A stretch of DNA of 64,000 nucleotides, taken from IMG/VR virus record IMGVR_UViG_3300033073_000738, positions 1-64,000 of that record; one strand, given 5' to 3'. This stretch comes from a virus (taxonomy: Duplodnaviria; Caudoviricetes). Under the pieces are notes generated by a model. It was not told the origin of the DNA. It searched no databases and was given only the letters and a program-made list of their open reading frames with translations. Both the position numbers and the translations under genes were made by a program. Positions 1 through 64,000 of this stretch are shown here, piece by piece (positions within the stretch are counted from its first letter, which is position 1; the number at the start of each line of letters is the position of its first letter).

Positions 1-475
1 GATGTGAAACCACACTGACTAATGACAAGCAGACCCTAGTTTGAGTCGTAAGACCTCTAGGTGAGCGGTTAATCAGTCTCCCAAGGGTGAGCAGTTGTAA
101 TAGTTCCTGTACATAGATAAGAACGGATTAAATAGTAGCTCTAAGAATAGCTATTACAACTGAGTGCAGAGGGAGTTAACTTACTCTTGTTGCGTCCACG
201 TAGTTTAAGTATAAAACATACGCCCCATTGGTATAGTTTCTACTATGATCAAGGTAATCGTATATGTCAGGAGTATAGCCTGACCATTGGACAAAACTTC
301 TTAACCTGTACCCTTGAAAAACTCGTATTTAAAGATAAGCAGGTTAGCTCTGATATAAAAGGGTAAGAGAATAAAGAGCAAACGTGTTGTTCCCTTGAGA
401 AAGGAATAGATAAAGGAGGATAAGCTGCTTTCAAAAGCATTGTATCTCACAACACAGAGGACTTCTCATCCTCAA
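1..475 (+). ncRNA. Candidate large structured ncRNA (probably 5'-truncated by the window; family unassigned)
   Basis: No ORF. Nested stems: CAGTTGTAATAG 92-103/CTATTACAACTG 151-162, CTCCC 78-82/GGGAG 171-175, CCTAG 35-39/CTAGG 57-61 with a GTC-GTAA-GAC GNRA hairpin, TAACCTG 302-308/CAGGTTA 340-346, GTGTTGT 384-390/ACAACAC 449-455. Two loop-loop complementarities. Abuts a tRNA-like element. Confidence 0.6.
194..293 (+). other. Degenerate tRNA-like element embedded in the ncRNA
   Basis: GTCCA/TGGAC acceptor-like stem, T8A9, GTTT/AAAC D-arm, ATACG/CGTAT stem enclosing about 36 nt, GTCAGG/CCTGAC arm with a non-canonical 7-nt loop AGTATAG. Confidence 0.4.
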
Positions 476-480
476 CTTAT

Positions 481-597
481 AGTCAGTTGGCGGAATTGGT
501 AGACGCAGAGTATATGGTTACAGATGTAGATATGTAACTGGTCACGCAGCGAGATAGCGTACTCTTTCTATTACAGGTTCGAATCCTGTCCTGACTA
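481..597 (+). tRNA. tRNA-like RNA with an expanded, branched anticodon arm (no assignable anticodon)
   Basis: AGTCAG/CTGACT acceptor stem, Leu-type D-arm GGCGGAATTGGTAGACGC, canonical T-arm ACAGG-TTCGAAT-CCTGT. AGAGTA/TACTCT stem encloses about 47 nt. No encoded CCA. Confidence 0.65.
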
Positions 598-599
598 CG

Positions 600-680
600 C
601 TTGGTGGCACGCCAATCGTATAATGATGGTTAGAATGTTCCGCAAAATACATTCAGTGCTGACAGCTGGAAAGACAGCAA
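600..680 (+). ncRNA. Small structured RNA between the tRNA-like elements
   Basis: GGCAC/GTGCT closing stem with two inner hairpins (GCCAATCG/TGATGGT; GAATGT/ACATTC), followed by a GCTG-GAAAGA-CAGC hairpin. Confidence 0.4.
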
Positions 681-681
681 C

Positions 682-750
682 AGCCAAGTAGCTTAATTGG
701 TAAAGCGGTGGCGATAGCTTCCGTTGCAAGTTCGAATCTTGTCTTGGCTA
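682..750 (+). tRNA. tRNA-like RNA with a shortened anticodon arm (GATA tetraloop)
   Basis: Perfect AGCCAAG/CTTGGCT acceptor stem, D-arm TAGCTTAATTGGTAAAGC, T-arm GCAAG-TTCGAAT-CTTGT. Only 69 nt; anticodon arm is GGTGGC-GATA-GCTTCC. Confidence 0.65.
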
Positions 751-811
751 CACGTTTTGTTTTACACACCTCTTTTAAGGAGGTATTATCACAAACTTAA
801 AAAACACCAAA

Positions 812-1108
812 ATGAATTTCTATCTACTGGATGAAAACAAAAAGCCCTATAAGGCTGCTTCCTTAAGAGAAGCATTAAAAATTTATGAGAACCCTGATAT
901 GAAAATAACCAAGCAAGACTATATAGGAGATGTCTTTGTATCTACTGTATTTCTTGGTATAGACCATAATTATGAAAATCAGGGTGATCCTGTGCTATGG
1001 GAGACTATGATATTTGGTGGAATGTATGACGAATATCAAGAACGTTACACTTCGCATGAAGATGCTCTTGCCGGTCATCAACGTGCATTAGATTTAGCCA
1101 AATCTTGA
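812..1108 (+). CDS. Conserved phage hypothetical protein
   Basis: VSTVFLGIDH...ETMIFGG...YQERY pattern; first gene of a tightly packed operon. Confidence 0.75.
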   Translation: MNFYLLDENKKPYKAASLREALKIYENPDMKITKQDYIGDVFVSTVFLGIDHNYENQGDPVLWETMIFGGMYDEYQERYTSHEDALAGHQRALDLAKS

Positions 1109-1111
1109 ACT

Positions 1112-1330
1112 ATGACTACCTGGAACTATCGTGTAATCAAATCTAAAGATGGTGAAGATGACTACTATCAAATACATAGTTGTTATTACACTGACAATAA
1201 GTTAGATGGTACATCTGTAGAACCAGCCAAAGCTGCTGGTAATACATTAGAAGAACTAAGAGCAGACCTACAACGTATGTTAGAAGCTCTTGATAAACCT
1301 ATTATTGACGAAACAAATTTAAAACAATGA
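1112..1330 (+). CDS. Hypothetical protein (WNYRV type)
   Basis: Packed ORF with ATGA overlap into the next gene. Confidence 0.7.
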   Translation: MTTWNYRVIKSKDGEDDYYQIHSCYYTDNKLDGTSVEPAKAAGNTLEELRADLQRMLEALDKPIIDETNLKQ

Positions 1331-1545
1331 AGTATTTATTTTTTATGGTGCTACTAGCGTCATGTTCTCCGCGTAACGTTGAAAGCAAACACACTAACTA
1401 CGATGTCAGAGGTTCTGGTATTCCACTTGAAGTGATAACAATAGAAGGTTGCCAATATCTTTATGGACGATGGGGTGATGCTACTGTTTTGTCCCACAAA
1501 GGTAACTGTAATAATTCTATTCACCCTGAATATACAAGACGATGA
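1327..1545 (+). CDS. Putative lipoprotein
   Basis: Signal peptide with lipobox LLAS-C. Confidence 0.6.
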   Translation: MKYLFFMVLLASCSPRNVESKHTNYDVRGSGIPLEVITIEGCQYLYGRWGDATVLSHKGNCNNSIHPEYTRR

Positions 1546-1748
1546 ACCAAGTACCAGAGTGGGTTTATAGTAATCTATGTTACTATGACCTTAGAAACCC
1601 AGATGGTGTAAGAGATGTTATAGATTTTTATGATATAGAAGAACGTACTAAGTTTGGTACACACAGTAGACCAGACTGTGGATGTGATAACTGTTTCTAC
1701 AGACGATCTAAATTAGCTAATTATATTATTAACAATTTAAAAAACTAA
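1542..1748 (+). CDS. Hypothetical Cys-rich protein
   Basis: CGCDNC motif; ATGA coupling. Confidence 0.65.
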   Translation: MNQVPEWVYSNLCYYDLRNPDGVRDVIDFYDIEERTKFGTHSRPDCGCDNCFYRRSKLANYIINNLKN

Positions 1749-1751
1749 TCT

Positions 1752-2042
1752 ATGCAAGTGTATAGAATAATGAACAAAACCACCGGATTATACTCCAAGG
1801 GTGGATGTAACGCAGACTTACCTTATAATACAGGAAGCTGGTCTAAAAAAGGTAAAGTGTGGACTGGTATGGGTCCTTTGAAACTACATCTCAAGATGTA
1901 CGTAACAGACAACAATTATAGTAAGTCGTATAATAACAGAATCCCTCATGACTGGGTCGTGATGGAGTATAATAACGGAGACTGGACACCAACTATGACA
2001 GCTAGATCTCTCTATCCTGAAACTAAATACTTACTACCATGA
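1752..2042 (+). CDS. Hypothetical protein
   Basis: Packed ORF; WSKKGKVW motif. Confidence 0.7.
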   Translation: MQVYRIMNKTTGLYSKGGCNADLPYNTGSWSKKGKVWTGMGPLKLHLKMYVTDNNYSKSYNNRIPHDWVVMEYNNGDWTPTMTARSLYPETKYLLP

Positions 2043-2302
2043 GTACAGAGATAGCACTTATAAAAGGTACATATCATGTACATCCTTCTAAAGGAACCTT
2101 TGAAGTTGAGCATATAGAAGCTGAACTACAGCTCACTAGGTTTTATAATGGTAAAGATCGTGGACGTGCATTACAGCTCACTGTAAGTCAACAGGGTTTA
2201 GAAGGAACAACTTCTTACATCCATCTTACACCAGAGTCTTGTAAAGAATTAGCTCAGATACTTCTGAACGCATTTGATGACACTAAACACCCATCAGAAT
2301 GA
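2039..2302 (+). CDS. Hypothetical protein
   Basis: ATGA-coupled ORF. Confidence 0.7.
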   Translation: MSTEIALIKGTYHVHPSKGTFEVEHIEAELQLTRFYNGKDRGRALQLTVSQQGLEGTTSYIHLTPESCKELAQILLNAFDDTKHPSE

Positions 2303-2664
2303 AACTAGTTAAGCTTTATAAAGACTATGATCACTACGTTATTATAACTAATGATAAGATAAACGTGGATGATATAGTATTAGAAACCTATGTAGATGGT
2401 TCTATAGGACTAGAACACATACAGACTCTTAATGATATAGATCCATCAACACAGAAAAAGGTTACACACACTTCTATACCCATAGTAGGTCTTTGTTTTA
2501 TAGATGAAGATGAATTAAAAGAACTATTAAGAGAAACGGATATAACTAAGAAAGCAGAACAAGTGTTTCCATATAAAGAAACAAGAACTGACTTTGCTAC
2601 AGATGAGTGTAGAGAAATATACAAAATTGGATACAAACAAGCATTAAAAGATAATAATCTATGA
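2299..2664 (+). CDS. Hypothetical protein, paralog of 2661-3170
   Basis: Shares DHY(V/I)I, (V/I)TH(T/S), E(L/V)KELL and GY..(A/S)L.DN with the next ORF. Confidence 0.7.
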   Translation: MKLVKLYKDYDHYVIITNDKINVDDIVLETYVDGSIGLEHIQTLNDIDPSTQKKVTHTSIPIVGLCFIDEDELKELLRETDITKKAEQVFPYKETRTDFATDECREIYKIGYKQALKDNNL

Positions 2665-3170
2665 AGATAATTAAAATATCATTAGACCACTACATTATAG
2701 TGGATGAAAGTAAACAACCCGTTCAAGGATATTATTATGATAATTTCATAAAAGATATAAGAGATACAAGAGGTGCAGAGTATGGAGAAGCTGACCATTG
2801 TTGGCAAATAACACACTCCACACAACTTGACAAGGGAATGGATAATGTTACATTCATCTCTTTATCAGAAGTAAAAGAACTATTAGGAGAGGTGGATGTG
2901 GAGAAGAAATCATACGCATTTATAAAAAAAGTAGAAGGCTCGGAAGAACACCGTCTTACTTATATTGATGGTTACAGAGAATCCCTTGAAGATAACAAAG
3001 ATAGGAAGTATACAAAGCAAGATATGGTAGAATGGGCTATGTGTATGATTGCTCAGTATGTGCAAGGTAATACTAACATATGGAACAGAGAACTTCTACG
3101 TCAGTCTTTACCCCAACTCCGAACAGAATGGGATGTAGAATTTGTAAACGGTAAACTTAAACTTAAATAA
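2661..3170 (+). CDS. Hypothetical protein, paralog of 2299-2664 with an extra C-terminal module
   Basis: Same shared motifs plus a KYT..D module. Confidence 0.7.
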   Translation: MKIIKISLDHYIIVDESKQPVQGYYYDNFIKDIRDTRGAEYGEADHCWQITHSTQLDKGMDNVTFISLSEVKELLGEVDVEKKSYAFIKKVEGSEEHRLTYIDGYRESLEDNKDRKYTKQDMVEWAMCMIAQYVQGNTNIWNRELLRQSLPQLRTEWDVEFVNGKLKLK

Positions 3171-3172
3171 CT

Positions 3173-3361
3173 ATGTGTGGAGTAATAGAATTTGATAAAT
3201 GTGACTTCTGTCATCAAGAGAAACCAGTACATCGTACATATCTCAGACCATCTGATTATGTTAAGCCTCAAGACCCTCAAGAATATCTAAAGCTGTACAA
3301 TGAGGGTAACTATTTTATTATCATTAAAACCTGCTCTAATTGCGGAGTTCCTAAAACTTAA
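3173..3361 (+). CDS. Small Zn-ribbon protein
   Basis: CDFC...CSNC. Confidence 0.65.
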   Translation: MCGVIEFDKCDFCHQEKPVHRTYLRPSDYVKPQDPQEYLKLYNEGNYFIIIKTCSNCGVPKT

Positions 3362-3367
3362 ACTAGT

Positions 3368-3460
3368 ATGATGGAAAGAATGTATCTTGTAAAGATTAAT
3401 GGTCAATATATTACTATGACCGAAGGTGAGTATGAACAATATTTAATTTACGGAAAATAA
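3368..3460 (+). CDS. 30-aa hypothetical peptide (below ORF track cutoff)
   Basis: MMERMYLVKINGQYITMTEGEYEQYLIYGK fills the intergenic gap exactly. Confidence 0.5.
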   Translation: MMERMYLVKINGQYITMTEGEYEQYLIYGK

Positions 3461-3465
3461 ATATT

Positions 3466-3720
3466 ATGAACACATTAGTAAAACTCCTGATTGTTGTAAC
3501 GCTTACAGGGTGCAGCTGCAATTGGGGTGGTAAAGCAGAACGTGGTACAGTAATCATCTTAAATAAAAAACAAGGTTTAACATATAGATGGAACATACGA
3601 TATTACAGTATGTACATCTATAATGGAGAGAATTCAAAGTGGTACAACACAGACCAATCTACATACAATATGTACAGCATAGGTGATACCATCAATACAC
3701 TCATTTTTACAAACGAATAA
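3466..3720 (+). CDS. Putative lipoprotein or membrane protein
   Basis: Hydrophobic N-terminus with LTG-C. Confidence 0.55.
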   Translation: MNTLVKLLIVVTLTGCSCNWGGKAERGTVIILNKKQGLTYRWNIRYYSMYIYNGENSKWYNTDQSTYNMYSIGDTINTLIFTNE

Positions 3721-3722
3721 CC

Positions 3723-4079
3723 ATGAACACACCTGTAAACATTGAGATAGCTGAACTCTTAAAAGAGAAAGGGTATGATATTCCGTGTTATCATTACTAT
3801 TATAAAAACAAATTAGATTCATCTTCAAAAGATAATTGGAACGACTTAAATGGATACTCAGCACCAACCATAGCAGAAGTAGTAATGTGGTTGTATGAGA
3901 AGTATGGGGTGTGGATTGATGTAAGCTTAAATCAATACTCTAAACCTAAAGATTTACAATGGATGTACTCTATAGTGTTTACACAGGATTGTACTTATTC
4001 TCATAGTCCCAAGTCATTTAACTCTCCGACAGAAGCCTATGAAGCTGCTATCCTTTACACTTTAAATAACTTGATATGA
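3723..4079 (+). CDS. Hypothetical protein (LKEKG..AP..W..EKY family), paralog of 4895-5377
   Basis: Shared motifs with 4895-5377. Confidence 0.7.
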   Translation: MNTPVNIEIAELLKEKGYDIPCYHYYYKNKLDSSSKDNWNDLNGYSAPTIAEVVMWLYEKYGVWIDVSLNQYSKPKDLQWMYSIVFTQDCTYSHSPKSFNSPTEAYEAAILYTLNNLI

Positions 4080-4324
4080 AACTATACACAGAAGAACAAG
4101 TAAGGAGTATGTTAGATAAAATGGAAGTTATATATTCATTAGAAGACTTAACACCAATAGAACTACCTAGTGATGAGGAGATGAAAGAATATGTTTATGA
4201 CAATATAACACCTCCTTCTTTAGATAAAGGAGATGGAGTAGAACAAATGTATTTTGATACTGGATTTTATGTAGGTTTTAGAGAATTTGCAAAATGGATA
4301 AGAGATAAAATACTTAACAAATGA
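4076..4324 (+). CDS. MKLYTEEQV-family protein, copy 1
   Basis: MKLYTEEQV...TPIELPSDEE...WIRDKI. Confidence 0.8.
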   Translation: MKLYTEEQVRSMLDKMEVIYSLEDLTPIELPSDEEMKEYVYDNITPPSLDKGDGVEQMYFDTGFYVGFREFAKWIRDKILNK

Positions 4325-4623
4325 AACTATACACAGAAGAGCAAGTAAAGGAAATGATTGATGATGCTCATAATGGTATTGATGGGTATTATGATATTTT
4401 TAAAAGGCATACCCCAATAGAACTACCAAGTGATACAGCTGAAGATACAGCAGATTATATTGATAGACATATTGTAAAAGCAATGGTTGAAGTTGCAAAA
4501 AAACCTATAAACTTTCCAAGTGATGAGGAGATAGAGGAACGAGCAAAAAGAAACGTTAACAAATATTCATTTATTGATGGTGTGGAATGGTTAAAAGATA
4601 AAATAATAGGAGGTAACAAATGA
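4321..4623 (+). CDS. MKLYTEEQV-family protein, copy 2 (duplicated PSD block)
   Basis: MKLYTEEQV...TPIELPSD...PINFPSDEE...WLKDKIIGGNK. Confidence 0.8.
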   Translation: MKLYTEEQVKEMIDDAHNGIDGYYDIFKRHTPIELPSDTAEDTADYIDRHIVKAMVEVAKKPINFPSDEEIEERAKRNVNKYSFIDGVEWLKDKIIGGNK

Positions 4624-4898
4624 AGCTATACACAGAAGAACAAGTAAGGGAAGCGCTAAATGCAGGGTTTAGATTAGCAATGGAAACAGATGGTGGATTA
4701 AATGATTATAGAGAATTATTTATTAATGCGCTCACCCCCATCGAACTACCAACTGATGAGGAGGTGTGGAGATGGTGGCAAACACAAAAATTTCAAAAAG
4801 AACAAGGAGAGCAAGAATATACAATGCTTTATGAGATTGATTTACCAAAGATATTGAAATCATTTACAGAACATTTAATACAAGGAGGTAACCAATGA
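4620..4898 (+). CDS. MKLYTEEQV-family protein, copy 3
   Basis: MKLYTEEQV...TPIELPTDEE...IQGGNQ. Confidence 0.8.
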   Translation: MKLYTEEQVREALNAGFRLAMETDGGLNDYRELFINALTPIELPTDEEVWRWWQTQKFQKEQGEQEYTMLYEIDLPKILKSFTEHLIQGGNQ

Positions 4899-5377
4899 AC
4901 AAAGAGTTTATCCCCTACGAACAAGCATTAGAACTTAAAGAACTTGGGTTTGATGAACCTTATTACTTCGCAACATATTTGGATTCTTCTAATCTTATAC
5001 CAAGAGAAGAAGAGGATGGTTGGGACCTATCAAAAGGAATTATTGCCCCACTCTACCAACAAGCATTCCGTTGGTTTAGGGAGAAGTATATTTTAATCTA
5101 TGTAATTGTTAAAGCGGAATCTTGGTTTTTTACTATTAACGGATGTAATACCCAAGAAGGTTTTAACACCTACGAAGAAGCAGAACTTGCTTGTCTTAGA
5201 AAACTAATTGAAATAGTAAAGGAGAAACAAAGCAGCATACCAGATGAAAATTTTGATTATGTAAAACCGAACGCAAAAACATTACCCATGCTGAAGAAGA
5301 TTTATGGTGATTGTGCGACTGATAAAACTGCAACCTTTCAAGTACTTAAAAAGAAAATACAAGGAGGTGACCAATGA
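4895..5377 (+). CDS. Chimeric hypothetical protein (MNKEF/LKELGF family with an array-type IQGGDQ tail)
   Basis: N-terminal 110 aa paralogous to 3723-4079; ends KIQGGDQ like the array genes. Confidence 0.75.
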   Translation: MNKEFIPYEQALELKELGFDEPYYFATYLDSSNLIPREEEDGWDLSKGIIAPLYQQAFRWFREKYILIYVIVKAESWFFTINGCNTQEGFNTYEEAELACLRKLIEIVKEKQSSIPDENFDYVKPNAKTLPMLKKIYGDCATDKTATFQVLKKKIQGGDQ

Positions 5378-5619
5378 AACTATATACAGAAAAGCAGGTA
5401 GATAGAATGATGGAGTTGGCAAAGTTTAGCCAAAACTCAAAAAACAGAATACTTTTTTCGTTCACACCAATAGAGATACCAAATGATGAAGGAGAAGAGA
5501 AACTATTCACAGAGGATGATGTAAGAAAGGCTATTGTAATGAGTGCAACCTCTCCAACGGATAATCTAATTGATAGATGTGATAAAATCATTAAACACAT
5601 AAAACAAAGTAAAAAATGA
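5374..5619 (+). CDS. MKLYTEEQV-family protein, copy 4
   Basis: MKLYTEKQV...TPIEIPNDE...KLFTEDDV. Confidence 0.8.
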   Translation: MKLYTEKQVDRMMELAKFSQNSKNRILFSFTPIEIPNDEGEEKLFTEDDVRKAIVMSATSPTDNLIDRCDKIIKHIKQSKK

Positions 5620-5873
5620 CACTGCTAACAATACTAGGTTGTATCTCAGTAGGAGTAATATCATTCATTATTATTATGCGTTTTATAGATTGGTTAAGGA
5701 ACCACCTTACTCACATTATATGTAAAGAACTACCTCCAAGAACAGAACCATGTAAACATGAACGGTTTGTAATGGACAAAGAGATAAGAACTATAGAGTG
5801 TACACAGTGTGGTATGAGATCTTGGCTAGAGAAAAACCACGTTGATTTATTTCCACCTAAAAAACAGAAATAA
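5616..5873 (+). CDS. Membrane-anchored Zn-ribbon protein
   Basis: N-terminal TM; CKH...CTQC. Confidence 0.6.
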   Translation: MTLLTILGCISVGVISFIIIMRFIDWLRNHLTHIICKELPPRTEPCKHERFVMDKEIRTIECTQCGMRSWLEKNHVDLFPPKKQK

Positions 5874-6091
5874 TGAGAACACTATTATTTTTTATCCTGG
5901 TCACAGTTGTATCATGTACTGGTTTACCACGTAAGTACCGTGTTTTTATAAGTAACGGCAGCGGTTGGGAAAAATCAGCTACTTATATAGACTGTGATTC
6001 AGCTACTATGATTAGTAAGACAGAAGCTATCATCTATATAGATGGACACAGCTCACACATCTATGCTGAAAGTATATTGATATCAAACTAA
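5873..6091 (+). CDS. Putative lipoprotein
   Basis: Signal peptide with VVS-C. Confidence 0.55.
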   Translation: MRTLLFFILVTVVSCTGLPRKYRVFISNGSGWEKSATYIDCDSATMISKTEAIIYIDGHSSHIYAESILISN

Positions 6092-6111
6092 ATACTATAA
6101 ACCAGAGTAGT

Positions 6112-6309
6112 ATGACACCACAAAAAAAAGCTAAAGAGCTACTAAACAAGCTATTTCTCTATACCGATGGTTGGGTAAGTAGAAAAACGGTTGCGTTGAT
6201 GATGGTTGATGAAATCAAAGAAACACTAAGAGAAGTCTGCGATGAAGAGATATTGGCTATACACATGATATACTGGGAGAAAGTTAAACAAGAAATTGAA
6301 AGTTTATAA
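6112..6309 (+). CDS. Hypothetical protein (MTP..KA.EL...YW..VKQEI type)
   Basis: Motif pattern seen in Bacteroidota phage small genes. Confidence 0.7.
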   Translation: MTPQKKAKELLNKLFLYTDGWVSRKTVALMMVDEIKETLREVCDEEILAIHMIYWEKVKQEIESL

Positions 6310-6333
6310 ATCATCAAACAAAACTATCATAAA

Positions 6334-6534
6334 ATGACAACATTACAAGAAATTGCTATTAGATGTGCACATGCTGACCTTGTAGGAGCTCTTCAAAATT
6401 TTGAACAGTGTACGCCAGCACATCATGATTGGAAATCTCATAAAGAAACAATAGAGGAATTAGAATTCATATTTCCATTTTTAAACAACCATGAAGATAA
6501 TAAAGCAGAAAACAAAGACATTAATCACACGTGA
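6334..6534 (+). CDS. Hypothetical protein
   Basis: ORF with A-rich leader. Confidence 0.55.
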   Translation: MTTLQEIAIRCAHADLVGALQNFEQCTPAHHDWKSHKETIEELEFIFPFLNNHEDNKAENKDINHT

Positions 6535-7345
6535 CAACACACGTAGCTCAGATGCTATCAGTCCAAACTTTATTTACGGGTGCCTGGGTGGTTGCATGTC
6601 CTCCTACTGCTATGTAGGCAGATACAACCACGACAAAGTTTATGTCAATGAGAACATCATTGATATTGTAGCTTCTGTAGATAGCTGGGTCAATAAGCAA
6701 CCCTGGCCAAAAACACCCAACCAGGTGGACGAAATATACTACACGATTGACATCGGTTGTAGTACAGATGTAGCACTTATGGGCAAGCATTATGACTGGC
6801 AGCAGGTATTTGATTACTTTAATTTAAACCCTAAAGCTAAGAGTACGTTTGCTACCAAGTACCCCACTTATTTTAATCCGGGTGACTATGTGTTAAAACG
6901 TGGTAAACACAGGATCAGAATTAGTCTGATGCCTCAGAAGTATTCTGATGTATTAGAACCAAACACTGATCTCATCATTGACAGGATAGAAACCATAGAC
7001 TACTTCCAAGCTCATGATATGGATGTACATATCAACTTCTCCCCTATCATCTATACAGATGGTTGGTTAGAAGAGTATCGCAAACTATTTGAAGAGCTTA
7101 AAGTTACAGGTGTCAATGTCAAATGCGAGTGTATATTTCTTACACACAACATTAACCAGCACGAACGTAATTCAGATGAGGTGAGATCACTTATCTGGAG
7201 ACCAGACATACAGGAAATGAAAGACAGCCAGTATGCTCCAGATAACATCAGATACCGTATACATCTGAAAAAGATCATGATAGCGGAATTCATATCTCTG
7301 TATTCAGAGTATTTTGACCCAAGTAACATCCGCTATATTTTTTAA
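6491..7345 (+). CDS. Spore photoproduct lyase-family radical SAM protein
   Basis: YGCLGGCMSSYCYV cluster motif, DIGCSTD, FATK, RIRISLMP, HINFSPII. Confidence 0.8.
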   Translation: MKIIKQKTKTLITRDNTRSSDAISPNFIYGCLGGCMSSYCYVGRYNHDKVYVNENIIDIVASVDSWVNKQPWPKTPNQVDEIYYTIDIGCSTDVALMGKHYDWQQVFDYFNLNPKAKSTFATKYPTYFNPGDYVLKRGKHRIRISLMPQKYSDVLEPNTDLIIDRIETIDYFQAHDMDVHINFSPIIYTDGWLEEYRKLFEELKVTGVNVKCECIFLTHNINQHERNSDEVRSLIWRPDIQEMKDSQYAPDNIRYRIHLKKIMIAEFISLYSEYFDPSNIRYIF

Positions 7346-7360
7346 CCCCAAATCAAAATC

Positions 7361-7624
7361 ATGAAAGTAGACTATCAACCCCTAAGCAAAGAAGAATTGC
7401 ATCAAATTAAAGAAGGGGATGTTATTGAACGAATGCTTGCATTCAAAATTCCAATGCATCTAATTGTACAAAAAGTGACAGAAGACATCATTGACGCCGG
7501 GTGGACGTTTGATCGCCACACAGGTATAGAAGTTGATGATGATATTCCCAGTCCAGTGAGCTACATCAAACGAGTGTTGTCAGAAGAAGAAAAACAAAAA
7601 CTCAATGAAAAGAAAGTATCCTAA
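7361..7624 (+). CDS. Hypothetical protein
   Basis: Packed ORF. Confidence 0.65.
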   Translation: MKVDYQPLSKEELHQIKEGDVIERMLAFKIPMHLIVQKVTEDIIDAGWTFDRHTGIEVDDDIPSPVSYIKRVLSEEEKQKLNEKKVS

Positions 7625-7901
7625 ACACCAAAACCAATTTCTGGTGTGTGCTTGCAACAATACAGAACATCAAATAGTATTCATGTATGACGTGTATTAT
7701 CCTGGTGTTTATATGCAAGTGCACTTAGTCAAGAAACCTTTTTGGCAAAGACTAATCTATGGTATCAAGTATATTTTTGGACGCACGTCTCAATACGGGG
7801 CGTTCGATGAGTTTGTTTTTCATCCAGATCACTCAAATCAACTTCTTGAAGTATTAGATCACCTAACAGACGAAAGTCTACACTCATTTTCTTACCATTA
7901 A
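7605..7901 (+). CDS. Hypothetical protein
   Basis: CAC...EH and FWQR..GIKYIFG pattern. Confidence 0.7.
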   Translation: MKRKYPKHQNQFLVCACNNTEHQIVFMYDVYYPGVYMQVHLVKKPFWQRLIYGIKYIFGRTSQYGAFDEFVFHPDHSNQLLEVLDHLTDESLHSFSYH

Positions 7902-7910
7902 AACAATCAA

Positions 7911-8978
7911 GTGAACAAAAAATGGAACGCGTTAGGTTATTCACACTACCTATCTGATGTTACAACACAAATTGACACTCTACCACCAGCTGTTTACAAA
8001 CTTGAATTTGATACACTACGAAACGTATTTTATCTAGACTTTGTACAGAATGAATTCTACTTTCCCTACAAGGTGTATGGTGTAGAAACCAAATTTGTAG
8101 ACAGGATGTGCAAAACATGGCACCATACTGATGGTAACTTAGGAATTCTTCTCAATGGGCTAAAAGGCACCGGTAAGACAGTAACTGCTGAACTCATATG
8201 TAATGAGCTCAAAATGCCTGTAATACTTGTGCAAAAGCATCATGAAAACCTGGTAAGCTTTCTTAACACTATTCATCAGAATGTGATTGTGTTTATAGAC
8301 GAGTATGAAAAGATATTCGACTATTATAGCAACTCGTTGTTATCTATTATGGATGGTGCATTTAAAACGTCTCATAGAAAGCTGTTCATACTCACTACTA
8401 ATGAGCTTAAAATTGATAAAAACTTGATGCAAAGACCCAGTCGCATCAGGTATATCAAAACGTTCTCAGATCTCAGCCTTGACGTCATTGAAGAAATTGT
8501 TGATGACATGCTTGTTTATAAGGATTTGAAGAATGCCACTATCAAAATGATATCTGAGCTTCCCATCATCACAATTGATTTGGTAAAGGCTGTTATTGAA
8601 GAAGTGAATATCCATGAAGAGGATCCTGCTGTCTTCAAAAACATATTTAACATCAACGGAGAGGATGCTCAAAAGCAAAATGTATACAAGATTGACGAAA
8701 AAGGTGACAAAGTCTTAATTCAGAGCTCTGTAGATGTAATGCCTACCAACTTCACTCCCTATCATGATAACGATATCTTGTTTATAGGCAGTAAGAAATA
8801 TGGAAGGATAGAAAAAGTGATTCATCATAATCAAATCATTGTTTCTATAGAAATTGATGAGCCGATTGAAATTGATGACGAAAATCAAAAATACAAGCAT
8901 CCTGAATTGAAACTTGAAACTCTTGTGTTTGAACCGTCTTCAACTTTACACAGAGCTTTCTATTCTTATGCATTTTAA
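7911..8978 (+). CDS. AAA+ ATPase
   Basis: Walker A GLKGTGKT, Walker B VFIDEYEK, TTN sensor, RPSR arginine finger. Confidence 0.9.
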   Translation: MNKKWNALGYSHYLSDVTTQIDTLPPAVYKLEFDTLRNVFYLDFVQNEFYFPYKVYGVETKFVDRMCKTWHHTDGNLGILLNGLKGTGKTVTAELICNELKMPVILVQKHHENLVSFLNTIHQNVIVFIDEYEKIFDYYSNSLLSIMDGAFKTSHRKLFILTTNELKIDKNLMQRPSRIRYIKTFSDLSLDVIEEIVDDMLVYKDLKNATIKMISELPIITIDLVKAVIEEVNIHEEDPAVFKNIFNINGEDAQKQNVYKIDEKGDKVLIQSSVDVMPTNFTPYHDNDILFIGSKKYGRIEKVIHHNQIIVSIEIDEPIEIDDENQKYKHPELKLETLVFEPSSTLHRAFYSYAF

Positions 8979-8990
8979 CACAATCAAATT

Positions 8991-9539
8991 ATGAGTGAAG
9001 AAGAACTGCTTGAAATAAGAGATACACACATGAAATCTCTTATGCAAGCCACGATAGAGACAGGAAATTTGCAGCCTCATATCACTCTCTTTGCAAAACA
9101 TCTTGACAAAACCAAGCTTGAGCAAAATGCTATCATAAGTGTTATGATACCTCAAGAATTCGGTGACTCAGATACAGCTAAAGAGCTTTTTATGAAACTG
9201 CTGTTTCCTAAGATTGCAAAAAAAATTAAGAAAGAGTTCGAAGTATTTGCAACAGGGTGGGCTTCTGAAGCCTGGTTACGAGAAGGTAACCTTGATGAGG
9301 AAGCACCAGAAGACTATCAAGAAATTCCTATCAAAAAGGAAGTTGCTATCATGACGTTTGAAACAAAAGACAAATTCTATTACAAGGGGTTTGATATCAA
9401 ACGTGATGGTAAGAAAGTAACTGAAGACGGGGATATCATTGACCAGATTGAGCTCATACCTACAGCAGATCTTGAGCAACCCTGGGATGAGATAACTGTA
9501 AAAGGTAGGTTCACAAACATCCTGAGACACTTTGAATAA
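8991..9539 (+). CDS. Hypothetical protein
   Basis: SEAW...EVAIM pattern; followed by a terminator. Confidence 0.7.
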   Translation: MSEEELLEIRDTHMKSLMQATIETGNLQPHITLFAKHLDKTKLEQNAIISVMIPQEFGDSDTAKELFMKLLFPKIAKKIKKEFEVFATGWASEAWLREGNLDEEAPEDYQEIPIKKEVAIMTFETKDKFYYKGFDIKRDGKKVTEDGDIIDQIELIPTADLEQPWDEITVKGRFTNILRHFE

Positions 9540-9572
9540 ACGGCGGGTTCATAACAAGCTCGCCGTTTTTTT
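9538..9572 (+). terminator. Rho-independent terminator
   Basis: AAACGGCGGGTT/AGCTCGCCGTTT stem plus T-run. Confidence 0.8.
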
Positions 9573-9596
9573 ATTTCACGAATCAAAATCAACAAA

Positions 9597-10016
9597 ATGT
9601 CAACAAAAACAAAAACAAAATCAAAAAGAAAAAAAGACATGTCTGAAGTAACAAGGTCAAGAATGTATTCACTGTTGGTACAGGGTAAATCCATCAAAGA
9701 TGTTGCATCTACCACCGGTGTGTCGTATGGTTATGTAGCTGCTACAAGGTCTAAGATGGTAAAAGCTGGTATTCTAGAGCCTATTCATGCTTTTGCAAAA
9801 AGAACAAGGAAGAAGAATAATCCAGAGATATCTGTATTCAATCCAAGTGCAAAAGAAATTGAAGTGCCAGCTGTAGAAGACAGCACCCCTATTGAAGAAA
9901 ACACCCCTGTATTGGCAACTAATTTCACCAGGCTTATTGTAAATGACACTGAGGTGAATATTTCTAAAGCAAAAGAAGTGGTTATCAATCGCAAAGGGAT
10001 CAAAATCGTATACTAA
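9597..10016 (+). CDS. HTH DNA-binding protein
   Basis: Basic N-terminus; GKSIKDVASTTGVSYGYV helix-turn-helix. Confidence 0.65.
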   Translation: MSTKTKTKSKRKKDMSEVTRSRMYSLLVQGKSIKDVASTTGVSYGYVAATRSKMVKAGILEPIHAFAKRTRKKNNPEISVFNPSAKEIEVPAVEDSTPIEENTPVLATNFTRLIVNDTEVNISKAKEVVINRKGIKIVY

Positions 10017-10017
10017 T

Positions 10018-10191
10018 ATGTTGAAATTATTGAAGCAACTGGTGTCTACCAGAAAAAGCAAATTAGAAACATTAGAGAAAGAGAACTTGGAGCTTAAGAT
10101 GAAACTCGAGAAACGCCAGGAGGACATCAATAAAACCAACGCATATTGGAAGAAAAAGTTCAATGTTCTCAAGAGCTCTAAAAATCTGTAA
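10018..10191 (+). CDS. 57-aa basic coiled-coil protein (below ORF track cutoff)
   Basis: MLKLLKQLVSTRKSKLETLEKENLELKMKLEKRQEDINKTNAYWKKK; starts 2 nt after the previous stop. Confidence 0.6.
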   Translation: MLKLLKQLVSTRKSKLETLEKENLELKMKLEKRQEDINKTNAYWKKKFNVLKSSKNL

Positions 10192-10276
10192 ACTATTAGC
10201 TCTATAATCCATCTATAGTTTCAGGACGTTTTGTATTACAAAAGCATATGGGTAGTTTTATATAACATACATCCCT

Positions 10277-10525
10277 ATGCTTTATCAATTACCTAACGGA
10301 AAGGTGATTGAAATCAGCACTGAGCAGTTTATTGAAATGTCTGATGAAGAACTAGAATATCTGATTGCTTACAATTATGGAGACCTACTAGAGGACCCCT
10401 GGTTTGGTTCAGTATTAAGCAAACAATCTAGTGAAGAACCTGATATAGCTCCCGACCTGATTGATATCCCCACACAAGAAAAGTTGATGGACCCCGATTT
10501 AGACTTCAATCCAGAAGTAGACTAA
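10277..10525 (+). CDS. Acidic hypothetical protein
   Basis: MLYQLPNGKVI...MSDEELEYL. Confidence 0.7.
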   Translation: MLYQLPNGKVIEISTEQFIEMSDEELEYLIAYNYGDLLEDPWFGSVLSKQSSEEPDIAPDLIDIPTQEKLMDPDLDFNPEVD

Positions 10526-10543
10526 ACTCGGAACATATTTAAC

Positions 10544-10586
10544 GCCCTGTTCTTACACAACCCTATGTGCGAGACAGGGCTTTTTT
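10544..10586 (+). terminator. Rho-independent terminator
   Basis: GCCCTGT/ACAGGGC long stem plus TTTTTT. Confidence 0.75.
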
Positions 10587-10605
10587 ATTTCAAACAATAA
10601 GCATT

Positions 10606-11076
10606 ATGAGTAAAGTGATTGTAACGGCAGGTGCCGACAATAACGTTATCAACGTGTCAGAAAACCCAGAGTATGGGTATATCCGTCTGATGCAAGAAAA
10701 CATCAAAGTGACCAAAGGTGGTTGGCTGCGTATTGAAAAACGCACAGCACTGCTTCATGGCACCATGGTAGATCTGTTGAAACTCAAATTTCAACCCAAC
10801 CAGGAACTTTCTGGTAAAATCATCGTCAAAGAGTCTTTCACACCTTTTAATGAGAAACACCCTGACCGCAACCTTAAGATTGCCGGTAAAACAGGTGTTG
10901 TCTTACGTGTGAACGATCAGCCCATTTATCGTCAGACATTCTATACAATGGATGAAAACGAAACAGATGAGTTGATTCAACATGACACAGACTGTCGTAA
11001 CGAGATTAAAGAAGTTATGGCGTCCCAGAAGGCACTTGAAGAACTCAGTATTTTCAGCGACGACGCTGATTTATAA
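10606..11076 (+). CDS. Hypothetical protein, possible ssDNA-binding protein
   Basis: Start moved to MSKVIV downstream of the terminator; beta-rich with acidic tail DDADL. Confidence 0.55.
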   Translation: MSKVIVTAGADNNVINVSENPEYGYIRLMQENIKVTKGGWLRIEKRTALLHGTMVDLLKLKFQPNQELSGKIIVKESFTPFNEKHPDRNLKIAGKTGVVLRVNDQPIYRQTFYTMDENETDELIQHDTDCRNEIKEVMASQKALEELSIFSDDADL

Positions 11077-11081
11077 TCAGT

Positions 11082-11111
11082 TAGAGGGGGTGGATAAAAA
11101 CACCCCCTCTA
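11082..11111 (+). terminator. Intergenic hairpin or weak terminator
   Basis: TAGAGGGGGTG/CACCCCCTCTA perfect 11-bp stem, short T tract. Confidence 0.55.
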
Positions 11112-11180
11112 CATTTATAAACCTCCGGTATTTATTTGTAGAACAATTGTACATTTACAAACCCCCAAATTGTAGATTAT

Positions 11181-11702
11181 ATGAAAATCAATCCACACAA
11201 AACCATTTCAGCAACGGCTGAAGGGATTACAATCTCATACAGAGAATCATACAAGTATCAGTTTCTGGGTTATCAAAATGGTTGTGTACAACAACCGCCT
11301 CGTAAGAAGTATCAAACTTTTGATAAGCCCGCATTTAACCACAAGCAACAGAAATTGTACTCAGAAACAGTATATGGATTGAATGCGTTTACCAAAGCGG
11401 AAGTGACATGTATGTCAGCTCAACGTAAAAGATCCATTATCCGAAGGTATACAGCTTGCCAAAATGTACTGAATCAATGGAAGCAGGATATAGTCAATGA
11501 GAAAGTAGACCACTTTCTACAGACTCTATTTCCCCATTCTAAACTGGTGAAATTCATCACAGGCGTCAAAGCTGTAGATACCAAAATCGTCGATAGACAC
11601 ACTTTTAAAGAATTAGGCATTAACCAGGTAGATATTGCCAGGAAACTAATCGAAGTGGGTATTCTACCAAAAGACTTTTTCACTCTTGAACATTCTATTT
11701 GA
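11181..11702 (+). CDS. Hypothetical protein
   Basis: 173-aa ORF; TFKELGI...LIEVGILPKDF. Confidence 0.7.
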   Translation: MKINPHKTISATAEGITISYRESYKYQFLGYQNGCVQQPPRKKYQTFDKPAFNHKQQKLYSETVYGLNAFTKAEVTCMSAQRKRSIIRRYTACQNVLNQWKQDIVNEKVDHFLQTLFPHSKLVKFITGVKAVDTKIVDRHTFKELGINQVDIARKLIEVGILPKDFFTLEHSI

Positions 11703-11706
11703 AAAC

Positions 11707-11961
11707 ATGGAGCATATATTCATCTCAAACGGTGTGACACAATTGGTTCTCATACCAGAAAACGAAGTAGACAGATTGTTGATGGACCGCATTCTTGGTG
11801 ACGGTAGCCCTATTGAAATAGAATACATACGTCAAAACGTAGGTATTCTGGGCAAGTCTGTAAAGAACGGCATCATCATCAGAAAAAAACAACCCTATGA
11901 TTCAATCCAAGCAGAAACTGTGCAAAGGGTGTCAGTCACTGAAGCCGATCTGGAAGAGTGA
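11707..11961 (+). CDS. Hypothetical protein
   Basis: ATG (MEHIF) just after the previous stop. Confidence 0.6.
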   Translation: MEHIFISNGVTQLVLIPENEVDRLLMDRILGDGSPIEIEYIRQNVGILGKSVKNGIIIRKKQPYDSIQAETVQRVSVTEADLEE

Positions 11962-12304
11962 CGGTAAAGACAAATATTGTAAGGAGTGCTGGTATAAAAT
12001 CCAGCCTCCTAAAGGTATTGCTAAACCAACTAAACGACCCAACCCCATTAGTCAAAAAATGGAGAAGAATCTAAAAGACTACAATGCTCTTAGACGACTC
12101 TTCATGATTGGCAATCCATCATGTCAAGCCAAGTTAGTTGGCTGTGGTGGAAAAGCTACAGATGTACACCACAAAGCAGGACGTGGTGAAAATCTATTAA
12201 AGATAGGCACATGGTTATCTGTGTGCAGATCCTGTCATCAATGGATAGAAGAACATCCTGCAGAAGCCAAAGAACTTGGCTTTTCTGAAAACCGTTTAAA
12301 CTAA
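11897..12304 (+). CDS. Zn-binding HNH endonuclease-like protein
   Basis: CxxC pairs, DVHHKAGR, VCRSCH. Confidence 0.75.
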   Translation: MIQSKQKLCKGCQSLKPIWKSDGKDKYCKECWYKIQPPKGIAKPTKRPNPISQKMEKNLKDYNALRRLFMIGNPSCQAKLVGCGGKATDVHHKAGRGENLLKIGTWLSVCRSCHQWIEEHPAEAKELGFSENRLN

Positions 12305-12309
12305 TAAAG

Positions 12310-12615
12310 ATGTTTAGTAAAAAAGAAATCATTGAAATTGGAAGGCTCTTAGAAGCTGTTGATACATTTAATAGTAGAGTTACTATGAATATTGTACCTG
12401 ATGTAAAAGTTCCAGAAAGAAAGTATGTACAGGTAAGATCTAGTGCTCGTCTTACTAAAGGAAAAAGAATCTGGCTTGGTAAATATGTAGGTAAACTAGA
12501 TTGTTATACTCCTGAAGATTTAGCAAAAGCTAAAGAGTCATTAAAAAAACGCTGTTATGACTTTGTCAATCAAGAACTATCTAAGTACAACTGTAAAGTA
12601 GAAGATTTCAAATAA
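12310..12615 (+). CDS. Hypothetical protein
   Basis: Packed ORF. Confidence 0.6.
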   Translation: MFSKKEIIEIGRLLEAVDTFNSRVTMNIVPDVKVPERKYVQVRSSARLTKGKRIWLGKYVGKLDCYTPEDLAKAKESLKKRCYDFVNQELSKYNCKVEDFK

Positions 12616-12641
12616 GAAACAACTATCAAACTGACAGAGAA

Positions 12642-12998
12642 ATGAAAGCAATTCTCATCGACTCTATTAACAAAGAGGTTAAAGAAGTGACCCTCGACCC
12701 TGACAGCAATATGCTGCATCAGTGGTATAAACTTCTTGACTGTGACATGGTACAAGTTGGTCACTATCTAAATGAACATGACTCTATTATTGTAGATGAA
12801 GAAGGTTTACTCAAACCTTGTGACAATTATTTCACCTATGAAGGTGCTCATCAACCATTTGCCGGTAGCGGTCTATTGGTAGGTGTAGATGATGAAGGTG
12901 AAACAGTAGCCTGTGACGTTTCTGTTGACGATGTTAAAGGCAAAATAAAGTTCCTCGACAGAGAGAAGGTTCTTGATTTGATATCTAAATACATCTAA
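12642..12998 (+). CDS. DUF3846-like protein
   Basis: VDEEGLL...FAG.GLLVG.D.EGE. Confidence 0.65.
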   Translation: MKAILIDSINKEVKEVTLDPDSNMLHQWYKLLDCDMVQVGHYLNEHDSIIVDEEGLLKPCDNYFTYEGAHQPFAGSGLLVGVDDEGETVACDVSVDDVKGKIKFLDREKVLDLISKYI

Positions 12999-13000
12999 CA

Positions 13001-13300
13001 ATGACCTATCAGGATATAAGGGACAAATACGTCCAAAAAGTAAAGAACTATTTACAAAACGTGTGGAAAATACAACCGTCTTTCCACCTCTGTGATGTAA
13101 TAGCAAGTGTGCTGATGCAACGTGATGGTGTTATAGATCATGGTGGACACTTTGTACAAGCTGTATTGAGAAATGACCTACAAGAGTCATTTGCCAGGGC
13201 AGACTATGAGATACAAAACAACATGAGATATATTCTTGCCACTCTTGTAAACGTCGGTACACCGGCTGTAAAACTTCCAGAAGATCAATATGTAAAATGA
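13001..13300 (+). CDS. Hypothetical protein
   Basis: GGHFVQAVL.NDL..(S/A)F.RAD motif. Confidence 0.7.
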   Translation: MTYQDIRDKYVQKVKNYLQNVWKIQPSFHLCDVIASVLMQRDGVIDHGGHFVQAVLRNDLQESFARADYEIQNNMRYILATLVNVGTPAVKLPEDQYVK

Positions 13301-14403
13301 GTAAAAGAGATGAAATCCAAGAAGGTGCATTGACCGTAGCGTTATCACATAAACGCTGCGGTCTTGCTATTTCTATGGGTGTAGGTAAGACATTGGTGGG
13401 TCTTAAATATATAAGCCACCTACAGGAGAAGAACATGAACCAACTTAAAGTACTTGTTGTAGCTCCTAAAATAAGCATATTTGACACCTGGCGTTCAGAT
13501 GCAGAAAAGTTCAATATTGACATTTCATCTTGTGATTTTATTACATATCTGTCTTTGAACAAGATGAACCCACACGCATATGACGTAGTGGTACTTGATG
13601 AATGTCATAGTCTTCTGAATAGTCACAGTGTATTTCTTGCCATGTACAGTGGTAAGATATTAGGTCTCACCGGCACTCCACCACGTTATGAGGAGTCTGA
13701 AAAAGGCGTAATGGTGCGTAGTTATTGTCCAATCATGTACAGGTATATCACTGACGATGCAGTTAGTGATAACATCCTCAATGACTACAGGATAATAGTG
13801 CACTATCTCCCCCTATCTGAAAGTAATAACTATAGAGTTCAAGCCGGCAGTAAACAGTTCTGGACATCAGAACGTAAGAGTTATGATTTCTGGAGCAAAC
13901 GTCTAATGGATGCAGACACTAAAAAACAGGAACAAATAGCATCTGTCATGCGTATGAGAGCTATGATGGATTTCTCTACAAAAGAAGCATATGCTAAAGA
14001 CCTGCTGTTAGACATCGAGGACAAATGTATCGTCTTCTGCAACACTATGGAACAAGCAGACAGACTTTGTAAAGAATCTTATCATTCCAAAAATCCAAAT
14101 AGTGAGGAGAACTTACAGCTTTTTAAAACGGGTGAGCTCAAACAGCTAAGCTGCGTATTACAGCTTAATGAAGGTGTCAACATCCCTAATTTAAGAGCAG
14201 GTGTCATTCTACATGCTTACGGTAATGAGAGAAAAAGCTCACAACGTATAGGACGACTCCTCAGGTTGAATCCTGACGACACAGCCACTGTACATATACT
14301 CTGTTATAAAGATACAGTGGATGAACGTTGGGTAAGAAACGCTCTCTCAGATTTGGATGCGGACAAAATCACGCATGTATATGACACAATCCTTTACAGG
14401 TAA
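13297..14403 (+). CDS. Superfamily 2 (DExH) helicase
   Basis: MGVGKT, LDECH, LTGTP, NEGVN, QRIGRLLR. Confidence 0.9.
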   Translation: MSKRDEIQEGALTVALSHKRCGLAISMGVGKTLVGLKYISHLQEKNMNQLKVLVVAPKISIFDTWRSDAEKFNIDISSCDFITYLSLNKMNPHAYDVVVLDECHSLLNSHSVFLAMYSGKILGLTGTPPRYEESEKGVMVRSYCPIMYRYITDDAVSDNILNDYRIIVHYLPLSESNNYRVQAGSKQFWTSERKSYDFWSKRLMDADTKKQEQIASVMRMRAMMDFSTKEAYAKDLLLDIEDKCIVFCNTMEQADRLCKESYHSKNPNSEENLQLFKTGELKQLSCVLQLNEGVNIPNLRAGVILHAYGNERKSSQRIGRLLRLNPDDTATVHILCYKDTVDERWVRNALSDLDADKITHVYDTILYR

Positions 14404-14776
14404 ACTGGTAAAAAGAAACGGTGGTTTGAGAACCACGTCATCTGGAGCGTCAAAACAATTAGAAAGCTTTATTGACCAGATCCCAGAGGGGACGATAATA
14501 GAGTTCTTCTACGAGACACAACATGATGACGGCACCCTACCCCAATTAGCTAAGCTGCACGTGATGATACGACAGCTTGCTACTCATATCGGTGAGACTG
14601 TAGAAAACATGAAGATCCTTGTGAAAGACCGTGCAGGTCTTTGTATCATGAGAGAAGTATCAGGTAAAGAGTATTTCTTAGCTAAAAGCTTTGCTGAATG
14701 TTCCAGGGAAGATCTTTCCCTGGCCATTCAAGCATGTATTGAGATAGGTAGTGAAGTTAATTTGTATTTGGTGTAA
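14381..14776 (+). CDS. NinB/Orf-like protein (tentative)
   Basis: Q...LH..IR.LA...G.....K...SFAECS..DLS..I pattern. Confidence 0.45.
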   Translation: MTQSFTGKLVKRNGGLRTTSSGASKQLESFIDQIPEGTIIEFFYETQHDDGTLPQLAKLHVMIRQLATHIGETVENMKILVKDRAGLCIMREVSGKEYFLAKSFAECSREDLSLAIQACIEIGSEVNLYLV

Positions 14777-15038
14777 CCTCCACTTCAATAAACTGCTGAG
14801 TCTCTACAGCTTTGTTCTCTATTTCCCTAAGTAATAGAACTAGTGTTACAGAATGTCTCAAAATTGGTTCATTCAAGTCTAAGTCTTTAGCCTCCAACAT
14901 ATCTAAAAGTTGTTTGCTCTGTTCTGGAGTAAGCAATGAGCATACATAAACGGTGGCTTCTTGCAGATTAGATATAAACGAGGAACCAAAAGTCAACGTT
15001 ATCTGAGCATCTTTCTTGATTCTTTTTTCTGTAGGCAT
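14757..15038 (-). CDS. Hypothetical protein (lone minus-strand gene)
   Basis: 93-aa ORF MPTEKRIKKDAQ fills the gap between plus-strand genes. Confidence 0.6.
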   Translation of the reverse strand: MPTEKRIKKDAQITLTFGSSFISNLQEATVYVCSLLTPEQSKQLLDMLEAKDLDLNEPILRHSVTLVLLLREIENKAVETQQFIEVEVTPNTN

Positions 15039-15072
15039 TTCGTATCTGTTTTGTACAAATTTATAGATTTTT

Positions 15073-15792
15073 ATGACACCTACTGTAGACCTTGAGCTTA
15101 TCAAGACTAAACTTATCGAAAAACTAAAACCCTCTGGTTGGGCTACAAAGCTCAGAGGGTATGTACAATCTAGTGACTTTGATAAAGTACTGGAAACACT
15201 CTATTCTCTACGAGAAGATGGTAAACGATTCACACCCCCACTCAAAGATGTATTCAGAGCTTTCGAAGAATGCCCTGAAAAACAACTAAAGGTTGTGATT
15301 ATCGGACAAGACCCCTATCCACAATTAGGGGTAGCAGACGGAATAGCTTTTAGCTGTTCCAACACGGGTAAGATACAACCCAGTCTTCAAAAGCTATTTG
15401 AAGAGATCAAAGACACAGTCTATCCAGATGAGAAAGTAGAAATGGATCCTAACTTAACCCGTTGGGCTAATCAAGGTGTATTGCTTATTAATACAGCACT
15501 CACCTGTCAATTAGACAAACCCGGATCGCATTTTAATGTATGGCAAAGCTTTTTAGTGTATTTACTAGATATTTTAAGCTTAACCAATACAGGGTTAATG
15601 TTTGTATTCATGGGTCAGAAAGCTCAAGAATATGAGAATCTTATCAACCCAGACTGTCATCATGTATTTAGAACGTCCCACCCTGCGTCAGCAGCTTATA
15701 ACCAAGGTAAGTGGGACTGTAAAGACGTCTTTAACAAGATAAACGAGATTCTGAGAAAGACTAATGGAGAAAGCTACACAATTAAATGGTAA
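15073..15792 (+). CDS. ung: Uracil-DNA glycosylase, family 1
   Basis: KVVIIGQDPYP, ADGIAFS, WANQGVLLINTALT, SHPAS. Confidence 0.92.
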   Translation: MTPTVDLELIKTKLIEKLKPSGWATKLRGYVQSSDFDKVLETLYSLREDGKRFTPPLKDVFRAFEECPEKQLKVVIIGQDPYPQLGVADGIAFSCSNTGKIQPSLQKLFEEIKDTVYPDEKVEMDPNLTRWANQGVLLINTALTCQLDKPGSHFNVWQSFLVYLLDILSLTNTGLMFVFMGQKAQEYENLINPDCHHVFRTSHPASAAYNQGKWDCKDVFNKINEILRKTNGESYTIKW

Positions 15793-15799
15793 TACAACT

Positions 15800-16186
15800 A
15801 TGCAAATCAAGACAGTCAACTTGCAACTATCGCAGCTATTCGAAGACCTGGCATCTGGTATGACCTGGTTCAAACGTGATGACCTTGGTTACGGCTCTAT
15901 TCAAGAGAAGTACAAGGCAAACGACATGCAAATCAACATTATTAAGAAAGATCCACGTCTTAAAGACGCTGTGACATGTACAACTATTTTTAAAATCATC
16001 GACGACACAAATGGAACCGAATTTTCCGACAGCAAATCTAACACCAACCCAAGTAGCTCAACTGTTAAAAATGCAGAACTATCTGAGCCCAAGTCAACTA
16101 ACGTCAATAGTAAAAGCATACGAAGCGCAGAACCTCAACACACTGACGTCAACGACGACGACCTCACAGCTTTCGCCAATCTCTGA
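15800..16186 (+). CDS. Hypothetical protein with low-complexity acidic tail
   Basis: Start MQIKTV follows the ung stop. Confidence 0.6.
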   Translation: MQIKTVNLQLSQLFEDLASGMTWFKRDDLGYGSIQEKYKANDMQINIIKKDPRLKDAVTCTTIFKIIDDTNGTEFSDSKSNTNPSSSTVKNAELSEPKSTNVNSKSIRSAEPQHTDVNDDDLTAFANL

Positions 16187-16244
16187 GCAACCTAAAGAAG
16201 AACCTGTAATTACTAACCTAAACACTCCAGAAAAGCAAAAAGAC

Positions 16245-17381
16245 ATGTCTAAATTTAAGAGTATAACCAAAAAGACAGCTAAGGAGAATCGTGTTATTGA
16301 AACATCAATGATTAACAAGGATGAAGTATTCAAAATGTTAGCTCTTGCAGAGTCAACTGGTCTTCCTTGTCTTTTGGTAGGTCCTCCCGGTGTAGGTAAA
16401 ACAAAGACTATTATCGAGTATGCAAAAGCCTGGTTGAACAAAGATGGCAATATGACTGCTCAAGACTTTGCTAACAAGCTCTATATCCTGGAGACAGACG
16501 AGGGCACTAAAGCCTCTGAGATCAAGGGTATGCCAGATCTTGGTAAGCTCTTTACTGAGAATCGTTATGAAATCACAGCACCTATTGCAGATGCTGAGAT
16601 TGTAATCATCAACGAGGTGGACAAAGCTTCTGCAGCCATTCGTAACGCCATGTTGGGTGTAATGAACGAGAAGTTCCTGTTTAACGGCAAACAAAAGCTT
16701 CCTTGTAAGTGGAAACTCTTTGTAGCCACTTGTAATGAGATTCCTAAAGAAGAGGTTAATTCTCCTTTCTGGGACCGTTTCATGCTCAAAATGTCTGTAA
16801 GCAGGGTTTCTCAGGGTGAATTGGTAAAGTATTACAACAAAGGTGGTCGTGAATACAAAGAGAAAGTCAAGTTGGGAATACCTTCTAAAGATGAGATTAA
16901 CAATCTAGAAGTCTCTATTACCAAACTTGAGAAGTTTCTCGAGGTGGGTTATGGACACACTTCTGATCGTACTCTCACCTTTGTGCCTACACTCACAAAA
17001 GCTGTATCGTACATCTGGGATATCAGTGTTGACAAAGCCCTGGTAAAAACAGCTCAGATTATGATCAGTCAAGCTGCAGGTTCTGAACTTCAGAATAAGC
17101 TGATGAGTAATGAGGTGAAGAACATCATGAGTAAAGTGGACATGCTAACAAGCTATACCACCAGCGACCAGCTTGAATTAGCTATTGCAGAGCTTGAAGC
17201 TTTGATAAATAGTTATTCAAGCAGGGGTGCTCTTGATGAAAGTCAGGTAGAAGAGATTGAAATGGCTATTCAATATGTATTGGATAAACATCCTCATTAC
17301 AAAAAACAGTTTGAGTCTGAAGACTTTGATGCAATCATGTCAGAAATGAATGTATCATCCCAACCTACAGTGGAAGTCTAA
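16245..17381 (+). CDS. MoxR/RavA-like AAA+ ATPase
   Basis: GPPGVGKT, IIINEVDKA, NAMLGVMNEK, ATCNEIP, DRF; start set at MSKFK. Confidence 0.85.
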   Translation: MSKFKSITKKTAKENRVIETSMINKDEVFKMLALAESTGLPCLLVGPPGVGKTKTIIEYAKAWLNKDGNMTAQDFANKLYILETDEGTKASEIKGMPDLGKLFTENRYEITAPIADAEIVIINEVDKASAAIRNAMLGVMNEKFLFNGKQKLPCKWKLFVATCNEIPKEEVNSPFWDRFMLKMSVSRVSQGELVKYYNKGGREYKEKVKLGIPSKDEINNLEVSITKLEKFLEVGYGHTSDRTLTFVPTLTKAVSYIWDISVDKALVKTAQIMISQAAGSELQNKLMSNEVKNIMSKVDMLTSYTTSDQLELAIAELEALINSYSSRGALDESQVEEIEMAIQYVLDKHPHYKKQFESEDFDAIMSEMNVSSQPTVEV

Positions 17382-17403
17382 GATAAACAGTATTGACAAA
17401 CAT

Positions 17404-17437
17404 AACACCGGTGGTTTCATTACTACCGGTGTTTTTT
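17404..17437 (+). terminator. Terminator-like hairpin between MoxR and vWA genes
   Basis: AACACCGGTGGT/ACTACCGGTGTT plus T-run. Confidence 0.7.
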
Positions 17438-17449
17438 AATTCATTTTCT

Positions 17450-18943
17450 ATGGCAGGAGAAAGACAGTATAAGAACGTTTATACAATCCTTGAGAAAGTA
17501 AAGAAAGGAGAAATCTCTTCTTATTACAAAGACAAAGACGGCCTCTTTGGTAAAATCAATTTTTACAAAAAGCCTGACCTCATCAAACCATATCTGCATT
17601 GGTTAGATGAAGATCGTTTAGACAAAATAGTGAATGACTATTGCCTTTCTAAAAGCACCATAGGCTCAGAGTATTCACATCTTCTAAAAGAGAAACGTAT
17701 TTCTATAGAAAAAGCTCATGATCACCTAGAGAAATTGTACTATAGATTTCCTGCTCATCTTAAAAAAGACATATTCAAACTCTATTACAATCGTACAGAG
17801 AATCTTGAATTCTCACAAAGGGATGAGAAAAACTTTCTAAAATACATGTTCTTAGAAAAAGCTAACAATCCCATAGGTAAAATTATGGCAGAGAGTAGCA
17901 ATCTCAAATCAGCCATTTTTTCACGCAATGTGATGATGCATTTTCTAATGATGCTTGCTATGATGGAAATCGAAGCTCCTGATAAAGTAGAAAAGTTGAT
18001 GGACGGTCTAAAAAATGATCCTTCAGAGTTTGATAAGAATGAGCTGGAAAACATAATGAATGAACTTCTTAACAGTAGTACAGCTCAATCTCAACTGGAT
18101 CGTAGCATGGAATCAGCTCAGCAACTTTGTAATAAAATAGATGAGCTCTTACCAGAAGAGACGCAAGAAGAAATGTATGAAGATGCTACATCAAAATCCT
18201 ATGATGAAAATACGCTTACCGTAGGTAAACTCACTATTGACAAATTCGATGAGATATCTCAAAATGTTTTGTCTGTAAAGATGTCCATGGGAGCTGTTAA
18301 GGATAAGCTGAAGAAACTTTTAGATAAGTCTCTCTCCTACTTCTCTTCAAGACAAATAGTAGAATATGATGACATCTTTAATGCAGAAGACCTGGGTGGT
18401 ATAGAAGACTATGTTTTCTTACACCCTTCTTTACGTAAAGTGATGGCTGAAAATGTAGATGTAAAACATATCAAGAAAGTTGGTAAGATTGACATCTATA
18501 TAGACATCTCAACATCTATGGATTCACTAACCGGTCTTAAAACTCAGAACAATAACAACATCTCCCAGATTGAATTTGCAAAATCCCTGGCTGCTAAACT
18601 GAAAGAAATGAACATGCTCAACGATGTTTACACTTTCAATACATCAGTTAAGAAACGCAATAATGATATGCTTTCTATATCTATGATTCAAACCATTGGA
18701 GGTACAGACATTAATAAGGTTGTTCATAGAATTGTTAAAGGAGACAGAAATGCCATAGTTATCACCGACGCTCAAGACAGATGTGGAACTTATTCTGAAA
18801 AAGCATATTTCATTGGTGTAGCTGGAGCAAATTTCAGTTATTTTGAGCCTAGTGCTTTAGAGAAATATTCAAAAAGAGAACAGATGATAGTATTTGATGG
18901 CAGTAAGATTCATGGTGTCAATGCAAATGGTAGATTGATTTAG
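17450..18943 (+). CDS. vWA-domain protein (ViaA-like MoxR partner)
   Basis: C-terminal MIDAS DISTS, GGTD, VITD. Confidence 0.8.
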   Translation: MAGERQYKNVYTILEKVKKGEISSYYKDKDGLFGKINFYKKPDLIKPYLHWLDEDRLDKIVNDYCLSKSTIGSEYSHLLKEKRISIEKAHDHLEKLYYRFPAHLKKDIFKLYYNRTENLEFSQRDEKNFLKYMFLEKANNPIGKIMAESSNLKSAIFSRNVMMHFLMMLAMMEIEAPDKVEKLMDGLKNDPSEFDKNELENIMNELLNSSTAQSQLDRSMESAQQLCNKIDELLPEETQEEMYEDATSKSYDENTLTVGKLTIDKFDEISQNVLSVKMSMGAVKDKLKKLLDKSLSYFSSRQIVEYDDIFNAEDLGGIEDYVFLHPSLRKVMAENVDVKHIKKVGKIDIYIDISTSMDSLTGLKTQNNNNISQIEFAKSLAAKLKEMNMLNDVYTFNTSVKKRNNDMLSISMIQTIGGTDINKVVHRIVKGDRNAIVITDAQDRCGTYSEKAYFIGVAGANFSYFEPSALEKYSKREQMIVFDGSKIHGVNANGRLI

Positions 18944-19043
18944 TTACCATTTGGTGTACAGGTGAGTTAAACAAAAAGTCATCTTGTAATGATACCTCCA
19001 GACTTCAGTTAGATGGTTCCAGAAGAGTGTGGCGAATTAAATA

Positions 19044-19074
19044 GAAAAAGCCGGGATATTCTCCCGGCTTTTCT
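19044..19074. terminator. Bidirectional terminator
   Basis: AAAAGCCGGGA/TCCCGGCTTTT between convergent genes. Confidence 0.85.
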
Positions 19075-19202
19075 TATCTACCTTGTCTCCTGTATTTTGA
19101 GATCTCTTTGTCTTTTGGTCCACGACTTTTCTTGGCTTTACCCGTTTTTCGTTTACCAAAAGTGATTTTACGGGATTCTCCCGATGCTTTAGATTTTGCC
19201 AT
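19074..19202 (-). CDS. 42-aa highly basic peptide (below ORF track cutoff)
   Basis: MAKSKASGESRKITFGKRKTGKAKKSRGPKDKEISKYRRQGR; stop abuts the terminator. Confidence 0.7.
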   Translation of the reverse strand: MAKSKASGESRKITFGKRKTGKAKKSRGPKDKEISKYRRQGR

Positions 19203-19569
19203 ATGGAATTATTGAAAGAAGGGTTATCAATAAGAATGCCCCGTAGAACAACTTCCAACCATACTTCTTATGCAAATCGTAGGTTAGTTTGTCAATCTTT
19301 GAGGTGGTTGTAGACGAATAGTAGTCTATAGGTAATCCTCTCATATAGTTAAGTGAGAGGTCAAATACTACTTTTCTAAGAGACAGGAGACCTATTATAA
19401 AGAACCAACTGTGGGTTATCGCATAAGCTGGTATAAGAAATACCAGGTATTCAAGTGCATTCAGCCCGTGTTGGATCTTCTCTCCTTGTTCTATCTTATA
19501 TGCATCCCTGCTAGCAAGAGCTAGATTCAGTATTGCATAAAAGACAACAGCTAAAAGGTTGACTATCAT
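19189..19569 (-). CDS. Multi-pass membrane protein (lysis-associated?)
   Basis: 3-4 hydrophobic segments; directly downstream of the endolysin. Confidence 0.6.
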   Translation of the reverse strand: MIVNLLAVVFYAILNLALASRDAYKIEQGEKIQHGLNALEYLVFLIPAYAITHSWFFIIGLLSLRKVVFDLSLNYMRGLPIDYYSSTTTSKIDKLTYDLHKKYGWKLFYGAFLLITLLSIIPYGKI

Positions 19570-20195
19570 ACTGTCTTAGTAAGTATTTGATAAAAAATAT
19601 TCACTTTACGTGTTCTATCTACCAACCCTATGGAACCACCGTTGATTCTACGTGTGATTTTCCTAATAACTTCATCAGCCATACCGTCATCAGCAACTGG
19701 ATTAAGCTTCATCTGAATAGCATATTCAAAGAGAGCTGAGTCTAATGCATACTTGTTGTCAGATCTAACCAGGTCGGCAATCTCATCTACAGACTTCCCA
19801 ACATAGTCAGCGTATTCTTGATAAGCTGCTTTACCAGTAAGCTGAAGAAAACCACCACCACGATAACGGTAAGCGTCACCAGGCTCAGTATTCCCCATAC
19901 GATTAGAATAAACAGCCTCAGCAAGTTTCTGAGGGTTCTTAGTATATTCAAAAGCATTTCGTTTGTTATTACTTCCATCTAAATTGAATCTGGTGGGCCA
20001 TACAGAAGCTATACGTGAAGCTGTAGAGTAGTACAAACTCTCAGTCTTAATACGGAAATCCCCACTCTCATGTGCAATTTGACCAAGAAAATGAGCAGCA
20101 CGTTCGTTTGTGTTCACCTCATATTTGTCAAAAGCCTCTGGGATAATATCATACACATCATTGGGTATATACCCTTTCAAACGTTCTATTTCCAT
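19566..20195 (-). CDS. Glycoside hydrolase family 19 endolysin
   Basis: AHFLGQIAHESG, YRYRGGGFLQLTG..AY, TRRINGG. Confidence 0.9.
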   Translation of the reverse strand: MEIERLKGYIPNDVYDIIPEAFDKYEVNTNERAAHFLGQIAHESGDFRIKTESLYYSTASRIASVWPTRFNLDGSNNKRNAFEYTKNPQKLAEAVYSNRMGNTEPGDAYRYRGGGFLQLTGKAAYQEYADYVGKSVDEIADLVRSDNKYALDSALFEYAIQMKLNPVADDGMADEVIRKITRRINGGSIGLVDRTRKVNIFYQILTKTV

Positions 20196-20203
20196 AACGA
20201 AGA

Positions 20204-20812
20204 TTATTTAAACCTGATCTTCCAATAACTCTGGACGCCGTAGTAGATGTCACCTTTAGATGAAACACCGGCAAAACCACCTACTATTTTATCTTTAGGT
20301 GACTTGTACATAACACCGGCTTGTACACTTAGAAAACCATTCTTAGAACCGGCTACACCACCACCTATATACACTTGAGATTTTTGTGGAGCATATTTGA
20401 CTATCTCTACCTCTTTAGTGACTACAGGCAGGTCGTAATGATATTTATAGCCCCTGTCGTATAATGCATTGTATTGCACGGTATCGTACACTAATACATA
20501 TCCTATCGTACCCAAACGTAGACTGTCCATATAAGACTTCCTGGCTGAGTAACTATTAGCTAATGTGATATACTGGGCTTTGAGAGAATCATAGTTACCA
20601 CTGGGTACAAACAACGTGTCATGTACATATTGCACTTTTACCAGGGTGACTTTCTTCTTTATAATACTGTCCTTGGGTATATAACAAGTGTCAATTTTAA
20701 CAACCGTATCCACTTTTGTAATCTGTTGTGGAGCAGATCCACATTGTAGCCTCTGTAGCAGAATAACAGCTATAAGACCAATAATGATGAATAGTGAGAT
20801 CTGGTTCTTCAT
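20204..20812 (-). CDS. Membrane-anchored lysis accessory protein (spanin-like)
   Basis: N-terminal TM, repeated VDT/IDT/HDT, C-terminal amphipathic beta strands ending YWKIRFK. Confidence 0.5.
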   Translation of the reverse strand: MKNQISLFIIIGLIAVILLQRLQCGSAPQQITKVDTVVKIDTCYIPKDSIIKKKVTLVKVQYVHDTLFVPSGNYDSLKAQYITLANSYSARKSYMDSLRLGTIGYVLVYDTVQYNALYDRGYKYHYDLPVVTKEVEIVKYAPQKSQVYIGGGVAGSKNGFLSVQAGVMYKSPKDKIVGGFAGVSSKGDIYYGVQSYWKIRFK

Positions 20813-20817
20813 AACAC

Positions 20818-21054
20818 TTATTTAGGATTTTTGAAGCTGAACTTATCTGCAGTGTCAGCACCAAGGCAGAAAATAGTGAGATAGAGCACACTGTTAGTCA
20901 GCGCGTCAGAGAACTTAACGTCTCCCCTACTAATAGCGTCTATAAGAAGTACAGCACATAGTACTACGGCACCAAGGGTAGCTAGTACAGGCTTAACAGA
21001 GGCAGCACCTCTTTCGTCTTTGAACAGGTCGATGACCCAATCTTTGAATTTCAT
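20818..21054 (-). CDS. Putative holin
   Basis: 78 aa, two TM segments, in the lysis cassette. Confidence 0.55.
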   Translation of the reverse strand: MKFKDWVIDLFKDERGAASVKPVLATLGAVVLCAVLLIDAISRGDVKFSDALTNSVLYLTIFCLGADTADKFSFKNPK

Positions 21055-21374
21055 AGTTGAGTATTTGGTACGTTTTTGAGTTTCTTTAATGTATACTCCT
21101 CTTTCTCAGGTCTAATAGCAACTAACGCAAACACCTTAAGATAGGTCTTATCAGAAGAGTCTTTTCCGGGATATGAAGCAGCTGTCGTAGACTTCTTACC
21201 ATACAACTCTCTCTCAAGATTGTCAATACGGGTCTTGTCAATAGCTGATTGAGCTATCAACTCTTTCACATCAGCTTTGATCTCTTTGACATCTTGCCAA
21301 ATGATAGCAGCTAAGACACTAATCACCCCTGGAAAAGCCCAAACCTTGAATCTGTCTACAACTGGGTTGGCCAT
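21051..21374 (-). CDS. TM plus coiled-coil protein
   Basis: N-terminal TM followed by heptad repeats. Confidence 0.55.
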   Translation of the reverse strand: MANPVVDRFKVWAFPGVISVLAAIIWQDVKEIKADVKELIAQSAIDKTRIDNLERELYGKKSTTAASYPGKDSSDKTYLKVFALVAIRPEKEEYTLKKLKNVPNTQL

Positions 21375-21386
21375 CTCTAATAGTAT

Positions 21387-21644
21387 TTAGGATTTCTTGT
21401 GCTCGAATGTGTTTCCGTGACCAGATTTGCTCTGTACTGACTTAAGAGAATTAGGTATAATGTTTCCATTACTATCCTTATTCACAATGAACACTAATCC
21501 GGTAGGGTGTACTACAGAAGATGATACATCCTGGGCAGCAATTGTAATAATATTAGCTACAGGAGGAACAGCTCCATCTGTAGACATCATGGTTCCAGGA
21601 ATAGGGTAACCATTACCATCTTTTTGAGCATAAAACGTTGGCAT
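21387..21644 (-). CDS. Hypothetical protein (possibly virion-associated)
   Basis: Internal repeat KDGNGYPIPGTM / KDSNGNIIPNSL. Confidence 0.6.
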   Translation of the reverse strand: MPTFYAQKDGNGYPIPGTMMSTDGAVPPVANIITIAAQDVSSSVVHPTGLVFIVNKDSNGNIIPNSLKSVQSKSGHGNTFEHKKS

Positions 21645-21705
21645 AATAGAGGAATTTATAGTATCAGTAATTGTATAACAGCAGAATAGAGGAGACCAAA
21701 AAGAA

Positions 21706-21729
21706 TTGTTCTACAATATAATATACAAC
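21706..21729 (-). promoter_or_regulatory. Candidate late promoter for the lysis cassette
   Basis: GTTGTATATTATATTGTAGAACAA on the minus strand, about 60 nt upstream of 21644. Confidence 0.35.
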
Positions 21730-21742
21730 TTTTTCAAATTAT

Positions 21743-21776
21743 TTTGTAGATTTAATCTCTCATAGTTCTATATTTG
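21743..21776 (+). promoter_or_regulatory. Bacteroidota-type sigma-A promoter
   Basis: TTTG at 21743 and TATATTTG at 21769 match the -33 and -7 TAnnTTTG consensus. Confidence 0.55.
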
Positions 21777-21807
21777 TAAACCCACATTCAAAAAGTTAGA
21801 CGCTCAT

Positions 21808-22263
21808 ATGAAAGACATCTATAAACTTCAAGCAAAGCTCATCCACAATTTTCAGCAAGATTTCAAAGCTAAAATTGGTTGTATGCCAATCATTTATGTA
21901 CCCTCTCATCTTGGATACCTGTCATTAAATGACCTTGATGAGTGCTTCAAACCATTTCTACCTGTCTTAAAAGGAAAGCCTGTACCATTAACTACACAGC
22001 TTCGTATACGTAGACTTGTAGAACTGAGGGCCATCTATTGTAACATAGCAAAGAAGATGAACTTCACCCTAAAAGAGATAGCTAGACATATCAAATACGC
22101 AGATCATTCTACAGTGATACATGTTCTCAAACTGTACAAAGCACTGATGGAAACTGACGAAAACTTTCAAAACAAGGTAATATCAATAGAAAATCACATC
22201 AAAAAAATGACAAACCACCCCACTCATGAGTCACAAAATCTGGACGTCATGCCGGAAGTTTAA
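21808..22263 (+). CDS. DnaA C-terminal (domain IV) HTH-like DNA-binding protein
   Basis: R.IY..IAK..N.TLKEIA..I...DHSTVIH resembles DnaA RDHTTVLH. Confidence 0.7.
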   Translation: MKDIYKLQAKLIHNFQQDFKAKIGCMPIIYVPSHLGYLSLNDLDECFKPFLPVLKGKPVPLTTQLRIRRLVELRAIYCNIAKKMNFTLKEIARHIKYADHSTVIHVLKLYKALMETDENFQNKVISIENHIKKMTNHPTHESQNLDVMPEV

Positions 22264-22804
22264 TGTTAGCCCCAATCAGTTATTCTTTCTTGATTGCTGC
22301 CGTAACAGTATATCTACCGGTAAACTAGTAAACGTAGAAGCAGAACGCCTGGTTGCAGAGTCTTGTGGACACATGAATCCAGATGGTACGTTGACAGAGA
22401 AAGCAATTGCGATGCTCAAACACCTGCAAACTGAAATCGAATCTAAAACTAAACCTAAAACAGAAAACGTCCTCGGGGCAGATTACCTCGACAAAGTGAA
22501 GGAATACAGAGAGTACTTTCCTTCTAAGCGTCTAGACCACGGAGAAGTGGCTAGACAATCAGTCAAAGAACTGACTGATAAGTTTATATGGTTCTTCAAA
22601 ACCTATACCGATTATGACTGGGACATAGTATTGGATGCAGCCAAATACTACTGTCTCATCAAAGAACAGGAAAGACATGCCTTTATGAGTACAAGCTCCT
22701 ACTTCATAAAGAAGACAGACCCCACTAGTAAAGCCGTAGTATCAAAACTTGCAGACTATTGTCAATTGATACTTGACAACCCGGAGCTATTACTTAATAT
22801 CTAA
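22226..22804 (+). CDS. Hypothetical protein (replication-associated)
   Basis: 192-aa ORF upstream of DnaB. Confidence 0.65.
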   Translation: MSHKIWTSCRKFNVSPNQLFFLDCCRNSISTGKLVNVEAERLVAESCGHMNPDGTLTEKAIAMLKHLQTEIESKTKPKTENVLGADYLDKVKEYREYFPSKRLDHGEVARQSVKELTDKFIWFFKTYTDYDWDIVLDAAKYYCLIKEQERHAFMSTSSYFIKKTDPTSKAVVSKLADYCQLILDNPELLLNI

Positions 22805-22813
22805 ATCAACTGA

Positions 22814-22999
22814 ATGAAGAAAACACTATCAACACTACTTCTTGCAGCAGCTTTCTCAGTCTTTAACTGGCTATTCATATGCACGTTCATTATTGAAATG
22901 AACTTCATCAAGTATATGTTCATAGAACTGTTGTTGGTGGTAATGTTTAAGTTCTATCTATTCACTCGCAAAAAACTCCTTAACTATTATGAAAGATGA
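22814..22999 (+). CDS. Small membrane protein
   Basis: Two TM segments. Confidence 0.6.
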   Translation: MKKTLSTLLLAAAFSVFNWLFICTFIIEMNFIKYMFIELLLVVMFKFYLFTRKKLLNYYER

Positions 23000-23192
23000 G
23001 CAAATCAAGAAACTCTTTGACCAGTGCACAGTAGAAATGCCTGGTAGCAAGAACATAAGGGCTCTCAATTTTGATTTATTTCAAACTCTTGTAGCACAAA
23101 TCTACAACAACGGTTATGCAGATGGGCACGCAGATGGTGTCAACTATATGGGTAACGTAATGGATCTAAGCCTTAAATCTATAAAGGTATGA
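22989..23192 (+). CDS. Hypothetical protein
   Basis: GYADGHADG repeat; overlaps the DnaB start. Confidence 0.6.
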   Translation: MKDEQIKKLFDQCTVEMPGSKNIRALNFDLFQTLVAQIYNNGYADGHADGVNYMGNVMDLSLKSIKV

Positions 23193-24256
23193 TCTTAAAA
23201 TACGGAGCAAAAACCTATCTCGAAGTATTAGACGATGCTTTGAAATACATCGAAGATAGAAGAACAGGTAGAATCACATCATTCAAGACTCCTTGGAAAG
23301 GTGTTAACAAAGCAGGTATCAACGGGTTAGAATGGGGTTCAATGCTCACTGTAGCAGCTCGTCCTGGTTCCGGTAAAACTATGGTGGCATCGCAAATCAT
23401 ACGTGAATCTATGGCAATGAACCCAGGTCAAAACTTCAATATTCTTGAATTTCAATTTGAAATGGGTTCTAAGCAGTATGGCAGCAGAGACTTTGCAGCA
23501 CAGATTGCCAAAGACTATAATGTTGTTCTTAGTTCAGAGAAACAGCTTGATGACTATAGTATGCAACTCTTACGGCAATACAGAGCCGAGACAGCAAAGC
23601 TTATGAGTCAAGGCGTTTATAGAATCTTCTTAGGCACCGCAATGACGCATAAGAATATCTATGACGCGGTTCATTACTATTACAACAACATACCCGGTAA
23701 AGATGGTAAACCAAGTGGTAATCCCCTGGTTATCACAATTGACCACTCTTGGTTGGTTAAAAGAATGGATTCAGAGAAAGACAAGTTTGAGGTGCTTTAT
23801 AACACTGTAGAGATGCTCATGAAGCTTAAGAATGAGCTTCCTGTGATCATTATAATGCTTTCTCAGTTGAATCGTGGTATTGATGAGGCTATCAGAAAGA
23901 TGCCAGGTACCATTGCTAACTATCCTACATCGAATGACATATTCGGTGGCGACGCTCTGATGCAAGGTTCAGATATGTTAGTAGTGTTAAACAGACCAGC
24001 AAATGTAGATATTAAATGTTACGGTCCCCAAAAGTACCTTGCTACTGATGACACCATCTTCATGCACATGTTGAAAGTAAGGAATGGTGCAAACAGAGAG
24101 AACATGCTTTTCTTCAATGCTGAGTTCAATAGACAACGTATGGTAGAAACGGTCCCTCCTATTGTTGCAGTGCAACCATCTAATATTCAAGGAGGTTTTA
24201 GAACTGCTAACAAAAGTACTAAACCACCCTCTGCCGATATTGGCAGTGAACTTTAA
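23189..24256 (+). CDS. dnaB: DnaB-like replicative helicase (RecA-fold domain only)
   Basis: AARPGSGKT, FEM, IDH, LSQLNR, LKVRNG. Confidence 0.85.
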   Translation: MILKYGAKTYLEVLDDALKYIEDRRTGRITSFKTPWKGVNKAGINGLEWGSMLTVAARPGSGKTMVASQIIRESMAMNPGQNFNILEFQFEMGSKQYGSRDFAAQIAKDYNVVLSSEKQLDDYSMQLLRQYRAETAKLMSQGVYRIFLGTAMTHKNIYDAVHYYYNNIPGKDGKPSGNPLVITIDHSWLVKRMDSEKDKFEVLYNTVEMLMKLKNELPVIIIMLSQLNRGIDEAIRKMPGTIANYPTSNDIFGGDALMQGSDMLVVLNRPANVDIKCYGPQKYLATDDTIFMHMLKVRNGANRENMLFFNAEFNRQRMVETVPPIVAVQPSNIQGGFRTANKSTKPPSADIGSEL

Positions 24257-24264
24257 ACCAATAA

Positions 24265-24834
24265 ATGATGTCAGATTTGAAAACACCGCTTAAAAACAAA
24301 GCATGGAAAATAGATCGCTTGAATGCGATTAGAGATTTCCATGCGAACCTTATCAAGGATTTAGGTATCAACAGTAAGGACTTCAACATGAAGACTCCCT
24401 ACTACGATGAATCGAAAGGTTGTTACATTGTTGCAATCTATCCTTCTGAGTTTGAAAAACCCGCTGGTTTCTATTTTGAGCTGGTTAATCATTCACTATT
24501 ACCTATTTCAGAAGAAAGAAAGGTATATCGTCTACATCCAAGTGATACATACATGGATGAATATGATTTGTATGTAGATAATGAGAGATACGTAGTTCCC
24601 CTGGATGATCTCAGAGTAGTTAACCCTGCATCTGTAGCTATCAGTGGACGCTCAGCTCTATTGAATATAGATAGAATTCCGCCAACTCAGCCCGTTTATA
24701 ATTCTGAACCCACTAAGAAAATCAATGATCAACCCTTTGCAGAAATGTCTATTCGTGATTTTTACGCTATCGTAAACAATACACCTATTAGCTCTAAGCA
24801 ATGGTTGAATGACCTCATAAAATCAAATCTATAA
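24265..24834 (+). CDS. Hypothetical protein
   Basis: MSIRDFYAI...P.SSK.WLN.LI C-terminus. Confidence 0.7.
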   Translation: MMSDLKTPLKNKAWKIDRLNAIRDFHANLIKDLGINSKDFNMKTPYYDESKGCYIVAIYPSEFEKPAGFYFELVNHSLLPISEERKVYRLHPSDTYMDEYDLYVDNERYVVPLDDLRVVNPASVAISGRSALLNIDRIPPTQPVYNSEPTKKINDQPFAEMSIRDFYAIVNNTPISSKQWLNDLIKSNL

Positions 24835-24835
24835 T

Positions 24836-25519
24836 ATGGCACAAGGCATCCTAATTATTGCAGATCCTGGTAGCGGTAAATCCACCAGTATTGAGACTCT
24901 CGACCCACAAGAAACGTTTATCATTAATGTGGCAAACAAGCCTCTACCATTCAAAGGGTGGAAGAAGAAGTACCAACAGTGGTCAAAAGACAACCCTAAG
25001 GGTAACATCTATGGTGGCTCTTCTGCTCAGCAGATAGAAGCTTGTCTTCGTTATGTAAGTGAGAAACGACCTGAGATTAAAACAGTCGTAGTAGATGATT
25101 TTCAGTACATGAGCTCATTTGAGTTCTTTGACCGTTCTGATGAGAAAGGTTATGAAAAGTTCACTCAAATCGGTGCTAATCTTGCTCGTATTGCACGTCT
25201 TCCTAAAGACTTGCGTGACGACCTCACTGTAGTGTTTCTTACGCACTCAGAAGAGTCTACAGACCTTGAAGGTAAACGTAAAGTAAAAGCCAAGACAATT
25301 GGACGTATGGTAGATGAGAAGCTGTCACTTGAAGGTTTGTTCTCTATTGTGTTGTTTGGTAAAGTGAAGAGAAACAAAGACGGTGAGATCCGTTATGTAT
25401 TTGAGACAAACAATAACGGTGAAAACACTTGCAAGTCACCCAGGGGTATGTTCTCTGACTTTGAAATTCCAAATGACCTCAAACTGGTAAAAGACAGTAT
25501 AGTAGTATTCGAAAACTGA
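24836..25519 (+). CDS. AAA_24-family ATPase (Sak4-like recombinase)
   Basis: PGSGKST, VVVDDFQY, FLTH, CKSPRGMF. Confidence 0.8.
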   Translation: MAQGILIIADPGSGKSTSIETLDPQETFIINVANKPLPFKGWKKKYQQWSKDNPKGNIYGGSSAQQIEACLRYVSEKRPEIKTVVVDDFQYMSSFEFFDRSDEKGYEKFTQIGANLARIARLPKDLRDDLTVVFLTHSEESTDLEGKRKVKAKTIGRMVDEKLSLEGLFSIVLFGKVKRNKDGEIRYVFETNNNGENTCKSPRGMFSDFEIPNDLKLVKDSIVVFEN

Positions 25520-25544
25520 ATTCTCAAATCTAAAATAACATAAC

Positions 25545-26153
25545 ATGTTCAGTACAAAAGGACAAGAAGTAAAGACAGAAAGGATTGACAAATCCCTTCA
25601 AGCAGGTGTGGTATATGCACACATCTATGATGCCAAAGTGTTGACCTCTAAAAACGGTAAAAAGAAACTTGAGCTTATCCTCGAAGGTCCAGCTCTTGAA
25701 AACTTTGAAGGTTGGAGTGTTGCTTATGGTGACGATAACAGTCCCAAGTTCCAAGGTCAGTCTGCACGAGTTGGTGCTACCATCTATGTAGAGAGTCATT
25801 CGAATTCTAACCCGATGAAAAATGACATCATGCTGAAGCTCATCACAGCAGCTATTGAACTGGGTCTTCGTGACGAAGTGGATAACATCAGTGCTAACAC
25901 CCTGGAAAGCTGGGTAGCTCAATGTGCATCCATTCTGAAAGGTAAGTTTCTCTACTGGTTCCTCACCGGTAAAGAAGATGAATACAATGGTAAAACTATT
26001 GTAAGACTCGAGCTTCCAAAGATTCGTTTTTGCTCAGCTAATGAGGAAAAGCTGGACATCTTCGACCGTAACAATATCTATCACTATAAGTCCCTCAACA
26101 ACAAATCTGTTGGTGGATTTGAACCTGTGAACGACGAGTTTGATGGTTTGTAA
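25545..26153 (+). CDS. Putative ssDNA-binding protein
   Basis: Between AAA_24 and primase; acidic-aromatic tail NDEFDGL. Confidence 0.5.
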   Translation: MFSTKGQEVKTERIDKSLQAGVVYAHIYDAKVLTSKNGKKKLELILEGPALENFEGWSVAYGDDNSPKFQGQSARVGATIYVESHSNSNPMKNDIMLKLITAAIELGLRDEVDNISANTLESWVAQCASILKGKFLYWFLTGKEDEYNGKTIVRLELPKIRFCSANEEKLDIFDRNNIYHYKSLNNKSVGGFEPVNDEFDGL

Positions 26154-26168
26154 TGTTGTTTTATTTTC

Positions 26169-26202
26169 AAGAAAGGGAGGGTAACACCTCCCCTTCTTTT
26201 TT
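26169..26202 (+). terminator. Rho-independent terminator
   Basis: GGGAGG/CCTCCC stem plus T-run. Confidence 0.75.
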
Positions 26203-26214
26203 AATTCTTGAACA

Positions 26215-27177
26215 ATGTTCTCCACCAAAAATCTTATTCATCAAATCACGGATGTACCCAACACCTGGATATTTGAACACTATTGTTCTTTGAAAGCACC
26301 CCTTAAAGGTGAAGATGTAAAGATCAAAAGTCTGTTCAATCCTCTTGAACGTACTCCAAGCATGTGCATCTATGTTGATGACAAAAGCAAGTCGTATAGG
26401 TTCAAGGACTTTTCCACTGGTAAAGGTGGTGACCACGTCACGTTGGTTAAAGAGCTATACAGCATAAATTATGGTGCAGCAATCAAAACCATAGTTGCAG
26501 ATTTCAACGATTTCATACTGCATAACAACGGCGGTTATGATCTCCAGGAATTCAAAGAACATGCTAAGTATAAAGTTGACAAGCTGAAATTCAGAACCTG
26601 GTCTACTCAAGACCAGTATTTCTGGACACAGTTCAATATCGGCTCTAAGCTTTTAGAAAAGTACAATGTCAGAGCCCTGGAGTACTATACAATGGTGAAA
26701 GAGGACAAAGAAATACGCATAACAGGCAACTACATCTATGGGTATTTCAAAGCTGATGGTACTATTTACAAGCTGTATCAACCAAAAAACAAAGACAAGA
26801 AGTTTCTGAAAATATCAGACTTTATACAAGGTAGTGAACAACTTGAAGGTCATCCTGTACTGATCATAGCTTCCAGTCTAAAGGACATCATGAGCTTGAA
26901 AACTCTGAAACTTAACGTGGATGTCATAGCTCCAGACTCTGAAAACTCAATTATCAAAAAATCTGTCATAGACGAGTATAGAAAAAAATATCGTACAATA
27001 CTCTCTTTGTTTGATAATGATGAAGCCGGTATATCAGCCATGAAAAAGTATCGAGATGAGCTGGACATACCTCCTATTCTATTGACTATGAGTAAGGATC
27101 TATCAGATTCTATACGAGACCATGGTAAAAAGGCAGTTATCCAAAAACTGGTTCCTTTAATAAACAAGAACTTGTAG
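26215..27177 (+). CDS. dnaG: DnaG-type DNA primase (crAss-type)
   Basis: Degenerate Zn-finger ERTPS...FKDFSTGKGGD; TOPRIM SSLKD, FDNDEAG, KDLSD. Confidence 0.85.
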   Translation: MFSTKNLIHQITDVPNTWIFEHYCSLKAPLKGEDVKIKSLFNPLERTPSMCIYVDDKSKSYRFKDFSTGKGGDHVTLVKELYSINYGAAIKTIVADFNDFILHNNGGYDLQEFKEHAKYKVDKLKFRTWSTQDQYFWTQFNIGSKLLEKYNVRALEYYTMVKEDKEIRITGNYIYGYFKADGTIYKLYQPKNKDKKFLKISDFIQGSEQLEGHPVLIIASSLKDIMSLKTLKLNVDVIAPDSENSIIKKSVIDEYRKKYRTILSLFDNDEAGISAMKKYRDELDIPPILLTMSKDLSDSIRDHGKKAVIQKLVPLINKNL

Positions 27178-27231
27178 ACTATTTTAGACTTGTAGTTTGT
27201 AGAACACTTATATTTGTAGAGTATATCTACA
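27171..27231. promoter_or_regulatory. TTGTAGA repeat cluster with TAnnTTTG box
   Basis: TTGTAGA at 27172, 27197, 27214; TATATTTG at 27209; palindrome TGTAGA-N5-TCTACA. Confidence 0.5.
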
Positions 27232-27235
27232 ATCA

Positions 27236-27637
27236 ATGTCTAAAATCCCAAAGGTTAAGAAACCCCGTGTCGCTAAGACCAGAGCAGCTAATACAATGAC
27301 AGAAGCTGGCTTCTGGAGTTATATACGCTCTATACTGAGAAACAAGACACGTTTTTGGCCACCTATTAAGTATGTAAAGCTCAACGCTAGACGGGCATAT
27401 AAGGGTCCTAATGCACGTCAGAAGTTTGAGTATCAGTGTAACCAATGCAAAGAGTGGTTTCCTGAGAAGCAAATCAATGTAGATCATATTTGCCCAGCAG
27501 GAAGTCTTAATTCTGCACAAGACCTACCTGGTTTTGTAGAAAGATTGTTCTGTGAAGCAGACAACCTGCAAGTATTGTGTGCAGCTTGTCATAATGTAAA
27601 AACACAACAAGAACGCAATGGAATATCTACCATTTAA
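27236..27637 (+). CDS. HNH endonuclease
   Basis: CNQC, NVDHI, NLQVLCAACHNVKT. Confidence 0.85.
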   Translation: MSKIPKVKKPRVAKTRAANTMTEAGFWSYIRSILRNKTRFWPPIKYVKLNARRAYKGPNARQKFEYQCNQCKEWFPEKQINVDHICPAGSLNSAQDLPGFVERLFCEADNLQVLCAACHNVKTQQERNGISTI

Positions 27638-27890
27638 AGTGACCGAATACAATGATATGATTGATGACAAAGAGGTCATTCTCAAATCTGATCAAGGTAC
27701 CCTTTGGGTACGTGTAGGTAAGCTTGATATAGAAATCAAGCAAACAGACGACGGTCTAGGTGTAATCATCCAGGCTCTAGATGCAGAGCTCTGTGAACAA
27801 GACCTGGGGTCATTGCAAATCTGGTACGATGACATAGAAGAACTACCACTTAATGAAGATGGTAGCGATGCTTTAAGTAAAAACAATTAA
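27618..27890 (+). CDS. Hypothetical protein
   Basis: Packed ORF. Confidence 0.6.
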   Translation: MEYLPFKVTEYNDMIDDKEVILKSDQGTLWVRVGKLDIEIKQTDDGLGVIIQALDAELCEQDLGSLQIWYDDIEELPLNEDGSDALSKNN

Positions 27891-27893
27891 ACA

Positions 27894-28136
27894 ATGTCAG
27901 TCCAAACAGTATATGCTAGAAAATGTGACCATTGTTCTAAAGGTATGGATGACGGGTATGTAGTATATGGTGGAGAAGAACACTATTGCTCCGACGCTTG
28001 TCTTCATAAACACTATTCTAAAAAAGAATGGAAAGTAATGTCCGACGGTGACGAATCAGAATGTTACTGGACAGAATGGGACGATCCTACAGACATTCAA
28101 TATGTATTAGTAGACAATGAATTAAGAGAAATTTAA
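27894..28136 (+). CDS. Small Zn-finger protein
   Basis: CDHC...YCSDAC...YWTEW. Confidence 0.65.
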   Translation: MSVQTVYARKCDHCSKGMDDGYVVYGGEEHYCSDACLHKHYSKKEWKVMSDGDESECYWTEWDDPTDIQYVLVDNELREI

Positions 28137-28143
28137 ACAAGTT

Positions 28144-28383
28144 ATGGCTGAACTACACGAGACCATCATGGGTCGCAAACTTATAGAACACACCCTACCA
28201 GAGATTGCAAAGCAACTTGAGCGCATTGCAAATCACCTAGAAAATTTAAACGTAGAACACATCAAGTTGAAAGAGAGATATAAAACACTCTCAGAACTTG
28301 ACCCAAATCCAAAAAGTGTAAACTATATGCACTTGAGGATCCTCACTAAATTGAATGAAACACATGAATTGTTAACTAAATAA
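28144..28383 (+). CDS. Hypothetical protein
   Basis: T.MGRK..E.TLP.I..QLERIA. Confidence 0.65.
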   Translation: MAELHETIMGRKLIEHTLPEIAKQLERIANHLENLNVEHIKLKERYKTLSELDPNPKSVNYMHLRILTKLNETHELLTK

Positions 28384-28391
28384 AATCAAAC

Positions 28392-28604
28392 ATGACTATC
28401 TATCTGGTAAAGTACCTCGACATCGAAACGCAACAGAAGTGCCAGTTTGCAACCAGTTCTTTTATCAATGCTAACAAGAAAAAGAGAGAGCTGGAAGCAA
28501 CCGGTAAAGTGATAGTATTCAATGTACAAGGTAGCAATGAACAAGTTGAAAAGCTCACCCCTAAATCACAAGCTGATGTCATTACCCTCATCAATAGTCT
28601 CTAG
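28392..28604 (+). CDS. Hypothetical protein
   Basis: Packed ORF. Confidence 0.6.
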   Translation: MTIYLVKYLDIETQQKCQFATSSFINANKKKRELEATGKVIVFNVQGSNEQVEKLTPKSQADVITLINSL

Positions 28605-28611
28605 ACCTGTT

Positions 28612-28776
28612 ATGACAGGAAAGAGTTCAGACGACTATCTAGAAGAACTTGATAAAGCCTATAAGACCATAGACAAGCTCTATCACTTTATCGAGATGAC
28701 TGAAGCTCTCACCTATGACCAGGCTACGTCAACACGTATTCGTTCATTTTTAACCGAAGAAGGTATATGGAAATAA
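28612..28776 (+). CDS. Hypothetical protein
   Basis: Start set at MTGKSS after the previous stop. Confidence 0.55.
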   Translation: MTGKSSDDYLEELDKAYKTIDKLYHFIEMTEALTYDQATSTRIRSFLTEEGIWK

Positions 28777-29291
28777 CTACAAGCACACTTATAGAAAAGC
28801 ACCCCAAGATTTTTGCTTCTTACGAAGGCAATCCTGGTAACTGTAACTGGTACGGTGTTCCTAAAGGTTGGCTACCTATAGTAGATCTTCTCTGCAGTAG
28901 TATACAGAATTATATTGACCACAGCTCAAAGTGGAATAAAGAGCTTGAAAAGTTCACAAATCCACCACAAGTCACCTGTATACAGATGAAAGAGAAGTTT
29001 GGTGGCCTACGATTCTATACCAATGGTCACGACGAGATTGTAGAAGGTATGATAGAAATGGCAGAATACATGTGTGACAACACTTGTCAAGACTGCGGTA
29101 GCACTTCTAATCTTGGTGTTACTACCGGTTGGATCTCTATACTTTGTCAAACTTGTGTGCAAGCTCATGGAGATCGAGCCATGCAATCTTGGAAACCTAA
29201 AGAACACACTAAACCTGCAATTACAAACTTTACTCATCCCTTATCAAATGACACAGGAACAATTCTGGGAGAAGATACAACAACATCTTGA
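28767..29291 (+). CDS. Conserved phage protein (QxKEKFGGLRFY family with Zn ribbon)
   Basis: GW, QMKEKFGGLRFY, CQDCG...GW...CQTC. Confidence 0.75.
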   Translation: MEITTSTLIEKHPKIFASYEGNPGNCNWYGVPKGWLPIVDLLCSSIQNYIDHSSKWNKELEKFTNPPQVTCIQMKEKFGGLRFYTNGHDEIVEGMIEMAEYMCDNTCQDCGSTSNLGVTTGWISILCQTCVQAHGDRAMQSWKPKEHTKPAITNFTHPLSNDTGTILGEDTTTS

Positions 29292-29436
29292 TATCCCATT
29301 TGACATAGAAGATGTCTTGAATATCGAAGCTGACCCTATTGGTGCCTTATACTTCGATCTTAAAAATGGTGATACGTATTCTCTCTCCTTTCAAGACACC
29401 GAAAAGTTATGGGACGACGATTATGAAGACTCCTGA
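29248..29436 (+). CDS. Hypothetical acidic protein
   Basis: Start set at MTQEQFW. Confidence 0.55.
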   Translation: MTQEQFWEKIQQHLDIPFDIEDVLNIEADPIGALYFDLKNGDTYSLSFQDTEKLWDDDYEDS

Positions 29437-29437
29437 T

Positions 29438-29842
29438 ATGAATAAACAACTATTAGTAAACAAAGTACAATGCATGTCCTGTGGCGAGATCTTAGAGTCT
29501 CGCCATAGACATGACTATAAGACCTGCTCTTGTGAACAATCTACAATGGTAGATGGCGGTCTAGACTATGGTAGATATGGGGGAGCAGACTTAGATAAGG
29601 TGAAACATCTCCATATTTATGATGATGCACCTCATGACTTATTACGCAATGAATGCACCTGGGGCACCTATGGTAAAGATGGCAATCAACCCATTAAGTA
29701 CATCAAGGTGAAAGACATGACTAATGATCATATAGAAGCCATCCTTGAAAAATATATCAATCGAGTTTACCCCGCAATGATTAAGGTATTCAAAGATGAG
29801 CTTGAATTCAGAGAACTAAACAACATTAAAATCGAAGACTAA
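29438..29842 (+). CDS. Zn-binding conserved phage protein
   Basis: CMSCGE..ES.HRHD...CSC...VDGG; WGTYGKDG. Confidence 0.7.
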   Translation: MNKQLLVNKVQCMSCGEILESRHRHDYKTCSCEQSTMVDGGLDYGRYGGADLDKVKHLHIYDDAPHDLLRNECTWGTYGKDGNQPIKYIKVKDMTNDHIEAILEKYINRVYPAMIKVFKDELEFRELNNIKIED

Positions 29843-29843
29843 T

Positions 29844-30872
29844 ATGGAACTGGAGCAGATAATGGAAGAGAGCATAGCTCATCAGGAGAAAGAGTTCTTC
29901 AACAAGAAGATGTATTACTCCTATAGCAGTTTGAACAAGCTGTTATGGAATCCTCAAGTATTCTATCAAATGTACGTACTAGGGCTTAAAGAAGAAAAGC
30001 TGGACACTCACCTTGTACAAGGTAAACTGATACATCTTTTACTCTTAGAGCCTCATAAGTTTGACCAGGAGTTTATGGTGTGCCCCAGTAATCTCCCTAC
30101 AGGTACTCTTCGTATTGTTATCGACAGGGTCTATCGACATCATCAAGAGTTACAACTCGGAGGAGATCAAAGGCAAAACTTAGATGAGTTCACCAATGCT
30201 ATACTTGATGTCATGAAAGACATCAATTATTTTCAAGCATTGAAGACAGACCAGCAACGTATAGATAAGATTATCACTCCAGAAGCCATTATCTATTGGA
30301 GTTTTCTGAAGGCAAAAGGTACTAAAACACTGATTGACGAAGAGACCCACAAGTTCTGTAGTTCAGCTGTAGACATCATCAAGACAAATAAGCAAGTGTG
30401 CTCTTTGATAGGCTGCGACGTAACCGAATTTGACAGCAAAAAGGTTATCAACGAAGCAACCTTCTGCCTGGATATTCCTGGTAGAAACTATGGTATCAAA
30501 GGCATCATTGACAACATTGTTGTAGATGATTCTGCAAGATGTATTTATGTAAATGACATCAAAACAACCAGTAAAGACCTGAAAGAATTCCCAGAGTCTA
30601 TTGAGTACTATTCCTACTGGTTACAAGCTGTCATGTATATGACTGCTATCACTATCAACTTTGGTCATCTGATCAACAGTGGATACGTAGTCAAGTTCCA
30701 TTTTGTTGTAATTGACCGCATGTATCAAACCTATGCTTTTCCTGTATCTGAAACCACCCTCAGTGTTTGGTTTGACAGATATACTAAAGCTTTAGAAGTA
30801 GCTGACTGGCATTATACCAACCGTAAGTATGACCTGCCATATGACTTTGAGAAAGGCAACGTCATACTATAA
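29844..30872 (+). CDS. PD-(D/E)xK exonuclease (RecE/Cas4-like)
   Basis: SYSSL, G.LIH, KGIIDN, VNDIKTT, Y.LQA.MY. Confidence 0.85.
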   Translation: MELEQIMEESIAHQEKEFFNKKMYYSYSSLNKLLWNPQVFYQMYVLGLKEEKLDTHLVQGKLIHLLLLEPHKFDQEFMVCPSNLPTGTLRIVIDRVYRHHQELQLGGDQRQNLDEFTNAILDVMKDINYFQALKTDQQRIDKIITPEAIIYWSFLKAKGTKTLIDEETHKFCSSAVDIIKTNKQVCSLIGCDVTEFDSKKVINEATFCLDIPGRNYGIKGIIDNIVVDDSARCIYVNDIKTTSKDLKEFPESIEYYSYWLQAVMYMTAITINFGHLINSGYVVKFHFVVIDRMYQTYAFPVSETTLSVWFDRYTKALEVADWHYTNRKYDLPYDFEKGNVIL

Positions 30873-30885
30873 GTAAAAGACAGAT

Positions 30886-31446
30886 ATGATAGAAAGCTTG
30901 TATAGCAGATATTTTCAAAAGTCACGTAGTTTCCTCTATCCCGTACTTGGTATTAAGAAAAACAGTAGGTATAGTCCTACAGGCACTTATATCTCTATGC
31001 CCGACAAATACGATGCTTCTGACATGAAACTCATTGTCACATTTAAAACAGATAATACAGATGAGTTTCAATCGTTCGAGCAAAAGATGTTGACCGGCAA
31101 TCCACTGTTTCTTGAAAAGCACAGGATCAGAGAATACACTATCTACGTATTCAACTATGACATGTACCAAAGTGACTGGACGCAGTTTCTTTTGGGTCGT
31201 TATTCCAAACTGAGTAACCCGATAAAGAAAGCTATCAAGGTATATTATGGTGAATCCTCAACAGAATACACCTATATAGACAGCTATCTCTATCCAGACA
31301 AGTACTTTGAGCAATATGCCAAGCTTTTAGATGTAGATATAAAGGATCTTAAAGATGTTGGAGAACTATGCGACAGCTGGGATTTAGAGAAAGAAACACT
31401 AAAAATTCCTGTAGAATTTTTGGAGAGCTTGAAAAAAGAACATTAA
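30886..31446 (+). CDS. Hypothetical protein
   Basis: KS..FLYP.LGI...G.YSK pattern. Confidence 0.7.
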   Translation: MIESLYSRYFQKSRSFLYPVLGIKKNSRYSPTGTYISMPDKYDASDMKLIVTFKTDNTDEFQSFEQKMLTGNPLFLEKHRIREYTIYVFNYDMYQSDWTQFLLGRYSKLSNPIKKAIKVYYGESSTEYTYIDSYLYPDKYFEQYAKLLDVDIKDLKDVGELCDSWDLEKETLKIPVEFLESLKKEH

Positions 31447-31457
31447 ATTTGTAGAAC
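31419..31457 (+). promoter_or_regulatory. Bacteroidota-type sigma-A promoter
   Basis: TTTG at 31419, 21-nt spacer, TAAATTTG at 31444, overlapping TTGTAGAAC. Confidence 0.55.
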
Positions 31458-31468
31458 AACAATTCATT

Positions 31469-31879
31469 ATGGACAAAACAATGATGCTCGTAACCTCAGC
31501 GTGGGGAAATAAGAAGACTTTTCGACTTATTCCAGCTGCTGTAACGGCCCCTTATAACGAGGCTATTTATGACCCAGAAGTAAAAGTGCTGGCAATCATC
31601 AGTAAAGAAAAGAAAGACAACTTTCAAATGATGCCCAAGCTCAACGAGTTTGGAGACCCTCAGACACTAAAGATAGGCAAACGTTCCAACGGTAAAGACT
31701 ATGCAGAATCCCGTGTAACTGTAGAGACCTATTATGAATATTATGTAGAAAACGAACAAGAGATCATCAGTATCATCAACATGTTTGCTATAAACGCAGA
31801 CTCGTTTGATTATCAGACATATCTAAATGCTCCTGTAAAAGAAGCTGAAGAAGCAACAGAAAGCATCATTTCGGTTTAG
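31469..31879 (+). CDS. Hypothetical protein
   Basis: Has its own promoter and terminator. Confidence 0.7.
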   Translation: MDKTMMLVTSAWGNKKTFRLIPAAVTAPYNEAIYDPEVKVLAIISKEKKDNFQMMPKLNEFGDPQTLKIGKRSNGKDYAESRVTVETYYEYYVENEQEIISIINMFAINADSFDYQTYLNAPVKEAEEATESIISV

Positions 31880-31899
31880 TTACGCATGTTTGAAAAGGT

Positions 31900-31930
31900 A
31901 AGGGGAGAGAACATTCTCTCCCTTTTTTTT
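31900..31930 (+). terminator. Rho-independent terminator
   Basis: GGGAGAGAA/TTCTCTCCC plus T8. Confidence 0.85.
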
Positions 31931-31952
31931 ATCACATCAAAACACACACATC

Positions 31953-33890
31953 ATGGAAAAGAAGCCCGTTCATTGGGTAATGGACTATGAAACTCTAGTA
32001 AACTGTTTCATAGGTGTGTTTGTGCACTATAAAGACAAATCTATCTCTAGGTTGTTTGTTATACACGGGGACCAGAATGATTTCCCACAGATGGTTAAGT
32101 TCCTTAACGACTGTGTAAAACATAACCAATGGCATATCTCTTATAACGGACTTGCATTTGACGCTCAGATTACTCAGTGGATGATTAGCAACTCTAAAGG
32201 TCTGCTCTCTCTTCCCACTGACTTACTCATTAAAGAGATATACGGAAAAGCTCAAGACATCATCGACAGAAGCAACCAGGGTATGTTTCAACAATACAGA
32301 CCCGACCAGATCAAAGTGAGGCAGATTGACTTGTTCAAAATGAACCACTGGGATAACAAAGCTAAGATGAGCAGTCTCAAATGGATCCAGTATAGTATGA
32401 ACTGGGAGAACGTTGAAGAGATGCCTCACAAGCATTCAGATCCTGTAGAAGATGATGAGACCCTCAAGAAGGTGATTGAGTATTGCTACAATGACGTTTA
32501 TAGCACACAACATATCCTTGAGCACAGTAAAGAGCAGATACAACTACGCCAGACACTCACCAAAGAATACGGCATAGACTTATATTCTGCATCAGAGCCC
32601 AGGATATCAAAAGAACTGTTTCTTCATTTTCTTAGTCAGAAGCTTGATATACCTAAAACAGATATCAAAGCAATGAGAACACCTAGACCCATCATCTATT
32701 TGGGTCAGTGTATTCTACCCTACGTATCGTTTAAAACACCTGAGTTCCAAGGTGTTCTGAACTACTTTCAAACAAAGGTGATTACATCTACAAAGGACGA
32801 CTTCGAGTATATCCTTGACTACAAAGGTGTACAAACCAAGTACAAACTGGGTGGCATACACGGTGCTATCAAAGCCGGCATCTATGAAGCTAAAAACGGG
32901 TATACGATTGTTACATCAGATGTGACATCATTCTACCCCAACCTGGCTATTAAGAATGGTTTTCATCCTCAGCATCTTCCTAAGAAAGAGTTCTGTGAAC
33001 TGTATGAGTGGTTCTTTGAGGAACGTAAAAAGATACCCAAATCAGACCCCAGGAACTATGTGTACAAGATCATTCTGAACAGCACCTATGGTTTAACAGG
33101 TGACGAAAACTCTTTCCTGTTTGACCCTAAGATGACTATGCAGATAACTATCAACGGGCAGCTGTTGATAAGCATGTTGTATGAGATGTTAGCAGAAAGG
33201 ATTCCAGAAGCTATACCGCTGATGCAAAACACAGATGGTATAGAAATGATGATACCTGAAAGCAAACTCGATGAATACATGCAGATCTGTGACGAATGGT
33301 GTCTTCTTACCAAGCTTAGTCTTGAGCATGACTACTATTCCAAAATGGTCATACGCAATGTCAACAACTACATAGCGGTCTACAAAAATGGTAAGGTGAA
33401 ATGCAAAGGTGCTTACGAATGGGAAGACCTAGAGAAAAAGAAAGTTTCTGTCTTTCACAAGAACAAAAGCTTTCTCATTATACCCAAAACCATATTTGCC
33501 TATTTCGTAAATGGTATAAAGCCTGAAGACTATATCAGTGGAAACAAAGACATCTTTGATTTCTGTGCCGGTATAAAAGCAAAAGGTGGTTGGTATTTCG
33601 AAGAAAGATATATAAGGCAAGGAGAGCTTTTTAACCGTAGACTTCAAAAGATAGTAAGGTATTACATAAGTAACTCTGGTAGCAAGATTATCAAATGCAA
33701 CCCAGATGGTAGAAACATACAGGTAGAAGCCGGTGAATGGTTACAGACAGTTGTAAACGAAGTGCACCCAGATGAACCATTTGAGAACTATGATATTAAT
33801 TTCAAGTACTATCTGGAAGAAGTGTACAAGGAGATCAATGAAATAGAGAAGCACAAATTTCAACACAGTCGTCAACTTTCTTTATTCTGA
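31953..33890 (+). CDS. polB: DNA polymerase family B with 3'-5' exonuclease
   Basis: DYE, YNGLAFD, YCYND; SDVTSFYPN, KIILNSTYG, NTDG. Confidence 0.93.
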   Translation: MEKKPVHWVMDYETLVNCFIGVFVHYKDKSISRLFVIHGDQNDFPQMVKFLNDCVKHNQWHISYNGLAFDAQITQWMISNSKGLLSLPTDLLIKEIYGKAQDIIDRSNQGMFQQYRPDQIKVRQIDLFKMNHWDNKAKMSSLKWIQYSMNWENVEEMPHKHSDPVEDDETLKKVIEYCYNDVYSTQHILEHSKEQIQLRQTLTKEYGIDLYSASEPRISKELFLHFLSQKLDIPKTDIKAMRTPRPIIYLGQCILPYVSFKTPEFQGVLNYFQTKVITSTKDDFEYILDYKGVQTKYKLGGIHGAIKAGIYEAKNGYTIVTSDVTSFYPNLAIKNGFHPQHLPKKEFCELYEWFFEERKKIPKSDPRNYVYKIILNSTYGLTGDENSFLFDPKMTMQITINGQLLISMLYEMLAERIPEAIPLMQNTDGIEMMIPESKLDEYMQICDEWCLLTKLSLEHDYYSKMVIRNVNNYIAVYKNGKVKCKGAYEWEDLEKKKVSVFHKNKSFLIIPKTIFAYFVNGIKPEDYISGNKDIFDFCAGIKAKGGWYFEERYIRQGELFNRRLQKIVRYYISNSGSKIIKCNPDGRNIQVEAGEWLQTVVNEVHPDEPFENYDINFKYYLEEVYKEINEIEKHKFQHSRQLSLF

Positions 33891-33891
33891 C

Positions 33892-34227
33892 ATGGACGAC
33901 AAAGGAACTATTGGGGAACTCTTCATGTGCGTTATGCAACACATGAAATGTATAGAAGTTAGAATAGAATGTTGCAAAGCTTTGTTGAGTCAAAAGCAAA
34001 AGTATGCAATGGGTCAAGCATTAAGGAAGGTGGAAACAGCTATTGATAATATCTGTGACCTCCTTCCCGACTCATCAGCTGTTAGAATGGTCAAAAAAGA
34101 GCTTGACAATCCTAACCTTGTATATGTGATGTTACTTACAGAAAAATTTAGTGCTCTCACACCAGATGAGCTAGAAGAAATTGACCAAATTTTAGAAGAT
34201 TTCATTATTAAAAAACGCAATCTATGA
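33892..34227 (+). CDS. Hypothetical protein
   Basis: Packed helical ORF. Confidence 0.65.
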   Translation: MDDKGTIGELFMCVMQHMKCIEVRIECCKALLSQKQKYAMGQALRKVETAIDNICDLLPDSSAVRMVKKELDNPNLVYVMLLTEKFSALTPDELEEIDQILEDFIIKKRNL

Positions 34228-34865
34228 TTATTGGTATCAACGGTTACTCTGGATCCGGTAAAGACTTAACAGGTCAAATCATCCAAAAGCTCACAGCTAA
34301 AGAAAATTATGGTTACCTAGAAAACACCTGGGAAATCAAGAAGTGGGCCGGTAAACTAAAGACTATAGCTTCTATTCTTACGGGTATACCTGTAGACAAG
34401 TTTGAAGACGAGAAGTTCAAAAAGACTAAACTACCCAGGTGCTGGGATATTGAAGATTCTTATGGTGTAGGTGCAACTTATGGTAATGATTTTGACCATG
34501 ACGATATTGATATTCCGTATGAACGCAGAATGTCAGTACGTGAATTCCTACAAAGACTTGGAACTGAAGCAATGAGAGAAACACTTCATGAGGATACTTG
34601 GGTGAATGCTCTAATGGCTGACTACAATAAGAAATGCAACTGGGTAATTACTGATACAAGATTTCATAACGAAGCTTACGCTATCAAAAAGAAAGGTGGC
34701 ATCATCATTCGTATAGATCGTCCTGGTGTTAGACCTACTAATGATCATGTTTCAGAGACCAGCTTAGATAATTGGAATTTTGATTACAAGATTCTAAACG
34801 CATCAGATATTGTATCACTTACTGCTACTGTGTCAAATATTCTGAAAAAGGAAAAGCTTTTATAA
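34224..34865 (+). CDS. Deoxynucleoside monophosphate kinase
   Basis: GYSGSGKD, REFLQRLGTE.MR, ITDTRF.NE, H.SE. Confidence 0.88.
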   Translation: MIIGINGYSGSGKDLTGQIIQKLTAKENYGYLENTWEIKKWAGKLKTIASILTGIPVDKFEDEKFKKTKLPRCWDIEDSYGVGATYGNDFDHDDIDIPYERRMSVREFLQRLGTEAMRETLHEDTWVNALMADYNKKCNWVITDTRFHNEAYAIKKKGGIIIRIDRPGVRPTNDHVSETSLDNWNFDYKILNASDIVSLTATVSNILKKEKLL

Positions 34866-34884
34866 ATCACAAAATCTCTCTTAT

Positions 34885-35121
34885 ATGAAAGACAAATGCA
34901 TCATGTGCAACAAAGAAACTCTCTTTGACGTAAACGACCATATCGACATGAGGTATGGGTATATAGAAGGAGCCGGTCAACTCTGTATTGATTGCTATTG
35001 CGACAAAACATCCATGACATCACAGATCACAATCCCTAAAGAACTTATTCTGAACGTTTCTAACGACCAGGAACTAGGTGGTATAGTTAGGAACCTATTT
35101 TACAAACACTTAAATCATTAA
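34885..35121 (+). CDS. Small Zn-finger protein
   Basis: CIMC...R.GYIEGAGQLC..C. Confidence 0.7.
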   Translation: MKDKCIMCNKETLFDVNDHIDMRYGYIEGAGQLCIDCYCDKTSMTSQITIPKELILNVSNDQELGGIVRNLFYKHLNH

Positions 35122-35124
35122 GCT

Positions 35125-35349
35125 ATGTCGATTTCCAAATCTGATATAGTTACTATTGTTCTTGCTGTTTTGTTCATTTCCATTATGTCATGCCCCTTGA
35201 CTAATCATCAAGGGGCTGACTTTTCTACTCAGAATGTAGACAGCCTTGAGAAACAATGGTATCTAAAACAATTAGAATCATATCCTTACGATCACAGTAA
35301 AATACCTACAGATGACAGCAACCCTACAATTCAATCTTCCAGAAGATAA
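35125..35349 (+). CDS. Membrane or lipoprotein-like small protein
   Basis: N-terminal hydrophobic segment ending IMS-C. Confidence 0.5.
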   Translation: MSISKSDIVTIVLAVLFISIMSCPLTNHQGADFSTQNVDSLEKQWYLKQLESYPYDHSKIPTDDSNPTIQSSRR

Positions 35350-35533
35350 TGAAGAATTTCAGTTTGCAATAAATGGAACCAAATGGCACTCTGTCCTATG
35401 GGAATTAGACCAGGACCTCAGAGCAAAGATCAAACACGACGATTCATTGACAAATGATTACCATTCTGCACTTGAAGATACTCGAATGAAAATCAATGAG
35501 TTAATGCATGACTATAACATTTCTTTCGACTGA
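35312..35533 (+). CDS. Hypothetical protein
   Basis: L.FNLPED...LWELDQ.LR pattern. Confidence 0.7.
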   Translation: MTATLQFNLPEDNEEFQFAINGTKWHSVLWELDQDLRAKIKHDDSLTNDYHSALEDTRMKINELMHDYNISFD

Positions 35534-35587
35534 GTCTTGTAGAACTCAACCGAAGTCTCTATTTTAGTTCTCTAAATGTAGAACTAT

Positions 35588-35698
35588 ATGAAACGAGCCA
35601 ACTGGACTTTTATTGCAACTTGGGTATTTATTTTAGCTATCACCTCTGTCATGTGGTGGTGCGTTATTAAAATATTGACAGATATATGGTCAAAGTAA
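35588..35698 (+). CDS. 36-aa membrane peptide
   Basis: MKRANWTFIATWVFILAITSVMWWCVIKILTDIWSK. Confidence 0.45.
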   Translation: MKRANWTFIATWVFILAITSVMWWCVIKILTDIWSK

Positions 35699-36114
35699 GT
35701 TTTGATTTTGATGAAACTCTTTCTAGAAAAGAGGTACAAGAATACGCAAAAGAGCTATTAGATCAAGGTATAGAAGTGTGGGTGGTAACCACCCGGTGGG
35801 ACGAGAACCATAAGCACAAATACGATTTCAATCCCACTTTAGACGATCTGTGGGAAGTAGTAGACAAACTGGGTATACCCAGACATCATGTAAGATTCAC
35901 CTGTATGGAATGGAAACATACTTATCTAGATGGTACCAACTTTATCTGGCACCTGGATGACAACCCCAGTGAATTTTCTGCTGCAAAAAACAATGGATGT
36001 AACGTTCCCATGATACAAGTAGACAGTAACGGTTGGATGCTGAAATGTAACCGGTTATTAAACAACGCTATAAACGCTATTGAAAATGGAGATAACAAGT
36101 ACCAAGACTTGTAA
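35686..36114 (+). CDS. HAD-superfamily phosphatase
   Basis: SFDFDETL, VTTR, K, HLDDN. Confidence 0.8.
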   Translation: MVKVSFDFDETLSRKEVQEYAKELLDQGIEVWVVTTRWDENHKHKYDFNPTLDDLWEVVDKLGIPRHHVRFTCMEWKHTYLDGTNFIWHLDDNPSEFSAAKNNGCNVPMIQVDSNGWMLKCNRLLNNAINAIENGDNKYQDL

Positions 36115-36250
36115 AATTTGTCACAAAGAAAAAGAACTCTATTGGTTTCACAAGAACATTCGCAGACCTGATGGGAAGAGTTATATGTGTCGCGTTTGTT
36201 GGTCTAGATATATAAGAAGATGGAGAACTAAAAAAGCAAAACGATTATGA
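36086..36250 (+). CDS. 54-aa C4 Zn-finger basic protein (below ORF track cutoff)
   Basis: KTCKICHKEK...F...DG...CRVC; ATGA overlap with the next gene. Confidence 0.55.
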   Translation: MEITSTKTCKICHKEKELYWFHKNIRRPDGKSYMCRVCWSRYIRRWRTKKAKRL

Positions 36251-36630
36251 CTAATTTCACTATTGATTTTTTTGAACTAAGCTTCTTAGCAGAAGCCTGT
36301 ATACCACCCAGACCTATTGCCAGAGCTTGTTTCTGGATCAATCTCACTGATAAATACTGGGCCCAGATGACAGAAAATGAGAGAGCTAGACTCTATGAGT
36401 GGCTGAACAGAAACATTCGTTATGAAGAAAGCCTGAAAGAAGAAGAAGACACCCAGATATTTGATGCCAGGTTCAATCCAAATAACCAGTATATGGTGTC
36501 TTATGATAAAGGTGATGAGAAAGGTACAGTGAGAGCATTCTTAAGAAACGATACATACTGGGTAGGTACAACAAAGTATATAACAGAAGAGTATATCACA
36601 AGTATTGAAAAACTAAATCTTACAGTATGA
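36247..36630 (+). CDS. Hypothetical protein
   Basis: IDFFE..FL.EACIPP.PIAR..FW. Confidence 0.7.
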   Translation: MTNFTIDFFELSFLAEACIPPRPIARACFWINLTDKYWAQMTENERARLYEWLNRNIRYEESLKEEEDTQIFDARFNPNNQYMVSYDKGDEKGTVRAFLRNDTYWVGTTKYITEEYITSIEKLNLTV

Positions 36631-37172
36631 TCTTAAGTGACAAGACTATCCTTCATGAGCTAAGATGGGGTAACGTTATTATCGACCCCTTTGAACCTAA
36701 GAACCTAAATCCTAACAGTGTTGATCTTACGCTGGCTCCTCACTTCAAACGTTATGTAGCTGATATCCTTGACACTCGTAAACCTAACGAGACTGAAGAG
36801 TTTGTCATTCCAGAAGAAGGCTACGTACTTATTCCAGGTGAAGTGTATCTATACGCCTGTAATGAGCGTATAGGGGTGAAAGATAACATCCGTGCCAAAG
36901 TAGAAGGTAAGTCTAGTCTGGGTAGACTGGGGTTGTTTGTCCATGTAACAGCTGGGTTCATAGACACCGGGTTTGTAGGTAGTCTTGTATTAGAGCTTGT
37001 AGCTACAAGACCTATTCGCATCTACCCTAATATGAAGATTTGTCAAGTAGAATTTGCTAGAGTAGAAGGTGAAATTATGGAAACCTATGATAAGAAACTG
37101 GGATCCAAGTACATGAATCAAACTGGAGTTCAAGAATCCTTAATGCACAAGAACTTTGATAAAAATGAGTGA
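36627..37172 (+). CDS. dcd: dCTP deaminase
   Basis: NPNSVDLTL, EGKSSLGRLGL, TAGFIDTGF.G...LEL, KICQ, KY..Q. Confidence 0.92.
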   Translation: MILSDKTILHELRWGNVIIDPFEPKNLNPNSVDLTLAPHFKRYVADILDTRKPNETEEFVIPEEGYVLIPGEVYLYACNERIGVKDNIRAKVEGKSSLGRLGLFVHVTAGFIDTGFVGSLVLELVATRPIRIYPNMKICQVEFARVEGEIMETYDKKLGSKYMNQTGVQESLMHKNFDKNE

Positions 37173-37608
37173 GCAAACAAAGAAAACAGCGTTGTACCTT
37201 GACGACGTCCGAACACCTACTGAAACTCTCCCTGGTTACAATGAATGGAACATAGTGAGAAACTACGATGAGTTTGTAAACTGGATTACCAATAATGGCA
37301 TACCAGATCTCATCAGTTTTGACCACGACCTTTCTAAAGAACATACAGACGACTACTTTTCACAAATCTCTCTCTATGGATTTCAATATCCAACTTATGA
37401 AAAGTATCAAGAGAAAACGGGCCTCGACTGTGCAAAATGGTTGGTAGAACACATACAAGCCAATGACTTAGTATTGAAGTCTTGCTGTATACATTCACAC
37501 AACCCCGTAGGTAGCCAGAATATTCACAGCTATCTCAACGGTTTTAAGAAGCACATGGGGTGGCAACAGGATTGTTTCATGATGAAACATCCCTTTACAA
37601 TCGGGTAA
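37165..37608 (+). CDS. Cyclic-phosphate-processing receiver (cREC-like) domain protein
   Basis: LYLDDVR.P, W..VR.Y.EF, ISFDHDL, TG.DCA.WL, HS.NPVG. Confidence 0.75.
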   Translation: MSEQTKKTALYLDDVRTPTETLPGYNEWNIVRNYDEFVNWITNNGIPDLISFDHDLSKEHTDDYFSQISLYGFQYPTYEKYQEKTGLDCAKWLVEHIQANDLVLKSCCIHSHNPVGSQNIHSYLNGFKKHMGWQQDCFMMKHPFTIG

Positions 37609-37629
37609 GTTAAAGAGAAAATAGAAACA

Positions 37630-37665
37630 AGAAAGGCACCAGTAAAATGGTGCCTTCTCTTTTTT
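37630..37665. terminator. Bidirectional terminator at the convergence of the two gene blocks
   Basis: AAGGCACCA/TGGTGCCTT with A- and T-rich flanks. Confidence 0.8.
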
Positions 37666-40600
37666 ATCTATTCAGTGATTCAAATCCTTTCACCGCATCT
37701 ATTGGGTGGAACGTCTTACCTGTATATCCAGAGAATGAGTTCACAATCTCTGCCAGTAATTTGGAATCACCTTCATCTTTCAAACCACTCTGGTCAACGT
37801 CTTTCTGGTAGTACAATTGTTTCTGATAGTCAAAACCTGGTAGTACATCAAGTGTATGAGATATCATCAAATTACCCATCTTGATGTATGAATTAGCTTC
37901 ACTCAAAAGCATAGACGGGTTGGACCAAATACGTTTTAATTCTTGAATATTGAATCCAGGTAGGAACTGTTCAGTCTCAGATTTCACTTTCAACAAAACA
38001 TAAAGAGCACTCTGACTACCCCATGATTTCTTACGCAGCTTTTTGAAACGATCCGGGTCATCTGGGTCGTAACCAAGTGCAAGATGATAGAGCAGTATAA
38101 TTGATAACACAAATCCGGCATCTGCAAGAGACTTCTTAATAGCTCTCTTTTCGTGTTCAGAATAGTTGTTCCAGTTAGCCACTATATTCAGCTTCATCTT
38201 GGCAATGTCTTTTACAAATGTCCTAAAGAACGTCAGATAAAAGCCTTCTTCTACAGACATGGATTCGTAGTTAACACGACGAACCCCGAGACGATTCAAA
38301 CCAAGAGGTATGAAGTACTTTCTGAAGAAGAACATCATACGACCAATACTGGTCTTCTCAGCATATGTCTTGTCTATCTTTGCATAAGAACCGTTTATCT
38401 TCTTCTGCATGGCATGCAACTTAGCCACATAGTCGCTGAACTGCTGAGATCCAAATTCAAAAACATCTTTGAATTGGTCTTTTACAACAAGCTTACCCTG
38501 CTTGTCCAGCTCCATGACGTCTAACAAATTCGTGTCTAATGCGTCAAATTCTTTCAGAGCTTCCAGACGTTTGTTTGTAATCTCTTCTAAAGACATGTTT
38601 TCACGGTCCCCCAGTTTCTCATTGACAAAGGTTTCTTTATCAATCATCTTACCCTGATACACTTTGATGTTTTTAAGAAAAGAGATGAATGCACTAGACT
38701 GAATCTCCCACTCACCAAATATCTTACCTGAGAATATACCCAGCTGAAAAGGATTCTTGACCTTAGAGAAGTTAGTGTTATGACCATACTCATTCTCAAA
38801 CTCACCCTGTATAGGGTCGAACACTTCAAACACTTGACCCCAGAAAGAACGATTACCCAGTTTACCATAGTCTGCCATCATATCATTTACTACAGATCCA
38901 TGTTTATCGTCCCCTTTAAAGAGCATTGCTTTATCTCTTGTAAACTGTGACATGTTAAAATACTGTCCGCCGGCAGCTTCTACAATGTTTTGTATGTTAC
39001 CAGACATCCAGTTAACCGTCCAGTTAAAAGGTGCTATACCCAGGGTGGTATAACTGGTCAATGCCATAAGCTGTGACACGGTCTTTTGTGTATTAACGCC
39101 TAATACGTCAAACCCTTTAAAATACTCCTCGTTGTACATCACAGAGTTTATAAAGCTCCTGAGCACTTCAAGACGAGTGTTACCCCCTTCGTTGATCTTT
39201 TGTTTAAGTTCTGGCATATACTTCTTAAACACTTTGTTGATCACCATGTTGGACGCCTCACTCTTAGGTTGATTCTGGGTATCTGCCAATATTTCCTCGA
39301 GACCGTTAACGAATGCCAGCTCTTTCTCAAGCTCTTTCTTACGGTTTATAGAAGCGTTATAGTTGAGAAACCCTGACCACACGTTATAAGACGCGTTTTC
39401 AGCCTCACCACGGCGAGAAAATCTCACCGGTACAAACTTAGCTTGATTGTTATCTATGGTCGCCATAAGCTGTAAATCGCTTATAGAAGACTCTGAGGTA
39501 CCTGTCTGGTCAATATCCTGGTCTGTACGGCTGAATTTCCGCCTTATACCCTGTATAATAGACTCAGCTCGGCTATTTACCCCCTGTTTGATATTCTCAC
39601 CCTTGGTCTCAATAGTACGCTCAGTGAGGGTCTTTTCCATAAAGGGTACAGCTAACCCCAATCTCTGGGAAAGTTCGATGTCTTCCTGTGCAGCCAGGGT
39701 GCTTGTGCTGATATATAATAGATTTTCATAATCTACTTTCTCAGCAGCTGTAGCTGTCTTGTTCCTCATCTTGGTTTCCAGATCTACGAAATCTTTCAGC
39801 CTATAAGGATGGTCTACACCATATTGCTTTCTGTAAACATCGTTAGCTTTTGGCTTGAACCTATTGAGAACATCTCTATTCTCGTTGTTCATTAGTTGTA
39901 CCTCCTCCCCTTTCTCGTTGGTATAGCTTTCTTTCATTACCCGTTTACGATACTGTAACCCAGGTTTTCTATCCAGATATTTAGCGTTGGGTTCAAATCT
40001 CTTCCAGGCATATATGGGGCTTTCGCTTTTCTTTACATCTTCGTCATCCTCGTAGAGCTTGAAATACTCAATGTTATGATTCTCTAGGTACCAAGGTGTA
40101 TTGGTAAATTCCTCATACAAGGATGCATCTTCATTTAGCTCATCTACACTTATACCCCTGGCTTCTGCAAACAGCTCCATTTGGTGCTGCATCTCTTCGA
40201 TGTAATACTTACTCTCAGACATTGTACGCATTGTACCAAGTTCGGCGTTGATCTCTTTCAACCTGGCAACTTTCAATGCATAGTCAGGGTCTGATTCAGA
40301 TCTTAGAAGACGTCTCACCTCAGCTTCTTTATGTATACTTGCTATAAGGTATTTGTTATACGGATGACCCAGCTTTTTCTTCATGTTCTCTTTAGCCAGG
40401 GTTTCCTGCTCTTCAGGTGTGTAACCATTGATACTGATGTTGTCACTACTGTCCATGAGAGAAGTACGCTCTTCTTCAAGCTGCTTCATCTTTATCTTCT
40501 TTTCAGAAGACATCAATTGAGCTTTGACTATACCATCTCTGTCCTTATAAGGACGTGTAAGTAGATTCAATTCTCTGTTTACCTCGGCAAGCTTTACAGA

Positions 40601-43600
40601 TTCTGTATTTTGCAATATAGCAGCCTTCTCATCAAGAAGCTCTTGCATACGTTGAAAATACTCATCTTTGATAGAAACCACTGTGTTCAACTCAAGCCAT
40701 TTCTTATACTGCTTGCTATTCTCACCCAGTTCAAGTTTCTTCTTATCATCTATCTTACGGAACATCTCCTCATCAATATAGTCGTCATAAAGCTTCTTAG
40801 AGTTTTCTTCATACTTCTCCAAAGCTTCGGCAATCTTTAGAGCATCCCCGGTCTTCATCTTATTCTTACTGTCCCGTTTTTCTTTTAGAGAGTAATATCT
40901 CTCCCATACTGATTTGATATCCTCTAGGTCAGAAGGAGATATTTCACCAGAAGCCCAGGCTTCTTTAGAATATTGCACCTGTATTTTCCTCAGGTCATCA
41001 AAAATGGCCCCTGTTATCTCACGTATTGTCTTGGTCTCTCCCTGGAAACTAACTGTCTGCTCAAGAGGAGCTGTCAGTTTATAATACTCTTCTGTATACT
41101 GTGACTCAAAATACTTCAGCTCAAAATCCTTCTTGGCTTTCTTAGCTGCTTTGATCTTGTCTTTGTCTTTCTCAGTCTCAGCATCTACCAGATTCTTCTG
41201 CAGAACAGCATAGTCATAATAAAGACGCTCGTCAAACTCACTCTTGAAGAACATCTGCTGCATCTCTTTACCATTATATGGATTGAGTACAGTGGTTATA
41301 TACACCAAACTTTCGTTCATCTTCTTTTGGTCAAGACCTCTGCCATACACTTGAGCACGCTTATTAAACTCAACTGAAGTGTTATCCCTCAGTTCTTTAT
41401 TCATCAAACGAACTCTGTCCAGGGTGGCTTTTAACTTCTTTGCAGCACCTGCTAATATGATATCAGGGTTGGATATTGTAGCTACAAGTTTACCAAAGAA
41501 CCAACCCACATCACCCTTGTCACCTTTTAAGAAATCAGTTATAACTGCTTCACTGGGTAGGTCAGCCATTTCTTGACGCAGTTTCTCCTCGAGTTTTTTG
41601 TCACCCCTTTGTTTGACAGCGACAATCATCTCTTGATACTCCCCTTTAAGATTACCTATAAGGTCATCAGAAAAACTGGTCTGCAACATCTTAGCAATAG
41701 TGGGCTCAATACTTGCAACATAGTCTTTACGAATCGCCTGGATAACCCCTATCAGTTTAGTAAGATGACTTACCACCGGATTATTCTGGTCAGTTGTTTC
41801 CATGTATCCCAGTAGCTCTTCAAACATTGTCTGATAACCAATAAGAAAATCTCTCATCTTACTGAGCTCATTTAACCTTTGACTTGCTGACTTGGTATCT
41901 GTAGGAGTAGTATTACGAAGCTCCTCAAAAGCTTTACTTACAGACTCTATTACAGGCACTGATAGATCCAGAACAGATAGAAAGTTCTTCTGTATCATCT
42001 CCATCTTGGACGCATCGTCGTTTTCCAACATACTTTCGAGTGTGGTCTTCAAGATGTCCTCTTGTACTCTCAGACTATTGGTTCTTGTACGTTGGTCAGT
42101 AATGAGGTCAAGTATCTTTTGTGCGTCCTTGTTCTTGGTAACAAAGTTTCTGAGCTGCTCCAAACGAGCTGTAGATTTTGTAAAAGCTTTCATAAGCTTT
42201 TCTCTGCTCATCTTATTCAGAAACGCCAACCGCTCATCAGGAGTAAGCTCTACTGTTTCACTATTAGCATCTTTATCCAGGTCAAGATTGGGAAACAAAT
42301 GGTTACCCAAACGAGTATCAAACTTAGAAGGAGGCATTTTCTCTACAGCAAACTTGTCAATCATGTTGGTCTTCTCATCCAACATATAGGGTATACCAAT
42401 GATCGCTGTATCACCCACGTTAAACCCGGCTTCCATAAGAAGCTTCTTGTATAAGGTAAGCTGCTGACCCCATTTATCAACCAGTCGACGTTTCTTGTTC
42501 TTGAGTTCATTCAATACACCAGGTTCATTCTTTACCCCGTCTTTTGACAAGAGTCGTATAACACTATGGAACTCCTCCAAAATAGTGTCTTTGTTGTCAG
42601 CTCTCTTTCTTAGATACTTGTTCTTAAAGTCATATATCTCAAGACTACCGTCAGGACGAATACGAATGATGTCAATGATGCCACCCATTTTAGAGTTACC
42701 TACAGCCACCTCATTAAGAAGTATAGACCCGTCGCTACGTAGCTCTTTAAGTACATCAACAATACCGTCTTTACCGAATATCATCTTGTTCAATGTCTTA
42801 CGGTCCATCATATTAAAGACAGCACTCAATATCTTGTTCACCTCTTCACCCATATCGTTGAGGTCAATACCTTGGTCTTTGTTAATCTCTTCAATGATTC
42901 TATGCATCGCTGTACCAAAAAGAGTCTTTCTCTTGTTCTCAGATGCCATAAAGAGAAGGTCAACTATCCGGGTAGAATTGTTGGTCATCTTTAACAACTC
43001 TTCCTTTGTAATAGCCTGGTTACTTATCTTGTCTGTAATCAGATCTACCAATGCACGAGCCACCTTTTTGTTGTCACCTAAGTCACCGGTGCTAAGCATT
43101 GTCAAGTCATCAAAATAGAGATCTTCAAAGCTGTCAAGAATAGATTCAATAACAACCGGGTCTTCTAATTCAGAGGTGAAGTCAGAACCCAAGGAGGCTG
43201 TTACAGAACGCAACAAACTACCTTTAACTGTTTTGGTTGTCTTATTACCCTGGTTATCTGTGATAGTCATGTCAAACTCTTCATCAGATGATGCATCAGC
43301 TTTCACAAGCATGTGCTTGTCTTCATCAAATGCTATGCTCGAGTTGAACTGTAGTATCTTCTGAAGAGTCTCTTTCTGCTTTTCATTCATGTTCTGAGCC
43401 TCATAAAAAGCTTTATCTTCATCAGACATCTGATTGTATATCTCATTACTGTTCAGGTTAAGATTGAGGTTGTCAATCTGCTCACTCATGAACATCTCTT
43501 TGAGAATCTCAATAGGGTCACGTTGTATCTTCTTACCCTTGATCCATTCTAATATCTTCTTTACAAGCTTTGTAATGAAGTTATCTTCCGTCTCACGACC

Positions 43601-44377
43601 CCTGGCAGCAATTTCTTTTGCCAGAGCTTCTTTCTTTATCTTGTCAAACCGGATGTTCCCCTTACTGTCTTTGTAGTTGGGGTTGTTCTTATATTGCTCA
43701 AAGGCTTTCTTATACGTATCAGTGCTTCTTATCTTGTCTAAAGCCTCCATAAGAGCTTCATCGTTCTGAGGCATCATATCAAGAAAGAAGTGTAAAGCTT
43801 CTTCTGGTAGAGCTGTATCTTCCAGACCACTTTGTACCATCACCATTCTTTTTGCAAAGTCTGCTATGGCATTGACACCATACTCTTTGATAACGTTGTC
43901 CTGACTAACTACAGAAACCCCTACTCTTTGTAAGAATCGTTTTGCGTAATCAGTCATTGTTAATGAGTCATTGTTATAGTTGAATACCATTCTGTTCCAG
44001 TTGTCCATCACCTTGTCATCAACTGTTACATAGTCTTGCATGTATTCTAATACAGGATAAGTCTCAGAGAATGCAGACAATTGTTGAGCTATATCCGGTG
44101 TGTCTTTTACCTTGTACCAGGTTTTACCCTTATCACGAATAGGTTCAGGATTAATCAGATCTCTTTCAGCAAGTGTTGCTACAACAGTGTCAGCTGAAAG
44201 CTTAGGAAGAGAATCCAAAGACTTCAGTACACCATTATACTTAAGAAGCTCATTTGCTTTGTTAACTGATGGGACAACTCCATTGTTTCTGAAAAAAGCC
44301 AACATTGCTTTATCTTCACCAATCTCACCAACTAACGATTTCCATTCACTTGATTTCTTGTTAGGACAGATTAACAT
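37664..44377 (-). CDS. Giant virion (ejected cargo) protein with zincin-like and PD-(D/E)xK nuclease domains
   Basis: 2237 aa. EEALH...EALA; GT.MH...E...GIIDII...IYDFK...QL.LY; C-terminal hydrophobic segment. Adjacent to the RNAP gene as in crAss-like phages. Confidence 0.75.
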   Translation of the reverse strand: MLICPNKKSSEWKSLVGEIGEDKAMLAFFRNNGVVPSVNKANELLKYNGVLKSLDSLPKLSADTVVATLAERDLINPEPIRDKGKTWYKVKDTPDIAQQLSAFSETYPVLEYMQDYVTVDDKVMDNWNRMVFNYNNDSLTMTDYAKRFLQRVGVSVVSQDNVIKEYGVNAIADFAKRMVMVQSGLEDTALPEEALHFFLDMMPQNDEALMEALDKIRSTDTYKKAFEQYKNNPNYKDSKGNIRFDKIKKEALAKEIAARGRETEDNFITKLVKKILEWIKGKKIQRDPIEILKEMFMSEQIDNLNLNLNSNEIYNQMSDEDKAFYEAQNMNEKQKETLQKILQFNSSIAFDEDKHMLVKADASSDEEFDMTITDNQGNKTTKTVKGSLLRSVTASLGSDFTSELEDPVVIESILDSFEDLYFDDLTMLSTGDLGDNKKVARALVDLITDKISNQAITKEELLKMTNNSTRIVDLLFMASENKRKTLFGTAMHRIIEEINKDQGIDLNDMGEEVNKILSAVFNMMDRKTLNKMIFGKDGIVDVLKELRSDGSILLNEVAVGNSKMGGIIDIIRIRPDGSLEIYDFKNKYLRKRADNKDTILEEFHSVIRLLSKDGVKNEPGVLNELKNKKRRLVDKWGQQLTLYKKLLMEAGFNVGDTAIIGIPYMLDEKTNMIDKFAVEKMPPSKFDTRLGNHLFPNLDLDKDANSETVELTPDERLAFLNKMSREKLMKAFTKSTARLEQLRNFVTKNKDAQKILDLITDQRTRTNSLRVQEDILKTTLESMLENDDASKMEMIQKNFLSVLDLSVPVIESVSKAFEELRNTTPTDTKSASQRLNELSKMRDFLIGYQTMFEELLGYMETTDQNNPVVSHLTKLIGVIQAIRKDYVASIEPTIAKMLQTSFSDDLIGNLKGEYQEMIVAVKQRGDKKLEEKLRQEMADLPSEAVITDFLKGDKGDVGWFFGKLVATISNPDIILAGAAKKLKATLDRVRLMNKELRDNTSVEFNKRAQVYGRGLDQKKMNESLVYITTVLNPYNGKEMQQMFFKSEFDERLYYDYAVLQKNLVDAETEKDKDKIKAAKKAKKDFELKYFESQYTEEYYKLTAPLEQTVSFQGETKTIREITGAIFDDLRKIQVQYSKEAWASGEISPSDLEDIKSVWERYYSLKEKRDSKNKMKTGDALKIAEALEKYEENSKKLYDDYIDEEMFRKIDDKKKLELGENSKQYKKWLELNTVVSIKDEYFQRMQELLDEKAAILQNTESVKLAEVNRELNLLTRPYKDRDGIVKAQLMSSEKKIKMKQLEEERTSLMDSSDNISINGYTPEEQETLAKENMKKKLGHPYNKYLIASIHKEAEVRRLLRSESDPDYALKVARLKEINAELGTMRTMSESKYYIEEMQHQMELFAEARGISVDELNEDASLYEEFTNTPWYLENHNIEYFKLYEDDEDVKKSESPIYAWKRFEPNAKYLDRKPGLQYRKRVMKESYTNEKGEEVQLMNNENRDVLNRFKPKANDVYRKQYGVDHPYRLKDFVDLETKMRNKTATAAEKVDYENLLYISTSTLAAQEDIELSQRLGLAVPFMEKTLTERTIETKGENIKQGVNSRAESIIQGIRRKFSRTDQDIDQTGTSESSISDLQLMATIDNNQAKFVPVRFSRRGEAENASYNVWSGFLNYNASINRKKELEKELAFVNGLEEILADTQNQPKSEASNMVINKVFKKYMPELKQKINEGGNTRLEVLRSFINSVMYNEEYFKGFDVLGVNTQKTVSQLMALTSYTTLGIAPFNWTVNWMSGNIQNIVEAAGGQYFNMSQFTRDKAMLFKGDDKHGSVVNDMMADYGKLGNRSFWGQVFEVFDPIQGEFENEYGHNTNFSKVKNPFQLGIFSGKIFGEWEIQSSAFISFLKNIKVYQGKMIDKETFVNEKLGDRENMSLEEITNKRLEALKEFDALDTNLLDVMELDKQGKLVVKDQFKDVFEFGSQQFSDYVAKLHAMQKKINGSYAKIDKTYAEKTSIGRMMFFFRKYFIPLGLNRLGVRRVNYESMSVEEGFYLTFFRTFVKDIAKMKLNIVANWNNYSEHEKRAIKKSLADAGFVLSIILLYHLALGYDPDDPDRFKKLRKKSWGSQSALYVLLKVKSETEQFLPGFNIQELKRIWSNPSMLLSEANSYIKMGNLMISHTLDVLPGFDYQKQLYYQKDVDQSGLKDEGDSKLLAEIVNSFSGYTGKTFHPIDAVKGFESLNR

Positions 44378-44385
44378 GTTCAGTA

Positions 44386-47300
44386 TTATTTAATTTTACC
44401 AAGACAACTCATACGATTAAAAAACTCTTCAGCTGATTCATTCTCAAGCTGCTCCTTCTTATAAAGGTCCGCTATCTGTTCTGCAGACATGCTGAAACTC
44501 AATGTTGAATCCACCATCAATTTGGTGAAAGCTCCCACAACATCAGTTGTAGTGGCTCTATCAGCACTTGCTGTTGCTTTACCAAAGTTGTTAAAGATGT
44601 TTCTACTTTTAGCTGCAGCATCTGCCAAGTCATTCATCATATTTCCACTATGACCCTTGACCCATTTTATAGATACAGAACCACCGCTGGCTTCGATCTT
44701 CTTTATAAGATTCTCAGCAGCATTTACAAGAGTTATGATGTAAGCTTCCTTTGCTTTCCAAGGCTTAGGTTCTCTTTGCTGACTTCCTTCACTGTAGTTC
44801 CATAACCCGTTATAGTTTACAGCCCCTTTGTAATCCTGGTTGATTACAATGTGTTCACCCCCTACATTTGCAAAATGGGTAAGTACAGACACCAGGGCCA
44901 TCATTTCCATGGTAGGATTACTAAACTTAGCATCTGGGTGCAGCTCTTTCAATCGTTGCACCTCTTTACTTTCTTCTGTACCAGATAGATCATAAACTTG
45001 ACCATTTGCTTTGAATACAGCACCAAACCCAATCTTACCGGTACCCTTGATGTCAGACCCATCTGAGTAAACTTGCAATGGATTCTCTTTAGTGGAAAGT
45101 TTAGTTGGTGTAACAGATTTATCTGAAGACTCATATTGTTTATAAATAACTAACTCTCTACCAGCATCTTTCTTAGACTCTTCAATCCATCCAATTAATG
45201 CAGTGTAACCATTAGCAATCATGGCTTTTGTAACAGCATCATTACTTTCTTTTATCGAAGAGAATACCTTATTCTCAAGAGCTGCTCGTTTAATTAACAT
45301 AAACTTACTTTGTCCTTCTTCTGTTGTAGCATCTAATGTTGTTGCAGGCTCATAAGATACTTCTACCGTTGTCACTTTACCAGAACTTCCTATTTCTTGA
45401 AATGGTCTATCTAACGCATAATAAGTACCACCACCTCTTTGTGCATAATTAACCTTAGAAGAAAATGTATCCGATGTTCTAAAGGCTTTAACTGTAACAG
45501 TTGCTTGCTGTTTAATAGTAGTTGTAGCAGGTTTGACAACATCAGATTTACTCCATCTTGAATAACCATCAAGTCTTTCTTCTGTGTAACCCTTTAGCTT
45601 AAGATAGGATGCAATAAGTTGATCAGAAAGATTACCCTTAGCGTATTGATTACCCACTCTAAACGATGCACCGGCTGCAATAGCTTTTTCCAAAAGTGAT
45701 TTGTATTTACTACTAAGAGTTTCTTTGATCTGAGCTTCTGTAACACCTCTAAACAACCCACTACCAGATACCATCACTACATCAGATGCGGTATAGTTTC
45801 CAGTATTTGCTTTACTACCCCAGGCTTGACGATATTTATCTGTAGAACTAATGGAAGCATTACCAGACTTATATCCTATAAACTGAGTAGATTCCTGAGC
45901 CATCTGAATGTCTTTACCTGCATTACCATACATATCAGTAGGTTTGACACCTGCCTGTAGTAGCGGGTTTTCTTTAACAGTATCTTGTTGTTGAGATGAC
46001 ATCAACCCAGCTTTTTGTAAAGCTTCTTTTATAGCCGGCATGTTAGATCTAGTGGCATCAGTTCTTACTGTGGCTTGTCTACCAAGACTAACATCCTCAG
46101 AAGGCAATACAAGTTTGATATTATCTGTAGCAGAAATAGTTTTAATCAGAATAGGTAGTATCTCCTTTACAGACCCTTCACCATGACCAAGACCAGCTAG
46201 TGGCAGAAGTATTGTCTTGTCTTTATTCTCTCTTGCATATACAATGATCTTACGCAGACCGCTTTTCATCAACTCAACATTGTTACCTGTCACTGATTCA
46301 GAATAAGCCCCTTTACCAGGTTTTCTGGTAGAAGGTTCATTACCCTTAACTGGTAGTTGTATCACATTGTCTTTGATCTTGAATTCACCGTCTCCACGTG
46401 TAATCAACCCTTTAGATGCAGCAGCTTGTGCTAACCCAGCACCATGTACACCTTCTAGGTTTGTAGTGATTACAGGAATACCTTGCATTTGGAATATATC
46501 TCCCTCTACAACTTTCTCAGATTGATTTTGAATTACCTCAAACTCAATAGCTGCAGCACCAGGTAAGAATTTATCAATCACATTAACATCTTCTGCTCTC
46601 CAGCCTTCTTTGTGCCAAGTACCTTTCCACCCAGGTGAACCTTTGGGATGTATAGCAGTGACACGTGCATACACTTCTTTCTCTACTTTATAATCAGAAG
46701 TTGTACTAATGTGCCTTACAATATCTCCCACTTTTACATTATATTTATCCATCTCTGTATTTGACCTTGTTGTACGAGTACGGAAACCATGTATTATCAT
46801 ATCAATACTTGTAGGATTGGGCCCCAATGCATCAATAACTTTTTGATTAGCCGTAACTAAACTACCGAAACTCATAACCCCACTTACCTTGTTCTGTGGA
46901 ATATCAGCAACACTTGCTATAGATTTCTGAGCAACTGGTGTAGGCAATAACCCTTTCTCTTGTTTAGATGCCCACTCTAAAGGTATACTAGAGTACCACT
47001 TACCTTTTGTTGCTATTTCACGAGTGAGGGTTTGTTTAGAACCTTTACCAAAAAACGTGGGATTATTACTGCCAAATTTAGAATAAAAATCTCTATAGAC
47101 TGTTTCTTTATACAATCTTTTCTGTTCAGAATCTTTTCTTTCATCTACACTTTTCTGAAACTCATCTACAGCATACCCATACAGCTTATTTATAAGACCG
47201 ACAGGTACAGCTGAAATGTAGCTGTATCTGTTTGAGTTCAATCCGCTCTGGAAAATAGAATACAAAACAAGATCCCTGAAGAACTTTCTTACTTGTATAT

Positions 47301-50300
47301 TGTCTTCATCTGATTGTTCAAGGTTTGCCAGGTTTTCTAATTGAGCAATCACACTCTCTTTCTCTATGGTATTACTGCTGTTCTCAAGAAATCGCCAAGT
47401 GATTACACGAGAGTTTCCTTCACCTCTTTCAAAAAACAGGTTTCTAACAATTGGATATTGTTCTTCAAGAGATGAATACCAGTCTTTTTTCTTGATGGCA
47501 TTCCAATCATCCACCATCTTATTAGACTGAATCAATTCTAACAAATACTCATCAAGTGATTTGTCAGTCTGCCAGTTTTCTTTGAAATACTGTTTCCCTT
47601 CTTCACTACGATCTATGAAGTTTTGCAATACATAATTGACAAAGTCATTCTTAGCTGTGCGAGCAAACTTCAAAAGGTCATCGTTTGTTTTCAGTTTTCT
47701 ATCTTCTGCAAAACCCATCATCAGATAACCACCTTCCTTAAGCAAAAAGTTATTTAACTGAATGTCATTTCTAACAGGGAACAGAGTATTGAGACCTAAT
47801 AGTATCTCTTTTGCTACATTCAAAGGCGTAATTATACTATTAGTAGCAATGTTCTTGACAGTTTCACGAGTCAATACAGACGAAGGTTCGTTAAGATCTA
47901 TAGCTTTTTTATACAATTCTCCTCTTGCAAATACATCAAAACCGGAAGCATAGGGATTGGTATCCCATTTCAAAGCTGTTTGAATGTTAGTTAAAGAATC
48001 TGTGTTATCCTTCAACCCAAGCATCTCTATCAAATATATAAGTTGCTCAAGCTTCATGCTTTCAGAAAGAGTGAATAAGTCTGTACCATCTGGCATCACT
48101 GTTTCTTTCAACTTTTCCTTGCTGAACAACTCATCAGTATTTAGAACATACTCACCTTTAAGTCTATTAATCTTATCGTTAATTACACTTCTTATGGTCT
48201 TTCTGCTTACGCTTTTTGCAACTGCATCTCTTTTTATGACACCCATTTCTTTCATAAGTTCTGCAAGAGCCATTCTCCTAGCTGATACTTTGCTATCTTT
48301 TGCACTATCCAAGAACTTGTTATCATACAAGCTGATCAGTTTGGTATACCTTCTGATGATGGGCTGATTCACAAAGTTCAGTATCTTATCACTTGATATC
48401 CCCATATACTTCATGAAAAACATCAAAGGAGAAAGCTCTGTCACCACATTCACTGCAAACACATAGTCATCTTTAGCCACGTCAACAAACGCATTGATAA
48501 ACTCACTGAAGAACTCACTTTTAAGATTACCATCTTCATCATAAATGCTTGACAAAGACACCTCTTCTATTTTACCCCCTACGGTCTTTTTTATAAACTT
48601 GTTTGAAAACAATGTATTAACCTGTTTGGGGTTCAACTTAGCATCAGAATACTGGAACAATACGTTGAATGTATTAGCAAGAGCTGCAATACCCAGGTCG
48701 TTCTTACCTGTTAATAGACTCAGGAACTTCTTAATGTTCTTTTCTCTATCTAATATCTCTGAGTGTTTGTAGTCAGTCTTTTGTCTTTTAGTACCGTACA
48801 GCTTGTAATAGATTTCGTCTACTATAGGCATTATCTCGTAGTTGGTACTGGGGGTGATAAGCTCAATATAGTTAGCCGGGTGCAGTATCACCTCGCTCAT
48901 TGTATTGATCAGCCTGTTTTGTACAACACTTTTGATGTTGTTGTACTTACTTAAATCAGTGAGGTCACTCTTTTTATAGGGCATATCCATTACTTCCCCA
49001 TCGTAACTTAAAGATGGGTAGAGTATGAACATCTTGTCAATGTCAAAGTCAGAACCGGATTTGATAACAACCTCAGAAGGCATTACAATAGCATCACCAA
49101 ACTGAGCTGGTAGAAACTCTGCTATTTCCATTACGTCCTGGAAGTTCTTACCCTGTGTAGGAATACGATATGCCACCATTTGAACACTCTTTCTATTCTT
49201 GTTCATCCATTCTTCGTCTTTGAGCATCTCGTTCATCCTATGAATAGACTCTATCTTCTTACCATCTTTATGTTTCATCTGTAAAAGAGGTAGCCAGTTT
49301 CTTGTCATACCCACCTTCACCTGCATAGGAGTAACTACTTGCTTTCCATTCACTTCTTTTAGGTCGTAATACTTAAGCTCTGTATTACCAAATGTCTCAA
49401 GAGCACGATCACTGAGTTTTTTAGAATAGTTTATACGCTCCATACCTGTAGTGGCTACTTGTATGAGCATTGTTCCATTTGCCTTATATCTTACCAGGTT
49501 GTTGTTTATAGCAGATATGATGATGCCCTCTATCACCTGAGCTTGCACTGTAGCATCCAGGGGTACAGTGAACTTACCTGTTGCTGCATCATAGTTAAGG
49601 GCCTTGATAACGTTGCTGTCTTGGTTCTTCTTTTTGACTTCTGACAGAAAGTAGTCAACCATCTTCTTGAGGTCGTCCACTTTCAGTTTACCTTCTTCTT
49701 GGCTGAAACGAATCCCAAGCTTATTAAATAGAGTTGCTTTCTCTATTTCTACAAGCTCATCTATGTACCTTTTGTAATCTTGATACAGACCTTTGAAATC
49801 TGGATGTTCCAGATTCATCATGATCAGCTTCCTGATCTGTGAACCAAATACAGAAGTGTCGTGAATCTCTGAGTCTATTGTTACCTGCTCTTTCAAATGG
49901 TTGAAGAACAAAGTGTTTGCACTTTTGAAATCCAAACTCTTGATTAGTTCTTTTCTTTCTTTATCGGTGAGCCCATTGATCTCATTTCTCTCCATACTAA
50001 GAAAAGGAGTAATAGTACGTTCACCGGGATTATTACCATCAAAGCTTTTGTAATAATCATCCATGTCTTTAGGCGTCTCTACCTTGCTACCGCTTTCAAA
50101 CTTTACATACCCATATCCACCAAACTCCATTCTCTTAGCTAGATGCTCATCTGCTGTTCCTTTAATCAATGTAGGAATCAAAGGTTGTATAGAGAACTTA
50201 TCAAATACCGGCACCAGGGTCGTATAACTACCGTTATCTACTGTTCTATTATACTCCATAGGGCCAGCATACTGGAACTTCTTAGGAGGAAAATACACCT

Positions 50301-53286
50301 CAGCTAATGGATCATATCCAACCGCGTCACGTTTCTTTATAAGTTCGCTACGTAACTTGGGGTCTTTTTCTGCGTCAGCAAGTTCATCATAGTGGGCAAA
50401 GTCAACGATCTTCTTATATGTCTCCTCCTGTTCATTCGACCATTGACCAGTAAGAATGGATATATTACGATAGAAGTCAAATGTACATTTACCCTGACCA
50501 TCAGCTTCTGTACCCTTGTATTCATTCTCGATTACAGCTTTAATCTTCTCGTCATAAAGCTTGATCATTTCAGGGCTGAGCAAACCTTTTTCTTTCTTTA
50601 GCTTCTCAATGTTTGCTATAATCTTATCCTTATAAGATGATACAAAGTTGACATCTTTTAACACAGCACTTCTAAATCCAAAATCTACAGACTGACGAGC
50701 TAATGCCTCAGTGTATTCGTTTTTGTTCAAATAACCTTTCTTATACAAACGTTCTATCAAATTCCTACCGGATAGATTTGTGTTTGCACCATACCCTACA
50801 GAGTTTGAGTAGTTATTGAAATCCTCTATCAGGTTCTTATCAAGGGAGGCAAAAATACCTGTAGCTGAATCTTTGGGAGATCGTTTATGAAAGTCTTTGA
50901 AATAGATGGAGTCACCAAAGAATACTTTCATCTGGTCAATATCCATTAAGAAAGTATTAGCCAGGTAGTCATGTATAACGTTGGTCCATGGGTCTTTACC
51001 CATTTGCAGCTCGTCTTTACCAAAATTGAATACTTTAAATCTCTTATTGCTCCACAGTTTCTCAGCAGGTTTCAATCTTTCATAGAACCTCTGAGCATAG
51101 TTGTTCATGTAATCTGTAATCTCATTCTTTACATTGTTATGCAGCTCACTGTTTGGAACCAATGCTACTTCATCAACACTCTTTGCTTTACTTAATATTG
51201 CATCCAGTTTGTCCCTGATATCAGAATCTTTGATGATGTCTTCAAACAAACCCCAGGTATTCAAACTATTTACAGAAGCTCTAGTGAGGTCTTTGAAAAA
51301 CCCTTTCTTAGCCAGGTAACGCATTTGCATAGTGTCCTGAAGATGATCCACCACCTTAGATAGAAATACTTCATTACTAAATATTTTAGCAGTGCTGTTC
51401 TTAAAAAAAGACACTATAGGTCTCTTCTGAGGTAGCTCAAGATTCTTATCAAAATAGTAATCCATCTTTACACCCAGGTCAGTAGACTTATCTCCCAGAC
51501 GTAATACCGAGTTATAGCCCTGCATACGAAATGAGTTGATGTCCTGGAGGAGTTTATCAATGTCATTCAGATCTGTACTACTTGCACCATCTGTATCTTC
51601 CCCTTCTTTCTTAAGCTGTAGACCACCTGTATTGCTTATCTCAAGACGATTGTATTCTCCTTCGGTAGCAGACCATTCTAGTATATTAGTGTCTACATTC
51701 TTCTTTATACGACGACGCTTGCCGTAGTTTTTACTACTGGGGTCAAAAAAGAAAAGAGAATTCATGAACATACTGTTACGTATGGATGGGTTTCTCTCTG
51801 GGTCTAAGAAAGCAAGCGATGGTTCATTCTTTAATATATCTTCTAGAGTGGGATACTTCTCAAAATCATTAAGAGCATTGTTGATAACAGTGAAGTTATT
51901 GTGCAACTGTAACGCGTGCATCCTGTTTCCCTCTGAGGTGATGACGTTACGGTCCATGTTATAACTCTTGTTGTATTTCAACTCCAATGCTATAAGATCT
52001 TTGATAAGGTTGTTTTGACCGTCGCTAATCTTCTTTGATACCCATTTACCTTTTTCTTGAGTTCTGGTATAAAGATCCTGGGTAACAGCTTTAAGGGGGT
52101 TTGTTATAAACTTATCATCTTGTATATTCCTTACAACTGCAAGAAAATGATTGTATATATACTGAAAAGCAGTTGTATAACCCTGACCTTTAGGTCCTAG
52201 AGCTCTACTCGACATCAGATGCTTTTCTGTCTGTGGAGAAAACTCAAATCCCAGACCTTTTAAAAATGACAATTGAGTTGCTTTTAAAGACGGCCCATCT
52301 ATATTCTTGAATATATCTTCCAGTCTTTCTATAGCATTCTTATTAATCTCCCATGCACCATTGTTATTGTCAGCAAGATTCACCTCAGTACCATCTGGTA
52401 GAGTGATGGGCATACCCACCCTATTGAAGTTAGCTTCAATCTTCATTTGATAACCAGAGGTCTTACCGGTAGCTGCCATGAAGTTCTTCAACAACCCATT
52501 GTCTTCTAAGCTCATTTGATATATAGGCATAAAAGCCTTGGCAAATGAGTTCCTGAAATTGATTCTGAACTGCGTCTCTTCTTTTGTATGGTCTTTCTTG
52601 TGTTTCAGCTTGTCTATAATCTTGCTGTACTGAGGTATGTCATTTACATACTTTTCCATCTTAGTAATGATCTGGTCAAGACTTGTAGAGTTCTCTACAT
52701 GAGTCATCAGATTCCTTACAAAGTTGGAATAGTTTACAGAAGATGTAAATCCATATTCATCAAACACCTCGTCATCTTGTAGGCTCCTGATGAAAATCTC
52801 AACAGATTTGTCTACATCATCCAATGGATCTATCTCATTAGCTGACACATCAAAGACCATTCTTTGTATGGCTTTATCGTCATCACCTATTTGAGTGAGG
52901 TCTACCAACCCGTCTTCGCCGGTCACCAATTTATTACGAAGCTCAAATACCGTAGAGAACTTAATGAAGTTAGCTTGAACACTTTTCCATGAAGCTTGTA
53001 TCTCAAGAAGATTTGTGACAATCTTCTTAAACTCTTCTGCATTCTCAGTGTCACCAGATGCTTCAAGACTTGCAACTTTAGCTGCATAGCTTTGAATGTA
53101 CTGAGGCAACACTTTGTCTCTTACTGAATTCAATAAGTTTTCAATAACACTCTTCTTATTCTTTCCTACAAGGTCAAATACAGAAACGCCTTCTTGTTCC
53201 ATAGCACGAAACATGAAGTATTCCAATTTGGAAACAACCTTGACCATTTTGTCTTTCGTAATCTCAAGTGAACAGTTAGCAGACAT
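44386..53286 (-). CDS. Virion-packaged single-subunit two-barrel RNA polymerase with C-terminal accessory domains
   Basis: DGQG, GSQIRK, YRIPTQG and catalytic GSDFDIDK (49033-49050), as in phi14:2 gp66-type RNAPs. Start set at MSANC. Confidence 0.9.
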   Translation of the reverse strand: MSANCSLEITKDKMVKVVSKLEYFMFRAMEQEGVSVFDLVGKNKKSVIENLLNSVRDKVLPQYIQSYAAKVASLEASGDTENAEEFKKIVTNLLEIQASWKSVQANFIKFSTVFELRNKLVTGEDGLVDLTQIGDDDKAIQRMVFDVSANEIDPLDDVDKSVEIFIRSLQDDEVFDEYGFTSSVNYSNFVRNLMTHVENSTSLDQIITKMEKYVNDIPQYSKIIDKLKHKKDHTKEETQFRINFRNSFAKAFMPIYQMSLEDNGLLKNFMAATGKTSGYQMKIEANFNRVGMPITLPDGTEVNLADNNNGAWEINKNAIERLEDIFKNIDGPSLKATQLSFLKGLGFEFSPQTEKHLMSSRALGPKGQGYTTAFQYIYNHFLAVVRNIQDDKFITNPLKAVTQDLYTRTQEKGKWVSKKISDGQNNLIKDLIALELKYNKSYNMDRNVITSEGNRMHALQLHNNFTVINNALNDFEKYPTLEDILKNEPSLAFLDPERNPSIRNSMFMNSLFFFDPSSKNYGKRRRIKKNVDTNILEWSATEGEYNRLEISNTGGLQLKKEGEDTDGASSTDLNDIDKLLQDINSFRMQGYNSVLRLGDKSTDLGVKMDYYFDKNLELPQKRPIVSFFKNSTAKIFSNEVFLSKVVDHLQDTMQMRYLAKKGFFKDLTRASVNSLNTWGLFEDIIKDSDIRDKLDAILSKAKSVDEVALVPNSELHNNVKNEITDYMNNYAQRFYERLKPAEKLWSNKRFKVFNFGKDELQMGKDPWTNVIHDYLANTFLMDIDQMKVFFGDSIYFKDFHKRSPKDSATGIFASLDKNLIEDFNNYSNSVGYGANTNLSGRNLIERLYKKGYLNKNEYTEALARQSVDFGFRSAVLKDVNFVSSYKDKIIANIEKLKKEKGLLSPEMIKLYDEKIKAVIENEYKGTEADGQGKCTFDFYRNISILTGQWSNEQEETYKKIVDFAHYDELADAEKDPKLRSELIKKRDAVGYDPLAEVYFPPKKFQYAGPMEYNRTVDNGSYTTLVPVFDKFSIQPLIPTLIKGTADEHLAKRMEFGGYGYVKFESGSKVETPKDMDDYYKSFDGNNPGERTITPFLSMERNEINGLTDKERKELIKSLDFKSANTLFFNHLKEQVTIDSEIHDTSVFGSQIRKLIMMNLEHPDFKGLYQDYKRYIDELVEIEKATLFNKLGIRFSQEEGKLKVDDLKKMVDYFLSEVKKKNQDSNVIKALNYDAATGKFTVPLDATVQAQVIEGIIISAINNNLVRYKANGTMLIQVATTGMERINYSKKLSDRALETFGNTELKYYDLKEVNGKQVVTPMQVKVGMTRNWLPLLQMKHKDGKKIESIHRMNEMLKDEEWMNKNRKSVQMVAYRIPTQGKNFQDVMEIAEFLPAQFGDAIVMPSEVVIKSGSDFDIDKMFILYPSLSYDGEVMDMPYKKSDLTDLSKYNNIKSVVQNRLINTMSEVILHPANYIELITPSTNYEIMPIVDEIYYKLYGTKRQKTDYKHSEILDREKNIKKFLSLLTGKNDLGIAALANTFNVLFQYSDAKLNPKQVNTLFSNKFIKKTVGGKIEEVSLSSIYDEDGNLKSEFFSEFINAFVDVAKDDYVFAVNVVTELSPLMFFMKYMGISSDKILNFVNQPIIRRYTKLISLYDNKFLDSAKDSKVSARRMALAELMKEMGVIKRDAVAKSVSRKTIRSVINDKINRLKGEYVLNTDELFSKEKLKETVMPDGTDLFTLSESMKLEQLIYLIEMLGLKDNTDSLTNIQTALKWDTNPYASGFDVFARGELYKKAIDLNEPSSVLTRETVKNIATNSIITPLNVAKEILLGLNTLFPVRNDIQLNNFLLKEGGYLMMGFAEDRKLKTNDDLLKFARTAKNDFVNYVLQNFIDRSEEGKQYFKENWQTDKSLDEYLLELIQSNKMVDDWNAIKKKDWYSSLEEQYPIVRNLFFERGEGNSRVITWRFLENSSNTIEKESVIAQLENLANLEQSDEDNIQVRKFFRDLVLYSIFQSGLNSNRYSYISAVPVGLINKLYGYAVDEFQKSVDERKDSEQKRLYKETVYRDFYSKFGSNNPTFFGKGSKQTLTREIATKGKWYSSIPLEWASKQEKGLLPTPVAQKSIASVADIPQNKVSGVMSFGSLVTANQKVIDALGPNPTSIDMIIHGFRTRTTRSNTEMDKYNVKVGDIVRHISTTSDYKVEKEVYARVTAIHPKGSPGWKGTWHKEGWRAEDVNVIDKFLPGAAAIEFEVIQNQSEKVVEGDIFQMQGIPVITTNLEGVHGAGLAQAAASKGLITRGDGEFKIKDNVIQLPVKGNEPSTRKPGKGAYSESVTGNNVELMKSGLRKIIVYARENKDKTILLPLAGLGHGEGSVKEILPILIKTISATDNIKLVLPSEDVSLGRQATVRTDATRSNMPAIKEALQKAGLMSSQQQDTVKENPLLQAGVKPTDMYGNAGKDIQMAQESTQFIGYKSGNASISSTDKYRQAWGSKANTGNYTASDVVMVSGSGLFRGVTEAQIKETLSSKYKSLLEKAIAAGASFRVGNQYAKGNLSDQLIASYLKLKGYTEERLDGYSRWSKSDVVKPATTTIKQQATVTVKAFRTSDTFSSKVNYAQRGGGTYYALDRPFQEIGSSGKVTTVEVSYEPATTLDATTEEGQSKFMLIKRAALENKVFSSIKESNDAVTKAMIANGYTALIGWIEESKKDAGRELVIYKQYESSDKSVTPTKLSTKENPLQVYSDGSDIKGTGKIGFGAVFKANGQVYDLSGTEESKEVQRLKELHPDAKFSNPTMEMMALVSVLTHFANVGGEHIVINQDYKGAVNYNGLWNYSEGSQQREPKPWKAKEAYIITLVNAAENLIKKIEASGGSVSIKWVKGHSGNMMNDLADAAAKSRNIFNNFGKATASADRATTTDVVGAFTKLMVDSTLSFSMSAEQIADLYKKEQLENESAEEFFNRMSCLGKIK

Positions 53287-53288
53287 TA

Positions 53289-56200
53289 TTAACAAACTTT
53301 AGTATAAATAGTATTTAGTTTCGGAGCAAAGAACTTCTTCTTCTTAGGAGGATTGGGTATGTTAATAGGTGCAGCATTTTTGCTGTCCTTACTCACCTCA
53401 TCTGTCTTATTCTTGATTGAGTTGGGGTCATCTACAACCTCTTGCTCTGTAATTGGAGCAGGTGCTTTGTAGTTTAGATCTTTGGGTGAAACAAACTCAA
53501 CAATAGAATTGTAACGCTTCAGGTTATTTACATCAGGTATATCCTGGAATGTAACCTTTAGACCAACTTCGTTAATCAAAAAGTCCTTGAAGTTCTTCTG
53601 TACAAATGTAACTTTTTTAACACCATCCTGCTGGTCTAATACCGGAAACATAAACGGCACAACACCGTTGAACCATTGTGAATAGATATTTATAGGCAAC
53701 CTACCAATGTAGTTCATAACCTTCTTGAGATTGTTCTCATCCACAATAACCTTTTTAGAATTCTTGTCCAGTGTGAATATATTATACGTAACACGTTCCT
53801 TGTTTTCTATAATGGTTACATCCTGTAGATTATTACTAATCCTGAGGTTATATTTGTCGCCGGTCAACCAGATGTTCTGTACAAACATTCTTAGGTTGTT
53901 ATATATACCACTTTCTGCAGGTATCTTCTTCTCCAGGTTTCTTTCTAAGAATGTTCTAATAATAGCAAATGTATAGGGAACAAAAGCAATCTCTTGGTCA
54001 TTAAGTTCTACCCTAGCATTTCTTGAAAAAGGAGGAAGCAAACCACGTCTGTTGATAGCTCCACTGGCATCTTTAATCAAGGCATTTAGTTCACCTGACT
54101 CTTTGTTTATTACAATGTCCACATGATCTTGACTAAGTTGTCTCCTAAGCTCAGGGCTTGTCAAAGTATTTGGTGAAGATGTTGCATTAAGTAATGACAC
54201 ATCTTTAAGATTCATTACACCTGCTGTAATCCTATTCAGTCTAGCAATCTTTGTACGACCATCTTTCACCTCACTGACCATCTTGTCATAAGCCTCTTTT
54301 GCATTAGGGTCAAGCTTATTCTCAACTACGGCATTGCTGAACTCGTTCAACATGTTGAAATAGACAATCTGATTCTCTCCACTTTCTCTCAAACCTTTGC
54401 TGTCTTGAAGATTGTTCTTGTCGATCACACCCACTTGTTCACCCTCTTTATTGAATATGATGGGGTTGCCGTCTTTATCAGATATATAACCAATGACGTC
54501 GCTGCTATACTCCAGGTCGTACATTGTTGAATCACTACCATCCCAACGCAACATTGAATTGTTCTTGGTGATAGTGACCCTGTAATCTTTTAAAGACTCC
54601 ACAGGCTTAATATGAAGCTTGTTGATTATATCTCTCACCTTGTGATAGTAGCTTGTAAAGTAGTTACTCTCCACCGGCTCACCTGTCTCAACATCATAAT
54701 ACAAATCATTAGACGTGCTTCTAAATGGATTCTCATTCTGAGCTGACTTGTCAGAAGCTAATGGTGTTCTCAACACAAGCATGTAATCAAGAGGCTTCAT
54801 AGAACCAGAAGCAACCTCGTCTTTGAATGTAGAAGAAGCTTTTACAACTGGTATACCTGATTCTTTCTCTTCTTCACTAGGCACTTTGAACTCAAACTCT
54901 ATCTTCTTCTGTAGTTCTTTAGATATGGGAATTCCAAAATAGTCTTTTAGAGCTGCGTTTATCTTTTGTTCAGTGGCTTCAAGTTTAGACTTGTCAAATA
55001 AACCACCTCTATCTACCCATTGTAGGAAGTCCATCACCTCATTGTTAGTATCATATATGAGTTCTTTGAGATTATTACTTCCCTTGGTTACACTCAACGC
55101 ACCCACTTTAATCAGCTTACGGATCTGCTTTACATCACCAATAGCAGAATATACCTCACCATAGTTCTCAACAGCAACAGCAGGATAACGTGTTCTCAGC
55201 TCACCAAACACTCGACTGAAACCCATTTTAGATAGTTTCTTAGCAGCCGTATATTCTTTCTCAAAACTATTGAACTCATCCACACTTCTAAATCCAAGTG
55301 AGGGAAGTTTGAAATCTGGTGTTACCTGGAATGCATTCTCTTCCAAACTGTACATACTAGGGAACATACTGTACCCTTCCATTACATCACTCATGTTGCC
55401 GCTTGCATATGTTCCATTCTCATCTAACGGACCCATGAGTTCACGGATGTACTCAGCTACAGTATCTTCTATAAGAGGAATGTATCCATTCTTTTCAGCA
55501 AGCTTTGTCAATACAGCTTCAACCCTTGCTTGTGACCTAACACGACGAGGATTGTTGCGTCCCAGGGTGTAGATCTCAAACTTAGACATCCCTGTAGCAT
55601 CAGTTACATAATAATATGTACGACCTTCCACCTCAACACTAAAAGCATGTTTGAGTTTGTTCTTATATTCCTCTATACGGAAGCGTCGCTTGTTAGCTGT
55701 TATAGCACTTGATAATGTATCATACTCAGATTCAGATATAGCATCTTTTGAGTATAGCTTTTTGAATTGCTTTCTTAGTTGGTCAAGGTCTGTAAGAGAT
55801 TTTGCTAAACCAATCTTCTCCAGCATTTCACCGGATGACGTGTTTAGTATCTCAGAGGTGAGATTCAACACTTCACTCAGTGCAGTTTCATCTGTCATTA
55901 CACCAAGTTTCTCCAAGAGTTTCTTGATGAAATCCATGAACACCTGCCAGGTAGTCTTCTTAGAGTTAGCATAAGGTATCTTAGCTAACAGATATTGAAA
56001 CGCGGGGTTGGTAAAAGCTTCTGTTACAAACTCCCTAAGTTGCTCGTCAGGTGATAAGTCACTATTAAAAGCATAAAAATGACCGGCCAGTTCAGAATTC
56101 TTTACAGCATTGTATACAGATCTGAGTGCCCTGGTGTATTCACTTTTAGGATCAGCAATAGCTGTCTCTATCTGCTTATGGATTAACTCATGCAGAATGA

Positions 56201-59200
56201 CAGTTTCTAAAGCACTACTTGGATATCCTTCCCTATAGGCTGTAGCTGAGAGGTCGATGTTAATCTCACCGGTCTCTGGGTCAAAATCACCTACACCTTC
56301 TATTGTATTATCAAACTTGATGGTGTCTGAGTCATTGAACAAAGACATCATATTTCTTGCAAGAAGCTTCTCAGTATCTGTAGCAAAGTCACTGTCAATA
56401 ATAAACTGCAGAGCTTGCTTGATACCAACCTTGTCATCTTTAGCCCCAATAGCTTTCCTAAGGTCTTCCTCGTTTCTTAAATCAGTCGCGTCTTTAGGAC
56501 GAAGACTAAGGAATGCTAACTTATCTATACTTATCCCAGATTCATTGTACACCAGATTGCCACCCATGTCTACAGACGTAGATGAGAAACCGGTTGCAGC
56601 TTTGAATTTAGTCTTGATATCTTTTAACAGCTCCTCAGAAAAGTCTTTCACCTGTGCAATCTGACCGTTGTCTAATACGGGTGTCACTCCAGGATTCTCT
56701 ATAATATCAGCTATTTGGTCAAACGTAAGTTTAACACCGGAGTCTGTATTACCAACCGCACTCTGAGCTTCAATCATTGCTGTAAGCAATATCTTTATAA
56801 GGTTGGTTCCAGTATCAGCATTCCACATTTTTGCTGTAGCCAGCTCTACTATCGGCAACCCAACTTGTGATGTCTTAGCACCTTTTTGTATACTGTCGTA
56901 AATAGAAAGTATCTCGTTTTTGAAAGCATTCAGGTCTTTGCTAGCTTTAGGACCAGACAAAAGCTTTTCAAACATACTCATGGTTGCAGTATCCAGGAAC
57001 TCATCAGCATTCTTTATACCATTTGTTATAGCGTTCTGTTTTCTTTCCTCAATACTTTGAATGATGTTCAATGTATTGGCATCACTCATGTTGCTGTTGA
57101 TCTGCTTTCTGAATTCCTTATACTTACTATATTGTTCGTCACTGATTTCTATGGTCTTATTAAAACCAAACTCATTCAGGATATCATCTACAGTGTTGAT
57201 GGACTTGTCTGCAAGAACGTCTCTTACCTTTTCTTCGGCCACTTTATAGACATCACTTGACTTACCGCCCTCATTTGAGTCTTCATATAGATTCAAAATG
57301 AGTTCCTGTAACTCTTTCTCATTTGCCTTATCTCGTGGGTTTTTTACATATTTCTCAGCAGCCTTGTTAATCTGAAGAGCAAAGATTCTCGACACACCCA
57401 GATTAATCAGCTCACTGGCTGTACTAAGTTGATTACGACTATACTTTTTAAGGTCATCATCACCAATGGTACCACTCGCAATCATGTTATCTATTGCCTC
57501 AGACTGACCAAAAGTTGCATCAACATCAATAGGTACCTTTCTGTTTCGTTTGTTTACAGTGGTGCTAAAGTCCCTTTTGATCTCTGTGGCTAATACAAAT
57601 TCTCCACGGAGGCTATTCAAATCAGCAGCTTTCTGTTTGAAATTCTCAAGCCTTGTCTTGATAATCTCTATATATCTTTCCCTGTCTTTGATGTATTGGT
57701 CTAACAAAGGACTACCGCTGCCAGCTACACTGGTCATGCGTTTTTTCAGTTCATCAACCCTTTTGTCAATAGCTTTACGATATGCGCTCTCAAAATAAGC
57801 TATCACCTCATCTTTAAACGAAGGGTCAAGCTCCATGTCCAATACTTCAAATATCTTCTCAACAGCGTCAGTAATTAACAAGTTGGGCTTGTTGAATACG
57901 CTGTCGATAAACAACTTGATCTTCTTTGCATCCTTTGATATCTCCCTTCTCTCTAGTTCTTTGACGGCTTTACTTAACTTCTCTTTTAATGGCACTTTAT
58001 ATTTAGACTGCACACCTGGCTCAAGCTGATTGATTAACAGTTGCATCTTAAGCCACAAAGCTTCTACAGCTTTTCTTGTCGCATCAGGAGAAGAAAGCAA
58101 AGCATTCATCTCACTTATCAGATCGTTATACTGATTGACAAATTCACGTGAGGTTTCAGAAAGTGGTTTGCTTTCGTTACCACCTTGCTGGTTCTTTTTG
58201 TTACGTTCTGTCAACTTGTTGACTATCTCATCAGCTTGTTTATCATCTATCTGACCACTGAGAATACCTTCCTCAAGCTTCTTCTCTATATCTGATTGAG
58301 GGACACCATCAGCAATATCCTTAAGAATACTCTGAAAGAAGTTGACTTTAGAACCTCCACCGCTTTGTCCTCGTTGATTACCACCCGGACTACTACCAGG
58401 TTGTTTACCATCTAGATCAGCTAATTCTGCATCATACAAAACTTCCCCTTTTTTAGCAAGAATTTTTCCAGTTCCATATTCTTTTACCTCATCTTGAGAA
58501 ATAACTTGTTTTATAATATCAATACTAACATATCCTTCAGGAGTTAGTACTTCATTACTCATTAATGTTTCAATTCTAGTAGTAGTTTTACTACCATCAA
58601 TTAAAACAATTATGGGATTTACAGCCTTTTGAAGAGCAGCTCTAATTAATGATCTCCTTCTTTCTATATCAGACAATGGTGTAGTTGCTGTAGATTGTTT
58701 ACCATCAAATGCAGCTAACTTTGCATCAATTTCATTCTTAATTTTATCAGCAAGAATCTGACTATAAGACTTGTTTTTACCATTGATTACTTCATCTTTT
58801 CCAATTGAAGAATCTAATAGCTTATCTCCATAGAATTCTTTAGCTACTTCTAAAGCTAATTTTGCATCAGCTTCAGTATAACCATGCATCACAACCTGGT
58901 CACTTAATGCAGGACCTTGAGCTTCCAGATCTTGAAATATCTTAACTCCCCCATTATAACCCCTCTCTTGAAGTTTCACCATAAATTCTTTAAGAACTTC
59001 TGGCGAAAAATCATTCAGGTCTTTTAGAGAAAAATAGCTTTTATGCGTAACGCTATCATTATCATTTGTACCGTTGTTAATAGAGAAGAACAACCAAGAA
59101 TTTGAATCCTTTGTGCCGGATAAGAGTCTTACATTTTTAGCAAGATATCTTTCTACTTGTGGTTTGTCCACAATAGACATCATTGCATTATAAAAACTAT

Positions 59201-62200
59201 CAAATGCTTTCTTAGACTCCTCTGACAAAGAAGCTCTGTCAGCCTTCATCATCTCTGTTATCTCTTGAACACTTGTAGCGTTTCTATGTTTTACATTAGC
59301 TCTTAATTGACTATCATCTATTTTTAGATAGTTCTTTATTGCATAATCTGCATACTCTTCCCTTGATAGCTTGGATAAATCAACACCTTCTTTCTTGGCT
59401 ATTGCAGCAAGTTCATAAGAAGCACTCCACCCTGTTAACTTTCTCCTTTTCTCTATTTCTGCTTTGAATGCAGGGTCATTCTCATTAATTATACTTGAGC
59501 TTGTAGGTTGTTCTTCTTCATCATTCTTCTCAGTTGTTTCTTCTGTCTTCTCTTCTGTTTTCTCTTCTTCTTCTTTGCCTACAACAGGCTCACCAAACTC
59601 TGCTTCATACAGCTGGTCCAGAATGTTATATATCAAATCTGTATCTTGGGCTACAGAAGCATCTTCCAACTCTTTGATAAGAGCACTGTGCTTGAAACGA
59701 AAATCAATATCGTTAAGAATAAGAGGCCAAAGTTTGTCATAGTTACTATTCTTCTCTTCCCTGTGTTTGAGCAATTTCTGATAAGCTTCTCCCATCAGTT
59801 TTGAATGTTCTAGATGAAGATTCAAAAAGTTCTCTGGGTCAGCCAGGTAATTAAGATTCTTAATAGTAGTGCGCTGGTCTTTGTCCAGTCTATACAAATC
59901 ACTCAGATCATTAAAAGCATCACGTAACTTATCTGCTTCCAAAGGCGGCAACAAAGCTTGCTCTTGGAACATATTCAGATAGTCAACAAATACTTTAGAT
60001 GGTGTAGCCGGTGCAGATATTTGACCAGGTTCTATTTTTGTAGAAAGCTCTGCCCTCCATTTAGTTAATAGTTCCTGACGTTTCTTGTAGCTCTTGAGTT
60101 GATCACGCTGTTCAGGCGAGAGAACATCAGCACTACTCAACATTCTAATATTATCCTTAATGAGATTGAGCTCTCTCACTACAAACTCATCGTTTGTAAG
60201 AGTGTAGAAAGCAGGGTAAGACTGTGCACCTAAGTTCTCCTGGTTCTTAGAAAGAATATCCTTATAACGAGTGACAATGTCTTTGTGTGTATCCCGCATG
60301 AACACATAGTCTTCAAGAGCTTTGTTCCATGACAGATAACCAAACTCAGCTTTAATTCTCTCGTTAGTACCCTCTTTATATTGCTTGTAGTTATAAGGGT
60401 TGGGCATTCTACGAGATACATCATCTAGCTCCTTTACAAAATCTTTAGCTTTTGTTTTAAGAGAAGATACATAGTCAGCTGAAGCTTTTCTACCTAAACT
60501 ATCTGCCTCAAATCCGTATGCTTCTTTAAACTCTTCATCAGTGAGATCTTTAGAAGACTGTTCCAACATGTCTAACATTGCATCAAGCTTACCGGCTTTA
60601 TGTGCAGTCATGACAAACTCTTGGAAAGCTTTGCGTTCAAGATTCTTAAAAGCATATGGATTACGTTCCATAGCTGCTCTCTTGAAACCTTCTGCTATCT
60701 CATTCTGATTTACGTATCCTTCAAGATTCCTATTGAATACTTGCATAGGACTATTAGCCCACTTGTTCAAAGAGTTAACAGTCTCCTGTAGCTTTTGCTC
60801 ACGAGCTGCGTATTCTTTAGAATATATCTTTCTTTGGGCTAACCCAATACCTCTGTTCATCACTACAGAAGGAACACCAATGATAAATCCAGAAACGAAT
60901 GTATCTAATCCTTCTAGACTCATTTGCTTACCCAAAGCTTTGCTCATAGCTTTACGGGATATACCCATCAAGTGACCCCAGTCATTACGAGCTTCTTCTG
61001 TAAGTGTAGCTTTCTGTTCGTAATAGCTTTGCCAATAGTCATGAGAAATACCCTGGGCATTTTCTTGAATACCCTCCCATGCAGAGTCTGCACCCCAACG
61101 GAACATATTGTTACCCTTGCCTTTGAACCATTCTGCAGAAAACATCTTTACTTCAGATGCTTTCATAAATGGATCTTTGACCATTTTACTTCCGGCTTGT
61201 GCAGCCATTTTCTCTGTTTCTTTAGCAGCTTTCTTTTTAAAATACTTTGTCAACAGACTTTCTCCTGAAGACTTAGCAGAACGCATTATGATGTCATCTG
61301 CAATTGTACCTGCCTCTGCAGCTATTGCTTTAGACAGACCAAACCCGGAACGCAAAACGTTCCCCATGTTCAAACGATTCATTGCCAATAGAAGAGCAAC
61401 GTTTGTAATACCGTTTGCATTGGAAACTTTCAGAGCATCTTCTTCTACAGCTTTACGCTCATCATCGTTCATATCTCTACCGTACTTCTCAAAGAACTCA
61501 AGCTCTTTGCCTTCTACATAGTCGGCATAACTTTGGGCACGTTCAAAACGAGCTTCAGATGCAGCAAAGTTGTATTCTTTAGTAGCCTTATAGAAATTGC
61601 CAAATGCTTTAATAGGACTTGTCTTACGCAGGTCGTTAAAAGTGTTGAACATCTTGGCAATCTTACTACTATCCAAATAAGCATTCTCAAACTTCATGAT
61701 GTTCTTGAACGCTTTGTTCATTGTATACAGCTTCTCTAACGTGCCGGCAGTCTTTACAGCGCGTCGTGTGAGATTACCTATCTCTGCAAGAATAGATCCA
61801 CCTACAGTACCTGGTGCTGTCAGTGCAGTGACTGCAGTCTCAAGAGCTGTTTGCTCTAAGAACTGAGCAGTTGTACCCAGGGTAAAACCAAATTGTTGTA
61901 AACCTCTAGAGAACTTACCCATGTTAAAAGACCCCTCACGTTGCTCTTGAGTAAGAGGAACATAGTGGCTATTATTCACCTCATTAGATAACTCATTGAG
62001 TTTCAATAAGTCATCTTTATCCATGGTGAGTGATAGAGCTTTATTAAGATCACCTTGTACTAACCCGGCCCACATATCAGCTTCTGACTTCCAGGCTTCG
62101 TTGTGTGCTATACCAGCTAGAGGGAGAATACCTTTTATACCTTGCCACAATTGACCAGACTTACCCAGTTCACGGGCATAGAGATCCTCGTTATCCCTAT

Positions 62201-62525
62201 AAGGAATAAAACCTTCTGTTCTATACAGTGTGTCTTTGAAACTGTTATAGAGAGGGTCGAAGCCCGACTCTCTTGCATTAAACTTAATAGGAGTAAAAGC
62301 TTGTACTTCAGCTCGATTAGTAGGCACTTTAGAAAGCTGTCCCCTGATATAACTATCATAGTTAAAACTTCCACCTCCAGTTGCATTACCTGTTAGACCT
62401 GAAGAATAGCTGTTGAAGTCCACCTGAGGCATAGGCTCAGCTGGTATATAAGAAGGTAGCTGTTCAGGTGTCTGTATTTCCCCAGGTGCGTAAACGTTTT
62501 CTTGGGTGAGAATAGGGTCGGCCAT
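53289..62525 (-). CDS. Giant virion (ejected cargo) protein with zincin metalloprotease domain
   Basis: 3078 aa. ILHELIH (56178-56198)...EFVTEAFTNP.FQ; N-terminal EG.QE..Q and GxxxG-type segments. Confidence 0.8.
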   Translation of the reverse strand: MADPILTQENVYAPGEIQTPEQLPSYIPAEPMPQVDFNSYSSGLTGNATGGGSFNYDSYIRGQLSKVPTNRAEVQAFTPIKFNARESGFDPLYNSFKDTLYRTEGFIPYRDNEDLYARELGKSGQLWQGIKGILPLAGIAHNEAWKSEADMWAGLVQGDLNKALSLTMDKDDLLKLNELSNEVNNSHYVPLTQEQREGSFNMGKFSRGLQQFGFTLGTTAQFLEQTALETAVTALTAPGTVGGSILAEIGNLTRRAVKTAGTLEKLYTMNKAFKNIMKFENAYLDSSKIAKMFNTFNDLRKTSPIKAFGNFYKATKEYNFAASEARFERAQSYADYVEGKELEFFEKYGRDMNDDERKAVEEDALKVSNANGITNVALLLAMNRLNMGNVLRSGFGLSKAIAAEAGTIADDIIMRSAKSSGESLLTKYFKKKAAKETEKMAAQAGSKMVKDPFMKASEVKMFSAEWFKGKGNNMFRWGADSAWEGIQENAQGISHDYWQSYYEQKATLTEEARNDWGHLMGISRKAMSKALGKQMSLEGLDTFVSGFIIGVPSVVMNRGIGLAQRKIYSKEYAAREQKLQETVNSLNKWANSPMQVFNRNLEGYVNQNEIAEGFKRAAMERNPYAFKNLERKAFQEFVMTAHKAGKLDAMLDMLEQSSKDLTDEEFKEAYGFEADSLGRKASADYVSSLKTKAKDFVKELDDVSRRMPNPYNYKQYKEGTNERIKAEFGYLSWNKALEDYVFMRDTHKDIVTRYKDILSKNQENLGAQSYPAFYTLTNDEFVVRELNLIKDNIRMLSSADVLSPEQRDQLKSYKKRQELLTKWRAELSTKIEPGQISAPATPSKVFVDYLNMFQEQALLPPLEADKLRDAFNDLSDLYRLDKDQRTTIKNLNYLADPENFLNLHLEHSKLMGEAYQKLLKHREEKNSNYDKLWPLILNDIDFRFKHSALIKELEDASVAQDTDLIYNILDQLYEAEFGEPVVGKEEEEKTEEKTEETTEKNDEEEQPTSSSIINENDPAFKAEIEKRRKLTGWSASYELAAIAKKEGVDLSKLSREEYADYAIKNYLKIDDSQLRANVKHRNATSVQEITEMMKADRASLSEESKKAFDSFYNAMMSIVDKPQVERYLAKNVRLLSGTKDSNSWLFFSINNGTNDNDSVTHKSYFSLKDLNDFSPEVLKEFMVKLQERGYNGGVKIFQDLEAQGPALSDQVVMHGYTEADAKLALEVAKEFYGDKLLDSSIGKDEVINGKNKSYSQILADKIKNEIDAKLAAFDGKQSTATTPLSDIERRRSLIRAALQKAVNPIIVLIDGSKTTTRIETLMSNEVLTPEGYVSIDIIKQVISQDEVKEYGTGKILAKKGEVLYDAELADLDGKQPGSSPGGNQRGQSGGGSKVNFFQSILKDIADGVPQSDIEKKLEEGILSGQIDDKQADEIVNKLTERNKKNQQGGNESKPLSETSREFVNQYNDLISEMNALLSSPDATRKAVEALWLKMQLLINQLEPGVQSKYKVPLKEKLSKAVKELERREISKDAKKIKLFIDSVFNKPNLLITDAVEKIFEVLDMELDPSFKDEVIAYFESAYRKAIDKRVDELKKRMTSVAGSGSPLLDQYIKDRERYIEIIKTRLENFKQKAADLNSLRGEFVLATEIKRDFSTTVNKRNRKVPIDVDATFGQSEAIDNMIASGTIGDDDLKKYSRNQLSTASELINLGVSRIFALQINKAAEKYVKNPRDKANEKELQELILNLYEDSNEGGKSSDVYKVAEEKVRDVLADKSINTVDDILNEFGFNKTIEISDEQYSKYKEFRKQINSNMSDANTLNIIQSIEERKQNAITNGIKNADEFLDTATMSMFEKLLSGPKASKDLNAFKNEILSIYDSIQKGAKTSQVGLPIVELATAKMWNADTGTNLIKILLTAMIEAQSAVGNTDSGVKLTFDQIADIIENPGVTPVLDNGQIAQVKDFSEELLKDIKTKFKAATGFSSTSVDMGGNLVYNESGISIDKLAFLSLRPKDATDLRNEEDLRKAIGAKDDKVGIKQALQFIIDSDFATDTEKLLARNMMSLFNDSDTIKFDNTIEGVGDFDPETGEINIDLSATAYREGYPSSALETVILHELIHKQIETAIADPKSEYTRALRSVYNAVKNSELAGHFYAFNSDLSPDEQLREFVTEAFTNPAFQYLLAKIPYANSKKTTWQVFMDFIKKLLEKLGVMTDETALSEVLNLTSEILNTSSGEMLEKIGLAKSLTDLDQLRKQFKKLYSKDAISESEYDTLSSAITANKRRFRIEEYKNKLKHAFSVEVEGRTYYYVTDATGMSKFEIYTLGRNNPRRVRSQARVEAVLTKLAEKNGYIPLIEDTVAEYIRELMGPLDENGTYASGNMSDVMEGYSMFPSMYSLEENAFQVTPDFKLPSLGFRSVDEFNSFEKEYTAAKKLSKMGFSRVFGELRTRYPAVAVENYGEVYSAIGDVKQIRKLIKVGALSVTKGSNNLKELIYDTNNEVMDFLQWVDRGGLFDKSKLEATEQKINAALKDYFGIPISKELQKKIEFEFKVPSEEEKESGIPVVKASSTFKDEVASGSMKPLDYMLVLRTPLASDKSAQNENPFRSTSNDLYYDVETGEPVESNYFTSYYHKVRDIINKLHIKPVESLKDYRVTITKNNSMLRWDGSDSTMYDLEYSSDVIGYISDKDGNPIIFNKEGEQVGVIDKNNLQDSKGLRESGENQIVYFNMLNEFSNAVVENKLDPNAKEAYDKMVSEVKDGRTKIARLNRITAGVMNLKDVSLLNATSSPNTLTSPELRRQLSQDHVDIVINKESGELNALIKDASGAINRRGLLPPFSRNARVELNDQEIAFVPYTFAIIRTFLERNLEKKIPAESGIYNNLRMFVQNIWLTGDKYNLRISNNLQDVTIIENKERVTYNIFTLDKNSKKVIVDENNLKKVMNYIGRLPINIYSQWFNGVVPFMFPVLDQQDGVKKVTFVQKNFKDFLINEVGLKVTFQDIPDVNNLKRYNSIVEFVSPKDLNYKAPAPITEQEVVDDPNSIKNKTDEVSKDSKNAAPINIPNPPKKKKFFAPKLNTIYTKVC
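58404..59465 (-). repeat. Linker repeats flanking inserted modules in the 3078-aa protein
   Basis: EIEKRR / DIERRR and IDAKLAAFDGKQ / YDAELADLDGKQ, with similar DNA at about 58404-58437 and 58698-58730. Confidence 0.65.
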
Positions 62526-62534
62526 GAAATTAAA

Positions 62535-64000
62535 TTAGTTGATGTTAATACCTTGCTTTTTCAGCTGTTCCTTCATACGTACTATAGAAGTCATAGCTTC
62601 TGGGTTAGCCTGTACGTTAGCTTTGCGAGTCTGCTGATTCATCTCACTTACATGATATAGACTTCCATACATTACACGTAAGAGCTCATCTACATCTGTG
62701 CTTTCATCATGGTTTGTAATAGTAGTCGGTGTCTTTACAAACTCTTTAGTTTTAGGATCAAGTGTATAAACATAACTGGACACCTGGAATCCACCACCAG
62801 CAGGTAAGTGTTTAATACTGAACTTACCCATCTTTAAATTATCCAAATAGTCAGGGCTCGAATAAGGAGCATCTCTAACCAATGTAGCAATAGGACTAAG
62901 TCCTGTAAAAATATCACCAGGCTGCATACCAGGAGGTGCAGCCACTTTAAAAGTCTTCATGAATTTATCTACTGCAGCGTTCATATCTACATCTTCGTTA
63001 AGCTTGTCCAAACTTAAACCAAGAGATTCAGCAATAGTCTTTTTGTCAATAACAGGTTTATAAACAGGTCTACCGGCTTCTGTGTCGTAAGCATAAACGT
63101 CCAATGAGAAACCATCTTTCTTTGAAGACATGTTAGGAAGATTACTTGCAACAGAACGCACAACTTTCATGAAACTACTGTCTTCTTTTAGATCAGCTTG
63201 ACTGACTCCATAGAATGAATTGTATCTGTTATTAAAATTGTCATCGCTAAACAACTGTGCCATAGCTACCTCAGCAGGTTCTGACAGACTTTTCTCGTTT
63301 CTTGCTGTATACCTTACAACACCATAGTTGAACATGTCATTTTTACGTTGAAAGTCAGGTGTGCTAAACTGCAAAGAAGGAGCCAGTCGTTCAAAGTCTT
63401 TATTATAATCTGCTCTCAATTCCTCAAGCTTTTGAAGCATTGGTTGGTTAATCATCTGACTCACCTCATTAACCTTACCATCTTTCAAACTAGTCATTAG
63501 GTTTGGTGAAGAAGAAAGGTGATTATATATCTTACCGTTTATATTGATTGTACTTGTGTATGTTCTTCCTGTTGTTCCAGAACCCAGAACATAAACACCA
63601 TTATCTGACTCAGTATTGATAGACCTTCTATTAAGAAGAATGTCAGAAACTTTTACGTTCTCCATTTGTCCATCTTGATTCCTCATAGGGATAGTAATTT
63701 CCCCCACTAACTCATCTGCAGTGCCGATACGCAAATGACCATTTTCATTTACAGTATACCCTTTATACTTGTCCTGAGCTAAGATCTTCTCATCTACTTT
63801 TTTGGCATCAGCTTGCAGACCTCTGTATATATCGCCCATTGCGATTAGATTCTTAATATCTTCTGTCATACCACCCATGGCTTGTACATCAGCTTTATGC
63901 TCCTCAGTGGCCATGTAGTCAACAGTATTCTTCTTAATAAAATCCAATACTTCTTTGTATGTCCAGTTATAGGTTCTACCTGGTTCCAGTTTTAACTGAC
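62535..64000 (-). CDS. Virion-associated protein, N-terminus outside the window
   Basis: Frame stays open from 63947 to the window end; same strand and block as the giant genes. Confidence 0.7.
   Translation of the reverse strand, partial: QLKLEPGRTYNWTYKEVLDFIKKNTVDYMATEEHKADVQAMGGMTEDIKNLIAMGDIYRGLQADAKKVDEKILAQDKYKGYTVNENGHLRIGTADELVGEITIPMRNQDGQMENVKVSDILLNRRSINTESDNGVYVLGSGTTGRTYTSTININGKIYNHLSSSPNLMTSLKDGKVNEVSQMINQPMLQKLEELRADYNKDFERLAPSLQFSTPDFQRKNDMFNYGVVRYTARNEKSLSEPAEVAMAQLFSDDNFNNRYNSFYGVSQADLKEDSSFMKVVRSVASNLPNMSSKKDGFSLDVYAYDTEAGRPVYKPVIDKKTIAESLGLSLDKLNEDVDMNAAVDKFMKTFKVAAPPGMQPGDIFTGLSPIATLVRDAPYSSPDYLDNLKMGKFSIKHLPAGGGFQVSSYVYTLDPKTKEFVKTPTTITNHDESTDVDELLRVMYGSLYHVSEMNQQTRKANVQANPEAMTSIVRMKEQLKKQGININ

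Follow-up and report, generated by a model that had tools for sequence, protein, structure and literature searches.

Independently shuffled non-coding RNA modules, one of them twister-related, at the start of a large phage contig

The first 478 nucleotides of the phage DNA analyzed here are a head-to-tail array of three independent modules, termed A (positions 1–177), B (303–379) and K (384–473). These modules, like the RNA elements described below for 1–751, lie on the + strand. The ends of each module are constant and its middle is variable. Exact-pattern scans of IMG/VR, with one core pattern per module, place each of them in about 95 to more than 119 other stretches; this phage carries one copy of each. 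The DNA, hereafter the window, comprises bases 1–64,000 of a 121,014-bp IMG/VR viral contig that is classed as linear with a CheckV completeness of 93%; it derives from an aquatic sample and belongs to a large tailed phage. Because the window begins at contig base 1, the stretch under study is the very start of the record, which holds no upstream DNA. On the 3′ side of the RNA stretch, small ORFs begin at 812 and are followed by a replication module (helicases, exonuclease and DNA polymerase), and three ORFs of 2237–3078 aa lie on the opposite strand.

That A, B and K are three separate gene modules, shuffled independently of one another, is evident from their distribution. In other contigs the flanks of the blocks are unrelated, a block may occur alone, and the orders K-B and B-K both occur; among the IMG/VR relatives, identical middles recur in differing contexts. 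The closest relative of the window (L003), which was reached via the ORF at 812, has only 381–764 in common with it (nhmmer, 4.5e-15). Between A and B lies an unconserved spacer of 125 nt (178–302), the predicted fold of which is cloverleaf-like without a tRNA signature (z = −1.7). A search of 3 Mb of related loci yielded no relative of this spacer, and its interpretation as a degenerate tRNA was rejected, there being neither a model match nor a relative.

The initial annotation had taken this region for the 3′ part of a giant RNA of the GOLLD/ROOL type or of a new class. In its general form, this hypothesis posits one large multi-domain RNA, the 5′ part of which lies beyond the contig start. 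Like GOLLD and ROOL, the modules are phage-borne, located near tRNAs, rich in pseudoknots and partly from lake metagenomes, and GOLLD adjoins tRNAs in lake phages. Positions 1–751 contain no ORF of at least 60 aa and, on the + strand, no sigma-70-like promoter and no terminator, and the gap between B and K is just 4 nt, all of which would suit a single RNA. Nevertheless, we consider this hypothesis extremely unlikely. The three blocks are found singly or reordered, with other neighbors, in hundreds of contigs, the spacer lacks relatives, and no long-range pairing between modules is conserved. In 22 of 22 other copies of the subtype of A present in the window, conservation begins 2–3 nt (mostly UAA) before the contig's first letters, GAUGUG; thus, about 3 nt of A are missing from the contig, rather than half of a giant RNA on the 5′ side. 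Furthermore, neither the GOLLD (RF01998) and ROOL (RF03087) models nor that of any other large RNA gives a match at E ≤ 10, and the units described here are independent and 77–177 nt long, whereas GOLLD and ROOL are each one RNA of 500–800 nt. Rfam cmscan was applied to the whole window at the gathering threshold and to 1–900 at E ≤ 10; nothing matched 1–480 at E ≤ 10, and two aberrant tRNA matches were found further 3′ (481–597 and 682–750). The prospect of a region outside known families, which the initial annotation had raised alongside a list of candidate models, holds for two of the three modules, B and K, neither of which has an Rfam match at E ≤ 10; the listed GOLLD/ROOL, tmRNA, RNase P and group I intron models were silent.

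We find instead that the region encodes several structured non-coding RNAs, and to this extent the initial annotation was correct: helices in each of the A, B and K families carry compensatory changes. With z = −1.9 on both strands, the 480-nt fold is not significant on thermodynamics alone, and it is conservation that lifts the features above chance, with families of more than 119, 114 and 95 IMG/VR stretches in addition to the compensatory changes. The statement that 1–475 is free of ORFs stands at a threshold of 60 aa, below which three small ORFs of 49–59 aa overlap the RNA region (187–366 on the + strand, and 267–440 and 301–450 on the − strand).

Conservation of this kind could also point to a role at the level of DNA, in which the blocks serve mainly as hot spots of recombination or mobility, for instance homing sites or att-like cassette boundaries, and their RNA structure is incidental. 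The constant parts are up to 25/25 nt identical across otherwise dissimilar phages, and the same inserts occur with differing flanks, which implies frequent horizontal exchange; in addition, the break in the assembly coincides exactly with the edge of a module. A DNA-level role is nonetheless very unlikely, given that helices are kept by compensation while the sequence drifts (5/5 pairs of B P2, at least eight types of A P4, and the arm of A) and that the positions of the kissing contacts covary. Moreover, the window modules are all on one strand, that of the tRNA-like RNAs, and in the extracts from other contigs the adjoining tRNA-like ends likewise share the strand of the modules; A fits a known ribozyme fold, and relatives occur in RNA libraries.

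Module B, found in 114 IMG/VR stretches, consists of two hairpins and a 7-bp kiss between them. P1 (AACCUG/CAGGUU, 303–308/340–345) closes a large loop, which is conserved, together with a small hairpin that varies (326–328/335–337), and P2 (GCUCU/AGAGC, 347–351/375–379) encloses GAUAUAAAAGGGUA..AGAAUAA. In an alignment of 33 copies, 98.5% of cells pair and eight pairs change on both sides; in P2 this is true of all five pairs, and none of 500 shuffles reaches the observed values. Cognate strands pair accordingly in tests against non-cognate ones (z = 12 for P1 and 15.7 for P2). The kiss, TACCCTT at 309–315 with AAGGGTA at 359–365, is paired in 100% of cells. Loop-1 TACCCTT has the partner AAGGGTA 75 times and AGGGGTA 29 times, and the variant loop-1 TACCCCT, which is present in seven contigs and at least four P2/hairpin contexts, has AGGGGTA in all of them. 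Because TACCCCT always occurs with AGGGGTA, one pair of the kiss runs from U-A through U.G to C-G. The single strands of B are conserved and A-rich. Seven MAG contigs, binned under sheep colon, Lachnospiraceae and candidate phyla, carry B as well and are probably mis-binned phages.

Module K comprises a junction and a 3′ hairpin joined by a kiss. P1 (GUGUUGU/ACAACAC, 384–390/448–454) encloses the P2 hairpin (391–393/403–405), which has the loop CUUGAGAAA, and a variable insert of about 40 nt (407–447); the 3′ hairpin GAGGA-CUUCUCA-UCCUC (456–460/469–473) lies outside P1. The kiss pairs TGAGAA (396–401) with TTCTCA (463–468). Unrelated flanks surround the K core in the 95 IMG/VR stretches that carry an identical 25-mer of it, and a covariance model of K built in this analysis finds 105 copies in the fetched loci. 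Overall, 98.4% of cells pair, and changes on both sides are seen at four pairs, the scarcity of covariation being due to the strong conservation of the core. Four copies carry loop-1 TGATAA: in L339 and L455 the partner is TTATCA, which represents a compensated change from G-C to U-A, and in L196 and L453 TTCTCA is kept and the change is uncompensated. L453 and L455 are otherwise close relatives, and their difference is suggestive of a change that was then compensated. The combination of TTATCA with TGAGAA was never seen among more than 50 distinct K copies, and one C-to-U change in the kiss gives G.U. On these sequence comparisons, we regard the predicted kissing contact of K as moderately supported. 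The search pattern ACACAGAGGNNTTATCATCCTC matched nothing because the compensated copies carry ACACTGAGG. In cultured phages, K candidates amounted to chance-level matches of 19–20 nt and a 23-bit match in Pseudoalteromonas phage HM1 that lacks the 3′ half and was dropped. The K inserts are barely more structured than their shuffles (mean z = −0.4), and words resembling Shine-Dalgarno sequences occur in them about 2 sd above shuffles.

The two loop-loop contacts proposed in the initial annotation are tertiary contacts of B and K, respectively, both real and conserved among relatives. Covariation in homologs, named there as the measure of both, is present in each, at one position per family, a limit that follows from the near invariance of the kissing loops.

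Module A belongs to a family whose 3′ constant part, ACAACTGAGTGCAGAGGG, is found in more than 119 IMG/VR stretches, and the main form of this family closely resembles the twister ribozyme. Its order of elements is UAA / UGCA / CC / P4 / UUCCCAAGG / P4′ / P5 (a long variable stem) / GUGCA / GAGGG, and the published twister order is UAA / CUCC / GC / P3 / CCG / GUCCCAAGC / CCGG / .. / GGAG / GAGGG (PMC8501958). Matched element by element in this manner, the main form is a predicted type-P1 twister with a P5 stem. The A family and twister of type P1, in which P3 and P5 are optional (Roth et al. 2014; RF03160; PMC8501958), are alike in element order, in the L1 UAA and the L4 core UCCCAAG, and have in common the L1 3′ strand GAGGG and a 3-bp CCC/GGG pseudoknot. 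Both have a second pseudoknot of 2 bp, which is CC/GG in A and GC/GC in twister. As in twister, P4 covaries, P1 is short and dispensable, and a variable auxiliary stem occupies the P5 position. A survey describes twister P1 as dispensable, L2 as accepting insertions, and P3 and P5 as highly variable (PMC11662667). Of 75 distinct main-form copies, 73 have UAA and 72 have CC. P4 has 5 bp and at least eight fully compensated types, and P1 (3–4 bp) pairs better than shuffled partners do (z of about 8). GUGCA and GAGGG are identical in all fetched A copies, an identity to be read with the search patterns, which fixed or constrained those letters. Unlike twister, the A family escapes the Rfam models and has P5 inserts of up to several hundred nucleotides: the Rfam twister models do not detect the main form and gave no match on L125, L133 or L183. 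The variable inserts are barely above shuffles in structure (mean z = −0.9). In a related island, a hammerhead-like ribozyme abuts another copy of A. The A family would represent a large phage branch of twister-like RNAs that the standard models miss, and ribozyme censuses would be affected.

The window copy of A (1–177) belongs to a rarer, twister-related subtype with a large arm before L4, known from 23 distinct copies that read (UAA)GAUGUGAAAC-CAC-[arm]-CUCCCAAGG-GUG-AG-[P5]-A-GUGCA-GAGGG. The proposed 5′ strand of P2, UGUG (3–6), would pair with UGCA (165–168) through two Watson-Crick and two wobble pairs; relatives have G or A at position 6, either of which pairs with U165. The inserted arm of 64 nt (14–77) is closed by the stem 14–22/69–77, which has one C.A mismatch in the window copy, and among 16 distinct strand pairs of this stem cognate pairing far exceeds non-cognate pairing (z = 9.9). 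The GNRA hairpin noted previously is present in the variable interior of this arm (43–57), with the GUAA tetraloop at 48–51 and the closing pair C47–G52. The L4-like strand CUCCCAAGG (78–86), invariant in 21 of the 23 subtype copies, has the same core, UCCCAAG, as the published twister L4 GUCCCAAGC. Within it, CCC (80–82) is complementary to GGG (171–173), a PK2/T1 pairing that extends to CUCCC/GGGAG. For PK1/T2, the candidate is CC (10–11) with GG (85–86), complementary and nearly invariant; this CC sits 3 nt past P2 and overlaps a possible P4 strand. The 12-bp stem described in the initial annotation is indeed perfect, CAGTTGTAATAG at 92–103 being the reverse complement of CTATTACAACTG at 151–162, and corresponds to P5 (92–162), which holds a variable 47-nt insert here and inserts of 19–373 nt in relatives. 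An exact 29-mer from the module A insert had no match in the metagenome contigs searched. The P2 3′ strand GUGCA and the L1 3′ strand GAGGG (164–173) are identical in the fetched copies, subject to the search-pattern constraint given above, and GAGGG itself (169–173) is the L1 3′ strand of published twisters. The first G of twister GAGGG is the general base.

The window copy departs from canonical twister in several respects. It has an extra GA between UAA and P2, its P2 is half wobble, and its P4 is only 2–3 bp long, consisting of at most CAC (11–13) and GUG (87–89) with the arm inside the loop; the subtype as a whole has the 64-nt arm between the P4 5′ strand and L4. The GUG of P4 is changed without compensation in 8 of the 23 subtype copies, and P2 and PK1 show no two-sided covariation across these 23. 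The Rfam twister models found nothing at E ≤ 10 on the window copy, and RF03160, run over the whole contig, was silent at 1–177. Across all fetched loci, 112 of the 135 matches to the search pattern AAGATGTRAAACCAC are attributable to chance. In relatives of the subtype, UAA is followed by GA before P2, and the putative N^A cleavage site, which in twister belongs to the L1 5′ strand and immediately precedes P2, is partly missing at the contig start. Based on these comparisons, we give the window copy an even chance of being an active ribozyme. In a second, rather doubtful reading, the subtype may be a switchable twister; a local hairpin, UGUG-AAAC-CACA, competes in the window copy with the twister-like fold (P2, PK1 and P4). 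An RNA-library contig runs unbroken through the predicted cleavage site of A.

Downstream of the modules are two tRNA-like RNAs that are the sole tRNA-model matches in the 121-kb contig. The first (481–597) has a Leu-type D arm, a T arm, an acceptor stem and A73 but no CCA, and a folded insert of 45 nt takes the place of the anticodon loop. It scores 31.4 bits with the Rfam tRNA model, with a 56-nt insertion, ARAGORN calls no tRNA there, and full-length relatives are found in L280, L225 and L052. The second (682–751) has normal acceptor, D and T arms and an anticodon region that is 4 nt too short; it scores 48.3 bits with the Rfam tRNA model, and ARAGORN reports it as 'tRNA-???' with a two-base anticodon. 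Both retain the acceptor stem, a D arm of Leu type, the T arm and A73. Neither has the 7-nt anticodon loop and 5-bp anticodon stem of the RF00005 cloverleaf, as the 56-nt insertion and a 10-nt remnant, respectively, replace the anticodon arm. The 121-kb contig encodes neither RtcB nor a CCA-adding enzyme.

The association of the modules with tRNA-like RNAs extends beyond the window, in which K ends 7 nt 5′ of the first of them: a tRNA-like RNA of the AGTCAGG type lies within a few nucleotides 3′ of K in 31 of 61 copies and of B in 21 of 77. This bears on the hypothesis that the array is a cis-acting leader, riboswitch-like or ribozyme-controlled, for the early genes from 812. The array is directly upstream of these ORFs and on the same strand, and in several phages (e.g., L251, L313 and L224) B lies 20–40 nt 5′ of an ATG. 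However, two tRNA-like RNAs and a promoter-like site (761–789, 5′ of the first ORF) intervene between K and that ORF, and about half of the K copies and a quarter of the B copies are directly 5′ of a tRNA-like RNA and not of an ORF. A leader function is therefore unlikely in our view. Relatives of A, B, K and the first tRNA-like RNA are present in metatranscriptome contigs from two studies at depths of up to 489, a hint of expression that falls short of proof; these RNA-library contigs cannot show RNA ends and may include DNA. One RNA-library contig, 1551 nt long and from run X19, reaches 1452 nt past window base 1.

We favor the hypothesis that 1–751 is a phage operon of the tRNA-island type that consists only of non-coding RNAs, that is, A, the spacer, B, K and the two anticodon-less tRNA-like RNAs, and that B and K are processed, stable small RNAs; this is the probable explanation of the data. 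Transcription would begin at a promoter located 5′ of the contig's first base and yield a single precursor of the array, because the + strand of 1–751 lacks a promoter and a terminator and a promoter-like site is at 761–789. Module A would cut itself near the conserved UAA and so set the 5′ end of the RNA downstream, and RNase P and RNase Z would cut at the tRNA-like RNAs and release their neighbors, as in the T4 tRNA cluster (species 1 and 2). B and K would then persist as compact stable RNAs. Since the gap of 4 nt between them holds no tRNA-like RNA, RNase P and RNase Z could not part B from K in this phage, and the two may act as one RNA. The invariant loops of B and K most likely offer a putative surface to which a protein of the host or phage, or a ligand, would bind, and the variable inserts would be tolerated cargo; as the inserts of K and A are barely more structured than shuffles, their passivity is an assumption. 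The near-invariant loops, the conserved A-rich strands (above all in B) and the tolerance of inserts all fit a compact scaffold with a predicted binding or catalytic surface.

A more specific proposal is that B and/or K are new functional RNA classes, either self-cleaving ribozymes or aptamers for a host defense signal or protein. We put this forward as a tentative and rather doubtful possibility. Proximity to twister or hammerhead ribozymes is reportedly how Weinberg and colleagues, in 2015, found the RAGATH-type motifs, pistol, hatchet and twister-sister. Like those RNAs, B and K are compact, conserved, pseudoknotted and located beside a twister-type RNA; unlike them, B and K have no match to those families in Rfam, and no cleavage site is evident. 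The presence of each in about 100 or more contigs, together with core conservation at the level of ribozymes and riboswitch aptamers, makes B and K good candidates for new RNA biochemistry or phage counter-defense. If the proposal were true, many aquatic and gut phages would carry new ribozyme or aptamer classes. The literature searched contains no description of either B or K, and a blastn search of window positions 1–800 against cultured phages gave no match.

Small RNAs that are not tRNAs but stand in line with phage tRNA genes have a precedent in T4, whose tRNA cluster closes with two annotated small stable RNAs, rnaC and rnaD (species 1 and 2). In the T4 tRNA region, the best match of the K model is rnaD (14.4 bits, with a rough E of about 0.02), and the two have the core UGNUG-UUCCCUG...CANCA-CAG in common. 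Unlike K, rnaD has no 3′ kissing hairpin. Because the T2 and AnYang homologs of rnaD do not retain the K-like hairpin, we treat kinship between K and rnaD as a lead only. Phage tRNA islands are usually annotated for their tRNAs alone; the island described here is without any decoding tRNA and contains a twister-type RNA, two widespread families absent from Rfam, and anticodon-less tRNA bodies.

The far end of the contig bears a terminator and 100 nt of hairpins, which have no relatives, tRNA match or Rfam match, and the protein encoded at this end has no relatives in IMG/VR. As for the near end, we infer that the assembly break at the contig start reflects a shared repeat at the module edge. 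Shared modules probably break metagenome assemblies in general, which we offer as the reason why the contig starts at a module edge. In the near-identical run X1, which holds 93% of the stretch, the sequence is assembled as short pieces that are broken at the modules.

The two tRNA-shaped RNAs of the window (481-597 and 682-751, both on the plus strand) retain the acceptor, D, and T arms as well as A73, and a usable anticodon loop is absent from both. Because these two anticodon-less RNAs are the only tRNA-model matches in the whole 121-kb contig, the phage possesses a "tRNA island" without a decoding tRNA. The first of them has full-length relatives, with approximately 75% identity including the insert, in three of the other sequence stretches compared with the window (L280, L225, and L052). 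Immediately 5′ of the second lies a short conserved element (..GCTGACAGCTGGAAAGACAGCAACAG.., window 650-682) that is present again in eight other loci at 90-100% identity; it may represent a further small motif or act as a processing signal.

The core of module K (window 384-455), the junction that precedes a 3′ hairpin, resembles a known small stable RNA of phage T4, that is, the species 2 RNA of its tRNA cluster, rnaD. Both rnaD (L456:1254-1372) and the K core carry UGAUG-UUCCCUGAGUAAGGAA ... CAUCA-CAG, and rnaD is the top match of the K covariance model in the T4 tRNA region, at 14.4 bits. However, the rnaD hairpin that is common with K is not kept in T2 or AnYang. The variable inserts of K (~41 nt; window 407-447 and its relatives) are barely more structured than shuffled sequences (mean z -0.4), as are the P5 inserts of the twister-related module A (~74 nt; mean z -0.9). 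The K inserts are purine rich (58% A+G), and that of the window contains AAGGAGG. In two K copies (L339:2483-2587 and L455:2918-2999), the loop-loop kiss is found in a compensated form (TGATAA/TTATCA), and the single base linking P1 to the 3′ hairpin is also altered in these copies, from ACAC-A-GAGG to ACAC-U-GAGG.

Module K and the two-hairpin kissing RNA, module B, are separated by only 4-5 nt with no tRNA-like element between them, both in the window (379-384) and in L223, L258, L332, and L241. The order of the adjoining modules varies, with B preceding K in the window and K preceding B elsewhere. B and K may act together, either as two partner RNAs or fused into one. Module B is also found in MAG contigs (L463-L469) labeled as Clostridia (sheep colon), Lachnospiraceae, Porphyromonadaceae, Gottesmanbacteria, and Paceibacterota; several of these contigs are ~100 kb long and probably represent mis-binned phage genomes.

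Directly after a copy of module A in another phage contig there is a hammerhead-like ribozyme (L183:2710-2795) with a CUGAUGAG...CGAAAC core, which matches RAGATH-1-hammerhead at 35.5 bits, below the gathering threshold. At the far end of the window's own contig, the last 130 nt (L002:9872-10000) comprise a strong terminator followed by ~100 noncoding nt with two good hairpins, for which neither relatives nor an Rfam match were found. In a circularly permuted genome, this terminal hairpin stretch could lie next to the RNA array. Elsewhere, the minus strand of window 37664-62525 carries three giant ORFs in succession (2237, 2969, and 3078 aa).

Follow-up and report, generated by a model that had tools for sequence, protein, structure and literature searches.

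Single cysteines at facing protein ends suggest an end-to-end cargo thread in the RNA-polymerase module of crAss-like phages

CrAss-like phages are more abundant in the human gut than any other viruses, and the question addressed here is how nearly a megadalton of their polymerase proteins is delivered through a narrow tail. In the Crassvirales phages phi14:2 and crAss001, to which knowledge of virion location and delivery into the host is limited, the presence of the RNA-polymerase module proteins in the virion was established by mass spectrometry (for crAss001, PMC10172136), and a preprint describes such proteins as fused polyproteins in some crAss-like phages (10.1101/2020.03.07.982082). 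The cargo of crAss001 must partly unfold for passage through the tail, with the order of extrusion likely being set by packing and by interactions between cargo proteins, while cryo-EM of the virions revealed intermolecular disulfides i.e., in the gp57 dimer, the tail hub and the ring proteins (PMC10172136). The ejection proteins of the Schitoviridae N4 and DEV are nearly free of cysteine, which has been rationalized by their passage through the periplasm and unfolded threading through a narrow tail (PMC11445570; PMC13434306). The N4 virion RNA polymerase is a single "beads-on-a-string" polypeptide, made up of an N-terminal domain, a core and a C-terminal domain; the N4/DEV polymerase fold is unrelated to that of crAss-like phages. 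The relation of the three crassvirus proteins to N4's single polymerase has been raised as a question (PMC13434306).

We analyzed a window of 64,000 nucleotides (positions 1 to 64,000 of IMG/VR record IMGVR_UViG_3300033073_000738, a 121-kb genome) that contains three giant genes on the minus strand, designated A, B and C. As judged by sequence comparison and gene position, these probably represent the virion-packaged RNA-polymerase module, with counterparts in gp67/gp66/gp65 of phi14:2 and gp47/gp50/gp49 of crAss001. B contains GSDFDIDKM at residues 1411-1419, which includes the DFDxD metal-binding motif of the two-barrel polymerase core, and by tblastn it matched phi14:2 g066 (E 2e-16, 21.8% identity, approximately 890 aa) and a total of 101 phage records, mostly of crAss-like phages. 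B is flanked by two giants, of which C resembles phi14:2 gp65 (BLASTP, E 9e-10) and A is the counterpart of phi14:2 gp67 and crAss001 gp47 by position. Neither A nor C matched any Pfam or PHROGs family. A megablast search of GenBank phages with the 25-kb block gave no DNA match. Because a scan of IMG/VR with the single protein B found nothing, relatives in that collection were retrieved using alignments as queries. As in phi14:2 and crAss001, the giant genes come last in the structural block and share the terminal-cysteine pattern described below; the proteins in the window, however, are only approximately 22% identical to those of the two phages, are bigger, and include an RNase H domain in B.

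A, B and C together contain five cysteines in 8281 residues, of which four lie at facing termini, whereas the two outer ends, N-terminal in A and C-terminal in C, are free of cysteine (Table 1). An earlier, sequence-only reading of this DNA had counted the cysteines of the three proteins, and our recount matched it exactly. That reading had placed the feature at 44366-53295, an interval that covers gene B and, in C, the codon of Cys4; in full, the feature extends from 37664 to 62525. The calculated probability that at least four of five cysteines would fall by chance within the 32 of 8281 positions that lie no more than eight residues from the four facing termini is approximately 1e-9. The depletion extends over a five-gene block (37664-68964 of the genome), whose 10,396 residues include only these five cysteines, while most other open reading frames contain 0.5-5%; as in ejection proteins of the N4/DEV type, cysteine frequency in this block is thus far below the proteome average. 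The cysteine-free gene upstream of A probably encodes an unlinked cargo protein that stands outside the chain.

Table 1. Coordinates of the giant-gene block and of its cysteine codons within the window.
Feature	Position	Strand	Remarks
Upstream cysteine-free gene, 3' part	62535..64000	-	1022 aa; extends to 65603 in the genome
Gene A, first member of the chain	53289..62525	-	3078 aa; sole Cys is the final residue
Cys3078 codon of A (TGT)	53292..53294	-	Last sense codon, followed by TAA; read directly from the sequence
Gene B, middle member, RNA polymerase	44386..53286	-	2966 aa; ATG at 53286; Cys at both ends
Cys5 codon of B (TGT)	53272..53274	-	Read from the sequence; N-terminal Cys in 94/120 hits
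Cys934 codon of B	50485..50487	-	Only internal Cys of B, within conserved ADGQGKCTFD
DFDID catalytic motif of RNA polymerase (D1413, D1415, D1417)	49036..49050	-	Invariant columns in alignment A2
RNase H domain, B residues 2737-2894	44605..45078	-	Pfam PF00075, E 1.6e-10; PHROG 531
Cys2961 codon of B (TGT)	44404..44406	-	Followed by LGKIK and stop; column at least 90% conserved in alignment A2
Gene C, last member of the chain	37664..44377	-	2237 aa; Cys4 only
Cys4 codon of C (TGT)	44366..44368	-	Motif M-x-x-C-P-N-K, near-invariant in alignment A1
Terminator-like hairpin and T-rich tail	37632..37657	-	Directly after gene C, closing the giant-gene block

The same distribution was found in homologs. 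Those of A had a C-terminal cysteine only (16/16), those of C an N-terminal cysteine only (58/61), and 93 of the 120 hits to B had one at both ends, with B orthologs starting M-x-N-N-C-S and ending EEFLxRxSC(LGKIK). Internal cysteines made up just 0.015-0.036% of residues in the homologs of A, B and C, while the terminal ones persisted down to 20-25% sequence identity. Unlike ejection proteins of the N4/DEV type, which have no conserved cysteine, the proteins studied here thus retain terminal cysteines across more than 100 loci. Both phi14:2 (gp67/66/65) and crAss001 (gp47/50/49) obey the rule, the latter although its gp47 gene lies on the strand opposite to that of its partners. At or near the position of Cys934, most close orthologs of B have an internal cysteine and several do not; phi14:2 gp66 has none.

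To characterize the junctions, we carried out a census of 80 IMG/VR loci, which form 68 clusters at 60% and 35 at 40% identity. Cysteines were present on both facing ends at 143 junctions and on neither at 43, with no mismatched junction, although the 143 cannot be regarded as independent events since the loci share descent. The sequence-only reading had made its proposal depend on the terminal cysteines being conserved and co-occurring, and this is what the loci display. Chain proteins in these loci contained 38 internal cysteines in 522,105 residues (0.007%); the N-terminal cysteine was always at position 3-6, and the C-terminal one was followed by 0-9 residues. Most loci encode three-protein chains, but two-protein chains (L003, L049, L099 and cr118_1), four-protein chains (L039, L067, L077, L094 and L109) and one of at least five proteins (L111) were also found, and the number of terminal cysteines tracks that of the proteins (2, 4, 6 or at least 8). 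Small unrelated genes can separate the partners, and the partner ends match nonetheless. Of the earlier proposal that the proteins are linked in gene order, the pairing of ends thus stands, whereas gene adjacency does not, given these inserted genes and the opposite-strand gp47 of crAss001. Chain order is a property of the proteins and not of gene adjacency, and the end pairing is retained when genes are relocated.

Additional information came from loci in which the module is split further or fused. Middle adaptors of 131-665 aa have just two cysteines, one at each end. Small adaptors and a 4199-aa polymerase protein have in common their last 56 residues, which end in ILEKIKCL (54% identity, E 2e-14), and at every locus examined this module is found on the protein just ahead of the C-type protein, which starts M..CPN. 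A 193-aa adaptor was considered as a clean fission product of P0059 and rejected, the common part being the last 56 aa only; when the adaptor was modeled with AF2 (pLDDT 74.7), the PDB yielded no significant fold match. In the fused forms (L021, L003, cr118_1 and p-crAssphage gp44), module domains form one continuous chain, so that continuity is provided by a peptide bond, whereas each junction of the split forms has a pair of terminal cysteines. At L021, a homolog of C forms part of a fused open reading frame that exceeds 3953 aa and has no cysteine, as would fit a cysteine pair that stands in for a peptide bond. At L003, a 1900-aa N-terminal extension runs into the B-type region of a protein (P0056) that lacks an N-terminal cysteine. 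Its B part is evident; from its position and the style of its N-terminus we infer that P0056 is an A+B fusion, whereas BLASTP between A and the N-terminal 1900 aa gave no match.

Taken together, these patterns make it fairly probable that pairwise end-to-end links, most likely disulfides, join the separate cargo proteins into one linear thread. Selection has purged nearly every cysteine from A, B and C, as in other ejected phage proteins, and has spared a single one, carried by a very short stub, wherever an end faces a neighboring protein. Each C-terminal cysteine would pair with the N-terminal cysteine of the following protein, the disulfide forming once the particle has been assembled or released, and the product would be a linear, barely branched "pseudo-polyprotein" thread of approximately 8,300 residues. 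This thread would be packaged 1:1:1 and pass the tail unfolded in a fixed order, after which reduction of the links in the host cytoplasm would separate it into subunits. From the end pairing we infer contact between the paired ends, a disulfide as their bond, and a role of the chain in stoichiometry, ejection order and reductive release. The disulfides and cargo unfolding reported for crAss001 suggest that such a thread is feasible; the former, however, brace a static shell and tail, whereas those proposed here would join mobile cargo. N4 and DEV share the near absence of cysteine but have no terminal-cysteine rule, one polypeptide being sufficient, whereas in the module described here at least three polypeptides retain one cysteine per facing end, by which a single thread would be restored.

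The most serious alternative, though an unlikely one, is that the paired termini are joined not by a disulfide but by a metal ion (Zn, Fe or Cu), with two parallel chains perhaps sharing a four-cysteine site. Such a link accounts for the identical end-pairing pattern, and it could arise at assembly, within the reducing cytoplasm, with no need for oxidation of thiols there or in anoxic habitats. Phages are assembled in a reducing cytoplasm and gut habitats are anoxic; a disulfide would need to form late. The failure to find oxidase or redoxin genes in the phage genome is also on the side of a metal: searches for thioredoxin and glutaredoxin gave no match, nor did one for Erv1, although the latter says little because control genomes likewise gave none. 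Each terminus, however, offers a single cysteine, with no CxxC and no conserved nearby histidine in IYEKTCK, MxNNCS, EEFLxRxSC or MxxCPNK. A Rad50-type zinc hook or other intermolecular Zn(Cys)4 site has a CxxC in each partner and four cysteines per site, neither of which is found here, and the number of terminal cysteines, which varies with the chain, rules out one shared Zn(Cys)4 hub in each particle as a general scheme.

Quite unlikely is the possibility that the terminal cysteines act independently and do not link the cargo proteins, each serving to attach another virion part or a cofactor, to accept an acyl group, or to signal processing or packaging. The stubs are predicted to be exposed and flexible, and in p-crAssphage the C-terminal cysteine of gp47 is unpaired. 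This reading leaves unexplained, however, both the cysteine-free fused form and the lack of a cysteine at the N-terminus of the first protein and the C-terminus of the last; moreover, no signal peptide or lipobox lies ahead of the cysteine at position 3-6. Bacterial lipoproteins were rejected as a model for the same region, the cysteine following almost straight after the initiating methionine with no hydrophobic leader. A split intein with protein trans-splicing was rejected as well: with 0-9 residues after the C-terminal cysteine and 2-5 before the N-terminal one, the stubs are too short for a HINT fold, and the Pfam matches included no intein family.

Cysteine counts by themselves are satisfied equally well by self-closed middle proteins, whose own N- and C-terminal cysteines pair so that a cross-link joins only the first protein to the last, and adaptors of 131-200 aa could join their own ends. 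We consider this very unlikely, since the C-terminal connector module goes with any protein that precedes a C-type protein and not with a particular N-terminus, two-protein chains allow an end-to-end pair only, and the fused open reading frame containing the C homolog is free of cysteine. The pattern is neither chance nor an artefact of gene junctions: despite A/B and B/C stop-to-ATG gaps of only 2 and 8 nt, the probability calculated from the window alone and the persistence at 20-25% identity leave practically no room for chance or faulty gene calling, while a nucleotide constraint at overlapping stop/start codons is refuted by opposite strands, inserted genes, the variable number of residues after the cysteine and the junctions of the 80 loci.

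We found no paper that describes chaining of these proteins through terminal cysteines, and neither the phi14:2 polymerase study, in its bioRxiv version, nor the crAss001 structural atlas discusses their cysteines. Whether the end-to-end thread represents a previously undescribed principle of the Crassvirales appears evenly balanced to us. Under this principle, terminal cysteines would create a head-to-tail covalent cargo thread of up to approximately 10,000 residues, reduction by the host would replace a protease, the cysteine purge would give specificity, and two-cysteine adaptors would splice in cargo domains. An end-to-end cysteine code would explain, in concrete terms that are cheap to test, how order, stoichiometry and release are achieved, and would account for how extreme the cysteine depletion is. 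In genomes of uncultured phages, the terminal-cysteine rule also offers a simple sequence criterion by which the cargo proteins and their order can be recognized. If confirmed, the thread would point to a natural blueprint for joining proteins into redox-cleavable concatemers.

Counting against the thread are Cys934 within B and, in p-crAssphage, gp47/gp46 and gp44: the lone cysteine of gp47 is second from the end, gp46 has no N-terminal cysteine, and gp44 has seven internal ones. In the AF2 model of C, residues 1-9 form a low-confidence coil that precedes helices at 10-19 and 21-30. Finally, the C-terminal region of B is swappable, with matches to AlkB, ART-PolyVal or NADAR in relatives instead of RNase H.

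Three giant genes, A, B and C, are arranged in a head-to-tail row on the minus strand of the window, which is the first 64 kb of an IMG/VR virus record of 121,014 bp with an estimated completeness of 93%. A recount showed that the cysteine numbers claimed for their products in the sequence-only reading were all exact. The single cysteine of A is its last residue, B contains Cys5, Cys934 and Cys2961, the latter followed by LGKIK and the stop codon, and C has Cys4 only, i.e., five cysteines in 8281 residues. Four of these five lie among the 8 residues nearest a facing terminus, and the four such stretches together make up 32 of the 8281 positions (P ~1e-9). Elsewhere in this genome, ORFs mostly contain 0.5-5% cysteine. 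Because two further proteins upstream of A have no cysteine at all, the block with only five cysteines extends to 10,396 aa. Comparable to crAss001 gp45 and gp46, these two proteins are likely to be unlinked cargo or channel proteins; cysteines reappear in the next genes further upstream, with 4 in a product of 1009 aa and 27 in one of 1840 aa.

Features of the window and of related loci (positions refer to the window unless a locus or genome is named)
Feature	Location or members	Strand	Size
Gene A	53289..62525	minus	3078 aa
Gene B (counted from ATG)	44386..53286	minus	2966 aa
Gene C	37664..44377	minus	2237 aa
B, between polymerase core and Cys tail	44389-45400
B, Cys934 codon	50485-50487
Two Cys-free proteins upstream of A	62535-64000 (genome 62535-68964)		1022 and 1093 aa
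Adaptors	L002:22748-23143; L020:9418-9999; L024, L027, L033, L039, L052, L057, L067, L086, L087, L094, L109, L111		131-665 aa
Small Cys-containing ORFs between chain genes	L048:11711-13050; L052:10024-10641; L087:17284-17877
ORF lacking a C-terminal Cys and the ORF that it overlaps	L013:2-8789		2657 and 275 aa
p-crAssphage gp47	L115 (BK010471):1069-3642		857 aa
Two-protein chains	L003, L049, L099, L110, L112; Suoliviridae cr118_1 and cr272_1
Three-protein chains	most loci
Four-protein chains	L039, L067, L077, L094, L109
Chain of at least five proteins	L111
First-in-chain proteins with shared N-terminal style	P0121-P0132, P0050, P0056, P0061, P0075, P0113, L041

The three genes are members of an already known module. 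By sequence, B belongs to the virion RNA polymerases of crAss type; it matches phi14:2 g066 and many crAss-like phages at ~22% identity, and it carries the invariant DFDID motif as well as an RNase H domain close to its C-terminus. C is homologous to phi14:2 gp65 and is followed 3' by a terminator-like hairpin; searches of Pfam and PHROG gave no family matches for A. The sole internal cysteine of B, Cys934, lies within a conserved ADGQGKCTFD stretch; most close orthologs have a similarly placed cysteine, which is absent from several and from phi14:2 gp66. At the place of RNase H in B, after the polymerase core and ahead of the conserved Cys tail, relatives (P0002-P0120) show Pfam matches to AlkB (PF13532), ART-PolyVal (PF18760), NADAR (PF08719), RecD-like helicase domains or cpYpsA (PF12694). 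This region looks like a swappable cargo slot, reminiscent of the injected effector domains of the 'polyvalent protein' theme.

The terminal cysteines were found to be conserved and co-occurring. All 16 A-type homologs lack an N-terminal cysteine and have one 0-12 residues from the end, in most cases their only one. Amongst C-type homologs, 58 of 61 carry the motif M-x-x-C-P-N-K, whose cysteine is residue 3 or 4, the three exceptions beginning at a different N-terminus without this motif, and none (0/61) has a C-terminal cysteine. Matches to B have cysteines at both ends in 93 of 120 cases and at the C-end only in 24, with 0.036% internal cysteine. The tail of B, EEFLxRxSC, in many cases with LGKIK after it, is retained despite differing Pfam matches (RNase H, AlkB or ART-PolyVal). 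In an AF2 model of the first 260 aa of C (mean pLDDT 76), residues 1-9 form a low-confidence coil before two helices, so Cys4 is predicted to sit on a flexible stub.

The confinement of cysteines to facing termini was confirmed, and it extends to the other crAss-like phages checked, which comprise 110 IMG/VR loci plus genomes (cultured or reference) from Steigviridae, Intestiviridae and Suoliviridae. In phi14:2, the only cysteine of gp67 (1797 aa) is its last residue, gp66 (2180 aa) has Cys3 and Cys2179 only, and gp65 (1421 aa) Cys3 only; the annotation lists each of them as a virion protein detected by MS. The crAss001 counterparts are gp47 (2341 aa; one cysteine, third from the end), gp50 (2412 aa; Cys5, one internal and one ninth from the end) and gp49 (1349 aa; Cys5 only). 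The IMG/VR loci were fetched via the C (30) or B (80) alignment, with ORFs called mechanically; the 80 polymerase loci group into 68 clusters when the identity cut-off is 60% and into 35 when it is 40%. Junctions of consecutive Cys-poor proteins in these 80 loci had cysteines on both facing ends in 143 cases, on neither in 43 and on one only in 0, although the 143 are not independent events, since the loci share ancestry. Chain proteins contained 38 internal cysteines in 522,105 aa (0.0073%). N-terminal cysteines were at positions 3-6 throughout (n=145), and 0-9 residues, at most two in 81%, followed the C-terminal ones (n=147). Six apparent dangling ends occurred in five loci; each C-terminal one had a partner protein further downstream, and the two N-terminal ones were near the start of the fetched stretch. 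The L013 ORF overlaps by 14 nt a 275-aa ORF ending in cysteine, and the two are probably parts of a single gene, broken by a frameshift or an assembly error, rather than an exception.

A complementary, order-dependent pair of single cysteines is conserved, on minimal stubs, at every junction of a cargo set otherwise purged of cysteine. We propose that the paired cysteines would be joined, in the simplest case by disulfides, so that the proteins make up one nearly linear thread. With stubs this short, the branch would remain small enough to fit a narrow channel, and the purge of other cysteines would prevent mis-pairing. Such a thread could fix a 1:1:1 content and the order of exit, with the reducing cytoplasm freeing the subunits. 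Neither the cytoplasm nor anoxic habitats are expected to oxidize thiols, and no redoxin gene was found in this phage's genome. Intermolecular disulfides exist in crAss001 particles, whose cargo must partly unfold for tail passage and whose extrusion order was ascribed to packing and mutual interactions (PMC10172136). Cysteine suppression in N4 and DEV ejection proteins has been rationalized by periplasm passage (PMC11445570). In N4, the vRNAP consists of one 'beads-on-a-string' chain, and how it relates to the three crassvirus proteins is a question posed previously (PMC13434306).

The counts alone also allow other pairings of the terminal cysteines; self-closure of the middle proteins is disfavoured by the placement of a connector. 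Middle chain members can be giant polymerases or small adaptors, whose only two cysteines are at position 3-5 and 0-2 residues before the end. One adaptor family has a variable middle and a conserved C-terminal connector (last 56 aa; consensus NLxLTPxVxxYLY...ILEKIKCL), which is 54% identical (E 2e-14) to the last 56 aa of P0059, a 4199-aa polymerase protein; the following gene in that contig begins MNTCPNPNSPEW. Because the connector was on the protein just before the C-type protein in every locus examined, sequence comparison favours pairing with a neighbour. An AF2 model of a 193-aa adaptor (pLDDT 74.7) combined an alpha/beta domain at the N-terminus, modelled with confidence, with a less well supported helical connector, and gave no PDB fold match, the confident domain included. 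In L003, a 1900-aa N-terminal extension precedes the B-type region (from ~residue 1914) in the same protein, which lacks an N-terminal cysteine and terminates in one; the next protein, a C homolog, begins MSC. In L021, a C homolog lies within an ORF that exceeds 3953 aa and has zero cysteines. An artefact of gene junctions was rejected because crAss001 gp47 is on the opposite strand to gp50 and not adjacent to it, and because partners still match in several metagenomic loci where a longer gap separates them or small genes containing cysteine have been inserted. The inserted ORFs could be mobile endonuclease-type insertions.

Taken together, every comparative test available supports the interpretation that the proteins would form a linked chain. 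Full-text searches of literature outside subscription found no paper mentioning these cysteines, and the crAss001 atlas, the phi14:2 polymerase preprint and the 2026 N4 paper do not discuss cysteines of crassvirus cargo proteins. As far as can be told, the terminal-cysteine chain rule and its reading as a covalent thread are new.

In the gut lineage of p-crAssphage, the rule may be less strict or altered. The lone cysteine of p-crAssphage gp47 is second from the C-end, and gp46 lacks an N-terminal cysteine to partner it; gp45 (cysteine at the C-end but not at the N-end) and gp44 (Cys3, no C-terminal cysteine) still conform, gp44 having 7 internal cysteines. A thioredoxin and a truncated thioredoxin (gp39 and gp37) are annotated nearby. 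The giant genes of cr272_1 (L118, NC_055903) contain 18-37 in-frame stops under table 11 with the terminal pattern intact, consistent with stop-codon reassignment, which is known in some crAss-like phages. Finally, first-in-chain proteins often have a free N-terminus of the form M-[AP]-D or M-P-x-x-D with a Pro/Asn/Thr-rich stretch after it, a candidate for a leading end or a signal for packaging.
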